From a virus (Duplodnaviria; Caudoviricetes): a stretch of DNA of 64,000 bases. Numbering within the stretch: position 1 is the stretch's first letter; every line of letters begins with the position of its first letter. The stretch is from the IMG/VR virus record IMGVR_UViG_3300047491_000255, positions 32,001-96,000 of that record. One strand, 5' to 3'. A model generated the notes under the pieces. That model was not told the DNA's origin. It ran no database searches and worked only from the letters and a program-made list of their open reading frames with translations. A program made the position numbers and the translations under genes. Positions 1 through 64,000 of this stretch are shown piece after piece.

Positions 1-1555
1 ACCCGTTTGATCCATCCTTGTCTATAGTTACCGTAACACTCTTGATGAACTTCTTCCAATCAGTTGCTCCTGACTCACCAGGACTACCTCCAGTCCAAGT
101 TATATCGAAATGGCCATTGCCATTCTTGATGCTATATGACCTAGTTTCTTTTGATTCAAGAATATATGCAAACAACTCTCCAGAATAACGCTTATGAGTT
201 TGAGAATCTGTTGACATCGTCCATGGAATATAGAAATACGACATATCGTCCAACGTTCCAGCATGTCCAGAGTTGACAGGGGATGGAAGTGCAATAGCCC
301 AATCACTATCATCGTTCTTCGTATAAATCGTATAAACATGATAGTCGTATGTAATCTCTGTTGTATCCGTTCCAAGTAACAACCAACCATCTAACGCCAT
401 AGACTTGATAAAGAATCTCGGTAAGTATGCGATCTCGAACCTACAATTCTTGGCAACAACGTTCATTGTTGTTCCAAAATCAACAACGGTAGCTCCACCA
501 TCCGTCTTGACTTCCACATCCTTCGGACTTGTTGGGTCGAACCATGTCGAATAAGGAGATACTTGAATCGATGCAGACTTGATCTTACGACAAAATGTTC
601 CAGCCGATCTTACCGTATTAGGGCTATCCTGCTGTCCACTTGAGACAATGATCCCGTTCCAGCACGGATACACATTGATGAGAAGAGGAGGCTTGTCCGT
701 AATGTGAGCCATTTGAGGAGGACCTTCCTTTGCCGCTCCTTCGGCCAGATTGACTAAGGTATCATTCCCATCCCCATCTCCTGCAATATGAACATTCATA
801 GTGCTTGCATTGGTGATCGTCATTGTTACTTGACCAAATGTGATAACCAAACTCCATTGATTCTGGTTGATACCATCTGTTCCATTTGACTGTGCCTTTC
901 CAGGAGTAGTTCCAAGAATATTCAACATCAGTGAAAATGCCCCACCAACCACCAACTGAGAGCTATCCCAATCTCCCGTAACTGGATTATCAGGAGACTT
1001 TAATGACAACTCCATCGTATTATCGCCACGACTATCATCCTTGGCCTTGATAAATACATATTGAGAGCCAAAGTGTGATCCGACTTGACCATACTTATAC
1101 CATTCCGTAGATGCGGCTCCAATTACAGTCGAATTAAGTTTGTCCAGAACCCAATTCAATCCATCATACCATGCAGACGTAACATCATTCCACGTCATTG
1201 CCTCAAACACACCCTTTGGGGATTTCACCCCGTTATCCACTAAAAGTGTTGATGGTCCTATGAGTTTGGGCATAGCAGAATTATTTGGAGTAATAAGCCC
1301 AGAAGGTGCTGCCTTCATACTTTTCCAACTGTCTGTTGTAACGAAAGCTGGCTTAGCGATTTCATCTTCCACACGACTCCATATATAAAATTCTTGCCCC
1401 ATATCAGATGGATCAAAATTATCCGAACTTTGATTTTCGTTATACAAGAAGAAATCGATACTATCGAACGACTTCATCGTATACGTCTTTCGGACGGTAG
1501 ATGGGTCAGAAGGCTCATTAATTGAATTTGTAAATGTAACTACTGGATTACTCAT
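1..1555 (-). CDS. Putative tail/baseplate-region structural protein, truncated at window edge
   Basis: ATG at 1555 just after the tape measure stop; frame (MSNPVVTFTNSINEP...) stays open to the left edge; function from position only. Confidence 0.6.
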   Translation of the reverse strand, partial: MSNPVVTFTNSINEPSDPSTVRKTYTMKSFDSIDFFLYNENQSSDNFDPSDMGQEFYIWSRVEDEIAKPAFVTTDSWKSMKAAPSGLITPNNSAMPKLIGPSTLLVDNGVKSPKGVFEAMTWNDVTSAWYDGLNWVLDKLNSTVIGAASTEWYKYGQVGSHFGSQYVFIKAKDDSRGDNTMELSLKSPDNPVTGDWDSSQLVVGGAFSLMLNILGTTPGKAQSNGTDGINQNQWSLVITFGQVTMTITNASTMNVHIAGDGDGNDTLVNLAEGAAKEGPPQMAHITDKPPLLINVYPCWNGIIVSSGQQDSPNTVRSAGTFCRKIKSASIQVSPYSTWFDPTSPKDVEVKTDGGATVVDFGTTMNVVAKNCRFEIAYLPRFFIKSMALDGWLLLGTDTTEITYDYHVYTIYTKNDDSDWAIALPSPVNSGHAGTLDDMSYFYIPWTMSTDSQTHKRYSGELFAYILESKETRSYSIKNGNGHFDITWTGGSPGESGATDWKKFIKSVTVTIDKDGSNG

Positions 1556-1558
1556 TTA

Positions 1559-4500
1559 TCAATTCCCATATACAGTGCTACGAATTACTCTAGAGCCATC
1601 GGGCTCTCCCATAATCCTCACAACGACAGGTGCCATGACTTCACGAAATGCCTTATTGTCGAACTTGACCAGCATCTCTCCCTTGATCTCCATCCCGCCT
1701 GATCCAGACCCTTCTTTTGGCGCAGTCCCTGCGCCAGCCACACTCATAGCTCGTTCGACGGACTGTGGGACCACGGCTGCTCTAGCTGCATTATTTGCCA
1801 GTTCCGAATTCCTCGACGAAGTTGACAAACCGACACTCGACACACTTCTTCCCTTCGACCCACCGCCTTGTGTCTGGATACCACCAGTAGCCTTGCGTGT
1901 TCGAAGGGGAACCAAGCTAGACGCCTTTGTTCCACGCAGACGGAATCCACCAGTATCCAAGCCTCCCGTCTTCCATCCTCTCATCTCCCTGATTCCCGTC
2001 TTCAATCCTCCCATCTCCCTGATTCCCGTCTTCAATCCTCCCATCTCCCTGATTCCCGTCTTCAATCCTGCCATCTTACTGATATTGTAATTTCCTGACA
2101 GTCCTTTGAATTTAGATGCCGCACTACCAGTAGCCTGATTCAAACCTTTTGCCACACTAGTCTGATTATTCACCGTCTTAGCTGTGGCAGCACTACCCCC
2201 TGTTTTGACAGCACTACCCCCTGTTGCTGCTGTGGCAGCACTACCCCCTGTTTTGACAGCACTACCCCCTGTTGCTGCTGTGGCGGCACGACCCCCTGTT
2301 GCTGTGACAGCTCCACCGGCGCCTGTTGCTGTGGCAGCACGACCGCCCCCTGTTCCTCCTAAGGGTCTACCAGTAACAGCGGCAAGGATGCCCGCCGTAT
2401 TAGCCTCTGTGCCAGACATGGCGTTAGCCAAGACATCCTGTTGCTCTCTCGTAGGACCCTTGCTAAGAGCCTTGGCTACCTCAGCCATCGGACCACCCTG
2501 TTTAGCCAACTCATCCAGAGGTCCACCTGTGCCAACTCCTTCTCCCCATACACCACCTGTGAAACCACCAGTCATCCTCTTTGCCTGACGTTCAGCTATG
2601 GTTCCAGGCTTACCACCCGGAACGTCATTGACATAGATACCAGCAGCCGACTTCATGCGAGTTGCCTTGACACCCATGATGCCCACATCGGAGCCCATGC
2701 CTCTTCTTGCTCCGAAGTTGGCATTCAACTCACCAAAGACTCTTCCCAATAACCGATCCATGATGTCCTTCTGGACACCCAGTTCTTTACGACGCAACGA
2801 TAGGGTCTTGGTTGCCACGTCGGCATTTGCCTTCATCAATGCCATTCCAGCCGCAGCCTGCCTTTCAGCATCACCGGCAGCAGCTTCATATGTCTCCTGA
2901 ACCCGATCTCTGAATTGCTTAGCAATATCAAGTTGTTGCTGAGCCAATCCTACATTCATCTGTTGCAGAGCATGGATTGATGCAAACGATCCACCGAATT
3001 CAGAAGCGAATGAAGCGGCATCATCAACCAATCCCTGTTGAATATCAACCTCGGATGATCTAAGATCAGCAGACCTCTTTGCACCCTCAACAACTTCCTT
3101 CATTCGATTGAGTTCTACTGTGGCTAAATCCAATTGATACTTAGATAGTGTCGCTGCTTCTAAATCAGCCTTCTTTTTCTCCTTCAATGCCTGTTTTTCT
3201 TCTTCTGATTTACCAGCAACGTCTTCACTCCCCATGTATCTAGACAATTTCTCGATATTTTTCTCTCTATCTGCTTCTAGACCTTCAGATATTGCTTGCC
3301 TTTCTAATGCATATCTTTCCTCTGCTGTGGCCTTGACTATTTCAAAACTCTTTGTTGCCGCTTCTGACACATCTCCATAATACTCCGCCGTATTTGCCAA
3401 TACAGCAGCATAGTCTTCAAAATTTTTCAAACGAATTCCAGTCAAAGATGCATTAAACGAATCAAGAGCATTTTTAATCCCATCTCCTGCCTTACCGAGC
3501 GACTCCTCCAATTCTAGTGCTGACTGTCTAGCCTCAATAGCCAACCTTTTCTGATTCGAAATTTGAGACCGAGCGTCATTTTCTCGTGCTCTGGCGACAT
3601 CCAGAGCACCCTGTTTTGAAAGCCTATCTTCTTGACTCGCATTAGCAGGAAGCGCATTTAATTCTTCCTGTGCTTTTTTACGGGTTCTCACTAAATCTGG
3701 CAGAGATGCCTCTAATGCCTTACTTCCATCTTCGAATGATTTCGCCAACTCCTCATAATGTGAGACCCCCTCCCTGACCAGAGCCACCTGTGCTTTAACA
3801 GCATCACTTTGAGCCTTGATTCCATCCCCAACTAAACCTTCCTCCTTGGCAATCCGACCATACTGATCTGCATTTCTTTGAGCGTTCCTCATCTCCTCAT
3901 CAAGAACGGTTAGTTTTGAATTCTGAAACTCTATTTCTTCTCGGGTCAAATCATTGATACGTTTAACGGAATTATTTATCGTCTCCTGCGCCGCATTGAT
4001 TCCATTCTCAGAAGAAACAACGGCTTCTAATTGAGCTCTTTCCTTCTGAAGTAAATCCTTCTGCTCTTTTAACACATCTAATTGCCCCATAGCCTCAGTA
4101 TTCTTTTTTACTCCATCTTCATATTTACTCCAAAAATCAGCATGCCGGAGAAGTTCCTCATTCATATCTTCCAATGAGACTTCTGAGTCCGTCATAATAT
4201 TGACCATCCTGGCAATTTCCTTCTGAGTTAGAGTTTTATCCATACTACTAATTTTAGCAGACAAGCTTTTCCTCAATTCATCCATCTGTTCATTAATTTC
4301 ATCCACTTCACCTTGAGCGGCTTCCAATTCTTTTTTTGCAGGATCAATCTTTAGACCTTTTCCATCTTTAACCGCATCACGCTCATTATCTTTAGCAACC
4401 TTCAACCTATTCAACGCATTCTTTCGAGCTTCATCAAGTTCCTTTGCCATTAATGCTGTATTCACTCCCATATTATCAGTAACGGTTTTTTGAGCTGCTT

Positions 4501-7500
4501 CTATAGCACTCGATGTTGTCTCCAGATCTGTCTTATTTTCATCAAGAGCAGACTTGCTTTCTTTCGTATCCCTCTGGCTTCGAAAAAGCCTTCCTCCAAT
4601 TTTAACCTTCAGCATCCGCCTTTCACGAAGACGATCATACTCATTCTTAGCCTTTATCTCGGCAAGCTCAGCTTCTTTTTTTTGAGCCCCACTCACAAAT
4701 CCACCAGATGCCTCATATTGTTTTTGTACATATTCCCTTTCGTTTCTTGCTGACCTTAGATTGTCTTCAGCCGTCTTTTCCTCTTCAGAAGGATTGTTTC
4801 TCAAACCTTTTGCAGCCTCTACTGTTCTGGAAATATCGTCTTCAGCCTGCTTCTTTTTCTCTTTTAACACCTCAAACATAGCGGCAATATCTACAACAGA
4901 GCTGGTTGCAGCTTCGATGACACCCTTAGATTGATTTCGTCTCTCTTTTTCCTGTTCTTTCTGAAGTTTTTTCATTTCCTCTCCAGACATACCTCCCATA
5001 TCGGCAAAATCCAACATCTTCCCGGCCATCTCCTTTTTCAATCCAGCCTGAATGATCCCCGGCGTATTAAACAAAGCCTCAACAGCCTGATTCAGCCCAT
5101 CAACGAGATTCTTGGTAGCCGTCAACTCATATTTATTCAATCTCTGTAAGGCTGCGGCTCTTGCATCTGCGTCGAGCTTTCCATTCGACATGATCTCATC
5201 ACGCTGCTTTTTAAAATCTACAAGTTGCATCTCATATTGTTTACGAGTCGCATCCCTCATCCCCTGAACAGCGGAATTGAATCCTTCTGCAGTTCCGCCG
5301 ATGTCCTTAAGATTTCCAATCTTCAAACCAGCCAATTCCTTCTGCATTTCATAGAACTTGTTTTTATCACTGTTTGCCGCAGCTTCAATTTTCTTGAATG
5401 TCCGTTGCAATTCCAATCCAGACTTCATCAACTTCTTATTTGATTGTTGATGTGCTGAAATATTTTCATTTGTATCTCTGGCTATCGCCTCGCCCCATGG
5501 CGTCCTTGGACCCTTAGTAAAACGTTCTATAAGCGTAGGAACAGATTCGCTAAGATTATCAAATTCGAGAGCTAATCCAATCAGAGCCCCAGCTACGGCA
5601 CCAATCGGAGCTAATACACCCCCAAATGCCGCACCAATCATAAATCCTGTTGCTGCAAACCCTGCGATTGATGCGGCACTCTTGCCAATACTGGCTCCGG
5701 CTGCTCCGAAAGAATTTCCAGTCTTATTCAGTTGATCTTCAAGTTTCCCGAAACCATATTCCGCCGCAAGTGTCGCGATAGAGACGACACTGAGTCCCTT
5801 CGCGAGTTTCAACAATGGTTTGGACATTTTGACAAGTGGACCAAACATGTTTTTCCAAAATCCACCTCCGCCCGGCAATCGTGGTAGCTTACCACCTCCT
5901 CCAAGTCCTCCGGATGCCGCAATGGCTGTAACTAGTACCTTCGTTGCTTCCCACCGAGTCGTAACATTGGATACCGTCGCAGCCCGAGTGAGGAAAGCAA
6001 GTGCAGTAAACGCCGAAAATGTAGCTGCTGCTACTGCAACAACTTGTGTGAGCCCAGACACAATCTCCGATAAATACTGTCCGAAAGTCGGAAACAACTT
6101 GTTCAGTAGGAAATCGTTAATTTCTTCTGTCACACGTGCCGTCTTGGCCGCTGCATTCGCCATATCAGCACCAGGCTTCTTCTCCTTCTGACCACCCAGA
6201 AGTCCAGCCCCCTGAAGGTCCATGACCACTTCCATCTTGCCTGCTTCAGCCAATGCAAAAATGGCCGCTGCTTGATCGTCCATGTTTGCCGTCACTTTGA
6301 GATCAGACTCAATCGTTGGTATAGACTCCAATAGATCAATATACTGCTTAAGTCTTTCCGTCTGTGTTCCACCAAAAGTGTCTGACAAAGCCTTGGCAAC
6401 TTCCATGATCTTGTCTTGAGTCATACCAAGCTCATTGGCACCCTTCTTGACAACTTCAAAAAATCCCGCTGCTTCCGCTCTTGTCAGATCAAGTTGCTTA
6501 CGCATCTGATCCAACCCACCTTTGCTTATCCCAATGATCGTACGTTCAAGAGCTGCCGTCTCTGTCTTATACTTAGCCAATCCAACAGCCGCATCTGCAA
6601 ACTTTCTAGCTAAATCACCTACCTTAGTTGTTAGATAAGCTACAGCCAAACCAGCAGCAGTCATCCCTGTTGCACTCTTACCGGCACCACCGGCAAAATC
6701 TTCCAATTCTTTGACTGCACCACCGGCTATATCCTTTTTGAATAAATCCTTGAATGACTTGACAGTCATCTCGCCCTTTTCCCGAAGTTGATTCAACGGG
6801 GAATACAATTCCTCAACAGCTTCCCCAGCTTTATCCATTGCGAGAACGACTTCTTGTCCTAATTCTTGATTGTTAGAAATGAGTTTTTCAACAGCCTTAT
6901 CCAGTCCCATTATCTTTTTATCTAACAGGAATGCAGCCTCAGCAGCATCATCCATTCCTTTTACGAATTCAGAAACTTGTCGATACTTGGCAGACTCTGC
7001 CGCCTTTCCAATCTCCTGGTTTTTCTTTTTAGCAGTCTGAATTTCATCCGATCCTGGATTGCTATACGAAGACTTTTTTTCTAATTCTCTTTCTAGGGCA
7101 TACCTCTGTTGTTGTAATGCCTGCTGTTTATCCGCAGCCGCCTTAGCCGCCTTAGCCGCCTTTTGAGTTACTCCAGCAGATGCCGGTGCCACACTTGGTG
7201 AAGGCTGACTTGCCGCACCTGCTGAAACAGTTGATATCTTAACCTTCACATTCTTTGACAATGCCTTGAGCCTCTTCTCAATATCATCCAATGCCGAAAG
7301 ACTTCCAACTACCATTTCAACTGGAATAGAGGCAGACTTGATACCCTTTAACTTTTTCTCCAACCCTCCGATGCTTGAAATAAATCCGGCAACGCTTTTC
7401 TCTGTTCTTGATAAGTCAGAAGTGAAGGAAGACGCCTCAGATGATAATGCCTTGAATCCGCCAGCGGCAGCACCAGCCCCTACACCGATGGACCCCAAGG

Positions 7501-7774
7501 ACGATGCCACTGTCTTTGAGATCGCACCCACAGCCTTCAAGCCCCTTACCGCCGTATTTCCTGAACGCCCAAATGACAGCATCGACTTCGACGATGCTGT
7601 CATAGCCGTTGCGAACTTGTCCTGAATCTTGACGGCATATTCCTGCCGCTTAGTCAGGCTCTCAAATGCCTTATCGGCGTCTTCGGCTTTCTCGATCAGT
7701 CCATCGAGATTCTTCCGAATATCCTCAGCACTTGATCCGAATTTATCGGCAAGGTCTTCTGTGTTAAAGGGCAT
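1559..7774 (-). CDS. Tail tape measure protein
   Basis: 2071 aa, Ala/Lys/Glu-rich coiled-coil character, hydrophobic Gly/Ala segments mid-protein, GGAGG RBS, follows tail tube/chaperone-like genes. Confidence 0.88.
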   Translation of the reverse strand: MPFNTEDLADKFGSSAEDIRKNLDGLIEKAEDADKAFESLTKRQEYAVKIQDKFATAMTASSKSMLSFGRSGNTAVRGLKAVGAISKTVASSLGSIGVGAGAAAGGFKALSSEASSFTSDLSRTEKSVAGFISSIGGLEKKLKGIKSASIPVEMVVGSLSALDDIEKRLKALSKNVKVKISTVSAGAASQPSPSVAPASAGVTQKAAKAAKAAADKQQALQQQRYALERELEKKSSYSNPGSDEIQTAKKKNQEIGKAAESAKYRQVSEFVKGMDDAAEAAFLLDKKIMGLDKAVEKLISNNQELGQEVVLAMDKAGEAVEELYSPLNQLREKGEMTVKSFKDLFKKDIAGGAVKELEDFAGGAGKSATGMTAAGLAVAYLTTKVGDLARKFADAAVGLAKYKTETAALERTIIGISKGGLDQMRKQLDLTRAEAAGFFEVVKKGANELGMTQDKIMEVAKALSDTFGGTQTERLKQYIDLLESIPTIESDLKVTANMDDQAAAIFALAEAGKMEVVMDLQGAGLLGGQKEKKPGADMANAAAKTARVTEEINDFLLNKLFPTFGQYLSEIVSGLTQVVAVAAATFSAFTALAFLTRAATVSNVTTRWEATKVLVTAIAASGGLGGGGKLPRLPGGGGFWKNMFGPLVKMSKPLLKLAKGLSVVSIATLAAEYGFGKLEDQLNKTGNSFGAAGASIGKSAASIAGFAATGFMIGAAFGGVLAPIGAVAGALIGLALEFDNLSESVPTLIERFTKGPRTPWGEAIARDTNENISAHQQSNKKLMKSGLELQRTFKKIEAAANSDKNKFYEMQKELAGLKIGNLKDIGGTAEGFNSAVQGMRDATRKQYEMQLVDFKKQRDEIMSNGKLDADARAAALQRLNKYELTATKNLVDGLNQAVEALFNTPGIIQAGLKKEMAGKMLDFADMGGMSGEEMKKLQKEQEKERRNQSKGVIEAATSSVVDIAAMFEVLKEKKKQAEDDISRTVEAAKGLRNNPSEEEKTAEDNLRSARNEREYVQKQYEASGGFVSGAQKKEAELAEIKAKNEYDRLRERRMLKVKIGGRLFRSQRDTKESKSALDENKTDLETTSSAIEAAQKTVTDNMGVNTALMAKELDEARKNALNRLKVAKDNERDAVKDGKGLKIDPAKKELEAAQGEVDEINEQMDELRKSLSAKISSMDKTLTQKEIARMVNIMTDSEVSLEDMNEELLRHADFWSKYEDGVKKNTEAMGQLDVLKEQKDLLQKERAQLEAVVSSENGINAAQETINNSVKRINDLTREEIEFQNSKLTVLDEEMRNAQRNADQYGRIAKEEGLVGDGIKAQSDAVKAQVALVREGVSHYEELAKSFEDGSKALEASLPDLVRTRKKAQEELNALPANASQEDRLSKQGALDVARARENDARSQISNQKRLAIEARQSALELEESLGKAGDGIKNALDSFNASLTGIRLKNFEDYAAVLANTAEYYGDVSEAATKSFEIVKATAEERYALERQAISEGLEADREKNIEKLSRYMGSEDVAGKSEEEKQALKEKKKADLEAATLSKYQLDLATVELNRMKEVVEGAKRSADLRSSEVDIQQGLVDDAASFASEFGGSFASIHALQQMNVGLAQQQLDIAKQFRDRVQETYEAAAGDAERQAAAGMALMKANADVATKTLSLRRKELGVQKDIMDRLLGRVFGELNANFGARRGMGSDVGIMGVKATRMKSAAGIYVNDVPGGKPGTIAERQAKRMTGGFTGGVWGEGVGTGGPLDELAKQGGPMAEVAKALSKGPTREQQDVLANAMSGTEANTAGILAAVTGRPLGGTGGGRAATATGAGGAVTATGGRAATAATGGSAVKTGGSAATAATGGSAVKTGGSAATAKTVNNQTSVAKGLNQATGSAASKFKGLSGNYNISKMAGLKTGIREMGGLKTGIREMGGLKTGIREMRGWKTGGLDTGGFRLRGTKASSLVPLRTRKATGGIQTQGGGSKGRSVSSVGLSTSSRNSELANNAARAAVVPQSVERAMSVAGAGTAPKEGSGSGGMEIKGEMLVKFDNKAFREVMAPVVVRIMGEPDGSRVIRSTVYGN
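1965..2345. repeat. Coding tandem repeats in tape measure C-terminus (30-bp and 51-bp units)
   Basis: GLKTGIREM x3 and TGGSAVKTGGSAATA x2 plus variants, visible in DNA and protein. Confidence 0.9.
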
Positions 7775-7791
7775 TGTTGCCTCCTACCAAC

Positions 7792-8430
7792 TTAGCTGAG
7801 AAGCACTTCCTTCTCAAAAATTGTCATTACGACATCCAAAAGCGTTGGCGATATTGCATAAACCATAGCCAGAGATTCTTCTGACAACGATCCATTTGGA
7901 TCAAGTATCAGATCAACCTTACTGCCATTCTCATCCGTCAGATTCCAATCTTTCAGATGCCATACCAACATGAAGTTCCGAAGCTGAAGTTTGTCAACGA
8001 TCACCTGTTGAGCTTCACGGCGATAAACAGAACTACGCTGCCTGTATGTGCTCATGTCCTCATAATTAGGCACCGAGAACTCGAATGTAAGTTCGGTATG
8101 GACCATGAACGGGAAGTCTTTTATGAAGTCAATTCCCAATCCAGTTTTTGACACGCTGAGAACCCGACCATCCTCCTTGCTCGTCAAAACATCCAGCTTG
8201 ATAATATGTCGAGCGGCCTTCTTGATGAAGAACGACGGCTTAGCAGCCGGCTTCTCCTTCACGACTTTTACCGTCTCGGCAGCAATCGCCTCTGGATTCT
8301 GAGCCAATTCCATTACCCCACTACGCTTCTCCTCATCCGGGTCTGCTCTGACGGCAATATTCTGAGTTTGTCCCTCAACTGGCTGAGTCTCAACTGCTTC
8401 ATTCTCAACTGCTGCTGCTTCTGTATTCAT
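7792..8430 (-). CDS. Tail assembly chaperone-like protein
   Basis: Directly upstream of the tape measure gene; acidic, LKDWNLTDENG motif resembling tail chaperones. Confidence 0.55.
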   Translation of the reverse strand: MNTEAAAVENEAVETQPVEGQTQNIAVRADPDEEKRSGVMELAQNPEAIAAETVKVVKEKPAAKPSFFIKKAARHIIKLDVLTSKEDGRVLSVSKTGLGIDFIKDFPFMVHTELTFEFSVPNYEDMSTYRQRSSVYRREAQQVIVDKLQLRNFMLVWHLKDWNLTDENGSKVDLILDPNGSLSEESLAMVYAISPTLLDVVMTIFEKEVLLS

Positions 8431-8454
8431 ATTTCCCTTTCTCCCAATCGTAAT

Positions 8455-9243
8455 TTACGGTGAAACCGCAATCACGAGAGAGTTTGAGTTTGTGTTTGAA
8501 CTTGTCTCGAACGTATAATTATACGTTCCGAGGTTTGTGAGTCCGCCATAGGCGAACCCCCTTCCCGTTGTCTCTCCTGTCAACGTGAAACTTTTTGTTG
8601 CGATATTAATCGTCGCTGGCGCAGTCAAAGCCTTGTATGATGTTACCGATAAAACATAATTCACCAATCCAACCTTGATGTAAGCTGGATCAACTAAATT
8701 CTCGTTCTTATAAATCAGTTGAGCCTCCTGATTCATAGTGAGACTCCAATTCACAATATCGTCTGATGTTCCTGTTCCGGAATACCAATACCCAAAAGGA
8801 ATCGCAGTATCCCTTATAAACGCATTTGTGACTGACTCAATAGCTTCTCCTGCCTTCGCAATAAATGACAATTGGGCATTCAATAATCCGTCTGCCGCAC
8901 CTGATATGATCAATGAAGTCAATTTACAACCCTTCATCTTCCAGTTCTGCTCTCCATCGTGAATACCCACATCAAATGAATAATATCGTTCTAATAGCCC
9001 CGCCGGAGTAACGAACAAACTCATGGTATCATCGTATATGTCAAATGCCAATGATCCTGTGTATTCCCTCGTTCCATCAGCATGTTTTACCCTCCCTGCC
9101 ATTGCAGAACTAGGTGGGGTTGAAATCATATTCAAGTATGAGATTGATGTGGCTTCTGAAAATGATCCAGATGTAATCAACACCTGATGACCATCAACAG
9201 TTGCCGATCCACCATAACCCAATCTTTTCTTTGTTGGAACCAT
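8455..9243 (-). CDS. Tail tube-like protein (paralog 3)
   Basis: Beta-rich, Ser/Thr/Gly-rich; N-terminal GYGG and a P.GYW...WSL motif shared with 10581 and 11529 ORFs. Confidence 0.55.
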   Translation of the reverse strand: MVPTKKRLGYGGSATVDGHQVLITSGSFSEATSISYLNMISTPPSSAMAGRVKHADGTREYTGSLAFDIYDDTMSLFVTPAGLLERYYSFDVGIHDGEQNWKMKGCKLTSLIISGAADGLLNAQLSFIAKAGEAIESVTNAFIRDTAIPFGYWYSGTGTSDDIVNWSLTMNQEAQLIYKNENLVDPAYIKVGLVNYVLSVTSYKALTAPATINIATKSFTLTGETTGRGFAYGGLTNLGTYNYTFETSSNTNSNSLVIAVSP

Positions 9244-9998
9244 TATGCACCACCCGATCCTGGAAGCGGTATCCTCACACTACGACTCGGTCTCGATCTT
9301 CCATTTTGTCCCACTGCTCCGCTATGACTCTTTGGCTGTTGAGCTCTCAAGGCATCGCTTTCCTTTGCGATCACAATCTTCAACAACAGGAACTCCTTGT
9401 AAGGCATCTTTGGCAGCGAATCCCTATTGATTCCAAACTTCTCAGAGAAGTTACCCAGAGTGCAGAAACGACTTATTGCCTCACAAGCGTCCGTTACTCC
9501 ATGTCCTGACTTAGAAAATAATATCGCACACTGTCTTGAAATCTTCTCTTCTTCTTCGTTAGACACTTCCATGGATTCCTCAAAACCACTTACAAAAGCC
9601 TCAAGAAGCGGTGCTGGAACACTGGATACACGAGAGTAACTATCCGATGTCATCCACCCTGATTGATCCCGCTCTATCGGAATGTCCAAGCTCCACGACA
9701 AGAGATTCTTTTTGACAATCAACCTCTTGAACTCATTAATATCAGACACTTGAGTTGTGATCTTCTTCCCACTTCCTAATTGCTCTCCTACTTCTACCTC
9801 GTATAAAGTCGCCTGATCGATGGCATAATTGTCGCCAAACGTCATTGTTGCAAAAATAGCAGTATGCTCTTCGTCTCCGTCCTTGTCCGGCAAACAGAAT
9901 CCAAAACGGCGTGAAGTCTTAACCCGAACCGTAACACGTTCAGGATCAAACAACTCCGCACATTTCTGGCGAGCAGCATTTTCAGCCGTTGAATTCAT
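9243..9998 (-). CDS. Tail assembly chaperone-like protein
   Basis: Shares RL.V...L.SW and GW/VMT.E/D motifs with 9982..10446; located among tail genes. Confidence 0.45.
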   Translation of the reverse strand: MNSTAENAARQKCAELFDPERVTVRVKTSRRFGFCLPDKDGDEEHTAIFATMTFGDNYAIDQATLYEVEVGEQLGSGKKITTQVSDINEFKRLIVKKNLLSWSLDIPIERDQSGWMTSDSYSRVSSVPAPLLEAFVSGFEESMEVSNEEEEKISRQCAILFSKSGHGVTDACEAISRFCTLGNFSEKFGINRDSLPKMPYKEFLLLKIVIAKESDALRAQQPKSHSGAVGQNGRSRPSRSVRIPLPGSGGA

Positions 9999-10446
9999 AA
10001 ACTTTGTTCATCTCATCAATGACGTAAGAACCGATATTCGGTTGAAGTCTGATAAAAGCATTCCATCCCTCATCCGTCATCACCCCGTTTACATGCTGAA
10101 TCTTCAACCTTGGATTGTCCTTGTCAAACGTCCATGACACCATGAGCCTCTGTATCTTCAATCTGTTCAACGCATCGTTGTCAATCATATGAATCCGCTT
10201 CTGAGAATCGTATGTCGTCGCCATCTTCCGCATCTCAATCATCTCTTCATAAGTCCACATGCGGAAAACAACATTGTTGGATTCAACGCCCTTGGCCGGA
10301 CCACTCATAATAATCCACCGGCCATCTCTCTCCTTGACATGAATCCACACGGTGAAAGTCGTATCATTAGTGATCTCAAACTTTCCCGGCTTCATCAGCC
10401 TCTCATCAACACGAGGCTCTTGCGATTTTGCTTGCACGATTGCCAT
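9982..10446 (-). CDS. Tail assembly chaperone-like protein
   Basis: RLKIQRLMVSWTF motif similar to neighbours; tail locus. Confidence 0.45.
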   Translation of the reverse strand: MAIVQAKSQEPRVDERLMKPGKFEITNDTTFTVWIHVKERDGRWIIMSGPAKGVESNNVVFRMWTYEEMIEMRKMATTYDSQKRIHMIDNDALNRLKIQRLMVSWTFDKDNPRLKIQHVNGVMTDEGWNAFIRLQPNIGSYVIDEMNKVYEFNG

Positions 10447-10580
10447 GATCTATCTCCTAGAAAACAAAGAAGAGCAGTACACAATAAGGCATCAATTTGA
10501 TGCCTGTGCATCTGCCCTCATCTGACATCGTAATTTCATCATAATACCGAGCTTCCACTCGTTAAAACCTAAGTTCCGCT

Positions 10581-11465
10581 TTATGGAGAATCTAGCTCAT
10601 AAACAGCATACTCCAATTGAACCGGAGTTGTCGAGTCCGAAGATTGAACGTCATCCGAACTGGTTTGCAACTCCAACTTCTTCAACCCAATACTTGTATC
10701 AGCAATTTGCACCGTCGCAGCAGCCACACTATCTCCCGGATAAGTAGCTGGTGCGTTGCTCGTAATCCACATCCACGCCACGCTTAATGAAACTGTCATC
10801 GGACCAACACCGACATATGCTGGTGCCTGTGGTCCAATTGTATAATTACACGCCTGAAACTTCACCACATCCTGTGAGAAATCCAAACTCCATGAAAGCA
10901 AGTCAAGTGCATCTGTACCAAACAAAACCTTTGAATTCCAGAAAGGAATTGGATTGCAATTATTTCCACTCGCATTCAACGGAGGTGGCATTCCCGTCGC
11001 TAATGGACACAACAACCCTTCTCCTGCTTCGTTTTCAGTATACCCCTGCATCCCCTGAGTCCCATAGGCATAAGTATCCTGATCAATCGCCACAAAACCT
11101 AATGAACCATCTAACAATCCACCTTCAGGTGCCGAAATCGAAATCGAATTCCAAAACGTATCAACATACTTCTGCTCATTATCCTTCCTCGTAGAGAACA
11201 GTATATCTTTTTGACCATCACGGTCATAAATCCAAGCCTTTAGAACGGCAAAGATGTCCTTGGTTATCTCGAAATTGATTGACCCATCGAATGTCGGCCA
11301 TCCATAAACTCTCGGCGCTCCTATTCCAATACTAGCTACAGGTGTTTTTTGCTGACCACCATAAGCTCCCTGAGAGTCTATCCGAGTGCGTGCCCTCGGA
11401 ACAGATGTTCCTGTCCCGAGAGCGTAAACACTACCAATCTTTACATATCCCTCGTAGCCTAGCAT
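10581..11465 (-). CDS. Tail tube-like protein (paralog 2)
   Basis: MLGYEGYVK start, NPIPFW and GPMTVS motifs shared with 11529..12635. Confidence 0.6.
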   Translation of the reverse strand: MLGYEGYVKIGSVYALGTGTSVPRARTRIDSQGAYGGQQKTPVASIGIGAPRVYGWPTFDGSINFEITKDIFAVLKAWIYDRDGQKDILFSTRKDNEQKYVDTFWNSISISAPEGGLLDGSLGFVAIDQDTYAYGTQGMQGYTENEAGEGLLCPLATGMPPPLNASGNNCNPIPFWNSKVLFGTDALDLLSWSLDFSQDVVKFQACNYTIGPQAPAYVGVGPMTVSLSVAWMWITSNAPATYPGDSVAAATVQIADTSIGLKKLELQTSSDDVQSSDSTTPVQLEYAVYELDSP

Positions 11466-11528
11466 CGATTCATCCCAACTTTTCGTAAGGGAACACCAAC
11501 CATCTTAACCCACTGATCTAATCACTGA

Positions 11529-12635
11529 TCAGGGAGGTGGCGGCAACGTACCAGCATAGTCAGAGATGATGCAAGGAGGCAAAGTTGTCGTAATACTACT
11601 GCAACGACCACCCATTCCCTTGAGCGCGAATGCACGATTCGTGATGTTCTCCGCACCCTGTATGCTGTAATCATCCGACTCGATAACCACCGCCGGAAGC
11701 TCGATATAGGTATTGACATTTTCAGTTCCATAATTGATCGCAACTTGGAACCACGTATTCTCTGCCCTGGCATATGGCGAAGTCAAAGTTCCAGTTCCTG
11801 CGGGACCAAGAATCGGATCGAACACGCCATTCGGATGATAGAGCGTCACATTTCCGCTAACAGCCATCGGACCCATCAACACTGCACGAGGTAGACGACT
11901 GCCAGAGCAGGTATACAGAATCTTCTCGTTGTTGGTAATATCAATACTCCAATCCACAGTCTCCGTTCCAGCTTGAGGCAACGTCACCGTTCCAAACGGA
12001 CCAGGATACGTTCCAACACCCAACTGGGCATTCGTCCGCCAGTATGGGATCGGATTAACGTTATTACCCGACGGATTCAACGGATTCGTCAACGCCAACA
12101 CCGAACAGTCCGAAGCAATCACGCCCTTGACCTGCTTAATGTAACTGAATGCTGAATAGTTCGTTCCACCTATAGGGTCTTTCTCCGTCCTGAAAATGGA
12201 CACGACACCGAGAGAACATGTCACAAACGAACCTTCTGATGTGGAGAAGTTCGCAGAACGGCACCACGCACCCTGCGTATCATAGTTCGTATTATAAGTG
12301 CCAGTTGTCAGGTACTTGTATACATGTGACCCGTCAGGACTGATTTCCAGTGATCGAGGATATGCTCTTGCCGTCACAATGAATTGATGCAAGAAGTTCC
12401 AGAACCCACCGGATGCACCCATCTGAAGCTCTAGATCGATATTGCCTTCATAACGAACGGCATTATCTGCATAGTGAGCTTCGGCTGCATTATACCAGCC
12501 AGCACCCCACACAGCCTGTGAGGTGATCGGCTCCAGAACAAGATTGACAGTTGCACTGGTTGCCAACACAACGATTGGGTCTGACGACGGACCAGTCCTG
12601 TAAAATTTTACAAATCCTTGATATCCCATACCCAT
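11529..12635 (-). CDS. Major tail tube-like protein (paralog 1)
   Basis: MGMGYQGFVK, NPIPYW, GPMAVSG motifs; strong AGGAGG RBS; beta-rich composition. Confidence 0.65.
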   Translation of the reverse strand: MGMGYQGFVKFYRTGPSSDPIVVLATSATVNLVLEPITSQAVWGAGWYNAAEAHYADNAVRYEGNIDLELQMGASGGFWNFLHQFIVTARAYPRSLEISPDGSHVYKYLTTGTYNTNYDTQGAWCRSANFSTSEGSFVTCSLGVVSIFRTEKDPIGGTNYSAFSYIKQVKGVIASDCSVLALTNPLNPSGNNVNPIPYWRTNAQLGVGTYPGPFGTVTLPQAGTETVDWSIDITNNEKILYTCSGSRLPRAVLMGPMAVSGNVTLYHPNGVFDPILGPAGTGTLTSPYARAENTWFQVAINYGTENVNTYIELPAVVIESDDYSIQGAENITNRAFALKGMGGRCSSITTTLPPCIISDYAGTLPPPP

Positions 12636-12737
12636 ATAGCTATCCTCCTTCTTCCCTCTTTAGTAAAAACTCTTTTCTTTCCAGCCTAACTCCTACCACT
12701 CTATACATAGATGAAAATATAAAAAATAAATGACAGT

Positions 12738-13535
12738 TTAAAGAGCAATCTGCCGCTCTTTAAGATTCACCACTTTTATATCATCTCCTACAGTCCCGGC
12801 AGAGCCTTCTGGATTGAAAATAGCTGCAGTAACGTCAAGAAACCGATCAGTCGTTGTTCCAATTGATATTTCTGCCCCTGGCAGTGAACCACCGGGTATC
12901 GTCACATCAATAGTCGTCAAATTATTGTTTTGGTCCTTCACAGACAGCCTCACGTCCAATTGTGCCTCACCCATTGTCGTCACAACCACCTTTAATTGAG
13001 TTGCTGCATAGAATGTCCCATTTGCCGGATTAGCCGCAGAACCAGTCCCATAATTCACACCGTCTGTGTATGTCAAGCCGGGTCCAGTTGTAACCTGCAA
13101 TCTTGCAAATTGATCCTCGCTTTCCGAAAAGACATTATTAGCCAACATATAGAACCCATGTGTTGCAAAAAATAACTTGGCGAAGTAATAGCTTACCCGC
13201 TGGTCCTTGGATGTGAGATACCCATCCCATCCACCCACCTGCAATGGCACTCCTGATCCATTATCACGACTAAAGTGGGCTTCCATTCCGCCTATAACGC
13301 CTGCGAGCCTCGTCCCATTCTTGACCATGAAATCAACCTGAAGATCATGGTCAACATCATAATAAACAGAGTTACAGGGAATTTCAACATCTGCATCTTC
13401 TGTTACGGAAACTAGGTCGAAGTAATACCCATTCCCTACAGCCTGAACAACAGCACAAGCATCCTGAAGCTGACCATATTGATAGGCAGCTCGATCTGCT
13501 ACTGCAATCAATGTCGCTGTATCCACCAATGCCAT
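12738..13535 (-). CDS. Putative virion structural protein
   Basis: 265-aa acidic ORF in structural operon. Confidence 0.55.
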   Translation of the reverse strand: MALVDTATLIAVADRAAYQYGQLQDACAVVQAVGNGYYFDLVSVTEDADVEIPCNSVYYDVDHDLQVDFMVKNGTRLAGVIGGMEAHFSRDNGSGVPLQVGGWDGYLTSKDQRVSYYFAKLFFATHGFYMLANNVFSESEDQFARLQVTTGPGLTYTDGVNYGTGSAANPANGTFYAATQLKVVVTTMGEAQLDVRLSVKDQNNNLTTIDVTIPGGSLPGAEISIGTTTDRFLDVTAAIFNPEGSAGTVGDDIKVVNLKERQIAL

Positions 13536-13856
13536 CTACAAACTCCTTAGATAGGCTTCTGAATTCCGCTTGATCTTATTCAAAAGCTCAATCGTATCCT
13601 CACACCAATCTTTGCCCTTTTCAGCCGCCTTCACGGTCAGAAAAACGGCCTCCCTCCAGTCCCGGTCGCTAATGTCTTTATCCATCATCGCCTCTTCAGA
13701 TTCCTTGATCTGCTGAATGGCTACCCGAACCATACCGAGTTTATCAGCAACAGCTTTCATATCCCTTATCGTTCCAACCTTAACGAACGCAGGACCTACT
13801 TTTCCAGTTCTATCGAACATAGGACCTAGCCTTCCTTGCAACAACTGCCAAGCCAT
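13536..13856 (-). CDS. Hypothetical protein
   Basis: 106-aa ORF abutting neighbours. Confidence 0.6.
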   Translation of the reverse strand: MAWQLLQGRLGPMFDRTGKVGPAFVKVGTIRDMKAVADKLGMVRVAIQQIKESEEAMMDKDISDRDWREAVFLTVKAAEKGKDWCEDTIELLNKIKRNSEAYLRSL

Positions 13857-14049
13857 CTCTGATTTGCTCTAAATCCGATAGGAAAACATCGATACCTTCA
13901 AACATCGACATCAACTCAATCTGTCCATCTTTAGGGTCTTCTCTGATGTCGAAAGCCACAACAGCAGCACGATTAGACTGATACGGAATCTCACCATCAG
14001 CCACGGCTTTATCCATCAACCCAGTTAGTATTTCTCCGTTCGTCTTCAT
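13810..14049 (-). CDS. Hypothetical protein
   Basis: 79-aa ORF overlapping next gene. Confidence 0.5.
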   Translation of the reverse strand: MKTNGEILTGLMDKAVADGEIPYQSNRAAVVAFDIREDPKDGQIELMSMFEGIDVFLSDLEQIRDGLAVVARKARSYVR

Positions 14050-14099
14050 AGGGATAGTCTCTCTTCCAAACTCCTATCTATAGGTCAAATATCAAATAA

Positions 14100-14651
14100 T
14101 TATGAAGAAAGCACTATCGGTCTTATCACAGTTGGCGTGCTAGAACTATTGACTCTCCATTTTGCTTCTGGATAAGGCTCATGAATCACCGCAAACCAGT
14201 CGAACTCCGCTTTTCTGATAGAACCCTGTTTGTCAGCCGAATAATTCGCACTGTCTACCAAACTATCCAAGATGAAAGTCTGGCACAACCCACCTGTCAA
14301 ATCCCATTTTGTTTCATTCACAACAGGCAATTGAAGATTTTCAGGACTTGTCATAATTTCGACAATTGCTGATCCCAAGGTGCAGATATACTCAACTCCA
14401 AATTGTTCCTTATCAATCTTCGCACTCAGAGTGCATCTAAACTGATACCTTGGCCTCTGCGACCTCGTAGTAGCCCATTGGTTAGGCACATCCCCCGGTT
14501 CTATCTCCAATACCGGGTAGGCATCGGCAGGTATGACCCTGCGCATCCCCGGCAGCACCATGAGCTTCCTACTACTGCCCTGATAATACTGAACTACCCG
14601 ATTGATCTGTAAAGAATTTCGATCTAACAGATTGATCAGCGTGGTAATCAA
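14100..14651 (-). CDS. Tail terminator/completion-like protein
   Basis: About 185 aa, YPVLEIEP motif, upstream of tail tube genes; true start may be an ATC at 14672. Confidence 0.5.
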   Translation of the reverse strand: MITTLINLLDRNSLQINRVVQYYQGSSRKLMVLPGMRRVIPADAYPVLEIEPGDVPNQWATTRSQRPRYQFRCTLSAKIDKEQFGVEYICTLGSAIVEIMTSPENLQLPVVNETKWDLTGGLCQTFILDSLVDSANYSADKQGSIRKAEFDWFAVIHEPYPEAKWRVNSSSTPTVIRPIVLSS

Positions 14652-14704
14652 ATTTGAAGGGTTCGTATAGATAATACACCTCTTAAATCTCTAAAGATTT
14701 TTCT

Positions 14705-15028
14705 TCAGTTTTTTACAGTCACCTTGACATCGACACCAGACCTTTTACCGAGTTTTTTAAGCATCGTTGCCATACCATCAATGATACCCTTCATGGACTC
14801 GTGATCCGTAAAACCAACGGTTATCTCCATCACCTTGCCATCATCCCTACGAGTGACAAAGCACTCCAAATCCTCGTTCTTTCTCAGTGTTCCGACGAAT
14901 CTCTGAATATCCATCTGAATGCTGGACAAATCCCGATCCTCGATCTTCGGCGTCCTAGTGAATGTAGCCGTAATTCGAGGAAGAAGTTCCGAAGCAAGAA
15001 ATATCAATTCAGAGGCTATCCTATTCAT
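14705..15028 (-). CDS. Hypothetical protein with shared N-terminal helix
   Basis: Begins MNRIASELIFLASELL; RBS GAGGG. Confidence 0.7.
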   Translation of the reverse strand: MNRIASELIFLASELLPRITATFTRTPKIEDRDLSSIQMDIQRFVGTLRKNEDLECFVTRRDDGKVMEITVGFTDHESMKGIIDGMATMLKKLGKRSGVDVKVTVKN

Positions 15029-15035
15029 ATAACCC

Positions 15036-15815
15036 TCACGAAGGTCTCTCAGGGAATGCAGACGGTTGTAAGTTAGCAGGCATTGTTCGACTCAAATTGC
15101 TCTTACGACGCTGCCCAGGAATACGATGATTCGGACGACTCATTGCATATACCTGCATTCTGGCATCTGATACCATCTGTGTAGCCTGCTCCGTAATATT
15201 AGATTCAAGTTGTTGGAACTCATTAATCAATAGCTGTCCAGCAGTCCAATACCTAGCTGCCCTACGAACATCACCTGGAAACACCTTGATTGTCACTCCA
15301 GTAACAACGGTCTGAGTACTTGCTTCCCTTGAAGCCACATACGAAAGAAAGTATCCGGCATCAGCCTCAGCAGATAAATTCGCAGTAAATCCATCTGTCG
15401 TAATCGAACTATTGTCGACTGTCGCATAGAGATTGAAAATTCCAGTATCTTTCACAACTGAAACGACAATAGATGTTGGAATACTAATCCATGCCTTTCC
15501 AGAAACAGTAACTGATGATTCTCCTGCCAGAATAGCTACTGATCCAGTATTCATCCATCCAGGAACTGATGTTGTTCCAGAGCCACTTCCTCCTTGAATC
15601 ACCTGATTATACGCCCTTATTGGTACGGCGTAAACATCGGAGAGTAACGCATCTATGTCCCTGTCGACCATCTCTTGATATCGACTCACCATCGATTGAG
15701 TGACCTGAGCCATCTTACCTTCGCCAATGTTCAGAACCCTGAGAACATCCTGAATGTCCTGCCAAGTTCCAGAGTAATACTCCTCATTTGTAGTTAGAGA
15801 TATTGATTCACTCAT
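15036..15815 (-). CDS. Head-tail adaptor-like protein with inserted beta domain
   Basis: Helical N/C parts (YSGTWQDI, DIDALLSDVYAVP, P.DVRRAA) resembling connector proteins, split by a Gly/Ser linker and a beta-rich domain. Confidence 0.5.
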   Translation of the reverse strand: MSESISLTTNEEYYSGTWQDIQDVLRVLNIGEGKMAQVTQSMVSRYQEMVDRDIDALLSDVYAVPIRAYNQVIQGGSGSGTTSVPGWMNTGSVAILAGESSVTVSGKAWISIPTSIVVSVVKDTGIFNLYATVDNSSITTDGFTANLSAEADAGYFLSYVASREASTQTVVTGVTIKVFPGDVRRAARYWTAGQLLINEFQQLESNITEQATQMVSDARMQVYAMSRPNHRIPGQRRKSNLSRTMPANLQPSAFPERPS

Positions 15816-16279
15816 TGATTAGTCCTTTCTAACAATACATCCCAGACAGGAGATAGTGCAACACGATACGTTAATAATTTTACTTGTATCTCAATTGGTT
15901 GTTCTGACACTAACCCCATCGCCGTAGACCAATCAGAAGGCACTGGTCCAATATTAAGACTTGCCCATAAAGCAGAGAATTTGGAAATCATATCGGCATA
16001 TGGAATAAGCGGATCGGCCTCCACCATGGGCGCGGCAGGAACCGGGCGCGGCACGATGAGCGCGTCCGTGATCGGGTCAACGGTCGGCTGGTCAACGTCG
16101 CCCTCGATGAGGTACTCGTACCATCCCTCGGCCTGCCGCTCCGCCACCGGTTGCCTCGCCATGAATGCGGAGAAGTTCCCGCGCACCAACCCACCATACT
16201 CGCATTGATTCTCCGGTATGCTGGCCGAGTCCGTGATTGTCCCGTCTGCGTTCAGTCTGTACATTATTGAGTCCTCCAT
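15812..16279 (-). CDS. Fibre-associated/chaperone-like hypothetical protein
   Basis: 155 aa directly after fibre-like genes; ERQAEGWY motif. Confidence 0.55.
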   Translation of the reverse strand: MEDSIMYRLNADGTITDSASIPENQCEYGGLVRGNFSAFMARQPVAERQAEGWYEYLIEGDVDQPTVDPITDALIVPRPVPAAPMVEADPLIPYADMISKFSALWASLNIGPVPSDWSTAMGLVSEQPIEIQVKLLTYRVALSPVWDVLLERTNQ

Positions 16280-17326
16280 TTACTTCCAGTTCGCACTCAT
16301 CGTGGCGTATCCCGGCACGTTCGTTGATGAGGCAAACGTATTGATATCATTCGTTGGCGTCAGCACAGTATGGATCACATTCGTGCCCCAAAAAACCTGA
16401 CCGCCCCACAGTGGCATGTTTCTCCATGCACTGTCCAACGATCCAACGATGTTTCCGCCAGTCATTGAGATGTTCGTGGGAATCTGGAAATCTCCTGACG
16501 TTATTTTTGCCATTCCGTTGCAGGCGTAGTAGTACGCACCCACCGCTAGCGGTCCGGTCATATTGATGGCGCTCAAAAATCCGTCAGGCAGTGGGCCGGT
16601 CACGTTGGACATATTGTTGCAGGCGTTGTTAAACATGTTCGCCGCTGTCGGCCCGGTTAGCCTCGACGTGTCCATAAATCCGGCGGGCAGTGGGCCTGTC
16701 ACGTTTACCATGCCGTAGCAGGTGTAAGCTAACATGCCTGACCCTGGTGGCCCGGTTAGTGCCGAAGTATCCATGAATCCGTCAGGCAGTGGCCCGACCA
16801 AGCCAGACATGTTGATGAAGGATGCTAAAAACATACCTGCCGTCGGCGTTCCGGTAATTTTCCGAAACGGATTTGTCCGCATAGCAGTAACCCGCGGGTT
16901 GCTGGAAAAAATCGCTCTGTACGCATTCACCGCCGTAGCCGCGTAGTCGAGAGTCCCCGAAAACTCGCATGTGTAGGTCGGACTCGTGAGCGAGGTGTGG
17001 AACATGTTTTGATATGCACCGCTTGCATTTCTCCAGTCGCCACGGAACTTGATGTAACGCCCGCGCATCGTAATCGTGTTGCTCGTGTACGCCGTCCACA
17101 CGCCATTGCCCGCGTCGTATAGAGCCTGCGACGGTGTGGCCGGTCCCGCGTATGCCTCGCCGACGCCCAGCGAGAGCGTCGTTGGCGGAGTACCGGAAAC
17201 AAAGGTGATTGTGAAATGGGTGTCGCCACCCAGCTTCCCAAGCGGGTCAATCCTGCTCGGGATCCCCGCCCAGACCGCCGCCGCCGCCAGCGACATCGCG
17301 CAAAGTGTCAGTGTGAGTGTTCTCAT
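16280..17326 (-). CDS. Repeat-containing adhesin-like protein with signal-peptide-like N-terminus
   Basis: Start re-set to MRTLTLTLCAMSLAAAAVWA; three to four repeats of M.NVTGPLP.GF.DTS.LTGP (LRR-like solenoid). Confidence 0.7.
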   Translation of the reverse strand: MRTLTLTLCAMSLAAAAVWAGIPSRIDPLGKLGGDTHFTITFVSGTPPTTLSLGVGEAYAGPATPSQALYDAGNGVWTAYTSNTITMRGRYIKFRGDWRNASGAYQNMFHTSLTSPTYTCEFSGTLDYAATAVNAYRAIFSSNPRVTAMRTNPFRKITGTPTAGMFLASFINMSGLVGPLPDGFMDTSALTGPPGSGMLAYTCYGMVNVTGPLPAGFMDTSRLTGPTAANMFNNACNNMSNVTGPLPDGFLSAINMTGPLAVGAYYYACNGMAKITSGDFQIPTNISMTGGNIVGSLDSAWRNMPLWGGQVFWGTNVIHTVLTPTNDINTFASSTNVPGYATMSANWK

Positions 17327-17327
17327 G

Positions 17328-19733
17328 TTAGAACGAGTCCCATTGATTGCAGATGATGTTCGTCTTGCCCAAGCTGCAGATGTATGCCTGCCAATTCGCC
17401 CGCAGCAGTTGGTTAGAGCGCGTCGTCGAGACCGTCGGCGTGGACAAGTAACGCAACGTCGCATTCGTCGCCGGGTACGCGAAACTCACGTTCGTATGAG
17501 CGACCGTAATCATGGTTGACCAATCCGCTACCTGCGTGCCGATGTTGAGCCCGGACAGGTCGAAGGCCAGCACGCTGGTCAAATTGGTCACGGTCAGCCG
17601 ATAGATTCTGTTGGTCGGCACAACCGCAATCGTGTTCGTGATCCCCGCCGCCGTCGCCTGCGTGATCGTCGGCGTGTACACGCGCTCGGTCGTCGGCATG
17701 GATTCCGCCGCGCTCGCAAGCCATGCCGCAAATATCGGATCGCTCTCCCCGCTACCGCTCGCCCCGCCGCCCGCCGTCCCCAACGGCTGCCCGCGCCGGT
17801 CATAAATCCAGTACGTCCGGCCGGCCGCATCACTCCGCACCACGATGCGGGCAATGCGGATTGTCATCCCTTGCATGTAAACCGGTACGCCTGTGTTATC
17901 GTAACTGCTGGCGTCCGCGATACAGTTGGCCAGCCGAGTCGAAGCAGGACCAGCCGTGTAACTCGCGCTCGAAAGATTGAGCATCAGGCGCGTCGATTTC
18001 GGCGTGATTCCGCTCTCCACAAAGGCAAACACATTGATCGCGTGACAATCCCCGACCGACCCGAACATCGCCGCGCCGCTCGGCAGTGCCGTCAGAGCGT
18101 TCAGATTCGTGATTGCCCGGAACCCCGACGCCGAGTTGAGCACCCACATCATTGTCCGATTCGTGTTGGCTGGAATCGTGTGGCTGTGCATTTGCCAACC
18201 CACGCCATCGGTCGTCGTGAGGTAAGCGTCCGTCACGCTGGAGTTGGTCGTCGAGACAGAAGCCTGGACGCCGCTCTCCCATATCGCCGGAAGCCGTCGC
18301 ACCCGCTCCCCGATCCACGACACGCGCCCCAGCCCGCGCCGGTTCTCCACATTCTCCGTCCAGCTCCTAATCGCGTAGCCATTGCCAGCCACGATGCTGT
18401 TGGTGTCCATCAGGAAAATCTCGAACATCATTGCGCGCGCATCCGCCGCCGTGCCGCTGGTCAAGTACGGATAGCTCGTGTAATTCGTAATCGTCCCGTT
18501 CGGCAAGGCGCACACATAGTTGAGCGCAGGAGTGTTCGTAGTCCCCGCCGTCAGCCGCACCACCACGCTGGTGCCGTACTGCACAATTGATTGACCGAAC
18601 CAGTATTCAATCTGGCCGGCTGGCGACGGCGTAACGGTCGCATACGGGCCTGTTGCATCAACCGCCAGCGACAAGACCGGATCGCGCACAGACAGCCCGT
18701 TGACCAAACCGAGGAAGTTGTTGGTGGACACCTTGCCCGCCAGCGCGTCGGCCAGCCCGGTCACGCCAGCAATAGGCACGTTGGACACTCCTGCGCCTCC
18801 CCCGATAAATTGGTTGGCGTAGACAGGCAACCGCACAACCGGTCTGCCGTTCCACGTCGCACCCCATCCAGTGGCGGTCGGGTTGGTGACGTAGTTGGTA
18901 ATGCTGGGATTAGCTAAATCGAAAACATTAAGTGCTTCTGTTGGTGCGTTCCCTGAGAAGTACATTGATCCCATGTCCTGGCACTGATAGAACGCATACG
19001 TCCCAACCGAAGTGACATTAGGCATAGGGTCAAATCTTACATCCCCGCAATAGCCAAACGCATAGCCTCCAATGGTCGTGACGTTAGGGAATTTTGCATC
19101 CGCCAGCTTTATGCAGCTTTGAAATGCTTGGTCTCCAATTGTCGTAACATTGGGGAGCGCAATCCACAATAACTCAGAACACCAAGTAAATGCTCTGAAT
19201 GAGATTGACCTGATATTCCCACCACCAGTTACACGCGTGATTACAGCGTTGAGTTCAAATATATTCCCGAACCCAGTCACCGGCAACCCATCCAACATAT
19301 CAGGAATCACCACCTCATTCGGACCGGTATATCCTGTCAGCGTCACTTCCGTATCTGTCTTGGTCCACGTCCAGTTGGTTGCGCTTGATGGATTCTGCCA
19401 TGCGGTCGCAACCTTGCTCGTCTCTGCCGCCGAAACGTGCAGCGTCCCCGCGCCTTCTATGCCAGACAGCGAGCCGTGCGGGATTCCGTTCGTCGCGGCG
19501 TTAATCGCAGAGGTTATCCAGCTAGGGATTGGATTGGTAGCCTCAATCACATAATTTGTCGAGGCAAGACCATTGGTAATTGATTGAGTTACCTCAAAAT
19601 GATTAGAGACGGTTCCAATCAACACTTTTCGAGCCAATACGGTTCCAAAACTGTTCGTCACATCAGCGGCCAATACAGGCCACACAAAAGCCAATACTGA
19701 GGTTATGACCAATGCTTTAAATGAGAATCTCAT
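17328..19733 (-). CDS. Fibre/adhesin-like protein with BspA-type leucine-rich repeats
   Basis: Start MRFSFKALVITSVLAFVWPVLAA (ATGA overlap with upstream gene); repeats LPNVTTIGDQAF, FPNVTTIGGYAF, MPNVTSVGTYAF. Confidence 0.8.
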   Translation of the reverse strand: MRFSFKALVITSVLAFVWPVLAADVTNSFGTVLARKVLIGTVSNHFEVTQSITNGLASTNYVIEATNPIPSWITSAINAATNGIPHGSLSGIEGAGTLHVSAAETSKVATAWQNPSSATNWTWTKTDTEVTLTGYTGPNEVVIPDMLDGLPVTGFGNIFELNAVITRVTGGGNIRSISFRAFTWCSELLWIALPNVTTIGDQAFQSCIKLADAKFPNVTTIGGYAFGYCGDVRFDPMPNVTSVGTYAFYQCQDMGSMYFSGNAPTEALNVFDLANPSITNYVTNPTATGWGATWNGRPVVRLPVYANQFIGGGAGVSNVPIAGVTGLADALAGKVSTNNFLGLVNGLSVRDPVLSLAVDATGPYATVTPSPAGQIEYWFGQSIVQYGTSVVVRLTAGTTNTPALNYVCALPNGTITNYTSYPYLTSGTAADARAMMFEIFLMDTNSIVAGNGYAIRSWTENVENRRGLGRVSWIGERVRRLPAIWESGVQASVSTTNSSVTDAYLTTTDGVGWQMHSHTIPANTNRTMMWVLNSASGFRAITNLNALTALPSGAAMFGSVGDCHAINVFAFVESGITPKSTRLMLNLSSASYTAGPASTRLANCIADASSYDNTGVPVYMQGMTIRIARIVVRSDAAGRTYWIYDRRGQPLGTAGGGASGSGESDPIFAAWLASAAESMPTTERVYTPTITQATAAGITNTIAVVPTNRIYRLTVTNLTSVLAFDLSGLNIGTQVADWSTMITVAHTNVSFAYPATNATLRYLSTPTVSTTRSNQLLRANWQAYICSLGKTNIICNQWDSF

Positions 19734-20020
19734 AGCCTTCCTCTCATCCTTCGAGCCGACTTGATCCCAAGCACACCGTCTGCAATCTTCTCCACTTGCA
19801 CGTCCTGTATCTTCCCTCTTATCCTGCGAAATACATCTAGACGATCTTCTGATCCACAACGCACGACTACATCATAGCCTCCTCCAAGAGGATGATGTAT
19901 CCCATCAGATACGATAAAACCATCACGCATCACCGTGGCAACCTCACGGCGAATCTCTTGAATCAAAGCAGCCGACATCATCAGATTGCCGATCTCCTCT
20001 ACCTCTCTTCCAAAATCCAT
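19730..20020 (-). CDS. Hypothetical protein
   Basis: 96-aa ORF coupled to next gene. Confidence 0.65.
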   Translation of the reverse strand: MDFGREVEEIGNLMMSAALIQEIRREVATVMRDGFIVSDGIHHPLGGGYDVVVRCGSEDRLDVFRRIRGKIQDVQVEKIADGVLGIKSARRMRGRL

Positions 20021-20029
20021 TTGATTTCC

Positions 20030-20422
20030 TTACCTGTCGTATATGATATAAAACAACTTCACATTTCCAGTATTAGCCCGCCCATAAATTGTCGTAGCTC
20101 CAAGAAACATAGGACCACTTTGCTGTCCTCCAAGCAACTTCAAGAACGGATAAAATGTTCCAGAAACTTGTATTCCAATCTCACAGAAGTTACCGCCTAC
20201 GACAGCCTCAAGATTTGAAAATATCGCCATTCCAGGAACTGTCACACCACCAATATCTAGTAAATCTCCTTGTGCAGAAGCAGATAAAAGAGTTTGTGTT
20301 TTTCTAACCATATTCGCATTCGTCTGATCTGCCGTCAAACCAGAAGAAACAGAATAGTTATCAGAAAGAAAGCCATTCGACAAAGACGTTGATAAACTAT
20401 ATCGAATCGCATTAGTTGCCAT
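20030..20422 (-). CDS. Putative virion structural protein
   Basis: 130 aa beta-rich; GAGGTG RBS. Confidence 0.65.
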   Translation of the reverse strand: MATNAIRYSLSTSLSNGFLSDNYSVSSGLTADQTNANMVRKTQTLLSASAQGDLLDIGGVTVPGMAIFSNLEAVVGGNFCEIGIQVSGTFYPFLKLLGGQQSGPMFLGATTIYGRANTGNVKLFYIIYDR

Positions 20423-20466
20423 ATCTCACCTCACATCTGTCACAATACAAGTCGCCATAAATCACT

Positions 20467-21270
20467 TCATACTCCACCAATTCGATTACTTTTCCATCCC
20501 CTTAGCCTGCCTGACAAGAAAGGAACTCCATGTGCTCCTCTTGAACCCCCAAGACCACGAATTGAATTGAAATAAAAAGATGTAGGCGGTGACAGGTAAT
20601 TCCCGCATTTGAATTTTGGGTTGTCCATCGCCTTTTCTGCCCTCTGTTCTGCATTTTGTTTGAGCGTCGTAAGCTGACTGGCAATATCCCCTCCACCACC
20701 CTCCATCTCATTAGGACCTATGGCAAATACCAAACGATACCTCCATAAGTCATAATCCAACAAGAGCTTCTCCATGCACATGGCATATGCCAAGTCAACA
20801 ATCACACCTTCCCAATTCGTCGGTGCTGAATCCACTGTATAACTCGTTGCTGGTCCTACTGCTGTCGAATTGATGACACTTACAGCCGCCGTAATAAAAC
20901 CTTCAAAAACTGGCTGAGTGAAGTAATCAAAAACATATGACGCTTCCACCGTGTCTCTAGACGCCCTCTGTCCATCCAAGTCCGGCGTTCCCGCCTTGAA
21001 TGTCCCATAAGTATAGTTTATATCTGTGACATCAGTTGTCATGTCCAACATCATGCCATTCTTACGAAGTGTCAGATTAGCACCTTGAAGCCAATTCCCG
21101 AAAGTGGTGTACCAAGTAACCCGATCCGGCTTGAGATTGCACGGCTCATCATCAATATGAATCTGACGAAAAGCCATAAGACGAGGCGTCATCAAGTCAT
21201 CAACGAGATGACTAAACTTCGCCGTCGTCCCTAACCCTGTTGGAATGAATGTTCCGGGGAATGTCGACAT
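20467..21270 (-). CDS. Neck/adaptor-like structural protein
   Basis: 267 aa; C-terminal helical part (WEGVIVDLAYA...DIASQLTTLKQ) resembles neck proteins. Confidence 0.5.
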   Translation of the reverse strand: MSTFPGTFIPTGLGTTAKFSHLVDDLMTPRLMAFRQIHIDDEPCNLKPDRVTWYTTFGNWLQGANLTLRKNGMMLDMTTDVTDINYTYGTFKAGTPDLDGQRASRDTVEASYVFDYFTQPVFEGFITAAVSVINSTAVGPATSYTVDSAPTNWEGVIVDLAYAMCMEKLLLDYDLWRYRLVFAIGPNEMEGGGGDIASQLTTLKQNAEQRAEKAMDNPKFKCGNYLSPPTSFYFNSIRGLGGSRGAHGVPFLSGRLRGWKSNRIGGV

Positions 21271-21271
21271 A

Positions 21272-22042
21272 TCAACTCCTGAAATCGCACTCGAACATCC
21301 ACTCGCCAGTCTGTGCCTCTTCCGGCTTCACAATAGCCAGCTTGGTATCCCCAACACAGAAGGCTTCCAGCGTAATCACCAACTCCGTGCCGTACTGAAG
21401 TGCCAATTCCTTTGCAGCCGCAAGAACCTGTCCCTGCGTCTCATACCTTTCTCGATACTTCGGATCACGGTCAATCGGCATATCACGATCAAAACCCCAC
21501 CGACGTTCCAAGACAAATCGTTTCTCAACAGGCCCCTTCCGTATCGGAAACTTCTCGATTGTCACCCGCTTTGCCTTCTTCGGTTCCCGAATCACTTTCT
21601 TCCGAATAACCGCTCTCAATGATCCTGATCCACCCCCATAGCCTTCCCCGTGCCCATACTCCCGCTCATCCTCTGCCAAGGCATTCTTCAGGGCTTCCTG
21701 CTCTGTCCAGCCTGTCCCACGAATTGTCCGAGTGTCCGTTCCAGACAACACCGACTTCGCCAATCTCAAAATGTCTTGGATTTCTCTCTTGGCTAGAAGA
21801 CTCTTGGCAACTTTCAGGATTTCAGATGACTCTCTTCTACGCAACCTCTTCTGAATCATACGGCGTTTCTCAACTTTATCTCGCTCTGTCTTTTGGAAAT
21901 TGTCGTCTTTTTGATGTTTCAGAGCTTTCCACTCATCATCTTCCATCAATGGGAGTCCACTCCCTGAAACTTCCAGAGCAACTCTGTCTGCAATCATATC
22001 CTCTCGACTATTCATTGCGACCATCCTTCCTCTCTCCATCAC
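21272..22042 (-). CDS. Hypothetical protein
   Basis: 256 aa with two copies of the IL..AKS.L helix. Confidence 0.7.
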   Translation of the reverse strand: MMERGRMVAMNSREDMIADRVALEVSGSGLPLMEDDEWKALKHQKDDNFQKTERDKVEKRRMIQKRLRRRESSEILKVAKSLLAKREIQDILRLAKSVLSGTDTRTIRGTGWTEQEALKNALAEDEREYGHGEGYGGGSGSLRAVIRKKVIREPKKAKRVTIEKFPIRKGPVEKRFVLERRWGFDRDMPIDRDPKYRERYETQGQVLAAAKELALQYGTELVITLEAFCVGDTKLAIVKPEEAQTGEWMFECDFRS

Positions 22043-22165
22043 TTCACTTCTCGAAGTGAAATTCCAGAATCATAACCATCGTGATTTATTAGCCCATCTG
22101 TATGAAACTCGTCGCCAACCAAAGGCGTTATTTGCCACGCCTTGCTATACGCCATCTGAACCTTC

Positions 22166-22399
22166 TTATCGTCTGATGTTGGCCGCTATGGAGTCACGCA
22201 GCGCGTTCACCTTGTCGAGCACGTCGCCGTATTCCTGTCCGGAGAACTCAGTGCGCCACATTTTCATGCCGACGACTTGACCGCCAGTGATGAGTCTCTC
22301 GCGTTTACGGGAGAATATCTTGTCGAGCGCGATTTCAAGATCGTCCAACAATGTGCCGGAGGGTACGACGGCCCCGGCGCCCGTGTTTGGTGTAGTCAT
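22166..22399 (-). CDS. Cassette-borne hypothetical protein
   Basis: MTTPNTGAG...AANIRR; ATG lies inside attC 22343-22441 and overlaps the upstream stop (ATGA). Confidence 0.65.
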   Translation of the reverse strand: MTTPNTGAGAVVPSGTLLDDLEIALDKIFSRKRERLITGGQVVGMKMWRTEFSGQEYGDVLDKVNALRDSIAANIRR

Positions 22400-22441
22400 G
22401 CGTCCTTTCCGGGGCCGTCGCCCCTCAGCACCGTGTTCGGC
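22343..22441 (+). mobile_element. attC-like recombination site
   Basis: R'' GTCCAAC ... R' GTTCGGC with internal inverted arms cgacggccccgg/ccggggccgtcg. Confidence 0.7.
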
Positions 22442-22677
22442 CTTAATACCCACCCTGCAAACCACGTATTCCGCCGCCATGACCACTCCAGCCCTATCGA
22501 CCGCATAGGCCAACCGTAATGCTGGTCGTGACCACCGTGCGTTTCGTCAACGCAGAGCAGACCGTATTTCTTGGCAATGTGCGAACCTACGCAGGCCACA
22601 CGGAAACGCCATGAGGCCGAACAAGGCTCGGGAGGGTAAGCCTCACCCGTGGTTGTCTTGCAATCGTCAGCTTTCAT
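22396..22677 (-). CDS. Cassette-borne hypothetical protein
   Basis: MKADDCKTT...LRPNTVLRGDGPGKDA; RBS GGAGG and ATG inside attC 22616-22706. Confidence 0.6.
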   Translation of the reverse strand: MKADDCKTTTGEAYPPEPCSASWRFRVACVGSHIAKKYGLLCVDETHGGHDQHYGWPMRSIGLEWSWRRNTWFAGWVLRPNTVLRGDGPGKDA

Positions 22678-22706
22678 TTCGGCTACCCTCCGCTTTGGTG
22701 TTGTAA
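22616..22706 (+). mobile_element. attC-like recombination site
   Basis: R'' GCCGAAC, arms ggagggtaagcc/ggctaccctcc, R' GTTGTAA; R'' is the exact complement of GTTCGGC that opens this cassette. Confidence 0.7.
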
Positions 22707-23079
22707 ACCGCCACTCCATCCTCAAATGACTTCAATGAGTAACGGCCTATGATACCGTTGAAGTTCCTTTACCAAAATCTTTGCATCCTTCATGTCCTTC
22801 AACCGAACCGCTACCTTTGCCGAAGTAACGAACCTTGATCCACGATACTTCCCTAAGCTGATTTCGACGGATACGACATCATGCCCTCTACCAATAAGGT
22901 CTTTTATCAGCATTTTATTTAAAGAATCACGGGCTGATTGTTCAAGACCATCCTTGTAATCTCTATCCTTCTCCCTTAAATTAGAAAAGACAGCATCGAA
23001 GATCAAATCTTCTTGCTGCCCTTTTGCGAAAAAACTGAAAGGCTACTTTCGCAGCCATGCTGTCTAATCTGTCTATCAC
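22700..23079 (-). pseudogene. Frameshifted gene interrupted at its 3' end by cassettes
   Basis: GTG at 23079 with RBS; reads VIDRLDSMAAKVA / FAKGQQEDLIFDA...QRY / GRYSLKSFEDGVAVYN across two single-base shifts. Confidence 0.5.
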
Positions 23080-23121
23080 TGGCACCTCTATTTATGTGCC
23101 AAGTATCAGATATTTATTACA

Positions 23122-23394
23122 TCAGCAGTAGCAAATTTGCTTGAGGCTTCTCAAATGATCTACGAAGACACGAGCCTTGACTGTTCCTGTTCCTCCAAAA
23201 TACATTGCCTTTGTCCTAGCAAGGTCCTGGTCAGGAAGAGCAAACACGAAGACAACCTTCTTGCCTCCATCCGGCGTATTGGAAGTTTCTGTTGTCTTCA
23301 ACTGGAAATCGAGGCTGCAGAGGAATGCTGCGAAATACAGATCGGATGTACGATACAATCTGATAGTCGCAGGAGAACTATTTACTTCATTCAT
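23122..23394 (-). CDS. DUF5659-like small protein
   Basis: YRTSDLYFAAFL...KVVFVF motif recalled from this phage family. Confidence 0.6.
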   Translation of the reverse strand: MNEVNSSPATIRLYRTSDLYFAAFLCSLDFQLKTTETSNTPDGGKKVVFVFALPDQDLARTKAMYFGGTGTVKARVFVDHLRSLKQICYC

Positions 23395-23407
23395 GCAGCC
23401 TTCTCCT

Positions 23408-23701
23408 TCATTTTACTTCTCGAACATCGCCGTTACCGTGATCGTAGGCTGCCAGGCGGACTGGAGCCTTTCGACCCTTTTGTCTATAAGCGGCTTTCGA
23501 GTTTTTAGCCTTCATCTCTTCTCCAAATTTAGACGAACGAATAAAATCTCCGCCTACCTTTACGGAGAGACTCAGCCCTTCATAGATACGGTTTGCCGTG
23601 CCTTTACATGAAGGACAGGGAGTAACCCGTGGTGCTTTACCAATCGGGTACTCCCCATCAAACCGTTTCCCGCATTTCTTGCATTGAAATGGAAACTGCA
23701 T
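23408..23701 (-). CDS. FmdB-like zinc ribbon protein
   Basis: FQCKKCG...CPSCKG with RIY following. Confidence 0.75.
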   Translation of the reverse strand: MQFPFQCKKCGKRFDGEYPIGKAPRVTPCPSCKGTANRIYEGLSLSVKVGGDFIRSSKFGEEMKAKNSKAAYRQKGRKAPVRLAAYDHGNGDVREVK

Positions 23702-23718
23702 GAATTACTCCCCCGTGA

Positions 23719-24681
23719 TTACCGGCATTCCTCGCCCAAACTCTTCGGCGGACGACCACGACGTGGTGCATCAACCTTTGGAGCCGTTTGAGCACTCAAC
23801 ATCTTCTCCAAACGGTCCAAACGAGCCTTCAGAGCCTCGTTTTCAGCCTTTAGACCCTCGTTCTGGGATACCATAGTGGACTGTTCAGAAGCCTCACCAA
23901 TGTCCTCGGGAGCCTCGCCATCGCCTTCTACGACACGAGCACCTACTTGGTCATCCCCTTCGACTACGGCTCTGCCTCTGAGCTTTGCAGATTCCTTCTT
24001 TCGGGTATCGGCCAACGCCTTAGCGTCTTCTTTCTTGGCATCAGCTTCTTCTCTGGAAGGAAGGTGTTGTCCGGCATTCATAGACATATGAGCTTTGCCG
24101 ACGAAACCAGCACCTAGATTATCATCTTTGACGACAGCCATCTTTACCGAACCAGTCGCCTTCAGACGAGCCCTCTCTGCGATGGAGCCAATATCCGTCT
24201 TACCCTTCAGACTCTCCAGACGATCTTCGACTGACTCATCGCCACGGATGATTTCCATGCCGTCAGTCTTGACCTTGGCTCTGGCAGCTTCCTTGGCCAG
24301 AGAGTTGATTTTCGACACCTTCGTTGCACTGATGTCAATTTCCTCATTGAGGTCCTGATCGGACTTGATAACCTGCATCTGCTGATCAGGCTTAAGAATC
24401 TTCTGCTGACTCACCGGCTTGGGACGAATTGCCTCAACGACTTCCGCTTTCGCCTCTTCGGAATAAGGAATCACCCAAGGATTATTCGGGAAGTTTTGAG
24501 AATGACGTTTCAGAACATCCAAGTCACGGGTATCATTGAAACGCCGACCGTCAATAATGAGCCTGCCATTAGACTCATCCAGTTCGATGACTGCTCCTGC
24601 TCGGAATGTTTCCTTGCAGTATCCAAAGTGAAGTTCCTTGACTGTCAGAATCCACTTCTCATTCGCTACTGTAGTAGCCAT
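23719..24681 (-). CDS. Hypothetical protein with C-terminal coiled coil and AT-hook-like motif
   Basis: GGAGG RBS before ATG 24681; PRRGRPPK near C-terminus. Confidence 0.7.
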   Translation of the reverse strand: MATTVANEKWILTVKELHFGYCKETFRAGAVIELDESNGRLIIDGRRFNDTRDLDVLKRHSQNFPNNPWVIPYSEEAKAEVVEAIRPKPVSQQKILKPDQQMQVIKSDQDLNEEIDISATKVSKINSLAKEAARAKVKTDGMEIIRGDESVEDRLESLKGKTDIGSIAERARLKATGSVKMAVVKDDNLGAGFVGKAHMSMNAGQHLPSREEADAKKEDAKALADTRKKESAKLRGRAVVEGDDQVGARVVEGDGEAPEDIGEASEQSTMVSQNEGLKAENEALKARLDRLEKMLSAQTAPKVDAPRRGRPPKSLGEECR

Positions 24682-24928
24682 TGCATCCTCCATACTTATT
24701 AATACTTCCGAAGTTAGAACATCCAACTCCGTTTCCCGATGACTTTACGTCGCCGGAAATCCTTATGTCAGGTCCAATGCCCTCTGAACCTTAGACTTCA
24801 AAACCTCAATTTCTCCTGCAGTAACCGATGGTTCTTTCGATCCACGATGTCTGAATACAAAATGTTGCTGGTCTCCGTGCAACTTGGGAAGATTGTTTAC
24901 TTCTCTTTGATCATCTCGTGCAATCACA

Positions 24929-25135
24929 CTAGTTGCCAAGATCATAAGTTGATGCCCCGAGAGACACCATGATGGTATTTAGCGTGACGAATGCTGCATC
25001 GTATACTGTGGGGTCTGCCAATTCAGCATTTCTGGCTATCAAAGAAACTGCCAGCGCATCACAATCAGCCTCTGTGATCGTAGCGGTCCGAACGATAGCG
25101 TCACACGAATTCTGAATAAGTTCTCTACTTGCCAT
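24929..25135 (-). CDS. Hypothetical protein
   Basis: 68 aa, AGGAG RBS. Confidence 0.6.
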   Translation of the reverse strand: MASRELIQNSCDAIVRTATITEADCDALAVSLIARNAELADPTVYDAAFVTLNTIMVSLGASTYDLGN

Positions 25136-25146
25136 AATTCTTCTCC

Positions 25147-25578
25147 TTATACAACGGTGACTATCGAACCACCAACACCGCCGAACCTAGTTCCGGTTCC
25201 TAAACGCCTCTGAATAGCAAGAGTACTCTCCTGAATCCATCCGAGAACGTCCAAAACCGATTTCTCGGCGTCAGTGACAGGAAGCCTCTTCAGGTCTCGT
25301 CCTATCACATCAACCAATTCGACTATGACCGAAATAGGCTCAGTAGCCAAATTGCACTGATATGCACTTCCGACAGCCGCTGCCGTTGCCCTCTTAAAAT
25401 ACTCTTCTTTTAACCAAGGTCTTGTACCCGTGTTTGCAATGGGATCATAGAATGATGCCACACAAACTCGATACAGAAGTTCTTCCAATCCAGTTGGATT
25501 GGTAATCCTAGCATTCCTAGATGCATTACGCACCCAACGAGAATACTGCCAACTTGATCCGGCTCCGTTCCATGCCAT
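25147..25578 (-). CDS. Hypothetical protein, paralog of 50198..50569
   Basis: Shared W.Y..WV, RPWLK, VIGRD and RFG...VTVV motifs. Confidence 0.75.
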   Translation of the reverse strand: MAWNGAGSSWQYSRWVRNASRNARITNPTGLEELLYRVCVASFYDPIANTGTRPWLKEEYFKRATAAAVGSAYQCNLATEPISVIVELVDVIGRDLKRLPVTDAEKSVLDVLGWIQESTLAIQRRLGTGTRFGGVGGSIVTVV

Positions 25579-25626
25579 AACACTTCCTCCGCCTTACACT
25601 CACTCTTAGAGACTAAAATTGCTTAG

Positions 25627-25881
25627 TTATTGAGCAAGAAGCACCGTTGCCCAAGCACGAGCGAGCTGTTCAACCGTGTCTGTCGGACGAAGGTCTACTA
25701 TGCCGTAAGTCCGAAGCGGATGAGACTTAGCAGGACCAAGACGAGACAAGAGCTTATCGGCCAGCTTACCAACTGCATCTGGATCAGCCGCCATATCCTG
25801 CCCTATTCCCAATGCCTGTAACTCTTTCGCAACAGCAACCAGTTCCTGAGCGACCTTAACTTCATTCCGCTGAATAATCAT
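25627..25881 (-). CDS. Hypothetical protein with shared helix
   Basis: KVAQELVAVAKELQA; AGGAG RBS. Confidence 0.65.
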   Translation of the reverse strand: MIIQRNEVKVAQELVAVAKELQALGIGQDMAADPDAVGKLADKLLSRLGPAKSHPLRTYGIVDLRPTDTVEQLARAWATVLLAQ

Positions 25882-25893
25882 GTCGATTCTCCT

Positions 25894-26130
25894 TTACGCC
25901 TTACCCGGAGTTTCAAATTTTCCAGGACGATCAGAATGCGGGATCACAACGCCAGCATTATTTCTCTCTCCACCAACCGCAGAACCATGATTGGTCTTCA
26001 AAGGCGCCGTGTTCAAAGCCTTTCCAATAACCCTCGTCTTGGCATCCATCAGAACGGGAATACCGCCCTCATTGGCTGCTACTTCGATTTCATTCTGCTG
26101 CTTATCCGTCGGATTACTCCTGTAGACCAT
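25894..26130 (-). CDS. Hypothetical protein
   Basis: GGAGG RBS before ATG 26130. Confidence 0.6.
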   Translation of the reverse strand: MVYRSNPTDKQQNEIEVAANEGGIPVLMDAKTRVIGKALNTAPLKTNHGSAVGGERNNAGVVIPHSDRPGKFETPGKA

Positions 26131-26216
26131 AATCATTCCTCCCTTTCTCTGAACAATCTTTTGACCGTGCGATCCTACACCTATATACAAAATATCAAAG
26201 AATTATTACTATAAAG

Positions 26217-26259
26217 AAAAAAGGGAGTCAATACCGTTTCCAGTATCAACTCCCTTTTT
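26217..26259. terminator. Intrinsic terminator after Ro60 gene (possibly bidirectional)
   Basis: aagggag...ctccctt inverted repeat flanked by A and T runs. Confidence 0.75.
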
Positions 26260-26275
26260 GTTTTACCCGTAAAGA

Positions 26276-28030
26276 CTACTTCACGGTCCACTTCTCACGA
26301 ACCTGCTCCACTGTCGGCAGAGCAACCGTTCCTCCAATGCCCTCGGCTTGAAGCATCATAGAGAAAATCTTCTCACTGAAGCCTCCAACTTGATTGACAT
26401 GATCCCCGGCATCAACCGGAGCATCGCCGTACCCGTTAAGGTGAACGAGGTGGAGCCAAGTCTCAGCCGCAGCCTTACTTGACTTCCTGTACTTCGCCCA
26501 TGCATCTGCAAACGGCTGACCACCACCATTTTGACAATCGACCCACATCTGGCAGTCTGTCAGGATGATTACCCGTGCCGGAGTCTTACCCGAATTGATC
26601 AGGTGTTCAATGCACAAATGACCATTCGTTCCACCCCCATTACCAGACTTCTTCACCTTCTCACAGACGCCCATAACGGTATTCGTCTTGGCGAAGCGAA
26701 CCTCCTTCACATTCGTTCCGAAAGAGAATAAATATGCCCTCTCGCACGCCTTGGCTGCGATTCCCGCAAGCATGTTCGCTGCATCACGACAGTCACGAGC
26801 CGACCTCTCAGACAGAGTGTTACTCGTCATTGAACCAGAGTTATCAGCAAACAGCATGGTCTCACCCGGAATAACCGGGATATTGTAACATGACTCGTTT
26901 GCGGCTAGTTCAATAGCTGCCTCGACCTCCGATAAGTCTGCAAGATCGAATTCGCCAGACATCCCATCCAGTGCCGTCTTCGCAGACAGGAACCTGAACG
27001 GCAGTTGCTTCGACTTCACAACCTCGTCCTTGTTCGAGAGCTTGTCCGACACCTTCTGAATGACATCCTTGGAAACCTTCGCCTCTATGATGTTCCGCAG
27101 GTTACGAAGAAGAGCCATGTAACCGACCAGACCATTGTTGATCAGGAACGACCACACCGCATTCTTCTCCTTGCCGAATTGAGACAGCAAGACCTCCCAA
27201 TTGACCTGTGACTTCTTCGCCAGATCACGAGCCTCATCGTCAAACACCGTCTTCTTCGCCAACTCCTTACGAGCGGCGATGATCGGAGTCTTTGCAGGGT
27301 CATCGATCTTCCCGGTGATGAAATACTTGGCAACCTCACCATTCAAAGGCCAACCAGCCTTACGAGGAAGCCAGCAAAGCACGTCCTTCCAAGTCGGGAA
27401 GCCAGTGTCGTCATACTTCATCAGTCCACGCTCACCGAACTTACCCACCGCATCAGACAGACCGGTAGCCAAACTATTCGGCAGATTCTTCAGTCCGAAC
27501 AGAAACCGATGAACCAGCAAACAGGTCTTCACCTCGTCCGGACGCTTCACGATGTACGGAGCGTACTTCCGTACCAAAGGCTTCGTGCCATCAACATGAG
27601 AGGCCAACACCAATAAGACCTGCGGGGTCAAACGGATGTTCATCTCGTTACGAAGCCAGTTGGCGATAGCCAGAATGTCCTCGGGAGTCTTACCCCGTGC
27701 AACATCCAAAGCCGTAGAAATCACCTCACGGGCAGTTTCCGGGAGCTCATCACAGGTGATAAAGCCCTTCAGCTTGCCATCCACGATCTCCAGCCTCTCG
27801 GCCAGCTTATCGAACTTGCCACCAGTCCCACGCTTCGGCACACAGACCGCAGCATTATAGAACTTCGGCTCTGCGAAAAACGAACCACCAGTCATGGTGA
27901 TGAGCTTCAACGCCGGGTCAGAGACCTCAAACGCCACTCCACCTGCCCGGTTGACCGTAACAGTCTTTGCGTTGCTCGGCAGACGTGCCGCCGCAGCCCT
28001 CTTCCTCGCTACCGTCTTGAACGTGCTCAT
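26276..28030 (-). CDS. rsr: Ro60/Rsr-like TROVE + vWA domain RNA-binding protein
   Basis: NRAGGVAF start, LRNEMNIR, RPDE, YMALLRNLRNI, SKQLPFRFLSA TROVE motifs; DNSGSM MIDAS, GGTN and ILTDCQ in vWA; AAGGAGG RBS before ATG 28030. Confidence 0.93.
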   Translation of the reverse strand: MSTFKTVARKRAAAARLPSNAKTVTVNRAGGVAFEVSDPALKLITMTGGSFFAEPKFYNAAVCVPKRGTGGKFDKLAERLEIVDGKLKGFITCDELPETAREVISTALDVARGKTPEDILAIANWLRNEMNIRLTPQVLLVLASHVDGTKPLVRKYAPYIVKRPDEVKTCLLVHRFLFGLKNLPNSLATGLSDAVGKFGERGLMKYDDTGFPTWKDVLCWLPRKAGWPLNGEVAKYFITGKIDDPAKTPIIAARKELAKKTVFDDEARDLAKKSQVNWEVLLSQFGKEKNAVWSFLINNGLVGYMALLRNLRNIIEAKVSKDVIQKVSDKLSNKDEVVKSKQLPFRFLSAKTALDGMSGEFDLADLSEVEAAIELAANESCYNIPVIPGETMLFADNSGSMTSNTLSERSARDCRDAANMLAGIAAKACERAYLFSFGTNVKEVRFAKTNTVMGVCEKVKKSGNGGGTNGHLCIEHLINSGKTPARVIILTDCQMWVDCQNGGGQPFADAWAKYRKSSKAAAETWLHLVHLNGYGDAPVDAGDHVNQVGGFSEKIFSMMLQAEGIGGTVALPTVEQVREKWTVK

Positions 28031-28127
28031 TCTTCTATCATCCTCCTTGAAGGTGACATTTCTGCCACCAATTCTGTGCCTTACGGCACCCTTATTATCA
28101 ATGTTCCACATAGAACATTGCCATCCT

Positions 28128-28167
28128 AAAAAACAAAAAACCGAACATCCTTTTATAGATGTCCGGC
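28128..28167 (-). terminator. Intrinsic terminator downstream of tRNA
   Basis: GCCGGACATCT-loop-GGATGTTCGGT followed by TTTTTGTTTTTT on - strand. Confidence 0.8.
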
Positions 28168-28173
28168 TTTGAT

Positions 28174-28250
28174 TGGTAGCGGGGGCAGGATTTGAACCTG
28201 CGACCTTCAGGTTATGAACCTGCTAAGCTACCTGGCTGCTCCACCCCGCA
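28174..28250 (-). tRNA. tRNA-Met(CAT), initiator type
   Basis: TGCGGGGTGGAGCAGCCAGGTAGCT...TTCATAA...GGTTCAAATCC...CCCGCTACCA; 1:72 mismatch, encoded CCA, close to bacterial tRNA-fMet. Confidence 0.95.
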
Positions 28251-28257
28251 ATCAAAA

Positions 28258-28353
28258 GCCGACACCGATAGACGTTTGTGGTGTTTTTTCCCATTAAAAT
28301 CTCTGATCTTGGCCGCTAAAGCGTCCATCCAACCACAAACTGAAGGCATCAAC
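28258..28353 (-). ncRNA. Candidate Y-like RNA 1 (96-nt stem-loop)
   Basis: GTTGATGCC/GGTGTCGGC stem, TTCA/GTCTATC internal loop, GTTTGTGGT/ACCACAAAC stem, 3' U run; adjacent to Ro60 gene. Confidence 0.55.
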
Positions 28354-28357
28354 CAAA

Positions 28358-28453
28358 TCTTGTGAACTAATCAAACTCCAATAGTCGCATTGAGAACGCT
28401 GTCTTTTCTATAGAAGTATCTCAACACTGAAGGAGTTTGATTAGTTCACAAGA
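28358..28453 (-). ncRNA. Candidate Y-like RNA 2 (96-nt stem-loop)
   Basis: Perfect 22-bp inverted repeat, then TTCA/GACTATT internal loop and a second stem; same loop motif as RNA 1. Confidence 0.55.
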
Positions 28454-28455
28454 AT

Positions 28456-28485
28456 ACTATACTCTCTATCTCTGAAAGTTTGCAA
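28456..28485 (-). promoter_or_regulatory. Sigma70-like promoter for the hairpin-hairpin-tRNA unit
   Basis: TTGCAA-18 bp-TATAGT with upstream A tract. Confidence 0.65.
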
Positions 28486-28509
28486 CACTTTTTTCGACTT
28501 TCAGAAAAA

Positions 28510-28917
28510 TGGTGGAGGCGAGGAGAGTCGAACTCCTGTCCGCATGACACATACTACCTAACATACACATGCTTCTTCACGATTCTTATCGACCCCGGAC
28601 TTGGTCTATCCCGTCTTTCCGAGATGTCTTTGACTATCTACCCCGGTGCGTCTCATTCCCGGTATCATCTGTCTTTGCAGATCGTCACCCACATTCTTTA
28701 ATCCTCATCCAGATGTCGTGGAGACTCTGGCGTTTTGGAGGTGTGCTGTTAAGCAGCCGCCAGCATCGGAGCAGCCGAAGCCGGACCGAAGAACCAGCGA
28801 GTCACCGATCCAACAGTTTTGCCTGTTAGTGTTTTTCAGGAAAGATTTACGAGGCCAACCTGAGTCCTCGGCATGTCATCAGGTTTCAACACCACACGTC
28901 GAATACCTTACGCCCCC
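28510..28917 (-). ncRNA. ssrA: tmRNA
   Basis: 5' GGGGGCG pairs with 3' CGCCTCC-ACCA including G3:U; T arm GGAGTTCGACTCTCC; tag frame 28823-28749 ends LAAA-stop. Confidence 0.95.
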
Positions 28918-28921
28918 ATTA

Positions 28922-28931
28922 TCAAAGAACA
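28922..28931 (-). promoter_or_regulatory. boxA-like antitermination site before tmRNA
   Basis: TGTTCTTTGA 4 nt upstream of the tmRNA 5' end. Confidence 0.6.
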
Positions 28932-29223
28932 GTCGGGCTTTCATGCACCCGATGAGAGGTTTCGGACTAAGCCTACTTCCAGCAGATTGTTACGTCACTT
29001 CTTTATACTCGGTTGGCAACCAGAACAATCAACAGTTTCGCCGACGATTACCGAGTTGAACATCGCTCCTACCTTGCAGCAGCTAGGCAACCTGCATCAT
29101 CGAGCGGAATACCGATGTCCATCTATCCACTCGTCATCATTACATTACCAGATTCCTTCCAGAATACAATAAAAAATTTTTGGTGACCTCTCCCTCCCGT
29201 CAAGCAGTACCAGAAGCATCTGG

Positions 29224-29421
29224 CTACTTTAGCCCTAAGTTGGGTGTATCGTCGTCCGCAAAGAAAACGTCATGGCATTCCCACGCTGGAGGCCCGCAGT
29301 GGTAGCAGTTGGTTTTAGGATCGTCTGGGTCTTGGTTCCTGTCGGAACACGTCTTGCATGGGTCAGGAACACCCAGCAAGGCGTCCGATGCTACCTTCAT
29401 CTGCTCGATTCGCTCACTCAT
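29224..29421 (-). CDS. Cassette-borne Cys-rich hypothetical protein
   Basis: CKTC...CYHC; starts in attC 29371-29447. Confidence 0.6.
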   Translation of the reverse strand: MSERIEQMKVASDALLGVPDPCKTCSDRNQDPDDPKTNCYHCGPPAWECHDVFFADDDTPNLGLK

Positions 29422-29447
29422 TTCGGAGCCTCAACCTTGTGTTCTGT
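29371..29447 (+). mobile_element. attC-like site A (degenerate R'')
   Basis: ACCCAGC ... agcctcaac ... GTTCTGT; near copy of site D core. Confidence 0.6.
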
Positions 29448-29635
29448 ATGTACTCTTCGAGATACGCTTGGCAGATTCGACGCATTTCCATCCAAGACTG
29501 GCGGCCTGCCTTGCGACCGTACATGAGCCGTAGTTGCACGTTCGGAGGCGCGGCCAAGAACATGCGTTGATATGGGTGCAGAACCATTTGCTCCTCCGTA
29601 TGCCGGGGAGTGGCAGGCGTTTCAGGTGCGGTCAT
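29414..29635 (-). CDS. Cassette-borne hypothetical protein
   Basis: MTAPETPA...EYIQNTRLRLRNE; GAGGAG RBS inside attC B. Confidence 0.55.
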   Translation of the reverse strand: MTAPETPATPRHTEEQMVLHPYQRMFLAAPPNVQLRLMYGRKAGRQSWMEMRRICQAYLEEYIQNTRLRLRNE

Positions 29636-29680
29636 TTCGGTTCTCCTCGCTCCCCGGAAACGGAGAGCACGGTGTTCGGC
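29578..29680 (+). mobile_element. attC-like site B
   Basis: GCAGAAC; gctc(c)tccgt/acggagagc with extra C; ccggggag/ctccccgg; GTTCGGC. Confidence 0.8.
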
Positions 29681-29685
29681 GCTAC

Positions 29686-29871
29686 TCATTTCGGCATCAC
29701 TCGCAATTCGGACCACAGTGCGTCCCAATAGGTCGCCTTCGGTCCGCTGGTGAACTTGTTGAACGCCCTCGCCTCTAAATAGGGCTGCATGAGCAACAAC
29801 AGCGACGGCCCGACAACCAGCAGCGCAAGCACGATGAATACAAAACTTATCTTCACATCTTCCTTGTTCAT
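29686..29871 (-). CDS. Cassette-borne small membrane protein
   Basis: 61 aa with long hydrophobic helix; AAAGG RBS. Confidence 0.65.
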   Translation of the reverse strand: MNKEDVKISFVFIVLALLVVGPSLLLLMQPYLEARAFNKFTSGPKATYWDALWSELRVMPK

Positions 29872-29894
29872 CGTCGTTTCCTTTCAAAGCGGAG

Positions 29895-29952
29895 CGCCAA
29901 CAAGGCGCTCCAGTTGACTCACTTCGCTTGCAACTGAGTTTTGTCGTTCGGC
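29895..29952 (+). mobile_element. attC-like site C
   Basis: CGCCAAC; gctc(c)agttg/caactgagt with extra C; GTTCGGC; 58 bp. Confidence 0.85.
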
Positions 29953-30146
29953 GTCACGAGTACTTGCGTGACCTTGCCACGTCCTTCCGCCTCGGCACGC
30001 TTGTAGTGGTCTGGCGAGCACATGCGGACGACCAACTCAGACGGGTACAGGTGGCGATATTCGCTTTTCTCGGCGTCCCACCACGCCCACAGAACCGCCG
30101 AACCAGGCGTTTGAGGGCTACCTTCATTCTTCGCTTCGCTCGTCAT
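29919..30146 (-). CDS. Cassette-borne hypothetical protein
   Basis: 75 aa; starts in attC D, stops in attC C. Confidence 0.65.
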   Translation of the reverse strand: MTSEAKNEGSPQTPGSAVLWAWWDAEKSEYRHLYPSELVVRMCSPDHYKRAEAEGRGKVTQVLVTPNDKTQLQAK

Positions 30147-30173
30147 TTCGGAGCCTCAACTCTCTCGTAGGGC
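30097..30173 (+). mobile_element. attC-like site D (R' GTA variant)
   Basis: GCCGAAC; gtttgagggct/agcctcaac; GTAGGGC. Confidence 0.75.
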
Positions 30174-30430
30174 GAAACCACGACGCGCTCAGTACGCTCG
30201 ATGATCCGATGCCGATACGTTTCGCCATGTCCGCGATTTGTTTCACATTCATGTCTCAGTTTGTGAATAGCTTCTTGCAGCGCCTTGCACTCTGGGATGT
30301 CCGGGTCGGCATACCATCCATCGCGGCAGTCGGGTCTTGCCTCTTGGACGACGAATCGCCGAACCAAGCGGTCCAGCGGATGAGCGCCAACGGCGTCATT
30401 CGCAAATGGTGGCTTTGTGGTGGCGCTCAT
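30143..30430 (-). CDS. Cassette-borne hypothetical protein
   Basis: 95 aa; ATGA overlaps at both ends, each inside an attC. Confidence 0.65.
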   Translation of the reverse strand: MSATTKPPFANDAVGAHPLDRLVRRFVVQEARPDCRDGWYADPDIPECKALQEAIHKLRHECETNRGHGETYRHRIIERTERVVVSPYERVEAPK

Positions 30431-30451
30431 CGCTGACCTTTCTCGTTCGGC
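30358..30451 (+). mobile_element. attC-like site E
   Basis: GCCGAAC; ggtc(c)agcg(g)atgagcgcca/tggcgctcatcgctgacc with two extrahelical bases; GTTCGGC. Confidence 0.88.
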
Positions 30452-30651
30452 AACTCAATGCACGCGCCTATGGCGTTCCCGCCTGGTGTCGGAAACGTGT
30501 CGCCGCAAAACCACTTCCACCCGTCTCGGATTCGCGTCCAGTGCCCACCGTTGAAGGCGTGCGCTTTGGTGCCAATCGGGTAGTCGTTCCAGTCACGATC
30601 CTTCCACAGTCTGGCCGAACCAGACGGTTGAAAAAATTCACTACCGCTCAA
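30427..30651 (-). CDS. Cassette-borne Trp-rich hypothetical protein
   Basis: 74 aa; AGGAGGT RBS; carries GCCGAAC (30614-30620) complementary to the cassette start. Confidence 0.65.
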   Translation of the reverse strand: MSGSEFFQPSGSARLWKDRDWNDYPIGTKAHAFNGGHWTRIRDGWKWFCGDTFPTPGGNAIGACIELPNEKGQR

Positions 30652-30672
30652 TGCTTACCTCCTTGTTCTCAA

Positions 30673-30891
30673 TCATAGCCACAGCCGCACCGCCTTTCCG
30701 TGTCTCGGATGCTGTTCATTGACTCGCACAGTTTCAACGGTTGTCTCGAATACGTTTGGCACGCCGCAGGTCATATTCGAGTCTTGATCTGGCAATGTGC
30801 TACCAGTACAGGTCACTTCGATGTTCCCGTGTTCTTTGCGGACGCGCCGCAGTTCTTCGATCAGTTGGTCAATCTTCATGCTGTCCTCCAT
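30673..30891 (-). CDS. Hypothetical protein
   Basis: MKIDQLIEELRRVRKEHGNIEV, a common small phage protein pattern. Confidence 0.65.
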   Translation of the reverse strand: MEDSMKIDQLIEELRRVRKEHGNIEVTCTGSTLPDQDSNMTCGVPNVFETTVETVRVNEQHPRHGKAVRLWL

Positions 30892-30909
30892 TTGTTGCGA
30901 ACAACCGCG

Positions 30910-31242
30910 TCACTCTTCCACCTGGTACATCGTCTTCCCGTTGCTTTGCATGCGCATTTCAACGACCCCCGCGCCCATTACCGCGATGTACTCGCGGCCG
31001 GTGTCCACGTCGCGCAGCACAAGGATGTCGCGGCTATGCCCTTCAGCGTCGTTGATGACCTGAGCAGACGTGACGTTGAACCTTCCGCTCTGCTCGGCCT
31101 TCAGCTTCTCGTTGCTCACTGGCGTCGGGTCGGAACACCCGGCCAACAAGGCGCTGGTAACTACGGCGATAGTACACCCGGTAAACAAGGCGCTGGTAAC
31201 TACGGCGATAGTACACCCAGCAAACGTGATTCTCCTGTTCAT
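30910..31242 (-). CDS. Putative lipoprotein in cassette array
   Basis: Signal with LLAGC lipobox; 13-aa duplication in the signal region. Confidence 0.65.
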   Translation of the reverse strand: MNRRITFAGCTIAVVTSALFTGCTIAVVTSALLAGCSDPTPVSNEKLKAEQSGRFNVTSAQVINDAEGHSRDILVLRDVDTGREYIAVMGAGVVEMRMQSNGKTMYQVEE

Positions 31243-31290
31243 GCGTTCCTTTCTGGCGTCTGCCGCCGAGTTTCAGCTTTGTCGTTACAG
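31141..31290 (+). mobile_element. attC-like site with internal 39-bp duplication
   Basis: GGCCAAC; gctggtaactacggcg/cgccgagtttcagc; GTTACAG. Confidence 0.65.
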
Positions 31291-31374
31291 ATCGAGCCTT
31301 CCGTCCGCTTGTTAGCGGGGTCATAGTGGAAAACCTAGCGTACAGACCTTTCGGCCACTCCCGCAGGTAAATCA

Positions 31375-31925
31375 AATGACTGTCTCTCCAGCCTGTCACC
31401 GATCTCCTTTATCTCGACTGGCTACCTTACAGTGCTACGGTCGCCGTCACCAGTCAAAGTCCGATTTCCACAGACGCCCTTTCAGGTCGAACACGACTGA
31501 CGGAATACCTTTTCAGTCTTTGGGAGCTTTTCATTCCCGTTTCCGTCATCGGGTTCGGGACAATCGATTTCCCCTCTAGGGAAATCGACTACCTCCCCAC
31601 CATCCAATCATCGGGATTCTCTGCTATATTCGTTTTAGGTTCGTATTGATAAAGACCAGCATATCCTTCCCGATTTCGTGAGCCATTAGCGACCTCTTCT
31701 ACCTAACTAATCTCAGGAAGGGATCATCTCCCCCCTGATTTAGCTTCGACCTGCTCACAGGCGGGCTTGGAACCGCCTTGCCGCATTACTGGCCCGACAT
31801 TGCCTCTTCCGGGTGTTACTCCGGACGTACAGTCGGCCAGTCCTCTGCGATTACTGACAACCAATAAGGTGTCAGTCACCTCAAGATTAAAAACTGGCAG
31901 GACGGATTCTCGCCGTCGCACTTGT
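31375..31925 (-). ncRNA. Unclassified structured RNA region (one or more RNAs)
   Basis: No credible ORF; series of stems, e.g. TAATCTTGAGG/CCTGAGATTA, ATCGGGA/TCCCGAT, TCGATTTCCC/GGGAAATCGA, TGACGGAA/TTCCGTCA. Confidence 0.55.
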
Positions 31926-32054
31926 CTCCCTCATCCTCATCCGCCTCCAAAAAACAGCCTTTTATTTGAGAAGCCATTAACTTAGAGGTCTTACTGATGT
32001 TTTTTGAGATCATCGACTCTTTTTTTATTTTGCCCAAGAGGACGAACCTCCATG

Positions 32055-32346
32055 TTTACTATTGCACCCGACAAGAGGCATCGTTAGCCTTGCCCAAATT
32101 TCCCCCCGCTTCACCACCCTTGTTCCCTACGACTTGCGCCCGGATTGCTCCGTGTCACAGTCTCGGAGGGGGTGTGGCAGCCATTCAGGTTCCTTCGAGA
32201 CCCTGTAGCCTTTTACTACCCTTGCCTGTGTGTGCCGCCTGTTTTCAGACGGCTGACCGTGTTTCGGAATTACCCTACTTTGCGGATTTTTAGCGCATTG
32301 GGACTTCATGCGCAGACACGTTAAATGCCGTGTCACTACCAGTAAA
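32055..32346 (-). ncRNA. Unclassified ~290-nt structured RNA
   Basis: Starts just after boxA; ends pair (TTTACTG/TAGTAAA); hairpins GACACG/CGTGTC, GCGCAT/ATGCGC, GCCGTCTG/CAGGCGGC. Confidence 0.6.
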
Positions 32347-32352
32347 AATCAG

Positions 32353-32365
32353 TTTTCAAAGAGCA
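32353..32365 (-). promoter_or_regulatory. boxA-like site
   Basis: TGCTCTTTGAAAA. Confidence 0.7.
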
Positions 32366-32458
32366 TCGAGCGTCTCGGGTCCAATTTCATAACCCGACTT
32401 GAGCCGCTTCTCAGTCCAATCGGTTTCCCGATCTTAGCTCCACGGCTGATACTCGAAA

Positions 32459-32796
32459 GGACTTTGTGATGGCGTGCTGTTACGCCAAAGAATCCACCAT
32501 GCGGTTGAGTATGGCCTACGTCAAAATCGCGGTCCGCACGAACATTTTTGACGCCGGGAGCCGCAACCTCCTTCGCCACACAACAGGGCAGTACACTCTA
32601 CCGCACCCCCGATGGCTCCGGCATGATCTTTCGATCTTCCGTCTCTTCGAGATGCAAGACATCCGGTTCCGTCCGGCCTACCCAATCCCCGTTGCGCCAC
32701 TCCGAATAGCCGCTATTCCAACGGCACTCACGTAGTGATTCTCAGCGATGCACTCATTAAGGTGGCTGCCTCTAAGCCCACCACCATCACTAGTCC
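32459..32796 (-). ncRNA. 338-nt RNA mimicking 23S rRNA H42-H44 (uL11-binding GTPase-associated centre)
   Basis: GGTGGGCTTAGAGGCAGCCACC (H43-like) near 5' end; GCGTAACAGC (H44-like) near 3' end; closed by GTGATGG/CCATCAC and GGACT/AGTCC. Confidence 0.8.
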
Positions 32797-32799
32797 AAA

Positions 32800-32812
32800 T
32801 TGTCAAAGAACA
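32800..32812 (-). promoter_or_regulatory. boxA-like site
   Basis: TGTTCTTTGACAA, 3 nt before the 338-nt RNA. Confidence 0.7.
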
Positions 32813-32813
32813 T

Positions 32814-33019
32814 GTGAAGCCACGATCCATACCGTCCCAGGTTCGGGCTGACCCTACTACTGACTGGAATTGAACCAGCTTTGTCGCCTCACACTCAGAT
32901 TCTCTATTGAGGATTCTGGATGGCCGCTAAACCCTTCTCCATCGCCTCACTCTCCTGTCTTGTTGACCGCTAAGCCAATGACTCGGTTTGCTATGGCAAC
33001 GCCAAAATCCTCAGTAGAA
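32814..33019 (-). ncRNA. Stem-loop RNA plus permuted tRNA-like domain
   Basis: TACTGAGGATTTTGG/CCAGAATCCTCAATA stem (about 32900-33019), then GTGAGGC/GCTTCAC stem enclosing T arm GCTGGTTCAATTCCAGT. Confidence 0.5.
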
Positions 33020-33037
33020 CATCCTCACATCCATACA

Positions 33038-33505
33038 TTACCGATTCTTTTTCAGAATACGGGAAAAAAATGTTTTTTTCTTTTGAGTCTCTTCGACGTT
33101 CTCGTCGATGGTGACGACATTGTCCGGTCCCCGTTCAGACTCCACAGTAGGCTCAATCTCTAGGTCTGCCGCCTTCACACCATCTTCGATCTTGTCTGGA
33201 GCTGTGCCCTTCGGCTTCGATCCTGCGATATTCAAAATCAGCTCTCCAAGCTTTGTATCGATCACACGACCCGGAACGATCTCCTCGCCATCCTGACGCC
33301 GCTTCTCCGTGTCTATCTTATGAGCTTCGATCTGATGCCTGTAAGACCAATTACGAACCCCTTCCTTCCATTCCCCATCAATCAGGACATCCAGACGATA
33401 CCTCTTATCAGGATTGTTTCTCTGAATGTTTCGCTTCTTCCGAATCGCATTGGCACGAGCTTGCTTTTTCTGCCACCTCTTACGCTCTACTCTTGTCTGA
33501 CCCAT
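33038..33505 (-). CDS. Hypothetical basic protein
   Basis: 155 aa, AGGAGG RBS, upstream TATAAT. Confidence 0.7.
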   Translation of the reverse strand: MGQTRVERKRWQKKQARANAIRKKRNIQRNNPDKRYRLDVLIDGEWKEGVRNWSYRHQIEAHKIDTEKRRQDGEEIVPGRVIDTKLGELILNIAGSKPKGTAPDKIEDGVKAADLEIEPTVESERGPDNVVTIDENVEETQKKKTFFSRILKKNR

Positions 33506-33637
33506 ATTGCCATCCTCCTAGATAATTCGTTCGAGATTGACTATATCAACCAACACGAACATTATACGCGGAAGGCAAAATATTTTGAAATAAAAATCTA
33601 CCACTCTTTTTGCGGTCCTCTTATCCGACCATATATT

Positions 33638-33976
33638 TTATCGGAGTTGAGATATTCCGCTTTCAGTAAGCCGTCTTTCGATCTCTGGTGTCATTGGAAG
33701 ATCGGCAATTCCTGTTGCAAACACGGAACCGTCTCCATTTCCTCCCATAAACACACCAGATGATATGACGTTGCCCATACGACCAGCTTCCCTGCGAGCA
33801 AATGTACTCGCTCGATCTGCCAACTTATTAGACCGAGAAACATTCAAAGCCGTCTTTGCAGATTCAGGAATGATTGCTAATACATATACCTTAGCCTCAT
33901 CTTCATTCCGAACCCAACACAATTTTACTCCCGACATAGCACAAGATAATGAAGACATCATATTTTTCACAGTCAT
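33638..33976 (-). CDS. Hypothetical protein
   Basis: AAGGAGG RBS before ATG 33976. Confidence 0.6.
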   Translation of the reverse strand: MTVKNMMSSLSCAMSGVKLCWVRNEDEAKVYVLAIIPESAKTALNVSRSNKLADRASTFARREAGRMGNVISSGVFMGGNGDGSVFATGIADLPMTPEIERRLTESGISQLR

Positions 33977-33996
33977 ATTGCCCTCCTTCCATTTCT

Positions 33997-34989
33997 TCAA
34001 TTCATCATGCCACGTTCAAAACACTCATGAATATCAAGCTTGAACTTCGTATGCTTTCGATCTTCCAGCTCAATGTCTGTGTAATTGTCCTTAGCCTTTG
34101 GAGATTCTTTCCATCCATTCCCTCCACAAGTCTCTCCAACCTGTTTACCCGTTGTAAAGACGAGATCATTCCTGCCCGCTCCAACATGAAGCACACTGTC
34201 CTGATTGTACTTATTTCCGAGTTCTTCAAGCATTTTCCGGCGACTCTTGCTTTCATCACCATCCTTGTGATGAACCATCAAGGACTTTTGTGTTTTTGGC
34301 GTTAGCTCGGTATCGTCATGAAACACTAGGAACGTGCTCTCTGGACCACCATAATGACCTACAACCTCGGTGTATGGAAGACCAGCCCTCTCTAAATCAA
34401 TTCTAAGTTTTTCATGTCTCTTGTGGAAAAACTCATCATCAGGTGCCATACCTGCTTCCTTTGGAAAATTCTTGTTTCTGCCAGCAGAAATAAGCGTGAA
34501 ATGACCCTTTGTGAGAGTATCTACTAGCTTCGGCTTGCTTAACGGAATATACGCCTTGTATTGAATTCTCTTCTTTGGCTTAGGATCAGCCGTCTCATCC
34601 TTCTTCGTTGGCATCGTCACTTTAGACTTATTTTGTTGTGCGTCAGGAGATTTCCCCTCTGGAGGAGCCTTGCGATTCACCACTTTCAGTTTCGTGTCTT
34701 TCCTAACATCATGCTCTCTTTGATATTTATTAAGAGCGTCCTGTGTTGGGAAATCGATACCAACAAATACCCTAGCCACTCGATCAGCTAAAAAGCTCTC
34801 GACAATCCTAGATGAAATAGCCGCAGTTCTTGAAGCCTTAAAATCCTTAATCAAATCATCAACATACCAAGTATTAACCATATTGTGTGGATCAAGATGA
34901 TACTTCTCACGATTGTCCAATGCGTATTCCACAAAATCATCCACATTGAATCTATGATTCTTCGCAACAGTTTCTAATGTATTCCACAT
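33997..34989 (-). CDS. Multi-domain hypothetical protein (DUF3293-like C-terminal domain)
   Basis: FTLISAGRN...GHYGGPESTFLV...LGNKYNQDSVL; carries the DFPTQDA motif. Confidence 0.6.
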   Translation of the reverse strand: MWNTLETVAKNHRFNVDDFVEYALDNREKYHLDPHNMVNTWYVDDLIKDFKASRTAAISSRIVESFLADRVARVFVGIDFPTQDALNKYQREHDVRKDTKLKVVNRKAPPEGKSPDAQQNKSKVTMPTKKDETADPKPKKRIQYKAYIPLSKPKLVDTLTKGHFTLISAGRNKNFPKEAGMAPDDEFFHKRHEKLRIDLERAGLPYTEVVGHYGGPESTFLVFHDDTELTPKTQKSLMVHHKDGDESKSRRKMLEELGNKYNQDSVLHVGAGRNDLVFTTGKQVGETCGGNGWKESPKAKDNYTDIELEDRKHTKFKLDIHECFERGMMN

Positions 34990-35011
34990 AATAGTTATTC
35001 ACCTTTCATTC

Positions 35012-35752
35012 TCATGACCATCCATCTATCGCTAAAGCATCATGTAAATCATCAATCTGTTGCCGACATCTCAGTTCTAACGCACTTGACTCAGCATGAG
35101 CCTTAGAGTAGGGAACACCTTGTTCCATGAGATTCCTCTCGTGAATTTCATGTAGGATTACGAATCCACGTTCTTGCCAATTCAAATCGTTATCAATCCA
35201 CACATCCATAGGCGGGATATACTCATAAACATACTCGTGACCGCCTTGAGTAAAATCTATATGCAAAACACTGCGAACAAGTCGTCCATTGACAACCCAT
35301 ACCTTGACTCCGCTTTCCAGCGTCTTGATGAGTTTTATTCTGAATAACTTAGGATCAACTATTTTCCGAATGGGATCAATCACTTGTTTAATATCCCCAT
35401 CCTTCCGACGAATATTCTTCTCGACCTGATCTGCCTCTACAATGGCTTCCGCATAGGATTTTCCATTGCGCATCAAAGACCATTCTATTTTGAGATGCTC
35501 GATGTAATAACTGGACTCATCATTTGAGCTTTCCTTGTCCAGCCAAAACTCTGTCTCAGGAATAAACGGGAAACGATAGTGCTGACCAAAATTGGTGAAT
35601 TCCTCATCGATGTAGGTGCGAATATATTCGCCATCCACGACCCATACCTTGATTTCCGTATCCTGTGCTTTAGCAGTATCCTTCAATTCGAGACGAGGAT
35701 ATTCCACAGAGGCAACGGAATCAGCCAATCTTAGAATTCGAGCATTGTCCAT
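35012..35752 (-). CDS. Tandem-domain zincin-like protein
   Basis: Two copies of VWVV.G...R.....FT..G.HY/H.Y...IP....W.D; second has HEIHE...SKAH. Confidence 0.6.
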   Translation of the reverse strand: MDNARILRLADSVASVEYPRLELKDTAKAQDTEIKVWVVDGEYIRTYIDEEFTNFGQHYRFPFIPETEFWLDKESSNDESSYYIEHLKIEWSLMRNGKSYAEAIVEADQVEKNIRRKDGDIKQVIDPIRKIVDPKLFRIKLIKTLESGVKVWVVNGRLVRSVLHIDFTQGGHEYVYEYIPPMDVWIDNDLNWQERGFVILHEIHERNLMEQGVPYSKAHAESSALELRCRQQIDDLHDALAIDGWS

Positions 35753-36005
35753 TCTTATGATCTCCTCCATTAAGGGAAGAAATATCAATAAAAAATGACA
35801 ATTAGCGCAGATTATGATCTTGCGGTAATCATCTACCCTTGGGTCCGCACTTCTTGAAGTGATCCGGCGGAACCTTCTCTGTTGAACGATGTTGCCCGTT
35901 TGGATGCCAGAATCAGAGCTTCACGACAAGTGCGGGCAACTGCCATGACGAGTTTCGAATCCCTGTCAAGACCATCATTAGGACCGATCTGTTAATATGC
36001 TGCCT

Positions 36006-36908
36006 TCATGCTGCAATTCCATTCGCTTTGGCTGTTTCATACCAATCAATTTGTCCGACCTTAGCCAGGACACGGCAATAATTGCCGGCTACCGCCAGAA
36101 CTAAACTCTTGACAGCCCCGGTGTAATCCGTGCTCCACTTCTTCAGACACTCATCGCCATGAGGCAGCATGGTCCTCTTAGAGCGACGATTGACGCTGAC
36201 GACATTGCCCTCTTTCTCTTCAAAACCAGGAAGAAACTTCACAACCGGGCACTTGCCATCTTCGGCCAACTTGGCGATTTTCTCAACCAGACCCTTCGAC
36301 GCACGAGCCGCCAACTGATTCCAGCGAGTTTCATCTCCCAGCGGCTGCACTACCATCGGCTCAAACGGCGAGTTGCGAACAGCAACCTCAGCGATCTTCT
36401 TGAGGTCAGACAAATTGTGGTTGACCGCAATCGTCGTATTGATATTCAGCCAGTCCGTCCAACCATTCGCCGTTCCACCACTCACATTGAACGTCACCTT
36501 GACGCCGTTGATCTCTGCAGGGATGTAGGAGTATCCCTTTTCAGGAAGCATCTTGATAGCAGTCCGAGGAATCACGAAGTAGAAATCCATACCAGCTTTC
36601 GCCGTCCAGAACTTACTCCCACTACAGCGATAGTGTTTGAACTCATGGACCACCTTGCCGGAAGCAGCCACATTCGGATGGCTAAACCGAGCCGACGGCT
36701 TGTTGACAGTCGCCCCAGCCCGAACGATCAGATAGTCTCCCGGAGCAATCTCGATCTGATACTGCTCGCCAGGAGTGCCGTCCACGACCAACAGCGTCCC
36801 ACACTCACTCAGGAGCTTGGGTTCTGTCATCTTGACCCCGGTAGGGGGAGTAGATTTATCATTCGCATCAATCAGTTTTTGAATGTCGTTCATCATAGTG
36901 TCACCCAT
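36006..36908 (-). CDS. Hypothetical protein
   Basis: 300-aa ORF. Confidence 0.75.
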   Translation of the reverse strand: MGDTMMNDIQKLIDANDKSTPPTGVKMTEPKLLSECGTLLVVDGTPGEQYQIEIAPGDYLIVRAGATVNKPSARFSHPNVAASGKVVHEFKHYRCSGSKFWTAKAGMDFYFVIPRTAIKMLPEKGYSYIPAEINGVKVTFNVSGGTANGWTDWLNINTTIAVNHNLSDLKKIAEVAVRNSPFEPMVVQPLGDETRWNQLAARASKGLVEKIAKLAEDGKCPVVKFLPGFEEKEGNVVSVNRRSKRTMLPHGDECLKKWSTDYTGAVKSLVLAVAGNYCRVLAKVGQIDWYETAKANGIAA

Positions 36909-36911
36909 TCT

Positions 36912-37109
36912 TTACCGATAAAATCCAATGATCCACCACGCAGGACAAATCTCATACTTTCCTCCCGAAGCCTGTCGAAACAGATCGTCACAAGCGGCCT
37001 TCACATCAAACCACTGATCTTCCGGGATAACCTTGACAGCCTGTTCCTTGATTCCGTTAAGGAAATACCACACATCAATAAGATTTTCCATATCATCCCC
37101 TTCACCCAT
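36912..37109 (-). CDS. Hypothetical protein
   Basis: About 60 aa abutting next gene. Confidence 0.5.
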   Translation of the reverse strand: MGEGDDMENLIDVWYFLNGIKEQAVKVIPEDQWFDVKAACDDLFRQASGGKYEICPAWWIIGFYR

Positions 37110-37143
37110 ACATTACCGAAATGGAGCTAGAATAAGGGAGTAA

Positions 37144-37890
37144 TCAAGAGATTTTCCTAAAAATTCGATTATGCATAACTGCCATAACTTCCTTCCAGTC
37201 TGGCTTTCCTTCGATTCTGTCCTTTACCGCACGAGATACATCCTCAATACCGGGGAATGATCCCCAATACATATTCAGAAAGTTGCTGGCATCATCCACA
37301 ACGAGATAGCCTCCTCGCCTCACCATGTTCCCATAAACATCTAAATCCTTGACAGCAAAATCATATTCGTGACATCCATCCACGTAAACTATATCGAACG
37401 GTCCTTTAGGCAATACCCGAGTCCAAGTATCCGGGGAGTTAGAATCTCCACGCACGATCTGATCTTCTGAAAACGGAAGACAGAAATGAGCATGCAAGTT
37501 CTTGATGTGTTGCATGTAGTCCTCATCCGGAAACTTGTCAAATTTGTTGGTGACACCAGAAAATGAACTAAGTGGAGTGACACCCGTGATACTACAAGGC
37601 TTATTGAGCCTATCAGCCAGCATTCTGACAAGCGAAACAATCTGTCCCTTGAAGACTCCGATCTCCAAGAACCGAAAATTCGCAGGCATATCATCAATCA
37701 ATAATTTCCACATCCATTGAAAGGAACGATCCCCAAATCCATAACAATGCTTTTCAACAAAGTCTCTGTGTTCCTTCAACCACGGCGTCTGATTGACAAA
37801 ATTCGTAAAAGTATCGACCACATGACGGTGTGCTTTTTCCGCATCACAGTATACTGCTTCCCATTCTCTTATCTTCCTATTCATTGCCAC
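37144..37890 (-). CDS. SAM-dependent methyltransferase (Methyltransf_24-like)
   Basis: FLEIGVFKG motif I; FDIVYVDGCHEY; GGYLVVDD. Confidence 0.85.
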   Translation of the reverse strand: MAMNRKIREWEAVYCDAEKAHRHVVDTFTNFVNQTPWLKEHRDFVEKHCYGFGDRSFQWMWKLLIDDMPANFRFLEIGVFKGQIVSLVRMLADRLNKPCSITGVTPLSSFSGVTNKFDKFPDEDYMQHIKNLHAHFCLPFSEDQIVRGDSNSPDTWTRVLPKGPFDIVYVDGCHEYDFAVKDLDVYGNMVRRGGYLVVDDASNFLNMYWGSFPGIEDVSRAVKDRIEGKPDWKEVMAVMHNRIFRKIS

Positions 37891-38528
37891 AATCTCCTGG
37901 CATTCTCATCACGAATATCCGCTCCGCCATGATGATGCGCCACAATTGGTTTAGTTCCAGTTAAAGTATTTGACAACTTCTTATTTTCAACCGATAGATG
38001 TTGCCAACTCCCTAACAAGGACTGAAACATCACACACTGAGTATCCAATCGTATCGCTGAAGTATCCTTAAGATAAACATCCGTGAACCATCTCTGATCA
38101 TAAACCGTCGGGTCAAGAGGTCCATGCTTCTCGAAAAAATCCTTGAGGTATTCTCTCTCTGCAAGATAAGCCCCCGAATTGAGAAATCTCCAAGGAGTGT
38201 CACACGCAGGATACCTATCAGCCTTCTCAGCATCCGGCCAACAATTCACCTCCGATTGACAAACGAATGGATGACCAAATCCAACAAAGCGTTCAAGCAA
38301 CTCCTCCTCAGATGCCATGACTACAACATCATAGGCATCAATGAGCATGATATGAGTATATTGAGTCATTGACTTGGCTGATTCGTAAGCCACAACCAAT
38401 TTCTCTCCAAATCCTCTCCATCTTTCGAACTCATGATAAGAAAGCCCTCTCTCATTCAAAATGTTTCTAACAACAGGCAGTCTAGGGTCCTGCTTATTCG
38501 ATGCAATCATAATAACACCAAGATGCAT
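37881..38528 (-). CDS. GT-A glycosyltransferase, PLOD/LH3 GT-domain-like
   Basis: GFGEK, IDAYDV, SEVNCWPD, FLNSGAYL, DQRWFT motifs. Confidence 0.8.
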   Translation of the reverse strand: MHLGVIMIASNKQDPRLPVVRNILNERGLSYHEFERWRGFGEKLVVAYESAKSMTQYTHIMLIDAYDVVVMASEEELLERFVGFGHPFVCQSEVNCWPDAEKADRYPACDTPWRFLNSGAYLAEREYLKDFFEKHGPLDPTVYDQRWFTDVYLKDTSAIRLDTQCVMFQSLLGSWQHLSVENKKLSNTLTGTKPIVAHHHGGADIRDENARRLWQ

Positions 38529-38636
38529 AGAACCTCCTTTTTCAAATTCCGTTAGATTCGACCTTTTTAAATAGCGTATGGCTTTCTCCAAAATTCTTTA
38601 TTGCATACCAAGCAATTAAAAATGCGCCTTGCCTTC

Positions 38637-39380
38637 TTATGGAATATCCAAAACACATAAAGAATTGATGCCCAAGTTTTGAACGATATCCCCATCCTTT
38701 ATTCCTATCTCCCTGCGAACTGCGGCAATCTTGGAATAAGTTTCCTCATAAGGCATCGATGGCGTATAAACCAACAATCCATTCTGATCCAAGTATCTAA
38801 ACAGAGAAATAGCATCGCCATGTGCAGGAGTCCTAATCATGAAGATGTCGTGAATAGCGATCTTTCCACCATTACGCACCTTCGGGAAAAACAGCGGAAC
38901 AAACCAATCACAAAAACTATCCGTATGTTCCGAATCCATCAGAAGAAAATCAATTTTTGAAGGAACGTCATTCAAACGTTCGTGAATATCCCCTTGAAAG
39001 AACATCCACCTCCCGTCCGTCAAATCATGAGGCAAGTTTCTCTTTGCCGTATCCACGACATCGTAAGAAGTCAGTATGCCGAACCCATTATCCCTGAGTG
39101 CCCTCAATGTCCATGATGTGCTCCATCCACTACCACTAGAAATCTCACACGAAACATCAGGACGAAGGTCGCGAACAATCAAGTACATCACCTCCGCCTC
39201 CACATCGTCGAAGAAGAGATAACCCTGCATCTGATTTCGAAGTTGCTTTTGCTCCTCTCTAACCTTGATCAAGTCCGATGCAAATCGCCGATATAGTTCG
39301 CACAGATAATCTGTCCGATCACACACCCACAACATGCTGCCAATATCATTCTGATTCATAGTCGCTGTGATTCTACTCAT
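38637..39380 (-). CDS. SAM-dependent methyltransferase (Methyltransf_24-like)
   Basis: EISSGSGWST; IDFLLMDSEH; GGKIAIHD. Confidence 0.85.
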   Translation of the reverse strand: MSRITATMNQNDIGSMLWVCDRTDYLCELYRRFASDLIKVREEQKQLRNQMQGYLFFDDVEAEVMYLIVRDLRPDVSCEISSGSGWSTSWTLRALRDNGFGILTSYDVVDTAKRNLPHDLTDGRWMFFQGDIHERLNDVPSKIDFLLMDSEHTDSFCDWFVPLFFPKVRNGGKIAIHDIFMIRTPAHGDAISLFRYLDQNGLLVYTPSMPYEETYSKIAAVRREIGIKDGDIVQNLGINSLCVLDIP

Positions 39381-40183
39381 TTTACATCCTTCTCGCTATT
39401 AATCTGATCTCTCCAAAATGGAGACCTTTGCCCTGAAACCAATTCAAACCTAACCTGGTTGAATCTCGACATCCACCTTCCAGCCGACTCAGCCTTTTCA
39501 GTCGTATGCGCCGTTCCTCCATGATCAATATGATCGATTGGGATATGAGGAAGAAACACAGTCTTGAATCCAAGAATATGAGCACGCACACAAGCCAATC
39601 CATCATCATAGCCATAGAGATTTCCCTCATCCTGCATCTGATAAAGACCGCCAAACACATCCAACATCGCACTATTAAACGCCGTGCATGTTCCCATAAT
39701 ATCTGTTGCTTCTTCAACAACAACCCATCTTTCTCCATGGTTGTGAGGCAACATCCTTAAAGTGCTCTTATACCAAGGATTTGTATTATCTGGATGTTGA
39801 GCAAGATCAGGTCTTTTAAGACCCACTATTCCTATGGATGAATCACATTCAAATACTCTTTCCATCTCGTCAGCCCAATGCGAGTGATTTATCACGACAT
39901 CATTGTCCATCTTGACCGTATGCTCTCCCGGATTACGAAGACTCCATCCTATATTGACTGCCCTTGCCGTTCCAAGATTTTCTCCATTCTTGATAACGGC
40001 AAGTGGGAACAATTCTCCCATTTCCTCATACACCTTTTGAGTCTCGTCACATGAGCCATTGTCCGAAACGACGATCCTGTGCCTATCCATATTGACCCGC
40101 TTAGAGATAGACTCCAATGTTCTTCGAGTCATCTCAGTGCGCTTATTCTCAACCGTATCAAACACCGCCATAACTATAAGCAT
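39377..40183 (-). CDS. Glycosyltransferase family 2
   Basis: VVSDNGSCD, NLGTARAVN, KMDNDV, YGYDD; AGGAG RBS before ATG 40183. Confidence 0.85.
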   Translation of the reverse strand: MLIVMAVFDTVENKRTEMTRRTLESISKRVNMDRHRIVVSDNGSCDETQKVYEEMGELFPLAVIKNGENLGTARAVNIGWSLRNPGEHTVKMDNDVVINHSHWADEMERVFECDSSIGIVGLKRPDLAQHPDNTNPWYKSTLRMLPHNHGERWVVVEEATDIMGTCTAFNSAMLDVFGGLYQMQDEGNLYGYDDGLACVRAHILGFKTVFLPHIPIDHIDHGGTAHTTEKAESAGRWMSRFNQVRFELVSGQRSPFWRDQINSEKDVK

Positions 40184-40193
40184 TCTATTTCTC

Positions 40194-41750
40194 CTATCTC
40201 GTGCAATTATCGCACCCGCCACACTTTCCATCAAATGTAATGTCTCCAAAATACCCACTGAGATATGATGCCCTACAATCCTTGCTCTTATAAAAAGACA
40301 CAACTTGATTAAGCTTATCAATTTTATCATTACGAATCAACTCAAATGGGGATCTTCTTTGAACACGATCCTTGTTTAAGTAGACCGCGTATTTTCCACG
40401 ACCTAGAGTCGATACGAGATGCTCGTTCTTAAGCGCAGCGATGCATCCGCCAACATTCTGGCACCTCGACATATCCGCCATCGCCTTCTGCGTCATGTTC
40501 AATTTGGCGGTCTTACTTCCCGGAACGACTTGGCTTAATGCCGTCTGCCGAATCCAAGTCCAGAAATCATCAATATCCTTGGCACTCGGAGATGTAAGAT
40601 CAATCAAAAACATCTGTGTTCGATAGTCGATGGCAAAGTCCCAGAAAGTGACGCAGAACGAATCCTGTCCATCTCGACCTGCTCGACCAATTTCCTGATA
40701 ATAATCCTCAATACTTTGAGACAACCCGGAATGAATGACAAACCGGACATCAGGACGATCAATACCCATTCCAAAGGCACATGTGGCAACGATCACTCCT
40801 CCATCCTTAGCCCACGCATCTTGAATAGATGCACGCTCAGAGTCCTTCAATCCAGCATGATACAGAGTCGATGGGATTCCACTTCTCTTGAAATAACCGC
40901 AAATCTCATCAGACTCTTTTCTAGTAGGTGAATAGACGATCCCTGTCTTCTTGCCTTCTGTCACAAACTTTTTGACGAGCTTCGACATCTCTAAGAATTT
41001 ATGATTTCCATAACCCTCAAACATCAGCAACTTCAAATTTGAGCGATGCACCCCACTAACGAACCTCTTGGCTTTTCCAATCCCTAGTATCTTGCAGATG
41101 TCATCCTGAACCTTCGGAGTTGCTGTAGCTGTCAACGCCACAACCTGTCTCGGATTGATTTTCTCGATGACACCACCCAATTCGGCATAAGACGGACGAA
41201 AATCATGTCCCCACCGACTGATGCAATGACACTCATCCACTGCAAAGACATCAACTTGAATCCCGGAAATCGCCTTCATGAACTCGTCATTGGAAAATCT
41301 TTCCGGAGCCACATATAAAATCTTCACTCCTCCAGTTTGTACCTCCAACAACGCCATCTTTACATCACTCATCGGAACCGTAGAATTAATGAAGACCGCA
41401 TTGATTCCAAGACTTTGAAGACGACTCACCTGATCCCTCATCAAGGAAATCAAGGGACTGACAACAATCGTGAGTTTGCCCGTGATTAAAGAAGGAATTT
41501 GGAAAATAATACTCTTGCCGTAGCCTGTCGGAAAGACTGCCAGAACTCCGTCCTTGCCATCCATGACCGCCTGTAGAACTTCTTCCTGCCCCTTCCTAAA
41601 GGAAGTATATCCAAAAACAGCAAGTGCCTCCTTAGCCGTCATACATGCGTGAGAATCGACTACAGGGATTTCTTTGACTACTGACTCCACCACAGGAGAT
41701 TGCTCCATGGCGGACTTGATCTTTCTATAGCGTTCCAATATCGAACCCAT
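40194..41750 (-). CDS. recQ: RecQ-family DNA helicase
   Basis: FGYTSFRKGQ, PTGYGKS, VDECHCISRWGHDFRP, ALTATA, AFGMGID, QEIGRAGRDG, C-terminal CR...YFG...CGGCDNC. Confidence 0.95.
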   Translation of the reverse strand: MGSILERYRKIKSAMEQSPVVESVVKEIPVVDSHACMTAKEALAVFGYTSFRKGQEEVLQAVMDGKDGVLAVFPTGYGKSIIFQIPSLITGKLTIVVSPLISLMRDQVSRLQSLGINAVFINSTVPMSDVKMALLEVQTGGVKILYVAPERFSNDEFMKAISGIQVDVFAVDECHCISRWGHDFRPSYAELGGVIEKINPRQVVALTATATPKVQDDICKILGIGKAKRFVSGVHRSNLKLLMFEGYGNHKFLEMSKLVKKFVTEGKKTGIVYSPTRKESDEICGYFKRSGIPSTLYHAGLKDSERASIQDAWAKDGGVIVATCAFGMGIDRPDVRFVIHSGLSQSIEDYYQEIGRAGRDGQDSFCVTFWDFAIDYRTQMFLIDLTSPSAKDIDDFWTWIRQTALSQVVPGSKTAKLNMTQKAMADMSRCQNVGGCIAALKNEHLVSTLGRGKYAVYLNKDRVQRRSPFELIRNDKIDKLNQVVSFYKSKDCRASYLSGYFGDITFDGKCGGCDNCTR

Positions 41751-42041
41751 TTGATTGTTCTCCATCTGACCAATGGTTAATACGCACATCCAGCACATCC
41801 GAATACAAGCCCATGATAGCCTCTTGGCGTCGCAACCTTCTCCGCCACTACACTCGCTTTATATGGTTTCACATCTGATCCTTTCTAATCTCTATTATAC
41901 GCCCGGAAACGGATTCTTATCCGCAAACAGCTAATATCTCTTATCGAGTACGATTTTCAGCTTTATCTATGAAACATTTGCTGCCTTCCCGATATTCTGC
42001 TCTTCTATCCAGTCTTGAACCGCCTGATATACACCCTTCTC

Positions 42042-42080
42042 AAAAAGAAAAGCCTCGGGAGTTCATCACTCCCGAGGCTT
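42042..42080 (-). terminator. Intrinsic terminator after major capsid gene
   Basis: AAGCCTCGGGAGT-loop-ACTCCCGAGGCTT then TTCTTTTT. Confidence 0.85.
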
Positions 42081-42105
42081 CCTTGCTTTCTATCGAACCG
42101 CGTGG

Positions 42106-42966
42106 TTAGACGCGAGTGATGGAAAGTACTTGGAGTGCAAAGGGATTATACGCCCCAATGCCTATTTGCTCGAAGATCGAGAATCCGATCAGACGGTTCT
42201 TAGGATCGTCGGCGGACAGGACCGTCAACTCCGTGCGAACCGGGATACGACCGAAGAACTCTGCTTCGCCGCACACGTAGACCGTACCTTCCGGCACGAT
42301 ACGTGACACGATGAGCTTTGCTCCCCAGAGCGTCGCCATCAGACCCGTCTTCAACAGAATCGCCTGAGTCTCGATGTCCAGCGTGTCCCGATCCCACTTA
42401 CGCAGGTCGGCATAGTCCTTGGCATTCAGGAACACGGTAGCGACACGAATGTCGGTACGCTCCACGTTTGCGAAGGCGTCAGCCAATGCGTTTGCGGTCA
42501 GGTTGCCAGTCACCGGAATGACAGGATTCGGATTCGTCGGGTCAGCAGCCAGAGCGTCCATGACTGCGAAAACCTTGCGGTCCTCCTCAGCCTGAATCTC
42601 CGCCTTACCCAAGTCAACCGAACGTTCGATCAGGTCGAACCGACGTTGCTTGATCTCCGTGAGCTGGATTTCCGGGTTCGAGGCGATCTCGAACAGAGGG
42701 AACAGCACACGCTTCGGCTTTGCAACCGCCACGATGTTTTCGCCCTCTTCGCCAACGACGTATGCCGTGACGTTCGGGTCCTTGTCGTAGATCGGCAGTG
42801 CGCCATCGGGGAGAGCTTCCACGAAGAACCCCTTACGACCAACCGACATGTAGTCTCTCCGGCGACGGAGAGGCTGGATCATGCTCGCTGCCAAACGCTG
42901 ACGCCCTGCGGCGGTGCGAATGTACTGAGAGATGATGTCTTGCTTCATTTGATTGTCTACAGCCAT
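42106..42966 (-). CDS. Major capsid protein (HK97-like fold)
   Basis: 286 aa, strongly biased codons, AGGAGG RBS, AEEDRKVF spine helix, LWGAKLIVSRIVPEGTVYV; follows scaffold and decoration genes. Confidence 0.88.
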   Translation of the reverse strand: MAVDNQMKQDIISQYIRTAAGRQRLAASMIQPLRRRRDYMSVGRKGFFVEALPDGALPIYDKDPNVTAYVVGEEGENIVAVAKPKRVLFPLFEIASNPEIQLTEIKQRRFDLIERSVDLGKAEIQAEEDRKVFAVMDALAADPTNPNPVIPVTGNLTANALADAFANVERTDIRVATVFLNAKDYADLRKWDRDTLDIETQAILLKTGLMATLWGAKLIVSRIVPEGTVYVCGEAEFFGRIPVRTELTVLSADDPKNRLIGFSIFEQIGIGAYNPFALQVLSITRV

Positions 42967-42979
42967 GGTGATATCCTCC

Positions 42980-43474
42980 TTATAGCCTCATGTCCAATCC
43001 CAAGGTAGGGCTTGAGGTTGATGGGGCCTTGGTGACTACCCCGATCAACACAGACGACGCCGTGGTTTCCTTCGTCAGGAAGCCCTGGGCCGAACCGTAC
43101 AGGAGATCGCCAACAGCATAAACCAAGTCTGCGTTTGCGGCCGCATTCCTAGTCTCATACACGTCGACTTCCACCGATGCATGAGCCTTCATAACGGCTA
43201 CTTTACCACTAGCTACCGCCGGGCTGTTCTCGAACGCTGCGCCCGCAGCGTCATTGACGAACAATCCAACAGGTTGCAGAGCGGTCGTCATCGGAACAAC
43301 TGTGTAATCCAGTCCAGCGCTGACCGCTGCAACAGAACCACCCAATACGCCCCGAGGAGTATTGACACTCAACGTCGTATTCGTGTTCACGCCGTAGTTG
43401 CTTTTGGTAAAGCAAGCGTCCGACAGAACAGGAATAGAGTTAAGTTGCCCACGAATTAGGATAGTCAGTGACAT
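42980..43474 (-). CDS. Capsid decoration/cement protein
   Basis: Ala/Val/Gly-rich, YAVGDLLY...G.LT...IGVVTKAP pattern, directly upstream of capsid gene. Confidence 0.7.
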   Translation of the reverse strand: MSLTILIRGQLNSIPVLSDACFTKSNYGVNTNTTLSVNTPRGVLGGSVAAVSAGLDYTVVPMTTALQPVGLFVNDAAGAAFENSPAVASGKVAVMKAHASVEVDVYETRNAAANADLVYAVGDLLYGSAQGFLTKETTASSVLIGVVTKAPSTSSPTLGLDMRL

Positions 43475-43560
43475 TCTTAATTCCCTCTTTCCTTTTTTGA
43501 TTCAACAAACGGCTATTACTTGTTTCAAACTCACGCCCCGTGAGGGGCGTGAGGCATTCA

Positions 43561-44736
43561 TTACTTGAACGCTTCGCTGACATCTGGAGCCGACTGCCAG
43601 ATGGAGCTAATGTCGACGCCTTCCGCACCAGCGGAGGCGACTCTCGGCTGCCCGCCGAGTTTCGATATGCCGGCCTTCTTCTGTGAAGCCTCGACCTTGC
43701 GGTCTGAGGTCACCGCTGTCATCCCTTCGGAGAACAGCACAGAAGCCAACCGTTCGTCTGCTTCAGGGTCAGGAGCAACCTCATCCTCCATCGCAGCGCT
43801 AAGCTCGATGTCGAACTCATTCATTCCCTTCCTCGTTGCAGAAGCTTTCTTCTCGTCGACCTTATCGCCGACCTTCTCGTCAATCTTCTCGCCATCAGCG
43901 GCAACCTTGGGCTGCTCATCTGAACCAGGCTTTTCGATAACAGGCTTGAGTTGAGACTCGGTAGCAGCCTTCTTCTCTTCGGTCTTTTCGACCTTGTCTT
44001 CGACCTTCTCATCTGCTGCTTTCTTCTCTTTCTTCTCGTCCTTCTCGTCTACCTTCTTCTGGATGAAGTCGGGGAGAGCGGCTTTGATAGCTTCAGAGAC
44101 GATAGCGGCAATCATCGCCTTCATATCCTTGCCATCATCCTTCTCCTCAACCTTTTCATCGGCTGCTGCCTTCTTATCTTCTACCTTCTCCTCAACCTTT
44201 TCATCGGCTGCTGCCTTCTTATCATCCTTCTCCTCAACCTTTTCGTCGGCTGCTACCTTCTTATCTTCTACCTTCTCATCAGCCGCCTTCTTCTCATCAG
44301 CCGCATCCTCGTCCTTTTCGTCGACCTTCTCATCTTCGGCATAAAGCTTCTGCGTATCGGCGAAACGCTGAAGTGTGCGATCCATTGCCTGAGGACCCAT
44401 AGCCATAAAGTCATGAGCCTGTGCCTCAACTACATCGTCGTCGACCTTCTCGCCGAGCAACAACATAGCCACACGAACTGCTTTATTGGCAGCGACACGC
44501 ACAGAAGCGACAGTCGGGGACCGACCCCACACCTCTGGCACGCCAAAACCAATATCATCACGGCTGTCATCCTGCCACTGATGGCGCATGTCAGGAAGTT
44601 CGTGATTCACCTGCTGCTTGAAAGTGTGATACTGATCCCAACTTGGGTCCCTGCGGTCAGGCTGGTTGACATTGCCGGGATAAGGGGTTTGATCTGCCGC
44701 TGACCGGACACGGGATGTAAGTCTAACTCTATTCAT
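43561..44736 (-). CDS. Capsid scaffolding-like protein
   Basis: AGGAGG RBS before MNRVRL; repeated KKAAADEKVE(E/D)K charged units; between protease and capsid genes. Confidence 0.65.
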   Translation of the reverse strand: MNRVRLTSRVRSAADQTPYPGNVNQPDRRDPSWDQYHTFKQQVNHELPDMRHQWQDDSRDDIGFGVPEVWGRSPTVASVRVAANKAVRVAMLLLGEKVDDDVVEAQAHDFMAMGPQAMDRTLQRFADTQKLYAEDEKVDEKDEDAADEKKAADEKVEDKKVAADEKVEEKDDKKAAADEKVEEKVEDKKAAADEKVEEKDDGKDMKAMIAAIVSEAIKAALPDFIQKKVDEKDEKKEKKAADEKVEDKVEKTEEKKAATESQLKPVIEKPGSDEQPKVAADGEKIDEKVGDKVDEKKASATRKGMNEFDIELSAAMEDEVAPDPEADERLASVLFSEGMTAVTSDRKVEASQKKAGISKLGGQPRVASAGAEGVDISSIWQSAPDVSEAFK

Positions 44737-44764
44737 GTTTTCTATCCTCCTTGTGTGATACTTC

Positions 44765-45265
44765 TTATGATTTTGATTCGAACTTAGCCACACGAGCGTC
44801 AATCGAATCGGCGATCCTGTCGATACGCAGAGCCATTGCCGTCCGTCCAGACTTCTCAAGATATTCCGCCACAGCATCCAACCGGGCAGACGCACTCTTC
44901 AGCCGAGCCACATAACCCGTCGGAGCTGCATCCAACATTGAATCGTCGGTTGTCAGTTCCGTTCCGTGTTCGAGGTCCTCAACTTCGGTAAGAGATTTCT
45001 GCGTGATCTGTTCCTCCACGCCATCCGGGTCAACCAAGGACGCCTTCTTCTCGTCCTTCTCGTCAACCTTCTCGTCAATCTCCTCGTCATCAGAATCATC
45101 AGCAGCTTTGAGCTTCAACTCAAGCGCTTCGATCTGAGCCGCAAGAACCTGACGCTCGCTCGCTTCCTTCTTGTCGGCTTCATCTGCCGAATCATCCTTG
45201 TCAGCAGCGAAACGACTCTCAAGTGCGGCAACTCTCCGTGCCAAGTTTGTCATGTCTATGCTCAT
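44765..45265 (-). CDS. Acidic head-associated hypothetical protein
   Basis: 166 aa with scaffold-like charged stretches. Confidence 0.65.
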   Translation of the reverse strand: MSIDMTNLARRVAALESRFAADKDDSADEADKKEASERQVLAAQIEALELKLKAADDSDDEEIDEKVDEKDEKKASLVDPDGVEEQITQKSLTEVEDLEHGTELTTDDSMLDAAPTGYVARLKSASARLDAVAEYLEKSGRTAMALRIDRIADSIDARVAKFESKS

Positions 45266-45366
45266 TCAAATTCCTCCGTTTTTTCTTCACTTCCGAATAT
45301 GGAAGCAGCACACTGCTTACAACCATATACAAAATATAAAGAAATTATTACAGTTTGAGTTGTTAA

Positions 45367-45669
45367 TTATTCGCCGAGAAGTTCACGGGCGAGTGTTACG
45401 AGCTTCTTCGCAACCTTCACCTTGTCCGCCTCGGAAACCGGCCAATTGTTATTCGCCTTGGCATTCTGATCGCCCTGATCTTTGAGATCAGCAGCGCCAG
45501 CAGGACGGCTCTCATTCACCGTCTCCTTATCTTCCTTTGCCGCCTTGTCCGCCTCGCTAACCAGACCAGCATCATCAATTGCCTTCACAGACTTCTCTAA
45601 GCCTTCAACGGCTGCGAGAACTCCAGCAACGACGGTATCATCCCTACTTGTCATTCTGTCTCTGCTCAT
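45367..45669 (-). CDS. Hypothetical protein with shared helix at C-terminus
   Basis: Ends KVAKKLVTLARELLGE. Confidence 0.65.
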   Translation of the reverse strand: MSRDRMTSRDDTVVAGVLAAVEGLEKSVKAIDDAGLVSEADKAAKEDKETVNESRPAGAADLKDQGDQNAKANNNWPVSEADKVKVAKKLVTLARELLGE

Positions 45670-45742
45670 TTCTTCATCCTTCTTTCTGCGGTTTATAACC
45701 GCCGTTGTTTTAACACTCGCCCCCTTTTAAGGGAGCGAGACT

Positions 45743-46285
45743 CTATATGTGAACAGCAGGATTCATTAAGTTGATTCCTGCTTTCGCAAATAAATCATCC
45801 CAATCTGTGTAACCAGAAAATAACTTCCCATTCGCCGTAATATCGAGCCTTCCGAAAGTCTCTCCATTACTAGCAGTCGTCCGAGTGATTGTAGCAGACC
45901 AAACAACACCATTTGTTACACCACTGGCAACTTGCCCTTTTGCTCTCCCACCATATCTAGCAGCAACCTTCTGCATGATCCGGCGAACCTTCGACAAGAA
46001 CTCTGATTGAGGCATACCAGCCGCTGCTTGCCTTTCATATGCCTTCTTCATGCCCTTCTCGTTCGTATTCAGCCTGTGACGAGTCTTAGGATTTATAACC
46101 ACATACCGCCTATCTCCAAGATAATCATCATAATCTCCGATAGCCCAAACATCTGTATAGCCCGGAAGACCTTCAACAACTACCTTATCTCCATGCTTAA
46201 ACTTCGGCTTAGGTCCTCCAGGAGCCGCAAGTCCAAAACCGGCTACGACCCTCTCAGCAATTCTCATCTCATTAAGTGGATTCAT
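45743..46285 (-). CDS. Hypothetical protein
   Basis: RIAERVVA helix then SH3-like PKFKHGDKVVV. Confidence 0.6.
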   Translation of the reverse strand: MNPLNEMRIAERVVAGFGLAAPGGPKPKFKHGDKVVVEGLPGYTDVWAIGDYDDYLGDRRYVVINPKTRHRLNTNEKGMKKAYERQAAAGMPQSEFLSKVRRIMQKVAARYGGRAKGQVASGVTNGVVWSATITRTTASNGETFGRLDITANGKLFSGYTDWDDLFAKAGINLMNPAVHI

Positions 46286-46457
46286 CGATTCCCCTTTTTC
46301 ACACTGAACCATTTTCCTTTGCGAACTTCTCGATCTTAGCCCAACTAACTTCCATCCAACCAGCCGCCTCGACTCCCTGCCCCTGCATTGATTGCCAACT
46401 AAACACTGTTATCACATTTGATCCATGAAGCGATAGAAATCAATTCTCTGGCTATAT

Positions 46458-47048
46458 TCATAGATACCCAATCACCAAGTCTCGAACTACAATATCGCCC
46501 GATCCATGAGTCGCACCCTTTTTATTTACAATGGCGATGGTCTTACCATTACGAGTCTTAATCATCCAACACATGTAGTCGCCACTATCATCTAGAGTCA
46601 CCTTGCCGATATTCATCCTCTCCAATGGATGACGCAATGACAAGAAGCTGTTGTTTCTCACAACACCCGCAACTACCTCAAGATCAACATCAGCCGCCGT
46701 CTTATCCTCTGATGCCACAATCGGATGACGAATCCCTTCATCTGTAATGATGAAGCATTTTCTTCCGGACGTCACGACATAGCCTCCTTCTGAAGGCTTC
46801 GGAACGTCCTTGAAGAATTTATCCTTCCACCCAACAGGAAACTCGGCACCATGTATGTAGACAAAGACAGCATCTCCGTAACCTAATCCACCAAATCCAA
46901 TCGTCTTGGCAGAAAGAGACTGGTATTTGATTCCAGCCTTGGACAAACGAGAGATAACATCTCTCTTCGCCTTTGAGACAAGTCCAGGATCGCCTGCTGC
47001 CGAAACCATACGAGAGATGATTCTATCAATTATGAGTGATTCATTCAT
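46458..47048 (-). CDS. Hypothetical protein
   Basis: ATGA overlap with protease stop. Confidence 0.65.
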   Translation of the reverse strand: MNESLIIDRIISRMVSAAGDPGLVSKAKRDVISRLSKAGIKYQSLSAKTIGFGGLGYGDAVFVYIHGAEFPVGWKDKFFKDVPKPSEGGYVVTSGRKCFIITDEGIRHPIVASEDKTAADVDLEVVAGVVRNNSFLSLRHPLERMNIGKVTLDDSGDYMCWMIKTRNGKTIAIVNKKGATHGSGDIVVRDLVIGYL

Positions 47049-48043
47049 ACCAATCTCCCTGCAATTTTCCACAAACGATCTTCGCGCATGCGCCGGGCAA
47101 TCTCAGCCTGAGCCACCCTCAATACAATCATCCCGCTCTTGTCTGCCACGCGCAACTTAAAAATGTCTTCCATCGCAATATGCAGCTTCTCAGTCGGGAA
47201 TTCCAAGATGTTGGATGCAAACTTAGGAAGTTCGCTCACGTAATGATTTAGAACTGCTCCGTAGAAGGCGGGACGCTCAACCCATGACGCCTCGATGAAC
47301 TTCACCGACTTGGGATCCCCAACCCTCTTCCCATACTTATCAACAATCGTGCGTCCGCATAACTCTGCTACAACACGTTCAACACCCTGTTTGTCTATGA
47401 ACTTCGCCAACAACTCATGGTCAAGGTGACGACAATTCGGGGTATTGTCCCCCATGACCTTGCCGCAACGGGAGCATGTCACCCAGTCCGCCAAGCAGCC
47501 CATGCTCATTGTTGTCAGTTCGCCACTGGCAATCTTCTTGACGAGCCGGTCATGCTTGCGATCCGTTGCGACAAGGATGTCGCAATAGAAGATATTCGCC
47601 GTCCGACCTTCCTTGTCGATATAAGTCAGTGGACGAAGCACCGCATCCAACAACTTGCCCTTGGATAACTCAGGAACCTGAACGTGTTCGAGATAGTTTT
47701 CACCACCGACAAAAGTTCTGAACGTAGCCAGCAATACTTCATTGGTCCAAGCATTACCATTATTATTCACCAATTCATTACATGCCGGCTTGATGAGATA
47801 ACCATTATCTTCTGTCTCTACCGAGGCGACAATGGTAACATGAGTAAATAAATACTTGTCTGCGGAGAACTTACTCCAGTCTACTTCCAAGTTCCTAGCG
47901 ACTCGCATCCGCCCACAACCAGATGCAAGACGACTCCACTCCTGACGAGGGTTCATCAGGACAGTGGCAATAGGCATATCGAGAGACACTGATCGTGCTC
48001 CCGCCGCCGCCAAACAACTATCGCCCGTGCATCTTCTGTTCAT
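47045..48043 (-). CDS. Putative prohead (capsid maturation) protease
   Basis: NNNGNAW, FVGGENYLEH, KGKLLDA, TMSMGC, Zn-finger insert CSRC...CRH, FIEASWVERPA; upstream of scaffold and capsid. Confidence 0.75.
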   Translation of the reverse strand: MNRRCTGDSCLAAAGARSVSLDMPIATVLMNPRQEWSRLASGCGRMRVARNLEVDWSKFSADKYLFTHVTIVASVETEDNGYLIKPACNELVNNNGNAWTNEVLLATFRTFVGGENYLEHVQVPELSKGKLLDAVLRPLTYIDKEGRTANIFYCDILVATDRKHDRLVKKIASGELTTMSMGCLADWVTCSRCGKVMGDNTPNCRHLDHELLAKFIDKQGVERVVAELCGRTIVDKYGKRVGDPKSVKFIEASWVERPAFYGAVLNHYVSELPKFASNILEFPTEKLHIAMEDIFKLRVADKSGMIVLRVAQAEIARRMREDRLWKIAGRLV

Positions 48044-48789
48044 TTCTTGAATGCCTTTAAGTCGGGGTGAGTGCCATTCTCCGTCATCTGCTTCCACTTC
48101 TCAATATCCGCTCCGAAAGCTCCCGGATGAGTGCTCTTCACCCCCATTTCATGTCTCATCTGATGGTACGAATACGAATACTCGGCCATCTCACGTATAG
48201 GCTTATCCGCGTACTCACGAGCCATTTGTCTCGATGTCTCGCTCGCTTCATCCATCCACTTCTTGTCCTTGACAGTCTTCTGTCCCCATGCCTTCTGAGC
48301 CTTGGCCATCTCAACACAGGCTCCCCAAGCCTTCTCGTTAGTCGGCTTGCCTCCGATACTATCGGGAGCCTTCAACTCATCACTCTTCTTTGTCTCATAT
48401 TTCTTGGCAGGAGAATCTTTCTTATCAGTCTTCACAACCTTATGATTAGATCGATTTGCGTCAGGATGCTCTTTCATGTACTTGTCAAAAGCGTCTTGGG
48501 TAGGGAAGTCCATACCGAGGACTTCCTTAGCAAGAAAAAGCAACTCTTTTGCTAATTTGCTGTTGTCCATTCCACTTCTCCACTTCTTGAACTGTTCGAT
48601 CTCTACTTCTTCAAGAGACACCTTCCGTCCAACCTTACGCTCCAGAGTCGCCCATTCCCGCATGATCTGACGGTAACGCATCTGAACCTGTGCTTTGGAG
48701 ATTTCTCCATCACAATGCAAATTCTCTGGGCTTAGACGATTTGCCAGCCCAAAGAACTGCTTCATGATGTTTTGATGACTTTCTGCCAT
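48040..48789 (-). CDS. Multi-module hypothetical protein
   Basis: LSPENLHCDGE module plus MDFPTQDAFDKYMKEHP module. Confidence 0.7.
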   Translation of the reverse strand: MAESHQNIMKQFFGLANRLSPENLHCDGEISKAQVQMRYRQIMREWATLERKVGRKVSLEEVEIEQFKKWRSGMDNSKLAKELLFLAKEVLGMDFPTQDAFDKYMKEHPDANRSNHKVVKTDKKDSPAKKYETKKSDELKAPDSIGGKPTNEKAWGACVEMAKAQKAWGQKTVKDKKWMDEASETSRQMAREYADKPIREMAEYSYSYHQMRHEMGVKSTHPGAFGADIEKWKQMTENGTHPDLKAFKK

Positions 48790-49408
48790 GACTTCTCCAA
48801 TTTCCTGAATTAGCTGCCGCTACTCTTCAAACGATCCTCGATGTGCTTCCGAGTCTCCGGGCTTAACGAGTTCCACTTGACTGGCTTGCCAAGATGACTC
48901 CCCTCTTTGCCCTCACCCCATTGAGAAACTCCACGCCCACCCTCACTTAAAGTCAGCATTGGAACCGAACCCTTGCTCACAGACGATTCCCAATCTTTGC
49001 CCTCTACGACAACCGCATACCTATCCAAAGTATCTCCACCACCATCGTAAACCCTGATCTTGGTATCATCCTTGTCGCCTTTGGACATCTTCCCGAAACT
49101 GTGAGTATGCTCTGATTTTGGAATTGACGTTTGCTTGGGAGCATCATTCATCTGATTGAATTTGACAATCTCATCGTTCGTCAAATCATTCGGGTCTTTC
49201 TTGTAGTGCTTCCCTATCTCCTTCATCTTCTGCTTATTCTTGCGCCGCTGCATCAAATTCATCGGATGAGTCTCAGGCTTGCCAGAATTAGTCTTCACAA
49301 CTTTGTGATGGCTCCTGTTAGCGTCAGGATGCTCTTTCATGTACTTGTCAAAAGCGTCTTGGGTAGGGAAGTCCATACCGAGGACTTCCTTAGCAAGAAA
49401 AAGCAACT
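48458..49408. repeat. 88-bp identical direct repeat (48458-48545 and 49321-49408)
   Basis: Both copies encode LLFLAKEVLGMDFPTQDAFDKYMKEHPDA. Confidence 0.92.
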
Positions 49409-49817
49409 GTGAAGCTATCTTGCTCGTATTCATAGTTGTCCTCACTGATGCTTCACGGTAATTCACCAAGGATATGAAAGCATTCGCTATCGAATCCACA
49501 ATGGCCTTCGCGTCGAATGGCTGCCGATCCTGAACCGGGACTGGATGTCGGGCAGGCCCGAAGTGAGCATCCACCAGAACCTTGCCGGGGTAGTAACTCC
49601 CCTCGTAAAGTTCGATTTCCAATGGAATCGAATGAAGCATGTCCAAAACGAATTTCGGAGCCCTGATTCTTCCACCAGACGCCACAGCCCGCCCACCCCG
49701 CCTACTGATCTCTCGAACAACCTGCGGAATGAGTTTCTTGATGTCGTCGGAAAGAAACCAGTCCTCGCCCGCCACGAATCTTCGCGCCACTCGTTCGGCA
49801 ATACGCTTCTCGTTCAT
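48810..49817 (-). CDS. Multi-module hypothetical protein
   Basis: Start re-set to MNEKRIAERV; modules include DFPTQDA and YDGGGDTLDRY...HLGK. Confidence 0.7.
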   Translation of the reverse strand: MNEKRIAERVARRFVAGEDWFLSDDIKKLIPQVVREISRRGGRAVASGGRIRAPKFVLDMLHSIPLEIELYEGSYYPGKVLVDAHFGPARHPVPVQDRQPFDAKAIVDSIANAFISLVNYREASVRTTMNTSKIASQLLFLAKEVLGMDFPTQDAFDKYMKEHPDANRSHHKVVKTNSGKPETHPMNLMQRRKNKQKMKEIGKHYKKDPNDLTNDEIVKFNQMNDAPKQTSIPKSEHTHSFGKMSKGDKDDTKIRVYDGGGDTLDRYAVVVEGKDWESSVSKGSVPMLTLSEGGRGVSQWGEGKEGSHLGKPVKWNSLSPETRKHIEDRLKSSGS

Positions 49818-49896
49818 CGTTCTTATATCCCTTGTATGATGAAGGGCTGGCGGGCGACGGTGATCGCCCTCGGAAACCAGCCCTCGGGAACCGATC

Positions 49897-50151
49897 TTAC
49901 GAATGATTGACGGTTGGCGGACGATAAGCACCCTTGTTGCGCTTCGTGCTTGTCACCCCACCAAGGGCAACATTCTTGCCGACGAACTCGTTCGTGTCTT
50001 CCACCACTGTCGGCTGCTTCTGCCCGCCAACAGAGTTGAAGTTCGTAACCCGAGCCGGAGTCGCAACCTTGTTCTTCCCAAGGAACGTGATTGCCTCGTC
50101 CTCACGAACTCGACCAGCCGTAACTGTCTGATATGCCTTCGAATATACCAT
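49897..50151 (-). CDS. Hypothetical protein
   Basis: 84 aa, AGGAGG RBS. Confidence 0.65.
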   Translation of the reverse strand: MVYSKAYQTVTAGRVREDEAITFLGKNKVATPARVTNFNSVGGQKQPTVVEDTNEFVGKNVALGGVTSTKRNKGAYRPPTVNHS

Positions 50152-50197
50152 CTTCCTACCCTCCTTTTTCTTCCAAAGTTGGAAGATTTTTGTTTCC

Positions 50198-50569
50198 TTA
50201 TACCACCGTCACATCAGATGACGATCTCGCACCTTGCGATCCAAACCTTCTATTATTCGTTGCCGTTACAAGGGCTTCAATCGCAAGTCTCTCGCCGTTA
50301 TCCTGCACCTGAATCTTCATCATGTCCCGACCGATGACCTCGATCTGCCTTCCAAGAACTTGAGGATTGTCACTAGTGACCAATCCTTGCATCTCCTCAG
50401 AGTTGCCCAAGAAGTTGTTCTTGAGCCACGGTCTGCGAGAATACACGTAGGTGTAGAACAGTTCACATGCCGTCAACTCAGCAGAAGGATTCACCGCCGG
50501 ATTGAGACGAAGCGAACGTGCGATTGAAATTACCCATTGTGCGTATTCCCAGTTGTTGATACCTATCAT
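50198..50569 (-). CDS. Hypothetical protein, paralog of 25147..25578
   Basis: Shared motifs; AGGAG RBS. Confidence 0.75.
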   Translation of the reverse strand: MIGINNWEYAQWVISIARSLRLNPAVNPSAELTACELFYTYVYSRRPWLKNNFLGNSEEMQGLVTSDNPQVLGRQIEVIGRDMMKIQVQDNGERLAIEALVTATNNRRFGSQGARSSSDVTVV

Positions 50570-50604
50570 AATGCGTCTCCTTTTCTAAGTTGCAAACTGA
50601 TTAC

Positions 50605-52908
50605 TTAACCTCTCCTGATCCTTCTCTGAAGCTCTTTCTTGATCGCCTTTGCCGTCTCGCCCTTATACGCGGCTGCGTTGGACAAGAAATATGCGACGAC
50701 GGATATTCCAGAATCCTGTCCATACATATCACTCACGTTCTGCAACGATGACATGGCCTCCAGATATGGCTTGGCTCCATAATTGACGTTCTTCCAATCT
50801 GTGTAGATTAGAGAAGCGATCTGACTCAACGTCATTCTGGGAAGGTCTGCCAAATCCTTCGAGTCAACATAAGCGAATCTGCCACGCCGAGTCAACATAA
50901 CATCACCTGCTTTCCTTTTTCCACTTTCTGCCTGATCAATCCACTTCTTCGCCATTTCAACACTGGCTGGCACTTCTCCAAACGCCCGATGTCCAGACGA
51001 ATCTTTAACAAAGAAGTTGTCGCCAGACTTTTCGATGGTATAGCCCTTGTATTTCTGACCACTCGCTATAACTGCCTCACCTTGCGCTTCCTGACCAGAT
51101 TCGTTCTTTGTGGTTACGTCCACCTCGACGCCATCGGGAACCTTGACTTCGATTTTGGTGACAGCCTTGCTAGTCGGAACCTTGAATCCGCAGGTCGGGC
51201 AAGTCAAAAGCTTGTCTGAGCGAGTGAACTTCTCCTTGTTCATCTCTACACGGCACTTAGGACAGGTCGCAGAGCCACTCTCTTGCTCTTGCTGCGTCAG
51301 CCTAAAGGTTCTATCAGGGGCGCACCAATACATCGACCTGCGTGACCGCTGAATGTCACTCATGCTCATCTCGCCAGTCGCCTTGATAGAAGAAGCACTC
51401 TGCCCCCTACGATGACACAATCCCCGCCGAATCAGTTGCTCGGCTACCCGACCATAACTGCCCTGCAGATGATGAATAGTCCCTGAATCAATCAACTCCT
51501 GAAAGAACTCGACGATCTCGTTCTGATCCATCCCTCCATCCTCATACTGCATGATCTTCTTTACCAAATCAGAATTCAATGCCGTGCGAGAAACTGAAGA
51601 AATTTTTTCAATTTCTTCCTCGACAGTTCTCTGTGCAGAAGGCTCATTGCCAGAAGTTGCCTTCCTCAAAAACAGATTCATTTCACACTCTGGGCAACTA
51701 GAAGTGCTCGACTCAAAGGCAAGCTCCTTCAATCCAGCCTTGATGCTTGCAACACGAGGATTCACATCAGCGAATTCATTGGCCTCATCATACAGTTGAT
51801 ACGCCAAGTCCTTCATCACAGATGTTCCACCAGATACAGGAACATACAACCCATGCGTATCCGGCTCCCCACAAAACTGATCCATAGGAGGATTCGTTGC
51901 CATTCTTGCCGATGTCTCTTTATATCCTTTCCTCTTCAATTCTTTCCCACCACTAGCCGTCTTGGCAATAGGACTCCGATCCCGCAAGTCGGTATCGATC
52001 ATCAGCAAGCCACTTCCGGTGTCTGCCAGTTGCACCTTCTGATGCAGAGTCAGAGCAGCATCCTCTTCCTCGATCTGCTCGCTCAGGAAGTCCATAACCA
52101 GCTTACTAGTCGCCGGGTTATCCTGTTGCTTTGCCAACTGTCCAATTCTATTCCAGTCCTGAGTCACGCCCATCTCATGATCCAACACAAGACGTGTCAG
52201 ATCGATGATTTCCATTCCAGCATCCAGAACAGGTCCGGGAATAGTTGGCAGCACAAGCGTTGAACCCGTGTCCACGAGATAGTTATAGACCTTCATGGCA
52301 TGGTCAATCTCGTCATCTCCCTGACTCTCAAACCAGTTCTGGAACCCCACAAGACCCTTGCTCTGACAGATTGCGGCAATCATGTAGTAAAGATATGACG
52401 AATAGAACTCTGCTCCGACCTGCCGATTCAACAAAACTTCCATGTCCTCTGGAACAAAATCGGTCTGGGCTGCTGAGTCAGCCGACTCTTCCACTACTTC
52501 GACGCCGATTTCTGGCACATCAACGATGTCAGAAACGTCTGCCCGCATACGACGACCTAGATCAGAACCGCTCTTACGAACTCCAACGCCTTCTTGCAGC
52601 TTTCTGCGCCTCTCTTCTTCACGCTTCTGAGATTCTGTTTTGATAGGCATAAATGATGATGTTTTGGCAGCATCTTTGTTCCCACCGAAAAACGGCATAG
52701 GCATGATCTCGTCGGGATCGTGTTGGCTTTCTGGACCACCACCCCACGCAACTGTAATCTTATTCGTCTTGGTATCAACGTCCCTGACAACGCCAGTAAA
52801 CATTTGGTCTGTAACCACTACTGGCTTGACCACGTCGCCTGGCTTATACATCAGAATCGCATCACCGTAAATCGTGCCATTCAAAAGACTACTACGTCTG
52901 CTTTTCAT
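50605..52908 (-). CDS. Multi-domain protein containing a ferritin domain and zinc ribbons
   Basis: LNRQVGAEFYSSYLY...GFQNWF...DEIDHAMK...DHE..VT...FLSEQIEEE ferroxidase-type pattern; CPKC/CPTC ribbon; further small domains. Confidence 0.85.
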   Translation of the reverse strand: MKSRRSSLLNGTIYGDAILMYKPGDVVKPVVVTDQMFTGVVRDVDTKTNKITVAWGGGPESQHDPDEIMPMPFFGGNKDAAKTSSFMPIKTESQKREEERRRKLQEGVGVRKSGSDLGRRMRADVSDIVDVPEIGVEVVEESADSAAQTDFVPEDMEVLLNRQVGAEFYSSYLYYMIAAICQSKGLVGFQNWFESQGDDEIDHAMKVYNYLVDTGSTLVLPTIPGPVLDAGMEIIDLTRLVLDHEMGVTQDWNRIGQLAKQQDNPATSKLVMDFLSEQIEEEDAALTLHQKVQLADTGSGLLMIDTDLRDRSPIAKTASGGKELKRKGYKETSARMATNPPMDQFCGEPDTHGLYVPVSGGTSVMKDLAYQLYDEANEFADVNPRVASIKAGLKELAFESSTSSCPECEMNLFLRKATSGNEPSAQRTVEEEIEKISSVSRTALNSDLVKKIMQYEDGGMDQNEIVEFFQELIDSGTIHHLQGSYGRVAEQLIRRGLCHRRGQSASSIKATGEMSMSDIQRSRRSMYWCAPDRTFRLTQQEQESGSATCPKCRVEMNKEKFTRSDKLLTCPTCGFKVPTSKAVTKIEVKVPDGVEVDVTTKNESGQEAQGEAVIASGQKYKGYTIEKSGDNFFVKDSSGHRAFGEVPASVEMAKKWIDQAESGKRKAGDVMLTRRGRFAYVDSKDLADLPRMTLSQIASLIYTDWKNVNYGAKPYLEAMSSLQNVSDMYGQDSGISVVAYFLSNAAAYKGETAKAIKKELQRRIRRG

Positions 52909-52973
52909 ATCGAGCCCTCCACTTGTGTACATAATATAAAGAAAAAATCACAATAACTACCATCTGAATCGTC

Positions 52974-53378
52974 TTAGAATTCTATAGGCCACATAGGTCT
53001 AAATCGCCTATCAGTCAAAGCGACCTTCTTGATGTTCCCTATGACAAAACCCTTGATGTGTTTGTCATCCATATCATAGGCAAAAAGCAGCTTCTTAATT
53101 CCAGACTTCAACCTTCTATATCTCAGACTATAGGGGCAAACAATATACCTCTTCGTTTCCCCGGTTGTTTCCTTCTTGTAGATGATGATGATCTGAACCA
53201 CCCTCAATGCTGCCTCTCGAATCGCCATCCGAGTATTTCTCAAGGCATACAGAGTCCCATAAGCGGGAGTCTTCCCGACCCTCTTAGGTTTCCTTTTGGG
53301 TGCCTTCTTTTCCTGTTCGGAGATAAAAGTCAGCCGACTAATATCATTCTTTAGTGCTTCTGCAAAAGAAAGTGGCAT
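52974..53378 (-). CDS. WYL-like domain protein
   Basis: IIIYKK..GETKRYIVCPYSL...LFAYD....IKGF...NI pattern. Confidence 0.65.
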   Translation of the reverse strand: MPLSFAEALKNDISRLTFISEQEKKAPKRKPKRVGKTPAYGTLYALRNTRMAIREAALRVVQIIIIYKKETTGETKRYIVCPYSLRYRRLKSGIKKLLFAYDMDDKHIKGFVIGNIKKVALTDRRFRPMWPIEF

Positions 53379-53379
53379 T

Positions 53380-53697
53380 TTATGGCTCCCTGTTTGATGC
53401 CGTCACCGCATCCGTTAATCCACATCTATCTGCCTCAGAGCCGGTTCCGTGGATATAAATATAGTCTGCCTCGTCCAAATCGTCTTCAGTTGGTGTGGTC
53501 TTGACTTGATCTGCCATGTTATTAGACCATGAAGCACACTGAATTCCATTATGATCGTCAATCGTCCTAGCCTCGACTCCATATCTTGCAAGCCAATACA
53601 TTCCAGGACAATAGGTGCGATGAACACAAGATTTACATCCCTGACCTACTGGTCTTTTAACAGCACCCATTGATGGATACGAAAATGAGAAAGCCAC
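53380..53697 (-). CDS. Cys-rich hypothetical protein
   Basis: CKSCVH...C; AGAGGT RBS, GTG start. Confidence 0.65.
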   Translation of the reverse strand: MAFSFSYPSMGAVKRPVGQGCKSCVHRTYCPGMYWLARYGVEARTIDDHNGIQCASWSNNMADQVKTTPTEDDLDEADYIYIHGTGSEADRCGLTDAVTASNREP

Positions 53698-53713
53698 ATC
53701 TTACCTCTTTTGA

Positions 53714-56700
53714 CTAATCAACAATTCGTCCAGACCACCAGTTATCCGCACCACTCCCTAGCATGACTTGTCCGGCTTTATCCGATGTTACAAATACCTC
53801 ATAAAAATCAGAAGCGGTCGTTGTCATATCTACATAGTTGTACGGCATTGCCCAGTCATCGTTGTTGCTGGATACATATCTGGTTGCCATTGTGCTCTTC
53901 AAACTCCCGTTCTTATACAGTTTGATCTGGAAAAGCACTGGCTGGCTCGCACCATTCACGCTCATAGCACCATCAATCCTTACCATGACGTTTGAAACGC
54001 CGGGTATCCATCTTGCAATAGTGGATGAGTTAGAGTATGTTCCTCCGAAATTGAATACGACATTAGTATACAGAACTTGTGCTGTGGCGCTTCCAAAAGT
54101 TTGATTGGCTGTTACACCAACATTCGCCAAGAACTTTCGACTAGGAGTCGATGCTGTGTTCCATACGTTTGACCTGTCCTCAAGTCCTTTAATCCTGTTG
54201 GTGGATAAATTGATCTGAGTCTGAACATTTGTGTTGATGATGTTCTGATTGATGACAATGGTTGCCTCTGCCACGATTGCCCTATTAGTTTCAGCCGTGA
54301 TACGAGAACCAAGATTTGTGTTCACTGTGTTCAAGTTGGAAGTCAATACACCTTCAGCCACGATTGCCCTATTAGTTTCAGATATGACTTGTGCTTGGAG
54401 GTTGGTATCACCTGCAACCCTATTGGAAATCTCTGTTCTGAGCTCAGTTGATGATGCATAAACTCCTGTCAAAGGTCCAGTAAGTACAATACGAGTTAAG
54501 TAGCCATCCTGAGAAAGAGCCCTGATTGTGTCTCCTGCCCAACCAGAAATAAGACGGGTACGAAATAACATGATTCTATTTTCATCATTTATCATAACAT
54601 CATTGGTAACAGAAATACCAAGATCGTATGAGTGGATAGACCGATCTCTCATGATATGAACTAACTCACCATCAAATCTCTGAACAAGAGTTGTCTGGTC
54701 ACTCTCATAGATGTAAAGTGTTCCTTGGATAACGCAGTCGTTTGTGCTTGTCGTCTCTAGGTTGTTGTGGATATAAACCATACCCTTTGTCAATGTTCTT
54801 GGACTCTCATTGGTGGAAACGCTTAACCCACCAAGGAACTGACCATTCGTAACACTAAGGTAGGTGTTGGTTCTTACGGACTCAGCCGAAGGGCTGGCAA
54901 TCTGAGCTAAACGGGAGATTGGGTTAGTGTAAGGTCCAGTAAGGCTTCCCCAAACGTAGTAGGTAATAGTCTGTGCGACAAGCTGTTCCTTTGTAAGTCC
55001 ACCAACGGTAAGGGCATTAACGGTATTGGTGTTGCTTGATGACCATGCAACGGTTGACGATGAAAGGAAGTCAGCTTCCCATATCTGTATGCTCAACAAT
55101 CCGTTAGTAGATGACGTATGAACCCAACCAACAAGCTGTTTAATCCCTGTCGTAGGGGCGACGTTAGTAAGCACGCCATCAGATACCGCACTCACATACA
55201 GATTGTCGCCAGAAGCGAATGGGGCTGTATTGAAATAGGATTCTGTACGTCCGTAGAACATGACACGACCAACACCGCCGTTTGTGATTCCTCCCTGTTG
55301 GACAACGATACCCGAACAAGGCATCTTGGCTGGGTCACTTGCATTACACCTTCCGACTATAGGAGTAGCCATAGGAGATAGTCCAGACATACGGTAAACA
55401 GGTGTTCCAACAGGCATTGTAGTTCCGCTACTGTTGTATCCATTAAACACTGAGTCTCTGCCAATACGCAACTTGTTGCCGCTTGAGTCCTTGAAGTAAG
55501 GTTGTTCTAGTCCGGCATAGGGACTAGCGTATATCTTGACATGTCCAGATTGAGGATTAACACCTGTGTCAACCGCAGACAAGTCAAGTCCACCACCAAG
55601 TAGAAGATCACCAGATGCGTGTTGAATCACATAACCCAAAACACCAGCAGAGCCATCACTCGTATAGCGCTGTGGATAAGCCGTAGCGAATTTACCCAAC
55701 TGCGAATTCACTACATCAGCCTTGTCAGAAGCTGTTGCCGATGAACCATAGTATAGATGGTCAACTTTAATATTAGGAACGATAATAGTGCTGCTGTGTA
55801 AATTAACATGAGAGGTTGAAACACTTCCAGTAGAGCTGACAGCGATAACTTCACAATCGTTTGTGGCTGAAAGATTCACGTCAATAACACTTGAATCGAT
55901 GTATGACTCGGACGATGCTTGCTTGTGGGCCACAGTAATAATCTTGTTCACATGGTTTGTGCTGTCAGCCAAATGCATAATGGTAGCATCGTTCTTGGAA
56001 GCAAAGAAGCTTTCAGTTGTGGCGTTACAGTAAACCATCATCACCGTATCATTCAAGTCAGCAATACGCATTACATGGCTTGATGAGAAGGCGTTAATGA
56101 GGTACTTGCCCACATTAGCTCCATCGGTTGTAAGATAATACAAACAAGATGGCTTCTGGGATGCAATATCCGCTGAAATCAACTCAATCCAACAGCTTGC
56201 GTACAGCTCTGCGTTTCCACGGCTAATCTGAACTACACTCTTGACAGCAACATCAACTGTATAAGTGGAGTACAAGGCACAAGAACGTAATCCAATATAA
56301 GACGCATCTGAGCCAGCATTTATCACACATGCAGGCGCATTGGTCATTGTAACCGTAATGATCTGAAGTTCCGTACCTTTGGTATCAACGTATGTGGCTG
56401 GCCAAGAAACCTGACCTTCGATAATTGTTGCCTCTATATCCAGACCACGTAAAGAGATAAAAGGCTTCATTGTCACGTTCTCTTTGTAAGTTCCGATACT
56501 ACAAAGAACCAAGAAACGTCTTGTATCAGATGCTACGACGGCACAAGCGTTGATCGCAGCCTGAATTGTCTTGAATGGCAGACTTCCCTTCTCGATCCTT
56601 CCGGTTACATCATCGCCATTCACAGGATCAACATAGGCCGTCCCGGTGCTTGCCTTGTTCCTTATCGAATCTACATAGCCCTTGCTTGCACCCTGATCAT

Positions 56701-57940
56701 CTGTAACCGGGTTTCCCATTCCTGACGGGAGTATGCCTCCTGTCCCTGCACCAGCCAACAAAACTTGAGAAAGCGTAGGCGTATTACCACCACCTACACC
56801 TCCTGATGTGATTGCTCCTCTACGAATCATAAACCTTCGATCTAGCCAGTATGTCGAATTAGTCCTAAGCGACGTATCATTTCCCTTGAATACATAAGCA
56901 GTCGTCAATGGGATATAAGGCGTAAAACCAGGAGGCAGATCAGGGTCATTGCCGGCAATTGCTTGTGTGTCATTCGTGTAGCTACGATCTGGAGTTATCC
57001 ACGTCAATTGTCCAGAGCCAGCAATTGATACAAATACTCCACGATACCAACTTGAAGTATTGCACGGCACAATATTTGTACCATTATCCCATCTGCCCAC
57101 AGGAAATTTATTTGTCACAATCCTAGTCCACACACCTCCGACATGTCCATAATACGACATGGAATTCGATACTGAAAAATCAATTCTTGTATGATCCAAT
57201 CTATCAGCCATGTTATGATATTCGATACCAGAATCAGACACGATATTTGTTAGATTTGTGCCAGTCGGATATACCAACAAACCTTCCGTAATTATCGACG
57301 GCATAATATTGGCAAACGCAACATCTCCTGAAAGTGATTCGTCTCCAACCGGCATAGCGGTTCCAACATGAATAATCCTGCCTAATGATGTCACAAATGT
57401 TGCCAGATAGATATTGCCTTCTGCTCTTGGTCTTGACCCTGTCGTCCATTGAACAAGTGTGGTATCATTAGTAGACCAATAAGCATAGTTCACCGCATTA
57501 TCCGTCAAGCCGTGTGTTCCGGGATCAAGATGAAAATACCCTCGAATCGGCTCATATACATCACCATTTGAATATGATACTGTCAGATTTGTCGAGTTAT
57601 ATGAAAACACAGGCAAATCACGAGCCAGACCACGATCCGCTGTATCCTCGATAAACTCCTCTAATGTGTATCCTCCTAAAGCTCCTATCTTGCGAATGCC
57701 TTCCGATCCGGGAGTCGTATCTCCAATATATCCAATCGTCACAGCCGAAGCCGAACTCGTGGACGAACCCGTCATTAAGAAATTAGATGCTGTGACCGAA
57801 ACAAGATTTGTGAAACTTGATCTGTTTCCATCAGCATCACCAATCAATTTCAGACTTTGGATAGGAGTAGACCCTGCTCCAAGAACTGAAACGACACACC
57901 CCATCAAAAACGATACAGCCAATACAATTTTATTTCTCAT
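53714..57940 (-). CDS. Large fibre/spike-like protein with signal-peptide-like N-terminus
   Basis: MRNKIVLAVSFLMGCVVSVLGA; YVDPVNGDD...PFKTIQAAI beta-helix cap; ETNRAIVAE coiled repeats; C1q-like C-terminus. Confidence 0.75.
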   Translation of the reverse strand: MRNKIVLAVSFLMGCVVSVLGAGSTPIQSLKLIGDADGNRSSFTNLVSVTASNFLMTGSSTSSASAVTIGYIGDTTPGSEGIRKIGALGGYTLEEFIEDTADRGLARDLPVFSYNSTNLTVSYSNGDVYEPIRGYFHLDPGTHGLTDNAVNYAYWSTNDTTLVQWTTGSRPRAEGNIYLATFVTSLGRIIHVGTAMPVGDESLSGDVAFANIMPSIITEGLLVYPTGTNLTNIVSDSGIEYHNMADRLDHTRIDFSVSNSMSYYGHVGGVWTRIVTNKFPVGRWDNGTNIVPCNTSSWYRGVFVSIAGSGQLTWITPDRSYTNDTQAIAGNDPDLPPGFTPYIPLTTAYVFKGNDTSLRTNSTYWLDRRFMIRRGAITSGGVGGGNTPTLSQVLLAGAGTGGILPSGMGNPVTDDQGASKGYVDSIRNKASTGTAYVDPVNGDDVTGRIEKGSLPFKTIQAAINACAVVASDTRRFLVLCSIGTYKENVTMKPFISLRGLDIEATIIEGQVSWPATYVDTKGTELQIITVTMTNAPACVINAGSDASYIGLRSCALYSTYTVDVAVKSVVQISRGNAELYASCWIELISADIASQKPSCLYYLTTDGANVGKYLINAFSSSHVMRIADLNDTVMMVYCNATTESFFASKNDATIMHLADSTNHVNKIITVAHKQASSESYIDSSVIDVNLSATNDCEVIAVSSTGSVSTSHVNLHSSTIIVPNIKVDHLYYGSSATASDKADVVNSQLGKFATAYPQRYTSDGSAGVLGYVIQHASGDLLLGGGLDLSAVDTGVNPQSGHVKIYASPYAGLEQPYFKDSSGNKLRIGRDSVFNGYNSSGTTMPVGTPVYRMSGLSPMATPIVGRCNASDPAKMPCSGIVVQQGGITNGGVGRVMFYGRTESYFNTAPFASGDNLYVSAVSDGVLTNVAPTTGIKQLVGWVHTSSTNGLLSIQIWEADFLSSSTVAWSSSNTNTVNALTVGGLTKEQLVAQTITYYVWGSLTGPYTNPISRLAQIASPSAESVRTNTYLSVTNGQFLGGLSVSTNESPRTLTKGMVYIHNNLETTSTNDCVIQGTLYIYESDQTTLVQRFDGELVHIMRDRSIHSYDLGISVTNDVMINDENRIMLFRTRLISGWAGDTIRALSQDGYLTRIVLTGPLTGVYASSTELRTEISNRVAGDTNLQAQVISETNRAIVAEGVLTSNLNTVNTNLGSRITAETNRAIVAEATIVINQNIINTNVQTQINLSTNRIKGLEDRSNVWNTASTPSRKFLANVGVTANQTFGSATAQVLYTNVVFNFGGTYSNSSTIARWIPGVSNVMVRIDGAMSVNGASQPVLFQIKLYKNGSLKSTMATRYVSSNNDDWAMPYNYVDMTTTASDFYEVFVTSDKAGQVMLGSGADNWWSGRIVD

Positions 57941-57945
57941 ACTCT

Positions 57946-58401
57946 TTACTCCACCGCTATGAACCATAATTTATATCCCGAACTTGATGCCGGAGCTGAT
58001 AAGTCAGCCGCAAATCCACTTGCTGTGATAGTTGATTCTCTTACCGTTGCAAACAGATTATCTCCCCCGTCAGGTTTCGTGACGACTACTGCAATCTTGG
58101 TTGGAACAAATCCCCATGATGCAGAAACATTCACATAATTATTGCCAGAAGTGATCGCCATCGATCCGCCTTGAATATTCGACACACCTGGAATAGATGG
58201 ATCAGTGATAATCCCAACAAATTGAAGATATGCCTCTCCATCCACCGATTCTACCCAATCCCAAAATGCTTGGTTTGAATACTGGACACCATCAATCAGA
58301 ACACTCGTCCTAGATTCGATCTTCCCTACCGTATCAGACACATGAAGTCTAATTCCAAGCACTGGACTGGAGAACTCGTTTGTAACAACAAATACTCTCA
58401 T
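57946..58401 (-). CDS. Structural protein with C-terminal beta domain
   Basis: C-terminal domain similar to the insert in 15036..15815. Confidence 0.65.
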   Translation of the reverse strand: MRVFVVTNEFSSPVLGIRLHVSDTVGKIESRTSVLIDGVQYSNQAFWDWVESVDGEAYLQFVGIITDPSIPGVSNIQGGSMAITSGNNYVNVSASWGFVPTKIAVVVTKPDGGDNLFATVRESTITASGFAADLSAPASSSGYKLWFIAVE

Positions 58402-58403
58402 GA

Positions 58404-58802
58404 TTATGCCCCTTCGATATTGTCATTTCCAGCCTGACGCTCACGATTGGCAAGATTGACAGGATTGACAGTATCCTGTGTGCTATTAGCACCAGAAACA
58501 CCCTCTTCCGTCCGAGTCTCGACCCTCGTTCCAGTCACTACCGGAGCAATAACAGTCTGATCTGATATGATATTCCTGCCCAGTTTTACAACACGAGTAC
58601 GATCCATCTTCACTGGACCAGCCGCCTCGCCATCAAAGGCGGGCGTTCCTGTGGGGATGCGATGATCCTTGGGCCAGTTCATGTCACCCGCTAATCCAGT
58701 CGCCTTGCCCGGCGTAAAATTGACTCTAGAAGCCTGTGACGGAGCAAGTTGCCCTACAGAAATATCACCAGAAACTATTGCTACTCTATCATTCGTTGCC
58801 AT
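58404..58802 (-). CDS. Hypothetical protein
   Basis: AGGAGG RBS before ATG 58802. Confidence 0.65.
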   Translation of the reverse strand: MATNDRVAIVSGDISVGQLAPSQASRVNFTPGKATGLAGDMNWPKDHRIPTGTPAFDGEAAGPVKMDRTRVVKLGRNIISDQTVIAPVVTGTRVETRTEEGVSGANSTQDTVNPVNLANRERQAGNDNIEGA

Positions 58803-58815
58803 AATCAATCCTCCT

Positions 58816-59118
58816 TCATTTTCCAAAAACCTGCATCACCTTGAGAATATCTGCTAGGTAAGGCTTAATAGCAGTCTCCATCAAGTCTTTCACTGCATCC
58901 ACACCAGCCTGTTCTGGCACACTTGCCGCCTTAATCTGTGGCAAATTTTCATCAATAACTGCCACAGCCGCTATGAAGGTATCTAGTGCCTGATCTACAT
59001 TCGCCAGAGCCACATCCTCATCTGGAGAAACCACTGCCGTCCTAACATGTGAAACCGAATCGCCTGTCATCTCAGCCGCCACATTATCAGTCATTTTAGC
59101 TATCCTTCTATCATTCAT
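58816..59118 (-). CDS. Hypothetical protein
   Basis: 100 aa, ATGA overlap with CCA gene stop. Confidence 0.65.
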   Translation of the reverse strand: MNDRRIAKMTDNVAAEMTGDSVSHVRTAVVSPDEDVALANVDQALDTFIAAVAVIDENLPQIKAASVPEQAGVDAVKDLMETAIKPYLADILKVMQVFGK

Positions 59119-60593
59119 GAAAACTTCTCCCGGAGTAATTGCTCGGCATCCTTTTCTGTCATCTCTCCACCTACCTGCTCAATATCAAACTTTTTATCCC
59201 TCAAGAACTTCATGGCCTCTCCTACTTGCTTGCCAGGCTTGATACCCAAAATCCTCTGTATATCCAACCCATCCACCGGCAATTCCTCTGCCTTCTCAAC
59301 ATGAACTTTCAAGGCTTCAATAGCTTTTCTCAGGTCAGGGACCATGTTTTGAACCGGATAATTACCTAACTCATCTGCCTCTGCCAAATCCAGCACCGCA
59401 TCTACCAGTTCGCCCCCAACTTCTCGAATGAACCTTCGTAAAGCAGAAGGTCCGACTTTCTCATTCCGAGTCAACATGTGAGGCCGCATATGATTTTCAA
59501 CTATTTTCCTCACCCGCATCACTGTAGCCGAATCAAACTTCAAACGTCGCATGATTCCCTCGGCTATCTCCCCACCCACCTTCTCATGCCCTATGAACCG
59601 AATTAGACCATCTATGACTTCCTGAGACTCTGGCTTGCCCACATCATGCAATAGAGCCGCAAGCTGATTATCAACTCCCGGCTTGGCATTCTGAAGAACC
59701 AATAAAGTATGACGTAGAACAGAGCCCTCTTGATGTTTTCCACGAGAATACTCATGCTCCACTCCCTGCATGGCCTGAATCTCCGGGAACACATACTGCA
59801 ACAACCCAACAGCCTTCATCAACTTAATAGCCTGAGCTAGTTTGCCGATCTCCATTATCTTAACCAGCTCTCCCCGAATCCTCTCCGCTGAAACAATGTT
59901 GATCCTCGAAGCATTTCTGCGAACCGCCTTCAATACTTCCATTGGGATGTTCCATCCATACTTTGCCTGAAAACGAATCAGCCGAATCATCCGAAGTGGG
60001 TCATCTCTCAATATCTTGTCAAAATCCACACCGGGATGCCCCCGGAGAACACCATTCTTCAAGTCTTTCACGCTTGTGCCTGTCAAGTCCAGTATCTCTC
60101 CGGTTGTCAAATCCTTGAGAAGCATATTGACGGTAAAGTCTCGACGCTCGACGTCTTCTTCGAGTGTTCCGTATTCCACTGTGCGTTGCCGACTATCTGG
60201 ATCAGGAAACATTTCCTTCTGCGTGTCTGCAAATTCGATCACAGCCCCACTTGTAGCAAATTGATCCCCATCATACTCAATGTCTTCTTTGAACGTAATT
60301 TGCCAAATCGGATAACCAGCACCCAACTGATGAGGATTCGTCGTCTCATTCGGGAATATCCGATGAATCCAAGCCGTCAATTTCTCGGCACCACCCTTCA
60401 TTTCAACAACTACGTCTAGGTCCTTAGCGTCCAATCCTAAAAGCTCATCACGAACATATCCTCCGACCCCATGCACTTTATTTGAAAATGGAGTTCCACG
60501 AAGAATGATCTTAAGAAGACGCTCTACTTCCTTCTCGGCGTTAGATGCCCGAAGTTCCTTTGCCATAGACATAATCTCTGCGATGATGTTCAT
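59115..60593 (-). CDS. cca: Class II tRNA nucleotidyltransferase (CCA-adding enzyme) with HD domain
   Basis: VGGYVRD..LG...KDLD, EDVERRDFTVN, DDPLRMIRLIRF, SAERIRGEL, LLHDVGK; no poly(A) polymerase GRRF-type signature seen. Confidence 0.93.
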   Translation of the reverse strand: MNIIAEIMSMAKELRASNAEKEVERLLKIILRGTPFSNKVHGVGGYVRDELLGLDAKDLDVVVEMKGGAEKLTAWIHRIFPNETTNPHQLGAGYPIWQITFKEDIEYDGDQFATSGAVIEFADTQKEMFPDPDSRQRTVEYGTLEEDVERRDFTVNMLLKDLTTGEILDLTGTSVKDLKNGVLRGHPGVDFDKILRDDPLRMIRLIRFQAKYGWNIPMEVLKAVRRNASRINIVSAERIRGELVKIMEIGKLAQAIKLMKAVGLLQYVFPEIQAMQGVEHEYSRGKHQEGSVLRHTLLVLQNAKPGVDNQLAALLHDVGKPESQEVIDGLIRFIGHEKVGGEIAEGIMRRLKFDSATVMRVRKIVENHMRPHMLTRNEKVGPSALRRFIREVGGELVDAVLDLAEADELGNYPVQNMVPDLRKAIEALKVHVEKAEELPVDGLDIQRILGIKPGKQVGEAMKFLRDKKFDIEQVGGEMTEKDAEQLLREKFS

Positions 60594-60687
60594 CTCACAC
60601 CTCTACTTTAACCGGAATCAATCTGTTCGGTACAATCTTTTGCATCATCCAATGCTCACTATATTTGTCAATCTTTGCAAATCCATT

Positions 60688-63660
60688 TCAGCTCCTACTC
60701 ATAGCTTCTCGGAGCGTTCTAGGAGACCTTGCCAGTTCAGACTTAGCCATAGACACGAAACTAGCCGTCTTCCCCTTCACCACCATCTCGAAGTAAAGTC
60801 CCTCGGCACACATCTCTGGTCTTGCCCCGACATCAATGAATGTCTGAATCATCTCTTCTCCCTTTGGCATACGAATCAGTTGATCTGCCGATTTTTGCAA
60901 TTCTTCCATACCAACAAAGTTCTTTTCAGATACTTTCTGGATGTCCGCCATAATATTCACCAAACTGTGTAAGACCTGACGATGATAGTTTTCCTCTGGG
61001 AGCATGAGTCCGAACATACCCGGCACATTAAAGTCCAATGGATGCACTTCCGGCATAGAAGCCTTAACATCTATATCAGGGTCACGTTCTTCGGGAGTCT
61101 TGTCCTTCGTCCGATACCGATCAATGGAATCAGAACGAGAGGGCTTCTGTTCTGGCTCACGCCGTCTTCCCTTAGATACTCCACCAGTATCTGTCATCAA
61201 ATCCTTGTCCTTCCTCCGGGTCTGTTGTCCCCTTGCCGCCGTAACATCTCTCTCATTGAACTCCCGATCCACACAGACATCTTCCTGTAGCGTAGTATCT
61301 CCGAGAAATGCTTTGGCTATCTTATCTGCCAATGCCGCAATAACCAGTCTACGAACGATCCTTGAAGATGCCGTCTTACCAGTCAGGAATGACATCTCCG
61401 ATTGAAGTAAAGGCCACATTCCTAGTTGTTTTGCCAATGCCCCCGGATCACCGGCACCATCATCGAATGCCTTCATAAGTTTCTTCCACTCCTCTTTGGA
61501 GAACTTCTCCTTAGCTGGCTCAATCGCCTTTTTGGCCTTTGATATGTCCTTCTCACTAGCCGGGGGAGGCGGATACATAAGCATAGAGGCACGACGCAAT
61601 TCCGTTCTGGCCGTCTTATTTGCAAAGTCACGCATTGCTGCCGTCTGAGGATCGTCCTCCTCGGCGAAACCGTCGATGTTTAATTGAAATGCGGGTTTTC
61701 CAGTATCCTTGCTCTTGAATATGGTATTCCCCCTCTTCCCTCGAACGGGTTGTCCGTCCAGCCCGTCTGCCATCTTATCGAACTGCCTGCATGCCACTTC
61801 ATCCCCAAACAACTGATCCACCATCTGTCCCTCAGACGAATATCTCATGTGGACAATCATCATCTTCTTGTCGGCATCGTATTTGAAGCCATCCAACTTA
61901 CCACTGAAGCGACTCAAGATGTCAGTTGTCGTGCTGAACTTACCTTCGCTCATCTCGTCGATTTGCGCATGAAGCGACTCCCTATCAGCCTCGTCGAACT
62001 CATCCCCGTCAACTACTTCGTGCATCTGATCCTTGATGTCATCTTGCAATTTTTTGTCGTCCGGCTTGGTTTGAGCGGCCAAATGTAACTTGCACGCCAA
62101 TTCAGTGGCCTTTGGACTTCTCAAGAACAAATCCTGCACCTTGTCATTACCAAAGAGAGAAGTATTGTCTGCAAGCCTAACCGCCGAAGAGACGGGATCA
62201 CTCTCCCATTCGTAATTCTGATCATCATGTGTGGCAATCATAGCACGAATCTTGTCACCATCTTCTCTTCCGAAGATCGTATCCATGCGTTCCTTCTCCT
62301 GACCGACCAGATTAACAGAATTCTCCTTATGCTTCTTGCCAATTGAGATGTTTGTTCCTACCTCTCCAACTGTATAGCCAATGTCGTGATCCACCATCGC
62401 TGCCAAAGCCATTAGCTTCTGCTTACCTGTGATCTTCATTCCACTGCCTTGAAGTTCTTTGAGCATATTCATTATGCTTTGGCAGTTTCCAGCGACATGC
62501 CGGATACCATGATCCCCCAACGACCTACGTCGAGCTTCAAGCTCCTGATGTAAGACCCTCTTGATACTCTCACGAACGAACTCGTCCAAGTCCCTCTGCT
62601 TGACATTTCCCATGGAACCATCACGAACTGCCTCGGCAATGGAATCCGAAATGCTGTCTACAAGCTTTTCTGCCATCGGACGAGAAACCGAACTCATAAC
62701 CTTCCCATACTTCTTTAAAACAGTCCTTCCATTCTCCCTCAATCTAGAAGTAAACTCTCCCATATTTCCCTTGGAGATGACATCTTCGCTATCATTTTTC
62801 GATTCTTCCACATCTTGATTATCATAAATATCCAAACTTGCCTTCATATTGTATTGCAGGGTAGCCGGAGAGACAGTGGTATAATCAAGCAATCCCTTGG
62901 AAGCAGCCAAACCTTCCGAAACGGCCCTGTCAACTCGACCCTTCTCGTCTGGAGAAAGTTGACCATACTTCTTTGCAGTCCCGTCAGGGAACTTGATTGT
63001 CACACCTTGCGTAAGTTGCGACTTGTCCAGTTTGTGAACCTTCCAGTCCTTTGCATCAGTTCCAAACTCATCAATCAACCGATCTTTAATGGCAACCTGA
63101 CGACTCGGTCCTGCTGGAACACGGGCAGGATGAGAATGCTCAAGAGGTTCTCCCGGCTCACGCTTCTCCTTCTTGTCCTCAGACACATTCTTGTCATCAG
63201 GCTTCTTCACATCTTTTTGTTTGTCGGGAGCCTTTACCGGAGGAGTTCCCTTCTCTACCTTTTGAGGCTTCCCCTTTTTCTCATCCGGCTTATTTGATGG
63301 AACCTTTGAATTGTCTTCGTCCTTGTCAGGACCACGCTTCTTGCCGTCATCCTTCTTGCTTTTACCCTTTCCATCATCCAAGATTTTAACCCTGGTTGTA
63401 GGCCTCATATCCACTGTCTGCTTATACTTCTCCAACTCATTACGGGTCATCTCCATTTCAGCAACCATACTACGGGAATGATCTGAGGCATCAAAGAGGT
63501 AGACAGTTCCATCCTTGTTGTCATCTTCTGACTGTTCATCGGCGGAATCCGACTGCTCGGTGTCAGAATTCTTCTGTTGCAGGAGTTTTTTGACCCTATC
63601 CCTGATCTGCTTCTTGACCTTTTCGTCAAGCTGTGCCCTCCGTAGAACCATTTTACTCAT
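60688..63660 (-). CDS. Large protein with HD-superfamily phosphohydrolase domain
   Basis: DHGIRH...VDHDIGY...H...IATHD...RLADN; Lys/Asp-rich disordered N-terminus. Confidence 0.75.
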   Translation of the reverse strand: MSKMVLRRAQLDEKVKKQIRDRVKKLLQQKNSDTEQSDSADEQSEDDNKDGTVYLFDASDHSRSMVAEMEMTRNELEKYKQTVDMRPTTRVKILDDGKGKSKKDDGKKRGPDKDEDNSKVPSNKPDEKKGKPQKVEKGTPPVKAPDKQKDVKKPDDKNVSEDKKEKREPGEPLEHSHPARVPAGPSRQVAIKDRLIDEFGTDAKDWKVHKLDKSQLTQGVTIKFPDGTAKKYGQLSPDEKGRVDRAVSEGLAASKGLLDYTTVSPATLQYNMKASLDIYDNQDVEESKNDSEDVISKGNMGEFTSRLRENGRTVLKKYGKVMSSVSRPMAEKLVDSISDSIAEAVRDGSMGNVKQRDLDEFVRESIKRVLHQELEARRRSLGDHGIRHVAGNCQSIMNMLKELQGSGMKITGKQKLMALAAMVDHDIGYTVGEVGTNISIGKKHKENSVNLVGQEKERMDTIFGREDGDKIRAMIATHDDQNYEWESDPVSSAVRLADNTSLFGNDKVQDLFLRSPKATELACKLHLAAQTKPDDKKLQDDIKDQMHEVVDGDEFDEADRESLHAQIDEMSEGKFSTTTDILSRFSGKLDGFKYDADKKMMIVHMRYSSEGQMVDQLFGDEVACRQFDKMADGLDGQPVRGKRGNTIFKSKDTGKPAFQLNIDGFAEEDDPQTAAMRDFANKTARTELRRASMLMYPPPPASEKDISKAKKAIEPAKEKFSKEEWKKLMKAFDDGAGDPGALAKQLGMWPLLQSEMSFLTGKTASSRIVRRLVIAALADKIAKAFLGDTTLQEDVCVDREFNERDVTAARGQQTRRKDKDLMTDTGGVSKGRRREPEQKPSRSDSIDRYRTKDKTPEERDPDIDVKASMPEVHPLDFNVPGMFGLMLPEENYHRQVLHSLVNIMADIQKVSEKNFVGMEELQKSADQLIRMPKGEEMIQTFIDVGARPEMCAEGLYFEMVVKGKTASFVSMAKSELARSPRTLREAMSRS

Positions 63661-63662
63661 GC

Positions 63663-64000
63663 CTATCCTCCTGCTTCATCAGCTACCGCCTGTAACGCCT
63701 CATCTATGTCTTGAGGCGAAGCGTCCGGGGGCAGACTATCTGCCACTTCCTTCGCAACGGCTTCAGGATCGGGCTGGGAGCCCTCTGTCTCAACCCCCTG
63801 ATCTTGACCCTGATCCGCTTCTTGCCCCCCGCCTTCGCCCTCTGGAGCCACTCCACCATCAGTCTGAGGCGTCTCTTCTCCCTGTTGTAACTCATCTCCT
63901 CCGCCTTCTCCTCCGCCTTCTTGAGGAGGACCACGGAATTTGAGTCCAAGATACTTCGATACTTTCTCAACAACGTCTGTCTGCTGAACAACCGCTCGAC
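63663..64000 (-). CDS. C-terminus of a gene truncated by the window edge
   Basis: Frame ending ...EALQAVADEAGG-stop, Gly/Glu-rich. Confidence 0.55.
   Translation of the reverse strand, partial: RAVVQQTDVVEKVSKYLGLKFRGPPQEGGGEGGGDELQQGEETPQTDGGVAPEGEGGGQEADQGQDQGVETEGSQPDPEAVAKEVADSLPPDASPQDIDEALQAVADEAGG

Follow-up and report, generated by a model that had tools for sequence, protein, structure and literature searches.

Positions 32796–32459 on the minus strand of the window (the whole 64,000-nt stretch of DNA analysed here) are confirmed as a self-closed copy of the GTPase-associated centre of 23S rRNA, comprising the tip of H42, H43 and H44 and split by an insert (Table 1). Both halves quoted in the preliminary description of this DNA lie there, on that strand. 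The authentic centre (E. coli 1051–1108) is a domain of roughly 58 nt that binds uL11 and thiostrepton and meets the translation GTPases. The phage element is one member of a large, apparently undescribed family of phage-borne, free-standing non-coding RNAs. We tentatively favour, at somewhat short of an even chance, a reading drawn from sequence comparison in which the RNA mimics the centre off the ribosome and binds uL11 of the host, the insert being a lineage-specific expansion.

Architecture of the element

The paired ends (P1) and the two halves would together restore helices H43 and H44 and the three-way junction of the GTPase-associated centre. Both loops occur in the expected order, as first described; the base equivalent to A1070, which is invariant in rRNA, is a G in the window. 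The large insert reported earlier measures 262 nt rather than about 270 nt. Its site is in the H44 bulge, the standard insertion point of the family: it separates the equivalents of 1090 and 1091 rather than those of 1089 and 1090, with the AGU bulge ahead of it and UUUG behind.

The lower H43 stem of the window has two pairs, as against three in rRNA and in the family, and the 1078 bulge is missing (two deletions in the model alignment). In addition, the pair that closes the turn (1082:1086) is a U-U mismatch, and TTAATGAGT variants resembling the turn of the window occur in members L017, L041, L090 and L092. The shortened stem, the loss of the bulge and the U-U turn mark a divergent member and do not exclude the element from the family. 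Compared with shuffled sequences, the fold of the whole element is not strongly more stable (z −2.32). The family model finds no second copy in the window or in the remainder of the record.

Table 1. Parts of the element in window coordinates
Feature	Position	Strand	Basis and remarks
Whole element, 338 nt	32459..32796	-	Sequence; alignment to family model R1 at 32792-32462
Outer stem, 5' strand GGACU	32792..32796	-	Paired in minimum-free-energy fold; beyond family model
Outer stem, 3' strand AGUCC	32459..32463	-	Partner of GGACU 32796-32792
Closing stem P1, 5' strand GUGAUGG, in place of H42 tip	32784..32790	-	Aligned to model P1
Closing stem P1, 3' strand CCAUCAC	32466..32472	-	Pairs with GUGAUGG 32790-32784; model alignment
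H43 copy: GG-U-(G)-GGC, loop UUAGAGGCA, GCC-A-CC	32761..32782	-	Sequence and model alignment
H43 loop UUAGAGGCA	32775-32767	-	A1067 equivalent at 32773; G at the 1070 position, 32770
UUAAU turn, equivalent of 1082-1086	32756..32760	-	Model alignment
GAGU: G1087 equivalent (pairs with C32474) and AGU bulge	32752..32755	-	Rfam LSU consensus and structure; family alignment
Inserted domain, 262 nt, base stem GCAUC/GAUUC with one C-U mismatch	32490..32751	-	Sequence and model alignment
UUUG linker, family-specific, missing from rRNA	32486..32489	-	Model alignment; deleted in alignments to real 23S
H44 hairpin GC-GUAACA-GC	32476..32485	-	A1095 equivalent at 32481
A-C-G	32473..32475	-	A at 1101 (U in rRNA); C1102 equivalent pairs with G32755; G at 1103

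A phage-borne family that resembles authentic 23S rRNA

A covariance model of the family (R1) was built from 30 other phage sequences, with the window left out of the seed. As the preliminary description had proposed, phage sequence was searched with such a model: R1 matches the window from end to end (model positions 1–175 of 175, at 32792–32462) with 52.3 bits and an E value of 2.4e-15, and the sole further match in the 64 kb is 9 nt long (E 3.3). The resemblance to the GTPase-associated centre thus exceeds chance. The window carries GAGU, a paired insert base, UUUG, a GC-GUAAYA-GC-type hairpin and A-C (32755–32474), and its ends pair to close the domain through P1, with the GGACU/AGUCC stem outside.

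Members account for 78/99 and 16/21 viral loci among the matches listed in two IMG/VR scans with one loop motif each, so that the scans give lower bounds of at least 78 and at least 16 member loci. The family is spread over many host phyla, with the UUUG linker and the A at 1101 common to hundreds of contigs, and is present but unannotated in the cultured phages pf16, GAP32, CBB and Kaldavass. No published description was found in Rfam 15 or in full-text literature searches, and at E up to 10 no Rfam model matches the element. The main text of PMC10690425, which reports 10,006 candidate viral RNAs, makes no mention of 23S, L11 or GTPase, and its supplementary tables may hold the family unnamed; PMC12286853 mentions only a loop named L11a.

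Conversely, R1 recognizes the true centre of authentic 23S genes (6/6 matched, 50.5–54.3 bits), the insert and UUUG being the sole deletions; position 1101 is U in 6/6 of these real sequences. The surrounding 124.8-kb record contains no match to LSU rRNA, against 13/14 matches among control genomes, and around the element itself LSU_rRNA_bacteria (RF02541) finds nothing at E up to 10, in agreement with the earlier remark that no other rRNA similarity lies nearby. Family membership, helix covariation and the reciprocal matches to real 23S bear out the earlier view of a selected mimic rather than chance likeness or stray rRNA. Mimic and 23S share an AUG/CAU lower H43 stem in 6/6 pairs, an agreement that is not informative, since the pairs represent about three independent lineages and AUG/CAU is the commonest type in any case. 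Of the 23S sequences compared, three come from the carriers' own genomes; the other three are Enterobacterales stand-ins rather than sequences of the phages' own host species.

Covariation and base conservation

Selection on the helices is evident in the 30-sequence alignment. Paired cells amount to 91.0%, compared with 65.6% in shuffles (0/500 shuffles reach the observed value), and the covariation score is 0.614 versus 0.149; when the partner strand is slid, 33–53% of cells are paired. All nine pairs of P1 have changed on both sides within the family (9/9). Binding of the stalk (uL10), which the preliminary description had entertained, is unlikely because H42 is replaced by this short closing stem of arbitrary, covarying sequence. 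The lower H43 stem covaries at 2/3 pairs, the 1082:1086 pair is UA in 14, CG in 9 and AU in 3 of the 30 sequences, and the first four pairs of the insert base stem covary (4/4). We note that the invariance of the 1067-loop stem in this alignment (A1) is owed partly to the motif used for fishing.

Base conservation in the 5' half was read from 59 unique sequences fished through the 3' motif alone, among the matches listed. G1059, U1060, G1063, U1066, G1071 and C1072 are invariant, and A1077 is kept in 58/59. These bases sit in or beside the interface with the uL11 C-domain (1058–1060, 1062–1065, 1075–1083 and 1088) given in PMC1802607. Among 68 unique 3' halves, G1093, U1094 and A1098 are nearly invariant, every position of the UUUG linker is conserved in 62–66, and 66 have A at 1101. 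The 1067 and 1070 positions are A in 45/59 each (14/59 changed at 1070), and A1095 is A in 61/68 (7/68 changed), so that each of the three is altered in 10–24% of unique family variants; A1096 has changed in 12/68. Thus, the bases that hold the fold and those of the uL11 C-domain interface are nearly invariant, whereas the factor-contacting bases drift. According to PMC6239185, the tertiary fold is required for uL11 binding, and A1070 and A1095 are invariant in rRNA without making tertiary contacts.

This pattern also bears on whether the RNA could serve as a decoy substrate, occupying a toxin or enzyme that recognizes the centre on ribosomes (e.g., an ADP-ribosyltransferase, methyltransferase or nuclease deployed by host defence or by a competitor) and thereby protecting the ribosomes on which the phage depends. 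It has been proposed that certain phage tRNAs substitute for, or out-compete, host RNAs that come under attack, and the mimics sit among phage tRNA and tmRNA genes; we know of no defence system aimed at the GTPase-associated centre. Bacterial conflict does reach this centre: the toxin Tre23 ADP-ribosylates H44 at 1095–1098 (PMC8661411). The near-invariance of G1093, U1094 and A1098 would suit a decoy, but A1095 and A1096, both part of the stretch modified by Tre23, are variable, conservation is strongest in the fold core rather than at exposed bases, and no conserved protein partner gene is seen in the carriers. We regard a decoy substrate as unlikely.

The inserted domain

Inserts range from 14 to about 330 nt across the family and are unrelated in sequence between lineages; that of the window is among the longest. 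When the element was compared by blastn with 120 other loci, only the two core halves matched. On its own, the insert folds unexceptionally relative to shuffles (z −0.71). One compact member, L021, is only 68 nt long and has almost no insert, and about ten members bear a second hairpin insert directly after A1077. The core is therefore the constant part of the family.

Neither group I or group II introns nor ribozymes explain the insert, since no intron or ribozyme model in Rfam matches 32490–32751 at E up to 10. In blastn, 31300–33100 had no counterpart among 50,697 phage records, and a related-locus scan with the neighbouring 330-aa protein found no related locus. The exact 18-mer of the window's variant has no viral match; its five metagenome matches fall in coding DNA, none of them (0/5) matches the model, and they were set aside as chance.

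The constancy of the insertion site in most members, together with the covarying base stem, raises the possibility that the rRNA-like core is a scaffold, i.e., a very stable, ion-dependent junction clamp, and that the variable insert does the work as an aptamer, guide or protein platform. Insert motifs do recur within sub-groups (CACCCC...GGTAAGG and TGCGAAATG blocks in alignment A1), and a relative found in run X7 shares the outer 89 and 36 nt of the window's insert, with the middle replaced. However, record 11 of X7 has 262 unrelated letters at the same place, lineages differ in both the sequence and the length of their inserts, and L021 does without one. Furthermore, a pure clamp need not keep exposed loops of the 1067 and 1095 type, where A remains the commonest base. 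In our estimate a scaffold is improbable, and the tethering of an inserted domain envisaged in the preliminary description is weakened because compact members exist and inserts are unrelated between lineages.

Genomic surroundings and expression

The element comes from a freshwater phage and lies in a 1.8-kb non-coding stretch. Rfam matches in 27000–36000 at E up to 10 comprise tmRNA, tRNA and twister, the others being at chance level. No tRNA gene abuts the element: the tmRNA and a tRNA-Met follow on the same strand, 3.5–4.3 kb downstream, and about 50 kb separate the element from the main tRNA array. Across the family, a same-strand tRNA or tmRNA gene lies within 700 nt, often abutting, in 28/49 members, compared with 0/11 non-member loci. 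Neighbouring ORFs contain no ribosomal-protein domains. No carrier record encodes uL11 (0/51), and 3–5 of 51 encode bL12, none of these being the record of the window. When TROVE, uL11 and bL12 were counted, no constant protein partner gene emerged across carriers.

On the minus strand, no promoter-like site was found upstream, and terminator-like sites are at chance level (4, with 1.6 ± 1.2 expected). Relatives are present in RNA-library contigs, a presence that is no proof of transcription. Gaps in the RNA runs at 31200–31327 and 32800–33100 and the small X4–X8 word shares are uninformative on expression level or habitat, and neither the A/U runs nor the adapter letters found where contigs end can serve as RNA ends.

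Given this translation-related context, the RNA, alone or with uL11, could engage translational GTPases or RelA and so damp the stringent response or retune translation. The retention of both factor-contacting loops in the right order, with A as the majority base at 1067 and 1095, would agree with such a role. As noted above, however, A1067, A1070 and A1095 vary, including two that are invariant in rRNA (PMC6239185), and in the window the 1070 position is G. Nor is there a sarcin-ricin loop, which forms the other half of the factor site; LSU rRNA has no match anywhere in the record. A pure translation-factor decoy, as put forward in the preliminary description, fits poorly because the factor-contacting bases vary in the family, and we hold direct engagement of GTPases or RelA to be quite doubtful.

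The non-coding stretch might also be a larger RNA cut by the twister, of which the mimic is one module, perhaps Y-RNA-like and bound by the phage Ro60 homologue or by the phage's own RNA-handling proteins. Downstream of the element come a Twister-P5 ribozyme (31761–31849, 48.6 bits), 610 nt away on the same strand, and a Ro60 (TROVE and vWA) gene, 4.4 kb away, and 31700–32460 folds better than its shuffles (z −3.69, 20 shuffles); in carrier G040, a TROVE gene is about 1.3 kb from the mimic. Yet TROVE occurs in only 3–4 of 50 carrier records, none of the 18 loci with a mimic, out of 20 scanned with Rfam, has a ribozyme adjoining the mimic, most members are flanked directly by tRNAs, and no Y-RNA family matches at E up to 10, all of which leaves this arrangement very unlikely. 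An 18-mer of the neighbouring module (32137–32154) occurs at two viral loci, both by chance.

Lastly, likeness to 23S and the occurrence of short true 23S fragments in viral collections (L087) could suggest a functionless host fragment captured by the phage, which is scarcely credible for an element closed by a covarying stem, with a linker and an A at 1101 shared so widely, conserved insertion sites and relatives in unrelated cultured phages.

Discussion

We return to the binding of host uL11 as the preferred reading. From the conserved bases and pairings we infer that the phage RNA would adopt the same compact tertiary structure as the rRNA domain, and in that form it may bind host uL11 away from the ribosome. 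No carrier record encodes uL11, and therefore any partner would be the host's. Acting as a sponge or an imitation site, the RNA could change the availability of uL11 to ribosomes or other partners during infection. The 262-nt insert would then be a lineage-specific expansion tolerated by the core rather than a working part.

Several observations argue against uL11 binding. The short H43 stem and the missing 1078 bulge of the window fall inside the published C-domain interface at 1075–1083 (PMC1802607), and so does the second hairpin insert after A1077 in about ten members. The z scores of the insert and of the whole element are unimpressive. Moreover, the window copy has no abutting tRNA genes and no promoter-like site upstream.

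A more specific physiological proposal can be attached to uL11 binding. The phage copy might capture newly made host uL11, so that ribosomes assembled or repaired during infection lack the protein and fail to activate RelA; the stringent response would be blinded and elongation would continue, with the inserts adding lineage-specific partners or stability. We offer this chain as a speculation that is unlikely to hold.

It is known that phage genomes may encode tRNAs, tmRNAs and a few ribosomal proteins; for a free-standing RNA that imitates one of the functional centres of rRNA, we found no description in Rfam 15 or in full-text searches. If uL11 is bound, the family would represent a new viral route into host translation and stress signalling; if the RNA is an enzyme decoy, an as yet unrecognized attack on the GTPase centre of the ribosome would be implied. 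The family is abundant and sits unannotated in cultured pf16, GAP32, CBB and Kaldavass, and it is therefore testable at the bench at once. What the window adds is a very long insert and a copy outside the tRNA array, with a twister adjoining and a phage Ro60 gene near, as well as relatives in RNA libraries and the distinction between fixed bases of the fold and uL11 interface and drifting factor-contacting bases.

Imitation of rRNA binding sites is familiar from the leaders of ribosomal-protein mRNAs, e.g., the L10 leader (Rfam RF00557). Such leaders, like the phage element, are extra-ribosomal RNAs that copy a protein-binding site of rRNA, in the same 23S neighbourhood. They are, however, cis-acting 5' leaders of bacterial ribosomal-protein operons, whereas the element is free-standing and carried by phages, and its family lies among tRNA genes with no ribosomal-protein gene adjoining. 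Identity with a ribosomal-protein leader was rejected, as no leader family matches at E up to 10 and there is no ribosomal-protein neighbour. The bacterial and phage Y RNAs bound by Ro60 (PMC4201824) are likewise modular non-coding RNAs that imitate another RNA, in their case tRNA, and are closed by end pairing; the element differs in having no Ro60-binding stem signature. In genomic context, the family resembles rnaC and rnaD (species 1 and 2) of phage T4, stable RNAs other than tRNA that are arranged head to tail with phage tRNAs. A relation to these two was rejected, since the model scores at most 5.2 bits on the T4 cluster (E 0.17, with filters off).

The closest comparison remains that with the 23S GTPase-associated centre itself, with which the element shares the order of its parts, the loop sequences, the secondary structure and the bases that hold the fold. 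In contrast to the centre, the phage element stands apart from any rRNA gene, and H42 gives way to a short closing stem of free sequence. The family has A for U at 1101, an added UUUG linker and a domain inserted at 1090/1091, and lets A1067, A1070 and A1095 vary; to these differences the copy in the window adds its own, a shortened lower H43 stem.

A selected family of self-closed, rRNA-like phage RNAs

A scan of IMG/VR with the 15-letter loop motif returned at least 120 loci, in most of which the same flanks continue, followed further downstream by a GCGTAAYAGC-ACAC motif and then the complement of the 5′ flank. Among the matches listed, 63 distinct elements have both halves, and L087 alone is simply an unbroken 23S fragment. 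Alignment A1 comprises 30 elements from other phages, with inserts of at most 155 nt and no second insert, complementarity not being a criterion. With the rRNA-like structure drawn on A1, paired cells amount to 91.0%, compared with 65.6 ± 1.2% in shuffles (0 of 500 as high), the covariation score is 0.614 versus 0.149, and shifting the 3′ partner by 1–3 columns drops the paired share to 33–53%. Covarying pairs make up 9 of 9 in the closing stem (P1), 2 of 3 in the lower H43 stem and 4 of 4 in the base stem of the insert, and the 1082:1086 pair (E. coli 23S numbering) is UA in 14, CG in 9 and AU in 3 of 30; the lack of variation in the upper stem and loop of H43 is imposed by the fishing pattern. 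The mimics form a selected, self-closed, rRNA-like RNA family.

The preliminary description had proposed a covariance-model search in phage genomes. R1, the model built from A1 with the window excluded, matches the window over its full length (32792–32462, all 175 positions, 52.3 bits, E 2.4e-15); its sole other match in the 64 kb is 9 nt long (E 3.3), and the remainder of the record holds no second copy. Full-length R1 matches of at least 44 bits occur in 78 of the 99 loci L001–L099 among the matches listed, with L028 weak in addition, and 16 of the 21 loci L100–L120 match at 47 bits or more, again among the matches listed, one being truncated where the locus stops. A search with nothing but the non-rRNA 3′ motif adds at least 119 viral loci, with the 5′ half detectable in the retrieved DNA for 110. 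In a genome collection the same motif marks 44 stretches from isolates and MAGs labelled as many phyla, and of 23 tested, 13 are strong (80–137 bits), 8 weak and 2 without a match. Cultured carriers are Pseudomonas phage pf16 (114.8 bits), Erwinia phage Kaldavass (89.7), Cronobacter phage GAP32 (86.3) and Pectobacterium phage CBB (84.8); in these four the mimic is unannotated or overlapped by short 'hypothetical protein' entries.

Rfam 15 gives no match on the window's element at gathering thresholds, the three RNAs it finds lying elsewhere in the window, and at E up to 10 nothing on the element within 27000–36000. The earlier impression that no other rRNA lies nearby holds for the whole 124,818-base record, where no LSU rRNA was found by a search positive in 13 of 14 control genomes. 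No family in Rfam corresponds to the mimic, and a full-text literature search found no description of it. Compared with published work, these appear to be phage RNAs of a new kind, and the window's element is one further, unusual, member of their family.

Anatomy of the window's element

Read 5′ to 3′ on the minus strand, the element yields the parts listed in the table, so the letters and coordinates first assigned to it are correct. The insert had been placed at about 1089/1090; by the Rfam LSU consensus and structure line it lies one base further on, between the equivalents of 1090 and 1091.

Features of the element and its neighbourhood (window positions)
Feature	Position	Strand	Basis
Outer stem, GGACU with AGUCC	32796-32792 with 32463-32459	-	sequence reading
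Closing stem P1, GUGAUGG with CCAUCAC	32790-32784 with 32472-32466	-	sequence reading
H43-like hairpin, GG-U-(G)-GGC / UUAGAGGCA / GCC-A-CC	32782-32761	-	
Turn UUAAU	32760-32756	-	
GAGU	32755-32752	-	
Insert, 262 nt, base stem GCAUC/GAUUC	32751-32490	-	
UUUG linker	32489-32486	-	
H44-like hairpin, GC-GUAACA-GC	32485-32476	-	
A-C-G, between H44-like hairpin and 3′ strand of P1		-	
Twister-P5 ribozyme	31761-31849	-	Rfam 15, 48.6 bits (gathering score 37.6)
tmRNA, tag AHLQNARVSTTSG	28510-28917	-	Rfam 15, gathering thresholds
Near-perfect 119-nt hairpin	28344-28462	-	chance-level miRNA match in Rfam
tRNA-Met	about 28174-28250	-	Rfam 15, gathering thresholds (28177-28250)
Ro60 homologue gene	26276-28111	-	TROVE 6.3e-22, Ro60 vWA 1.5e-07

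The window's copy is a divergent family member. In the R1 alignment its lower H43 stem has two pairs only, the 1078 bulge is absent and the 1082:1086 positions are U-U; position 1070 is G, and TTAATGAGT variants similar to its own are also present in other loci. At 331 nt in the model alignment it is the third longest among the matches listed (n = 80, 113–381 nt, median 202.5). The whole element folds with z −2.32 (3 of 100 shuffles fold equally well), and the insert folded by itself is unexceptional (−95.8 kcal/mol, z −0.71) and bears no likeness to the inserts of the 120 other loci.

The whole stretch is contained in three DNA sequencing runs, possibly its source, and four other runs were compared with it. 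Two RNA libraries, belonging to two other freshwater studies, hold contigs with relatives; this is a hint of transcription at most, since such presence does not show it. In run X7, record 11 (344 nt) carries both core halves (32470–32490 and 32763–32786, one difference) separated by 262 unrelated letters, and record 12 (264 nt) matches 32475–32510 and 32658–32746 with 3 and 14 differences, 139 other nt standing in place of 147 nt; record 7 of run X5 (435 nt) matches 32763–32781 and 32555–32596. These matches suggest that the core is constant and that the insert is rebuilt from the tip inward, resembling an expansion segment. In a DNA contig (X8, record 17), 33025–33059, which in the window lies upstream of the mimic, is followed by 10 other letters and then by 32464–32510, the 3′ half of the mimic, so that the match goes back 596; this contig is therefore a relative with a different module order or a second copy.

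L108 holds a contiguous 104-nt copy (244–347; Rfam LSU model positions 1071–1173, 68.4 bits) with no other rRNA around it. A second insertion site in the family, occupied by a hairpin of about 20–45 nt, lies right after the A1077 equivalent on the 3′ strand of H43, within the published interface of the uL11 C-domain (L006, L026, L037, L042, L075, L076, L082, L109, L113 and L116).

Genomic setting

Among L001–L060, 28 of 49 members have a same-strand tRNA or tmRNA gene within 700 nt, compared with 0 of 11 non-member loci, and the spacers are often 0–5 nt. The pf16 mimic occupies the gap between tRNA-Asn and tRNA-Pro, and L083 has two copies (287–527 and 604–873) with a tRNA between them. Within a few hundred bases of the mimic, L017, L057, L058 and L059 (4 of 20 loci scanned with Rfam; L057 by ARAGORN) have tmRNA genes or fragments of them, one tmRNA being permuted.

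The window's mimic adjoins no tRNA gene. Like nearly all genes of the record (CheckV completeness estimate 50%), it is on the minus strand, in a 1.8-kb region without convincing ORFs (about 31243–33037). The main tRNA array is some 50 kb away: 13 minus-strand tRNA genes at record positions 113405–124456, outside the window, run to the contig end, and their gaps of 0.3–5 kb contain neither a copy of the mimic nor any Rfam family. Two RNA libraries and a DNA run contain contigs with relatives, 85–99% alike, of two segments of the ORF-poor region, 31382–31777 and 32001–32335 (minus strand). Neither segment matches an Rfam family, 31700–32460 folds better than all 20 of its shuffles (z −3.69), and the two segments may be additional structured RNAs.

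Several side observations concern other genes. The Ro60 homologue gene lies directly downstream of tRNA-Met, the 119-nt hairpin and the tmRNA. A further RNA-handling gene (59115–60593, minus strand) encodes a CCA-adding enzyme/poly(A) polymerase family protein with an HD domain (PolyA_pol 1.6e-17). Two genes upstream of the mimic, a 330-aa protein (33997–34989, minus strand) ends in a domain resembling S-adenosylmethionine lyase (1.5e-07), and a pattern scan found no relative in IMG/VR. A block at 16001–19000 with G+C of 0.56–0.61, against about 0.45 for the genome, looks like a recent acquisition; its ORF 17328–19859 (minus strand, 843 aa) has BspA-type leucine-rich repeats (7.5e-15). The ORFs of a second G+C-rich block, 42001–45000, are without Pfam matches.

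Base conservation and possible function

Single-base roles in the triples and tertiary pairs of this rRNA domain reportedly derive from the crystal structures of 1999. The 1067-type loop was counted in 59 unique sequences from loci fished with the 3′ motif, which escapes the bias of the first pattern, and the 1095-type loop in 68 unique sequences from loci fished with the 5′ motif (register filter GCG...GC). G1059, U1060, G1063, U1066, G1071, C1072 and A1098 are invariant, and A1077 and C1075 (58/59 each), A1073 (57/59) and U1094 (67/68) almost so. Position 1061 is variable, as are 1097 (U 30, C 28, A 9, G 1), A1067 (A 45, G 10, C 3, U 1), G1068 (G 43, A 16), A1070 (A 45, G 14), A1095 (A 61, G 5, C 2) and A1096 (A 56, G 11, U 1). 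One study assigns 1058–1060, 1062–1065, 1075–1083 and 1088 to the uL11 C-domain interface and locates thiostrepton at the A1067 and A1095 loops (PMC1802607). Another states that uL11 binding needs the tertiary fold, that 1061, A1067 and A1069 are not conserved across organisms, and that A1070 and A1095, although they make no tertiary contacts, do not vary in rRNA, A1095 touching cofactors (PMC6239185). Set against these two studies, the family thus retains the bases that the fold and the uL11 C-domain require, and two bases that rRNA retains for factor work drift.

The mimic RNA would fold like the rRNA domain and bind host uL11 away from the ribosome; none of the 51 carrier records has a uL11 gene of its own. 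Judged from sequence, uL11 binding is the leading candidate function, held tentatively. In vitro binding of uL11 by canonical members seems likelier than this, and binding by the window's shortened variant somewhat less likely.

That the mimic is a decoy for an enzyme attacking the GTPase-associated centre is unlikely; in its favour, Tre23 makes the H44 loop a target in bacterial conflict (PMC8661411). We consider it similarly improbable that the mimic is a stable scaffold carrying the insert, as inserts are unrelated and compact members exist, such as L021 (686–753, 68 nt, without insert). A decoy acting directly on GTPases or RelA is less probable still, being weakened by the variation at 1067, 1070 and 1095 and by the missing sarcin–ricin loop. 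The mimic could also be a module of a larger RNA, processed by twister or bound by Ro60: the ribozyme, one loop of which has a 40-nt insertion, is 610 nt downstream on the same strand, and the tmRNA, tRNA-Met and Ro60 homologue are 3.5–4.4 kb downstream. We regard this as very improbable, because TROVE genes turn up in just 3–4 of 50 other records with a mimic, one of them (G040) having about 1.3 kb between gene and mimic; no ribozyme stands beside the mimic in 18 mimic-bearing loci (of 20 scanned with Rfam), and no Y RNA was identified. A neutral relic is barely credible.

Relation to 23S rRNA and other known systems

From end to end, R1 fits the GTPase-associated centre of all six authentic 23S genes compared (50.5–54.3 bits), the sole deletions being the insert and the UUUG linker. 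Three of these genes come from Clostridia whose genomes hold a mimic as well; the others are from a second contig of one such genome, a Salmonella record and a 23S fragment in a Dickeya phage record. Position 1101 is A in 66 of 68 unique 3′ halves of the phage family, whereas it is U in the six real genes; the UUUG linker and the insertion site mark the phage members, and a closing stem of free sequence replaces H42. As shared derived characters, these four features argue for a single origin rather than repeated capture of host rRNA.

T4 rnaC and rnaD provide the nearest context to the mimic family; tried as relatives, they are unrelated (5.2 bits). The nearest concept is that of ribosomal-protein leaders imitating rRNA sites, and the nearest known thing is the rRNA domain itself.
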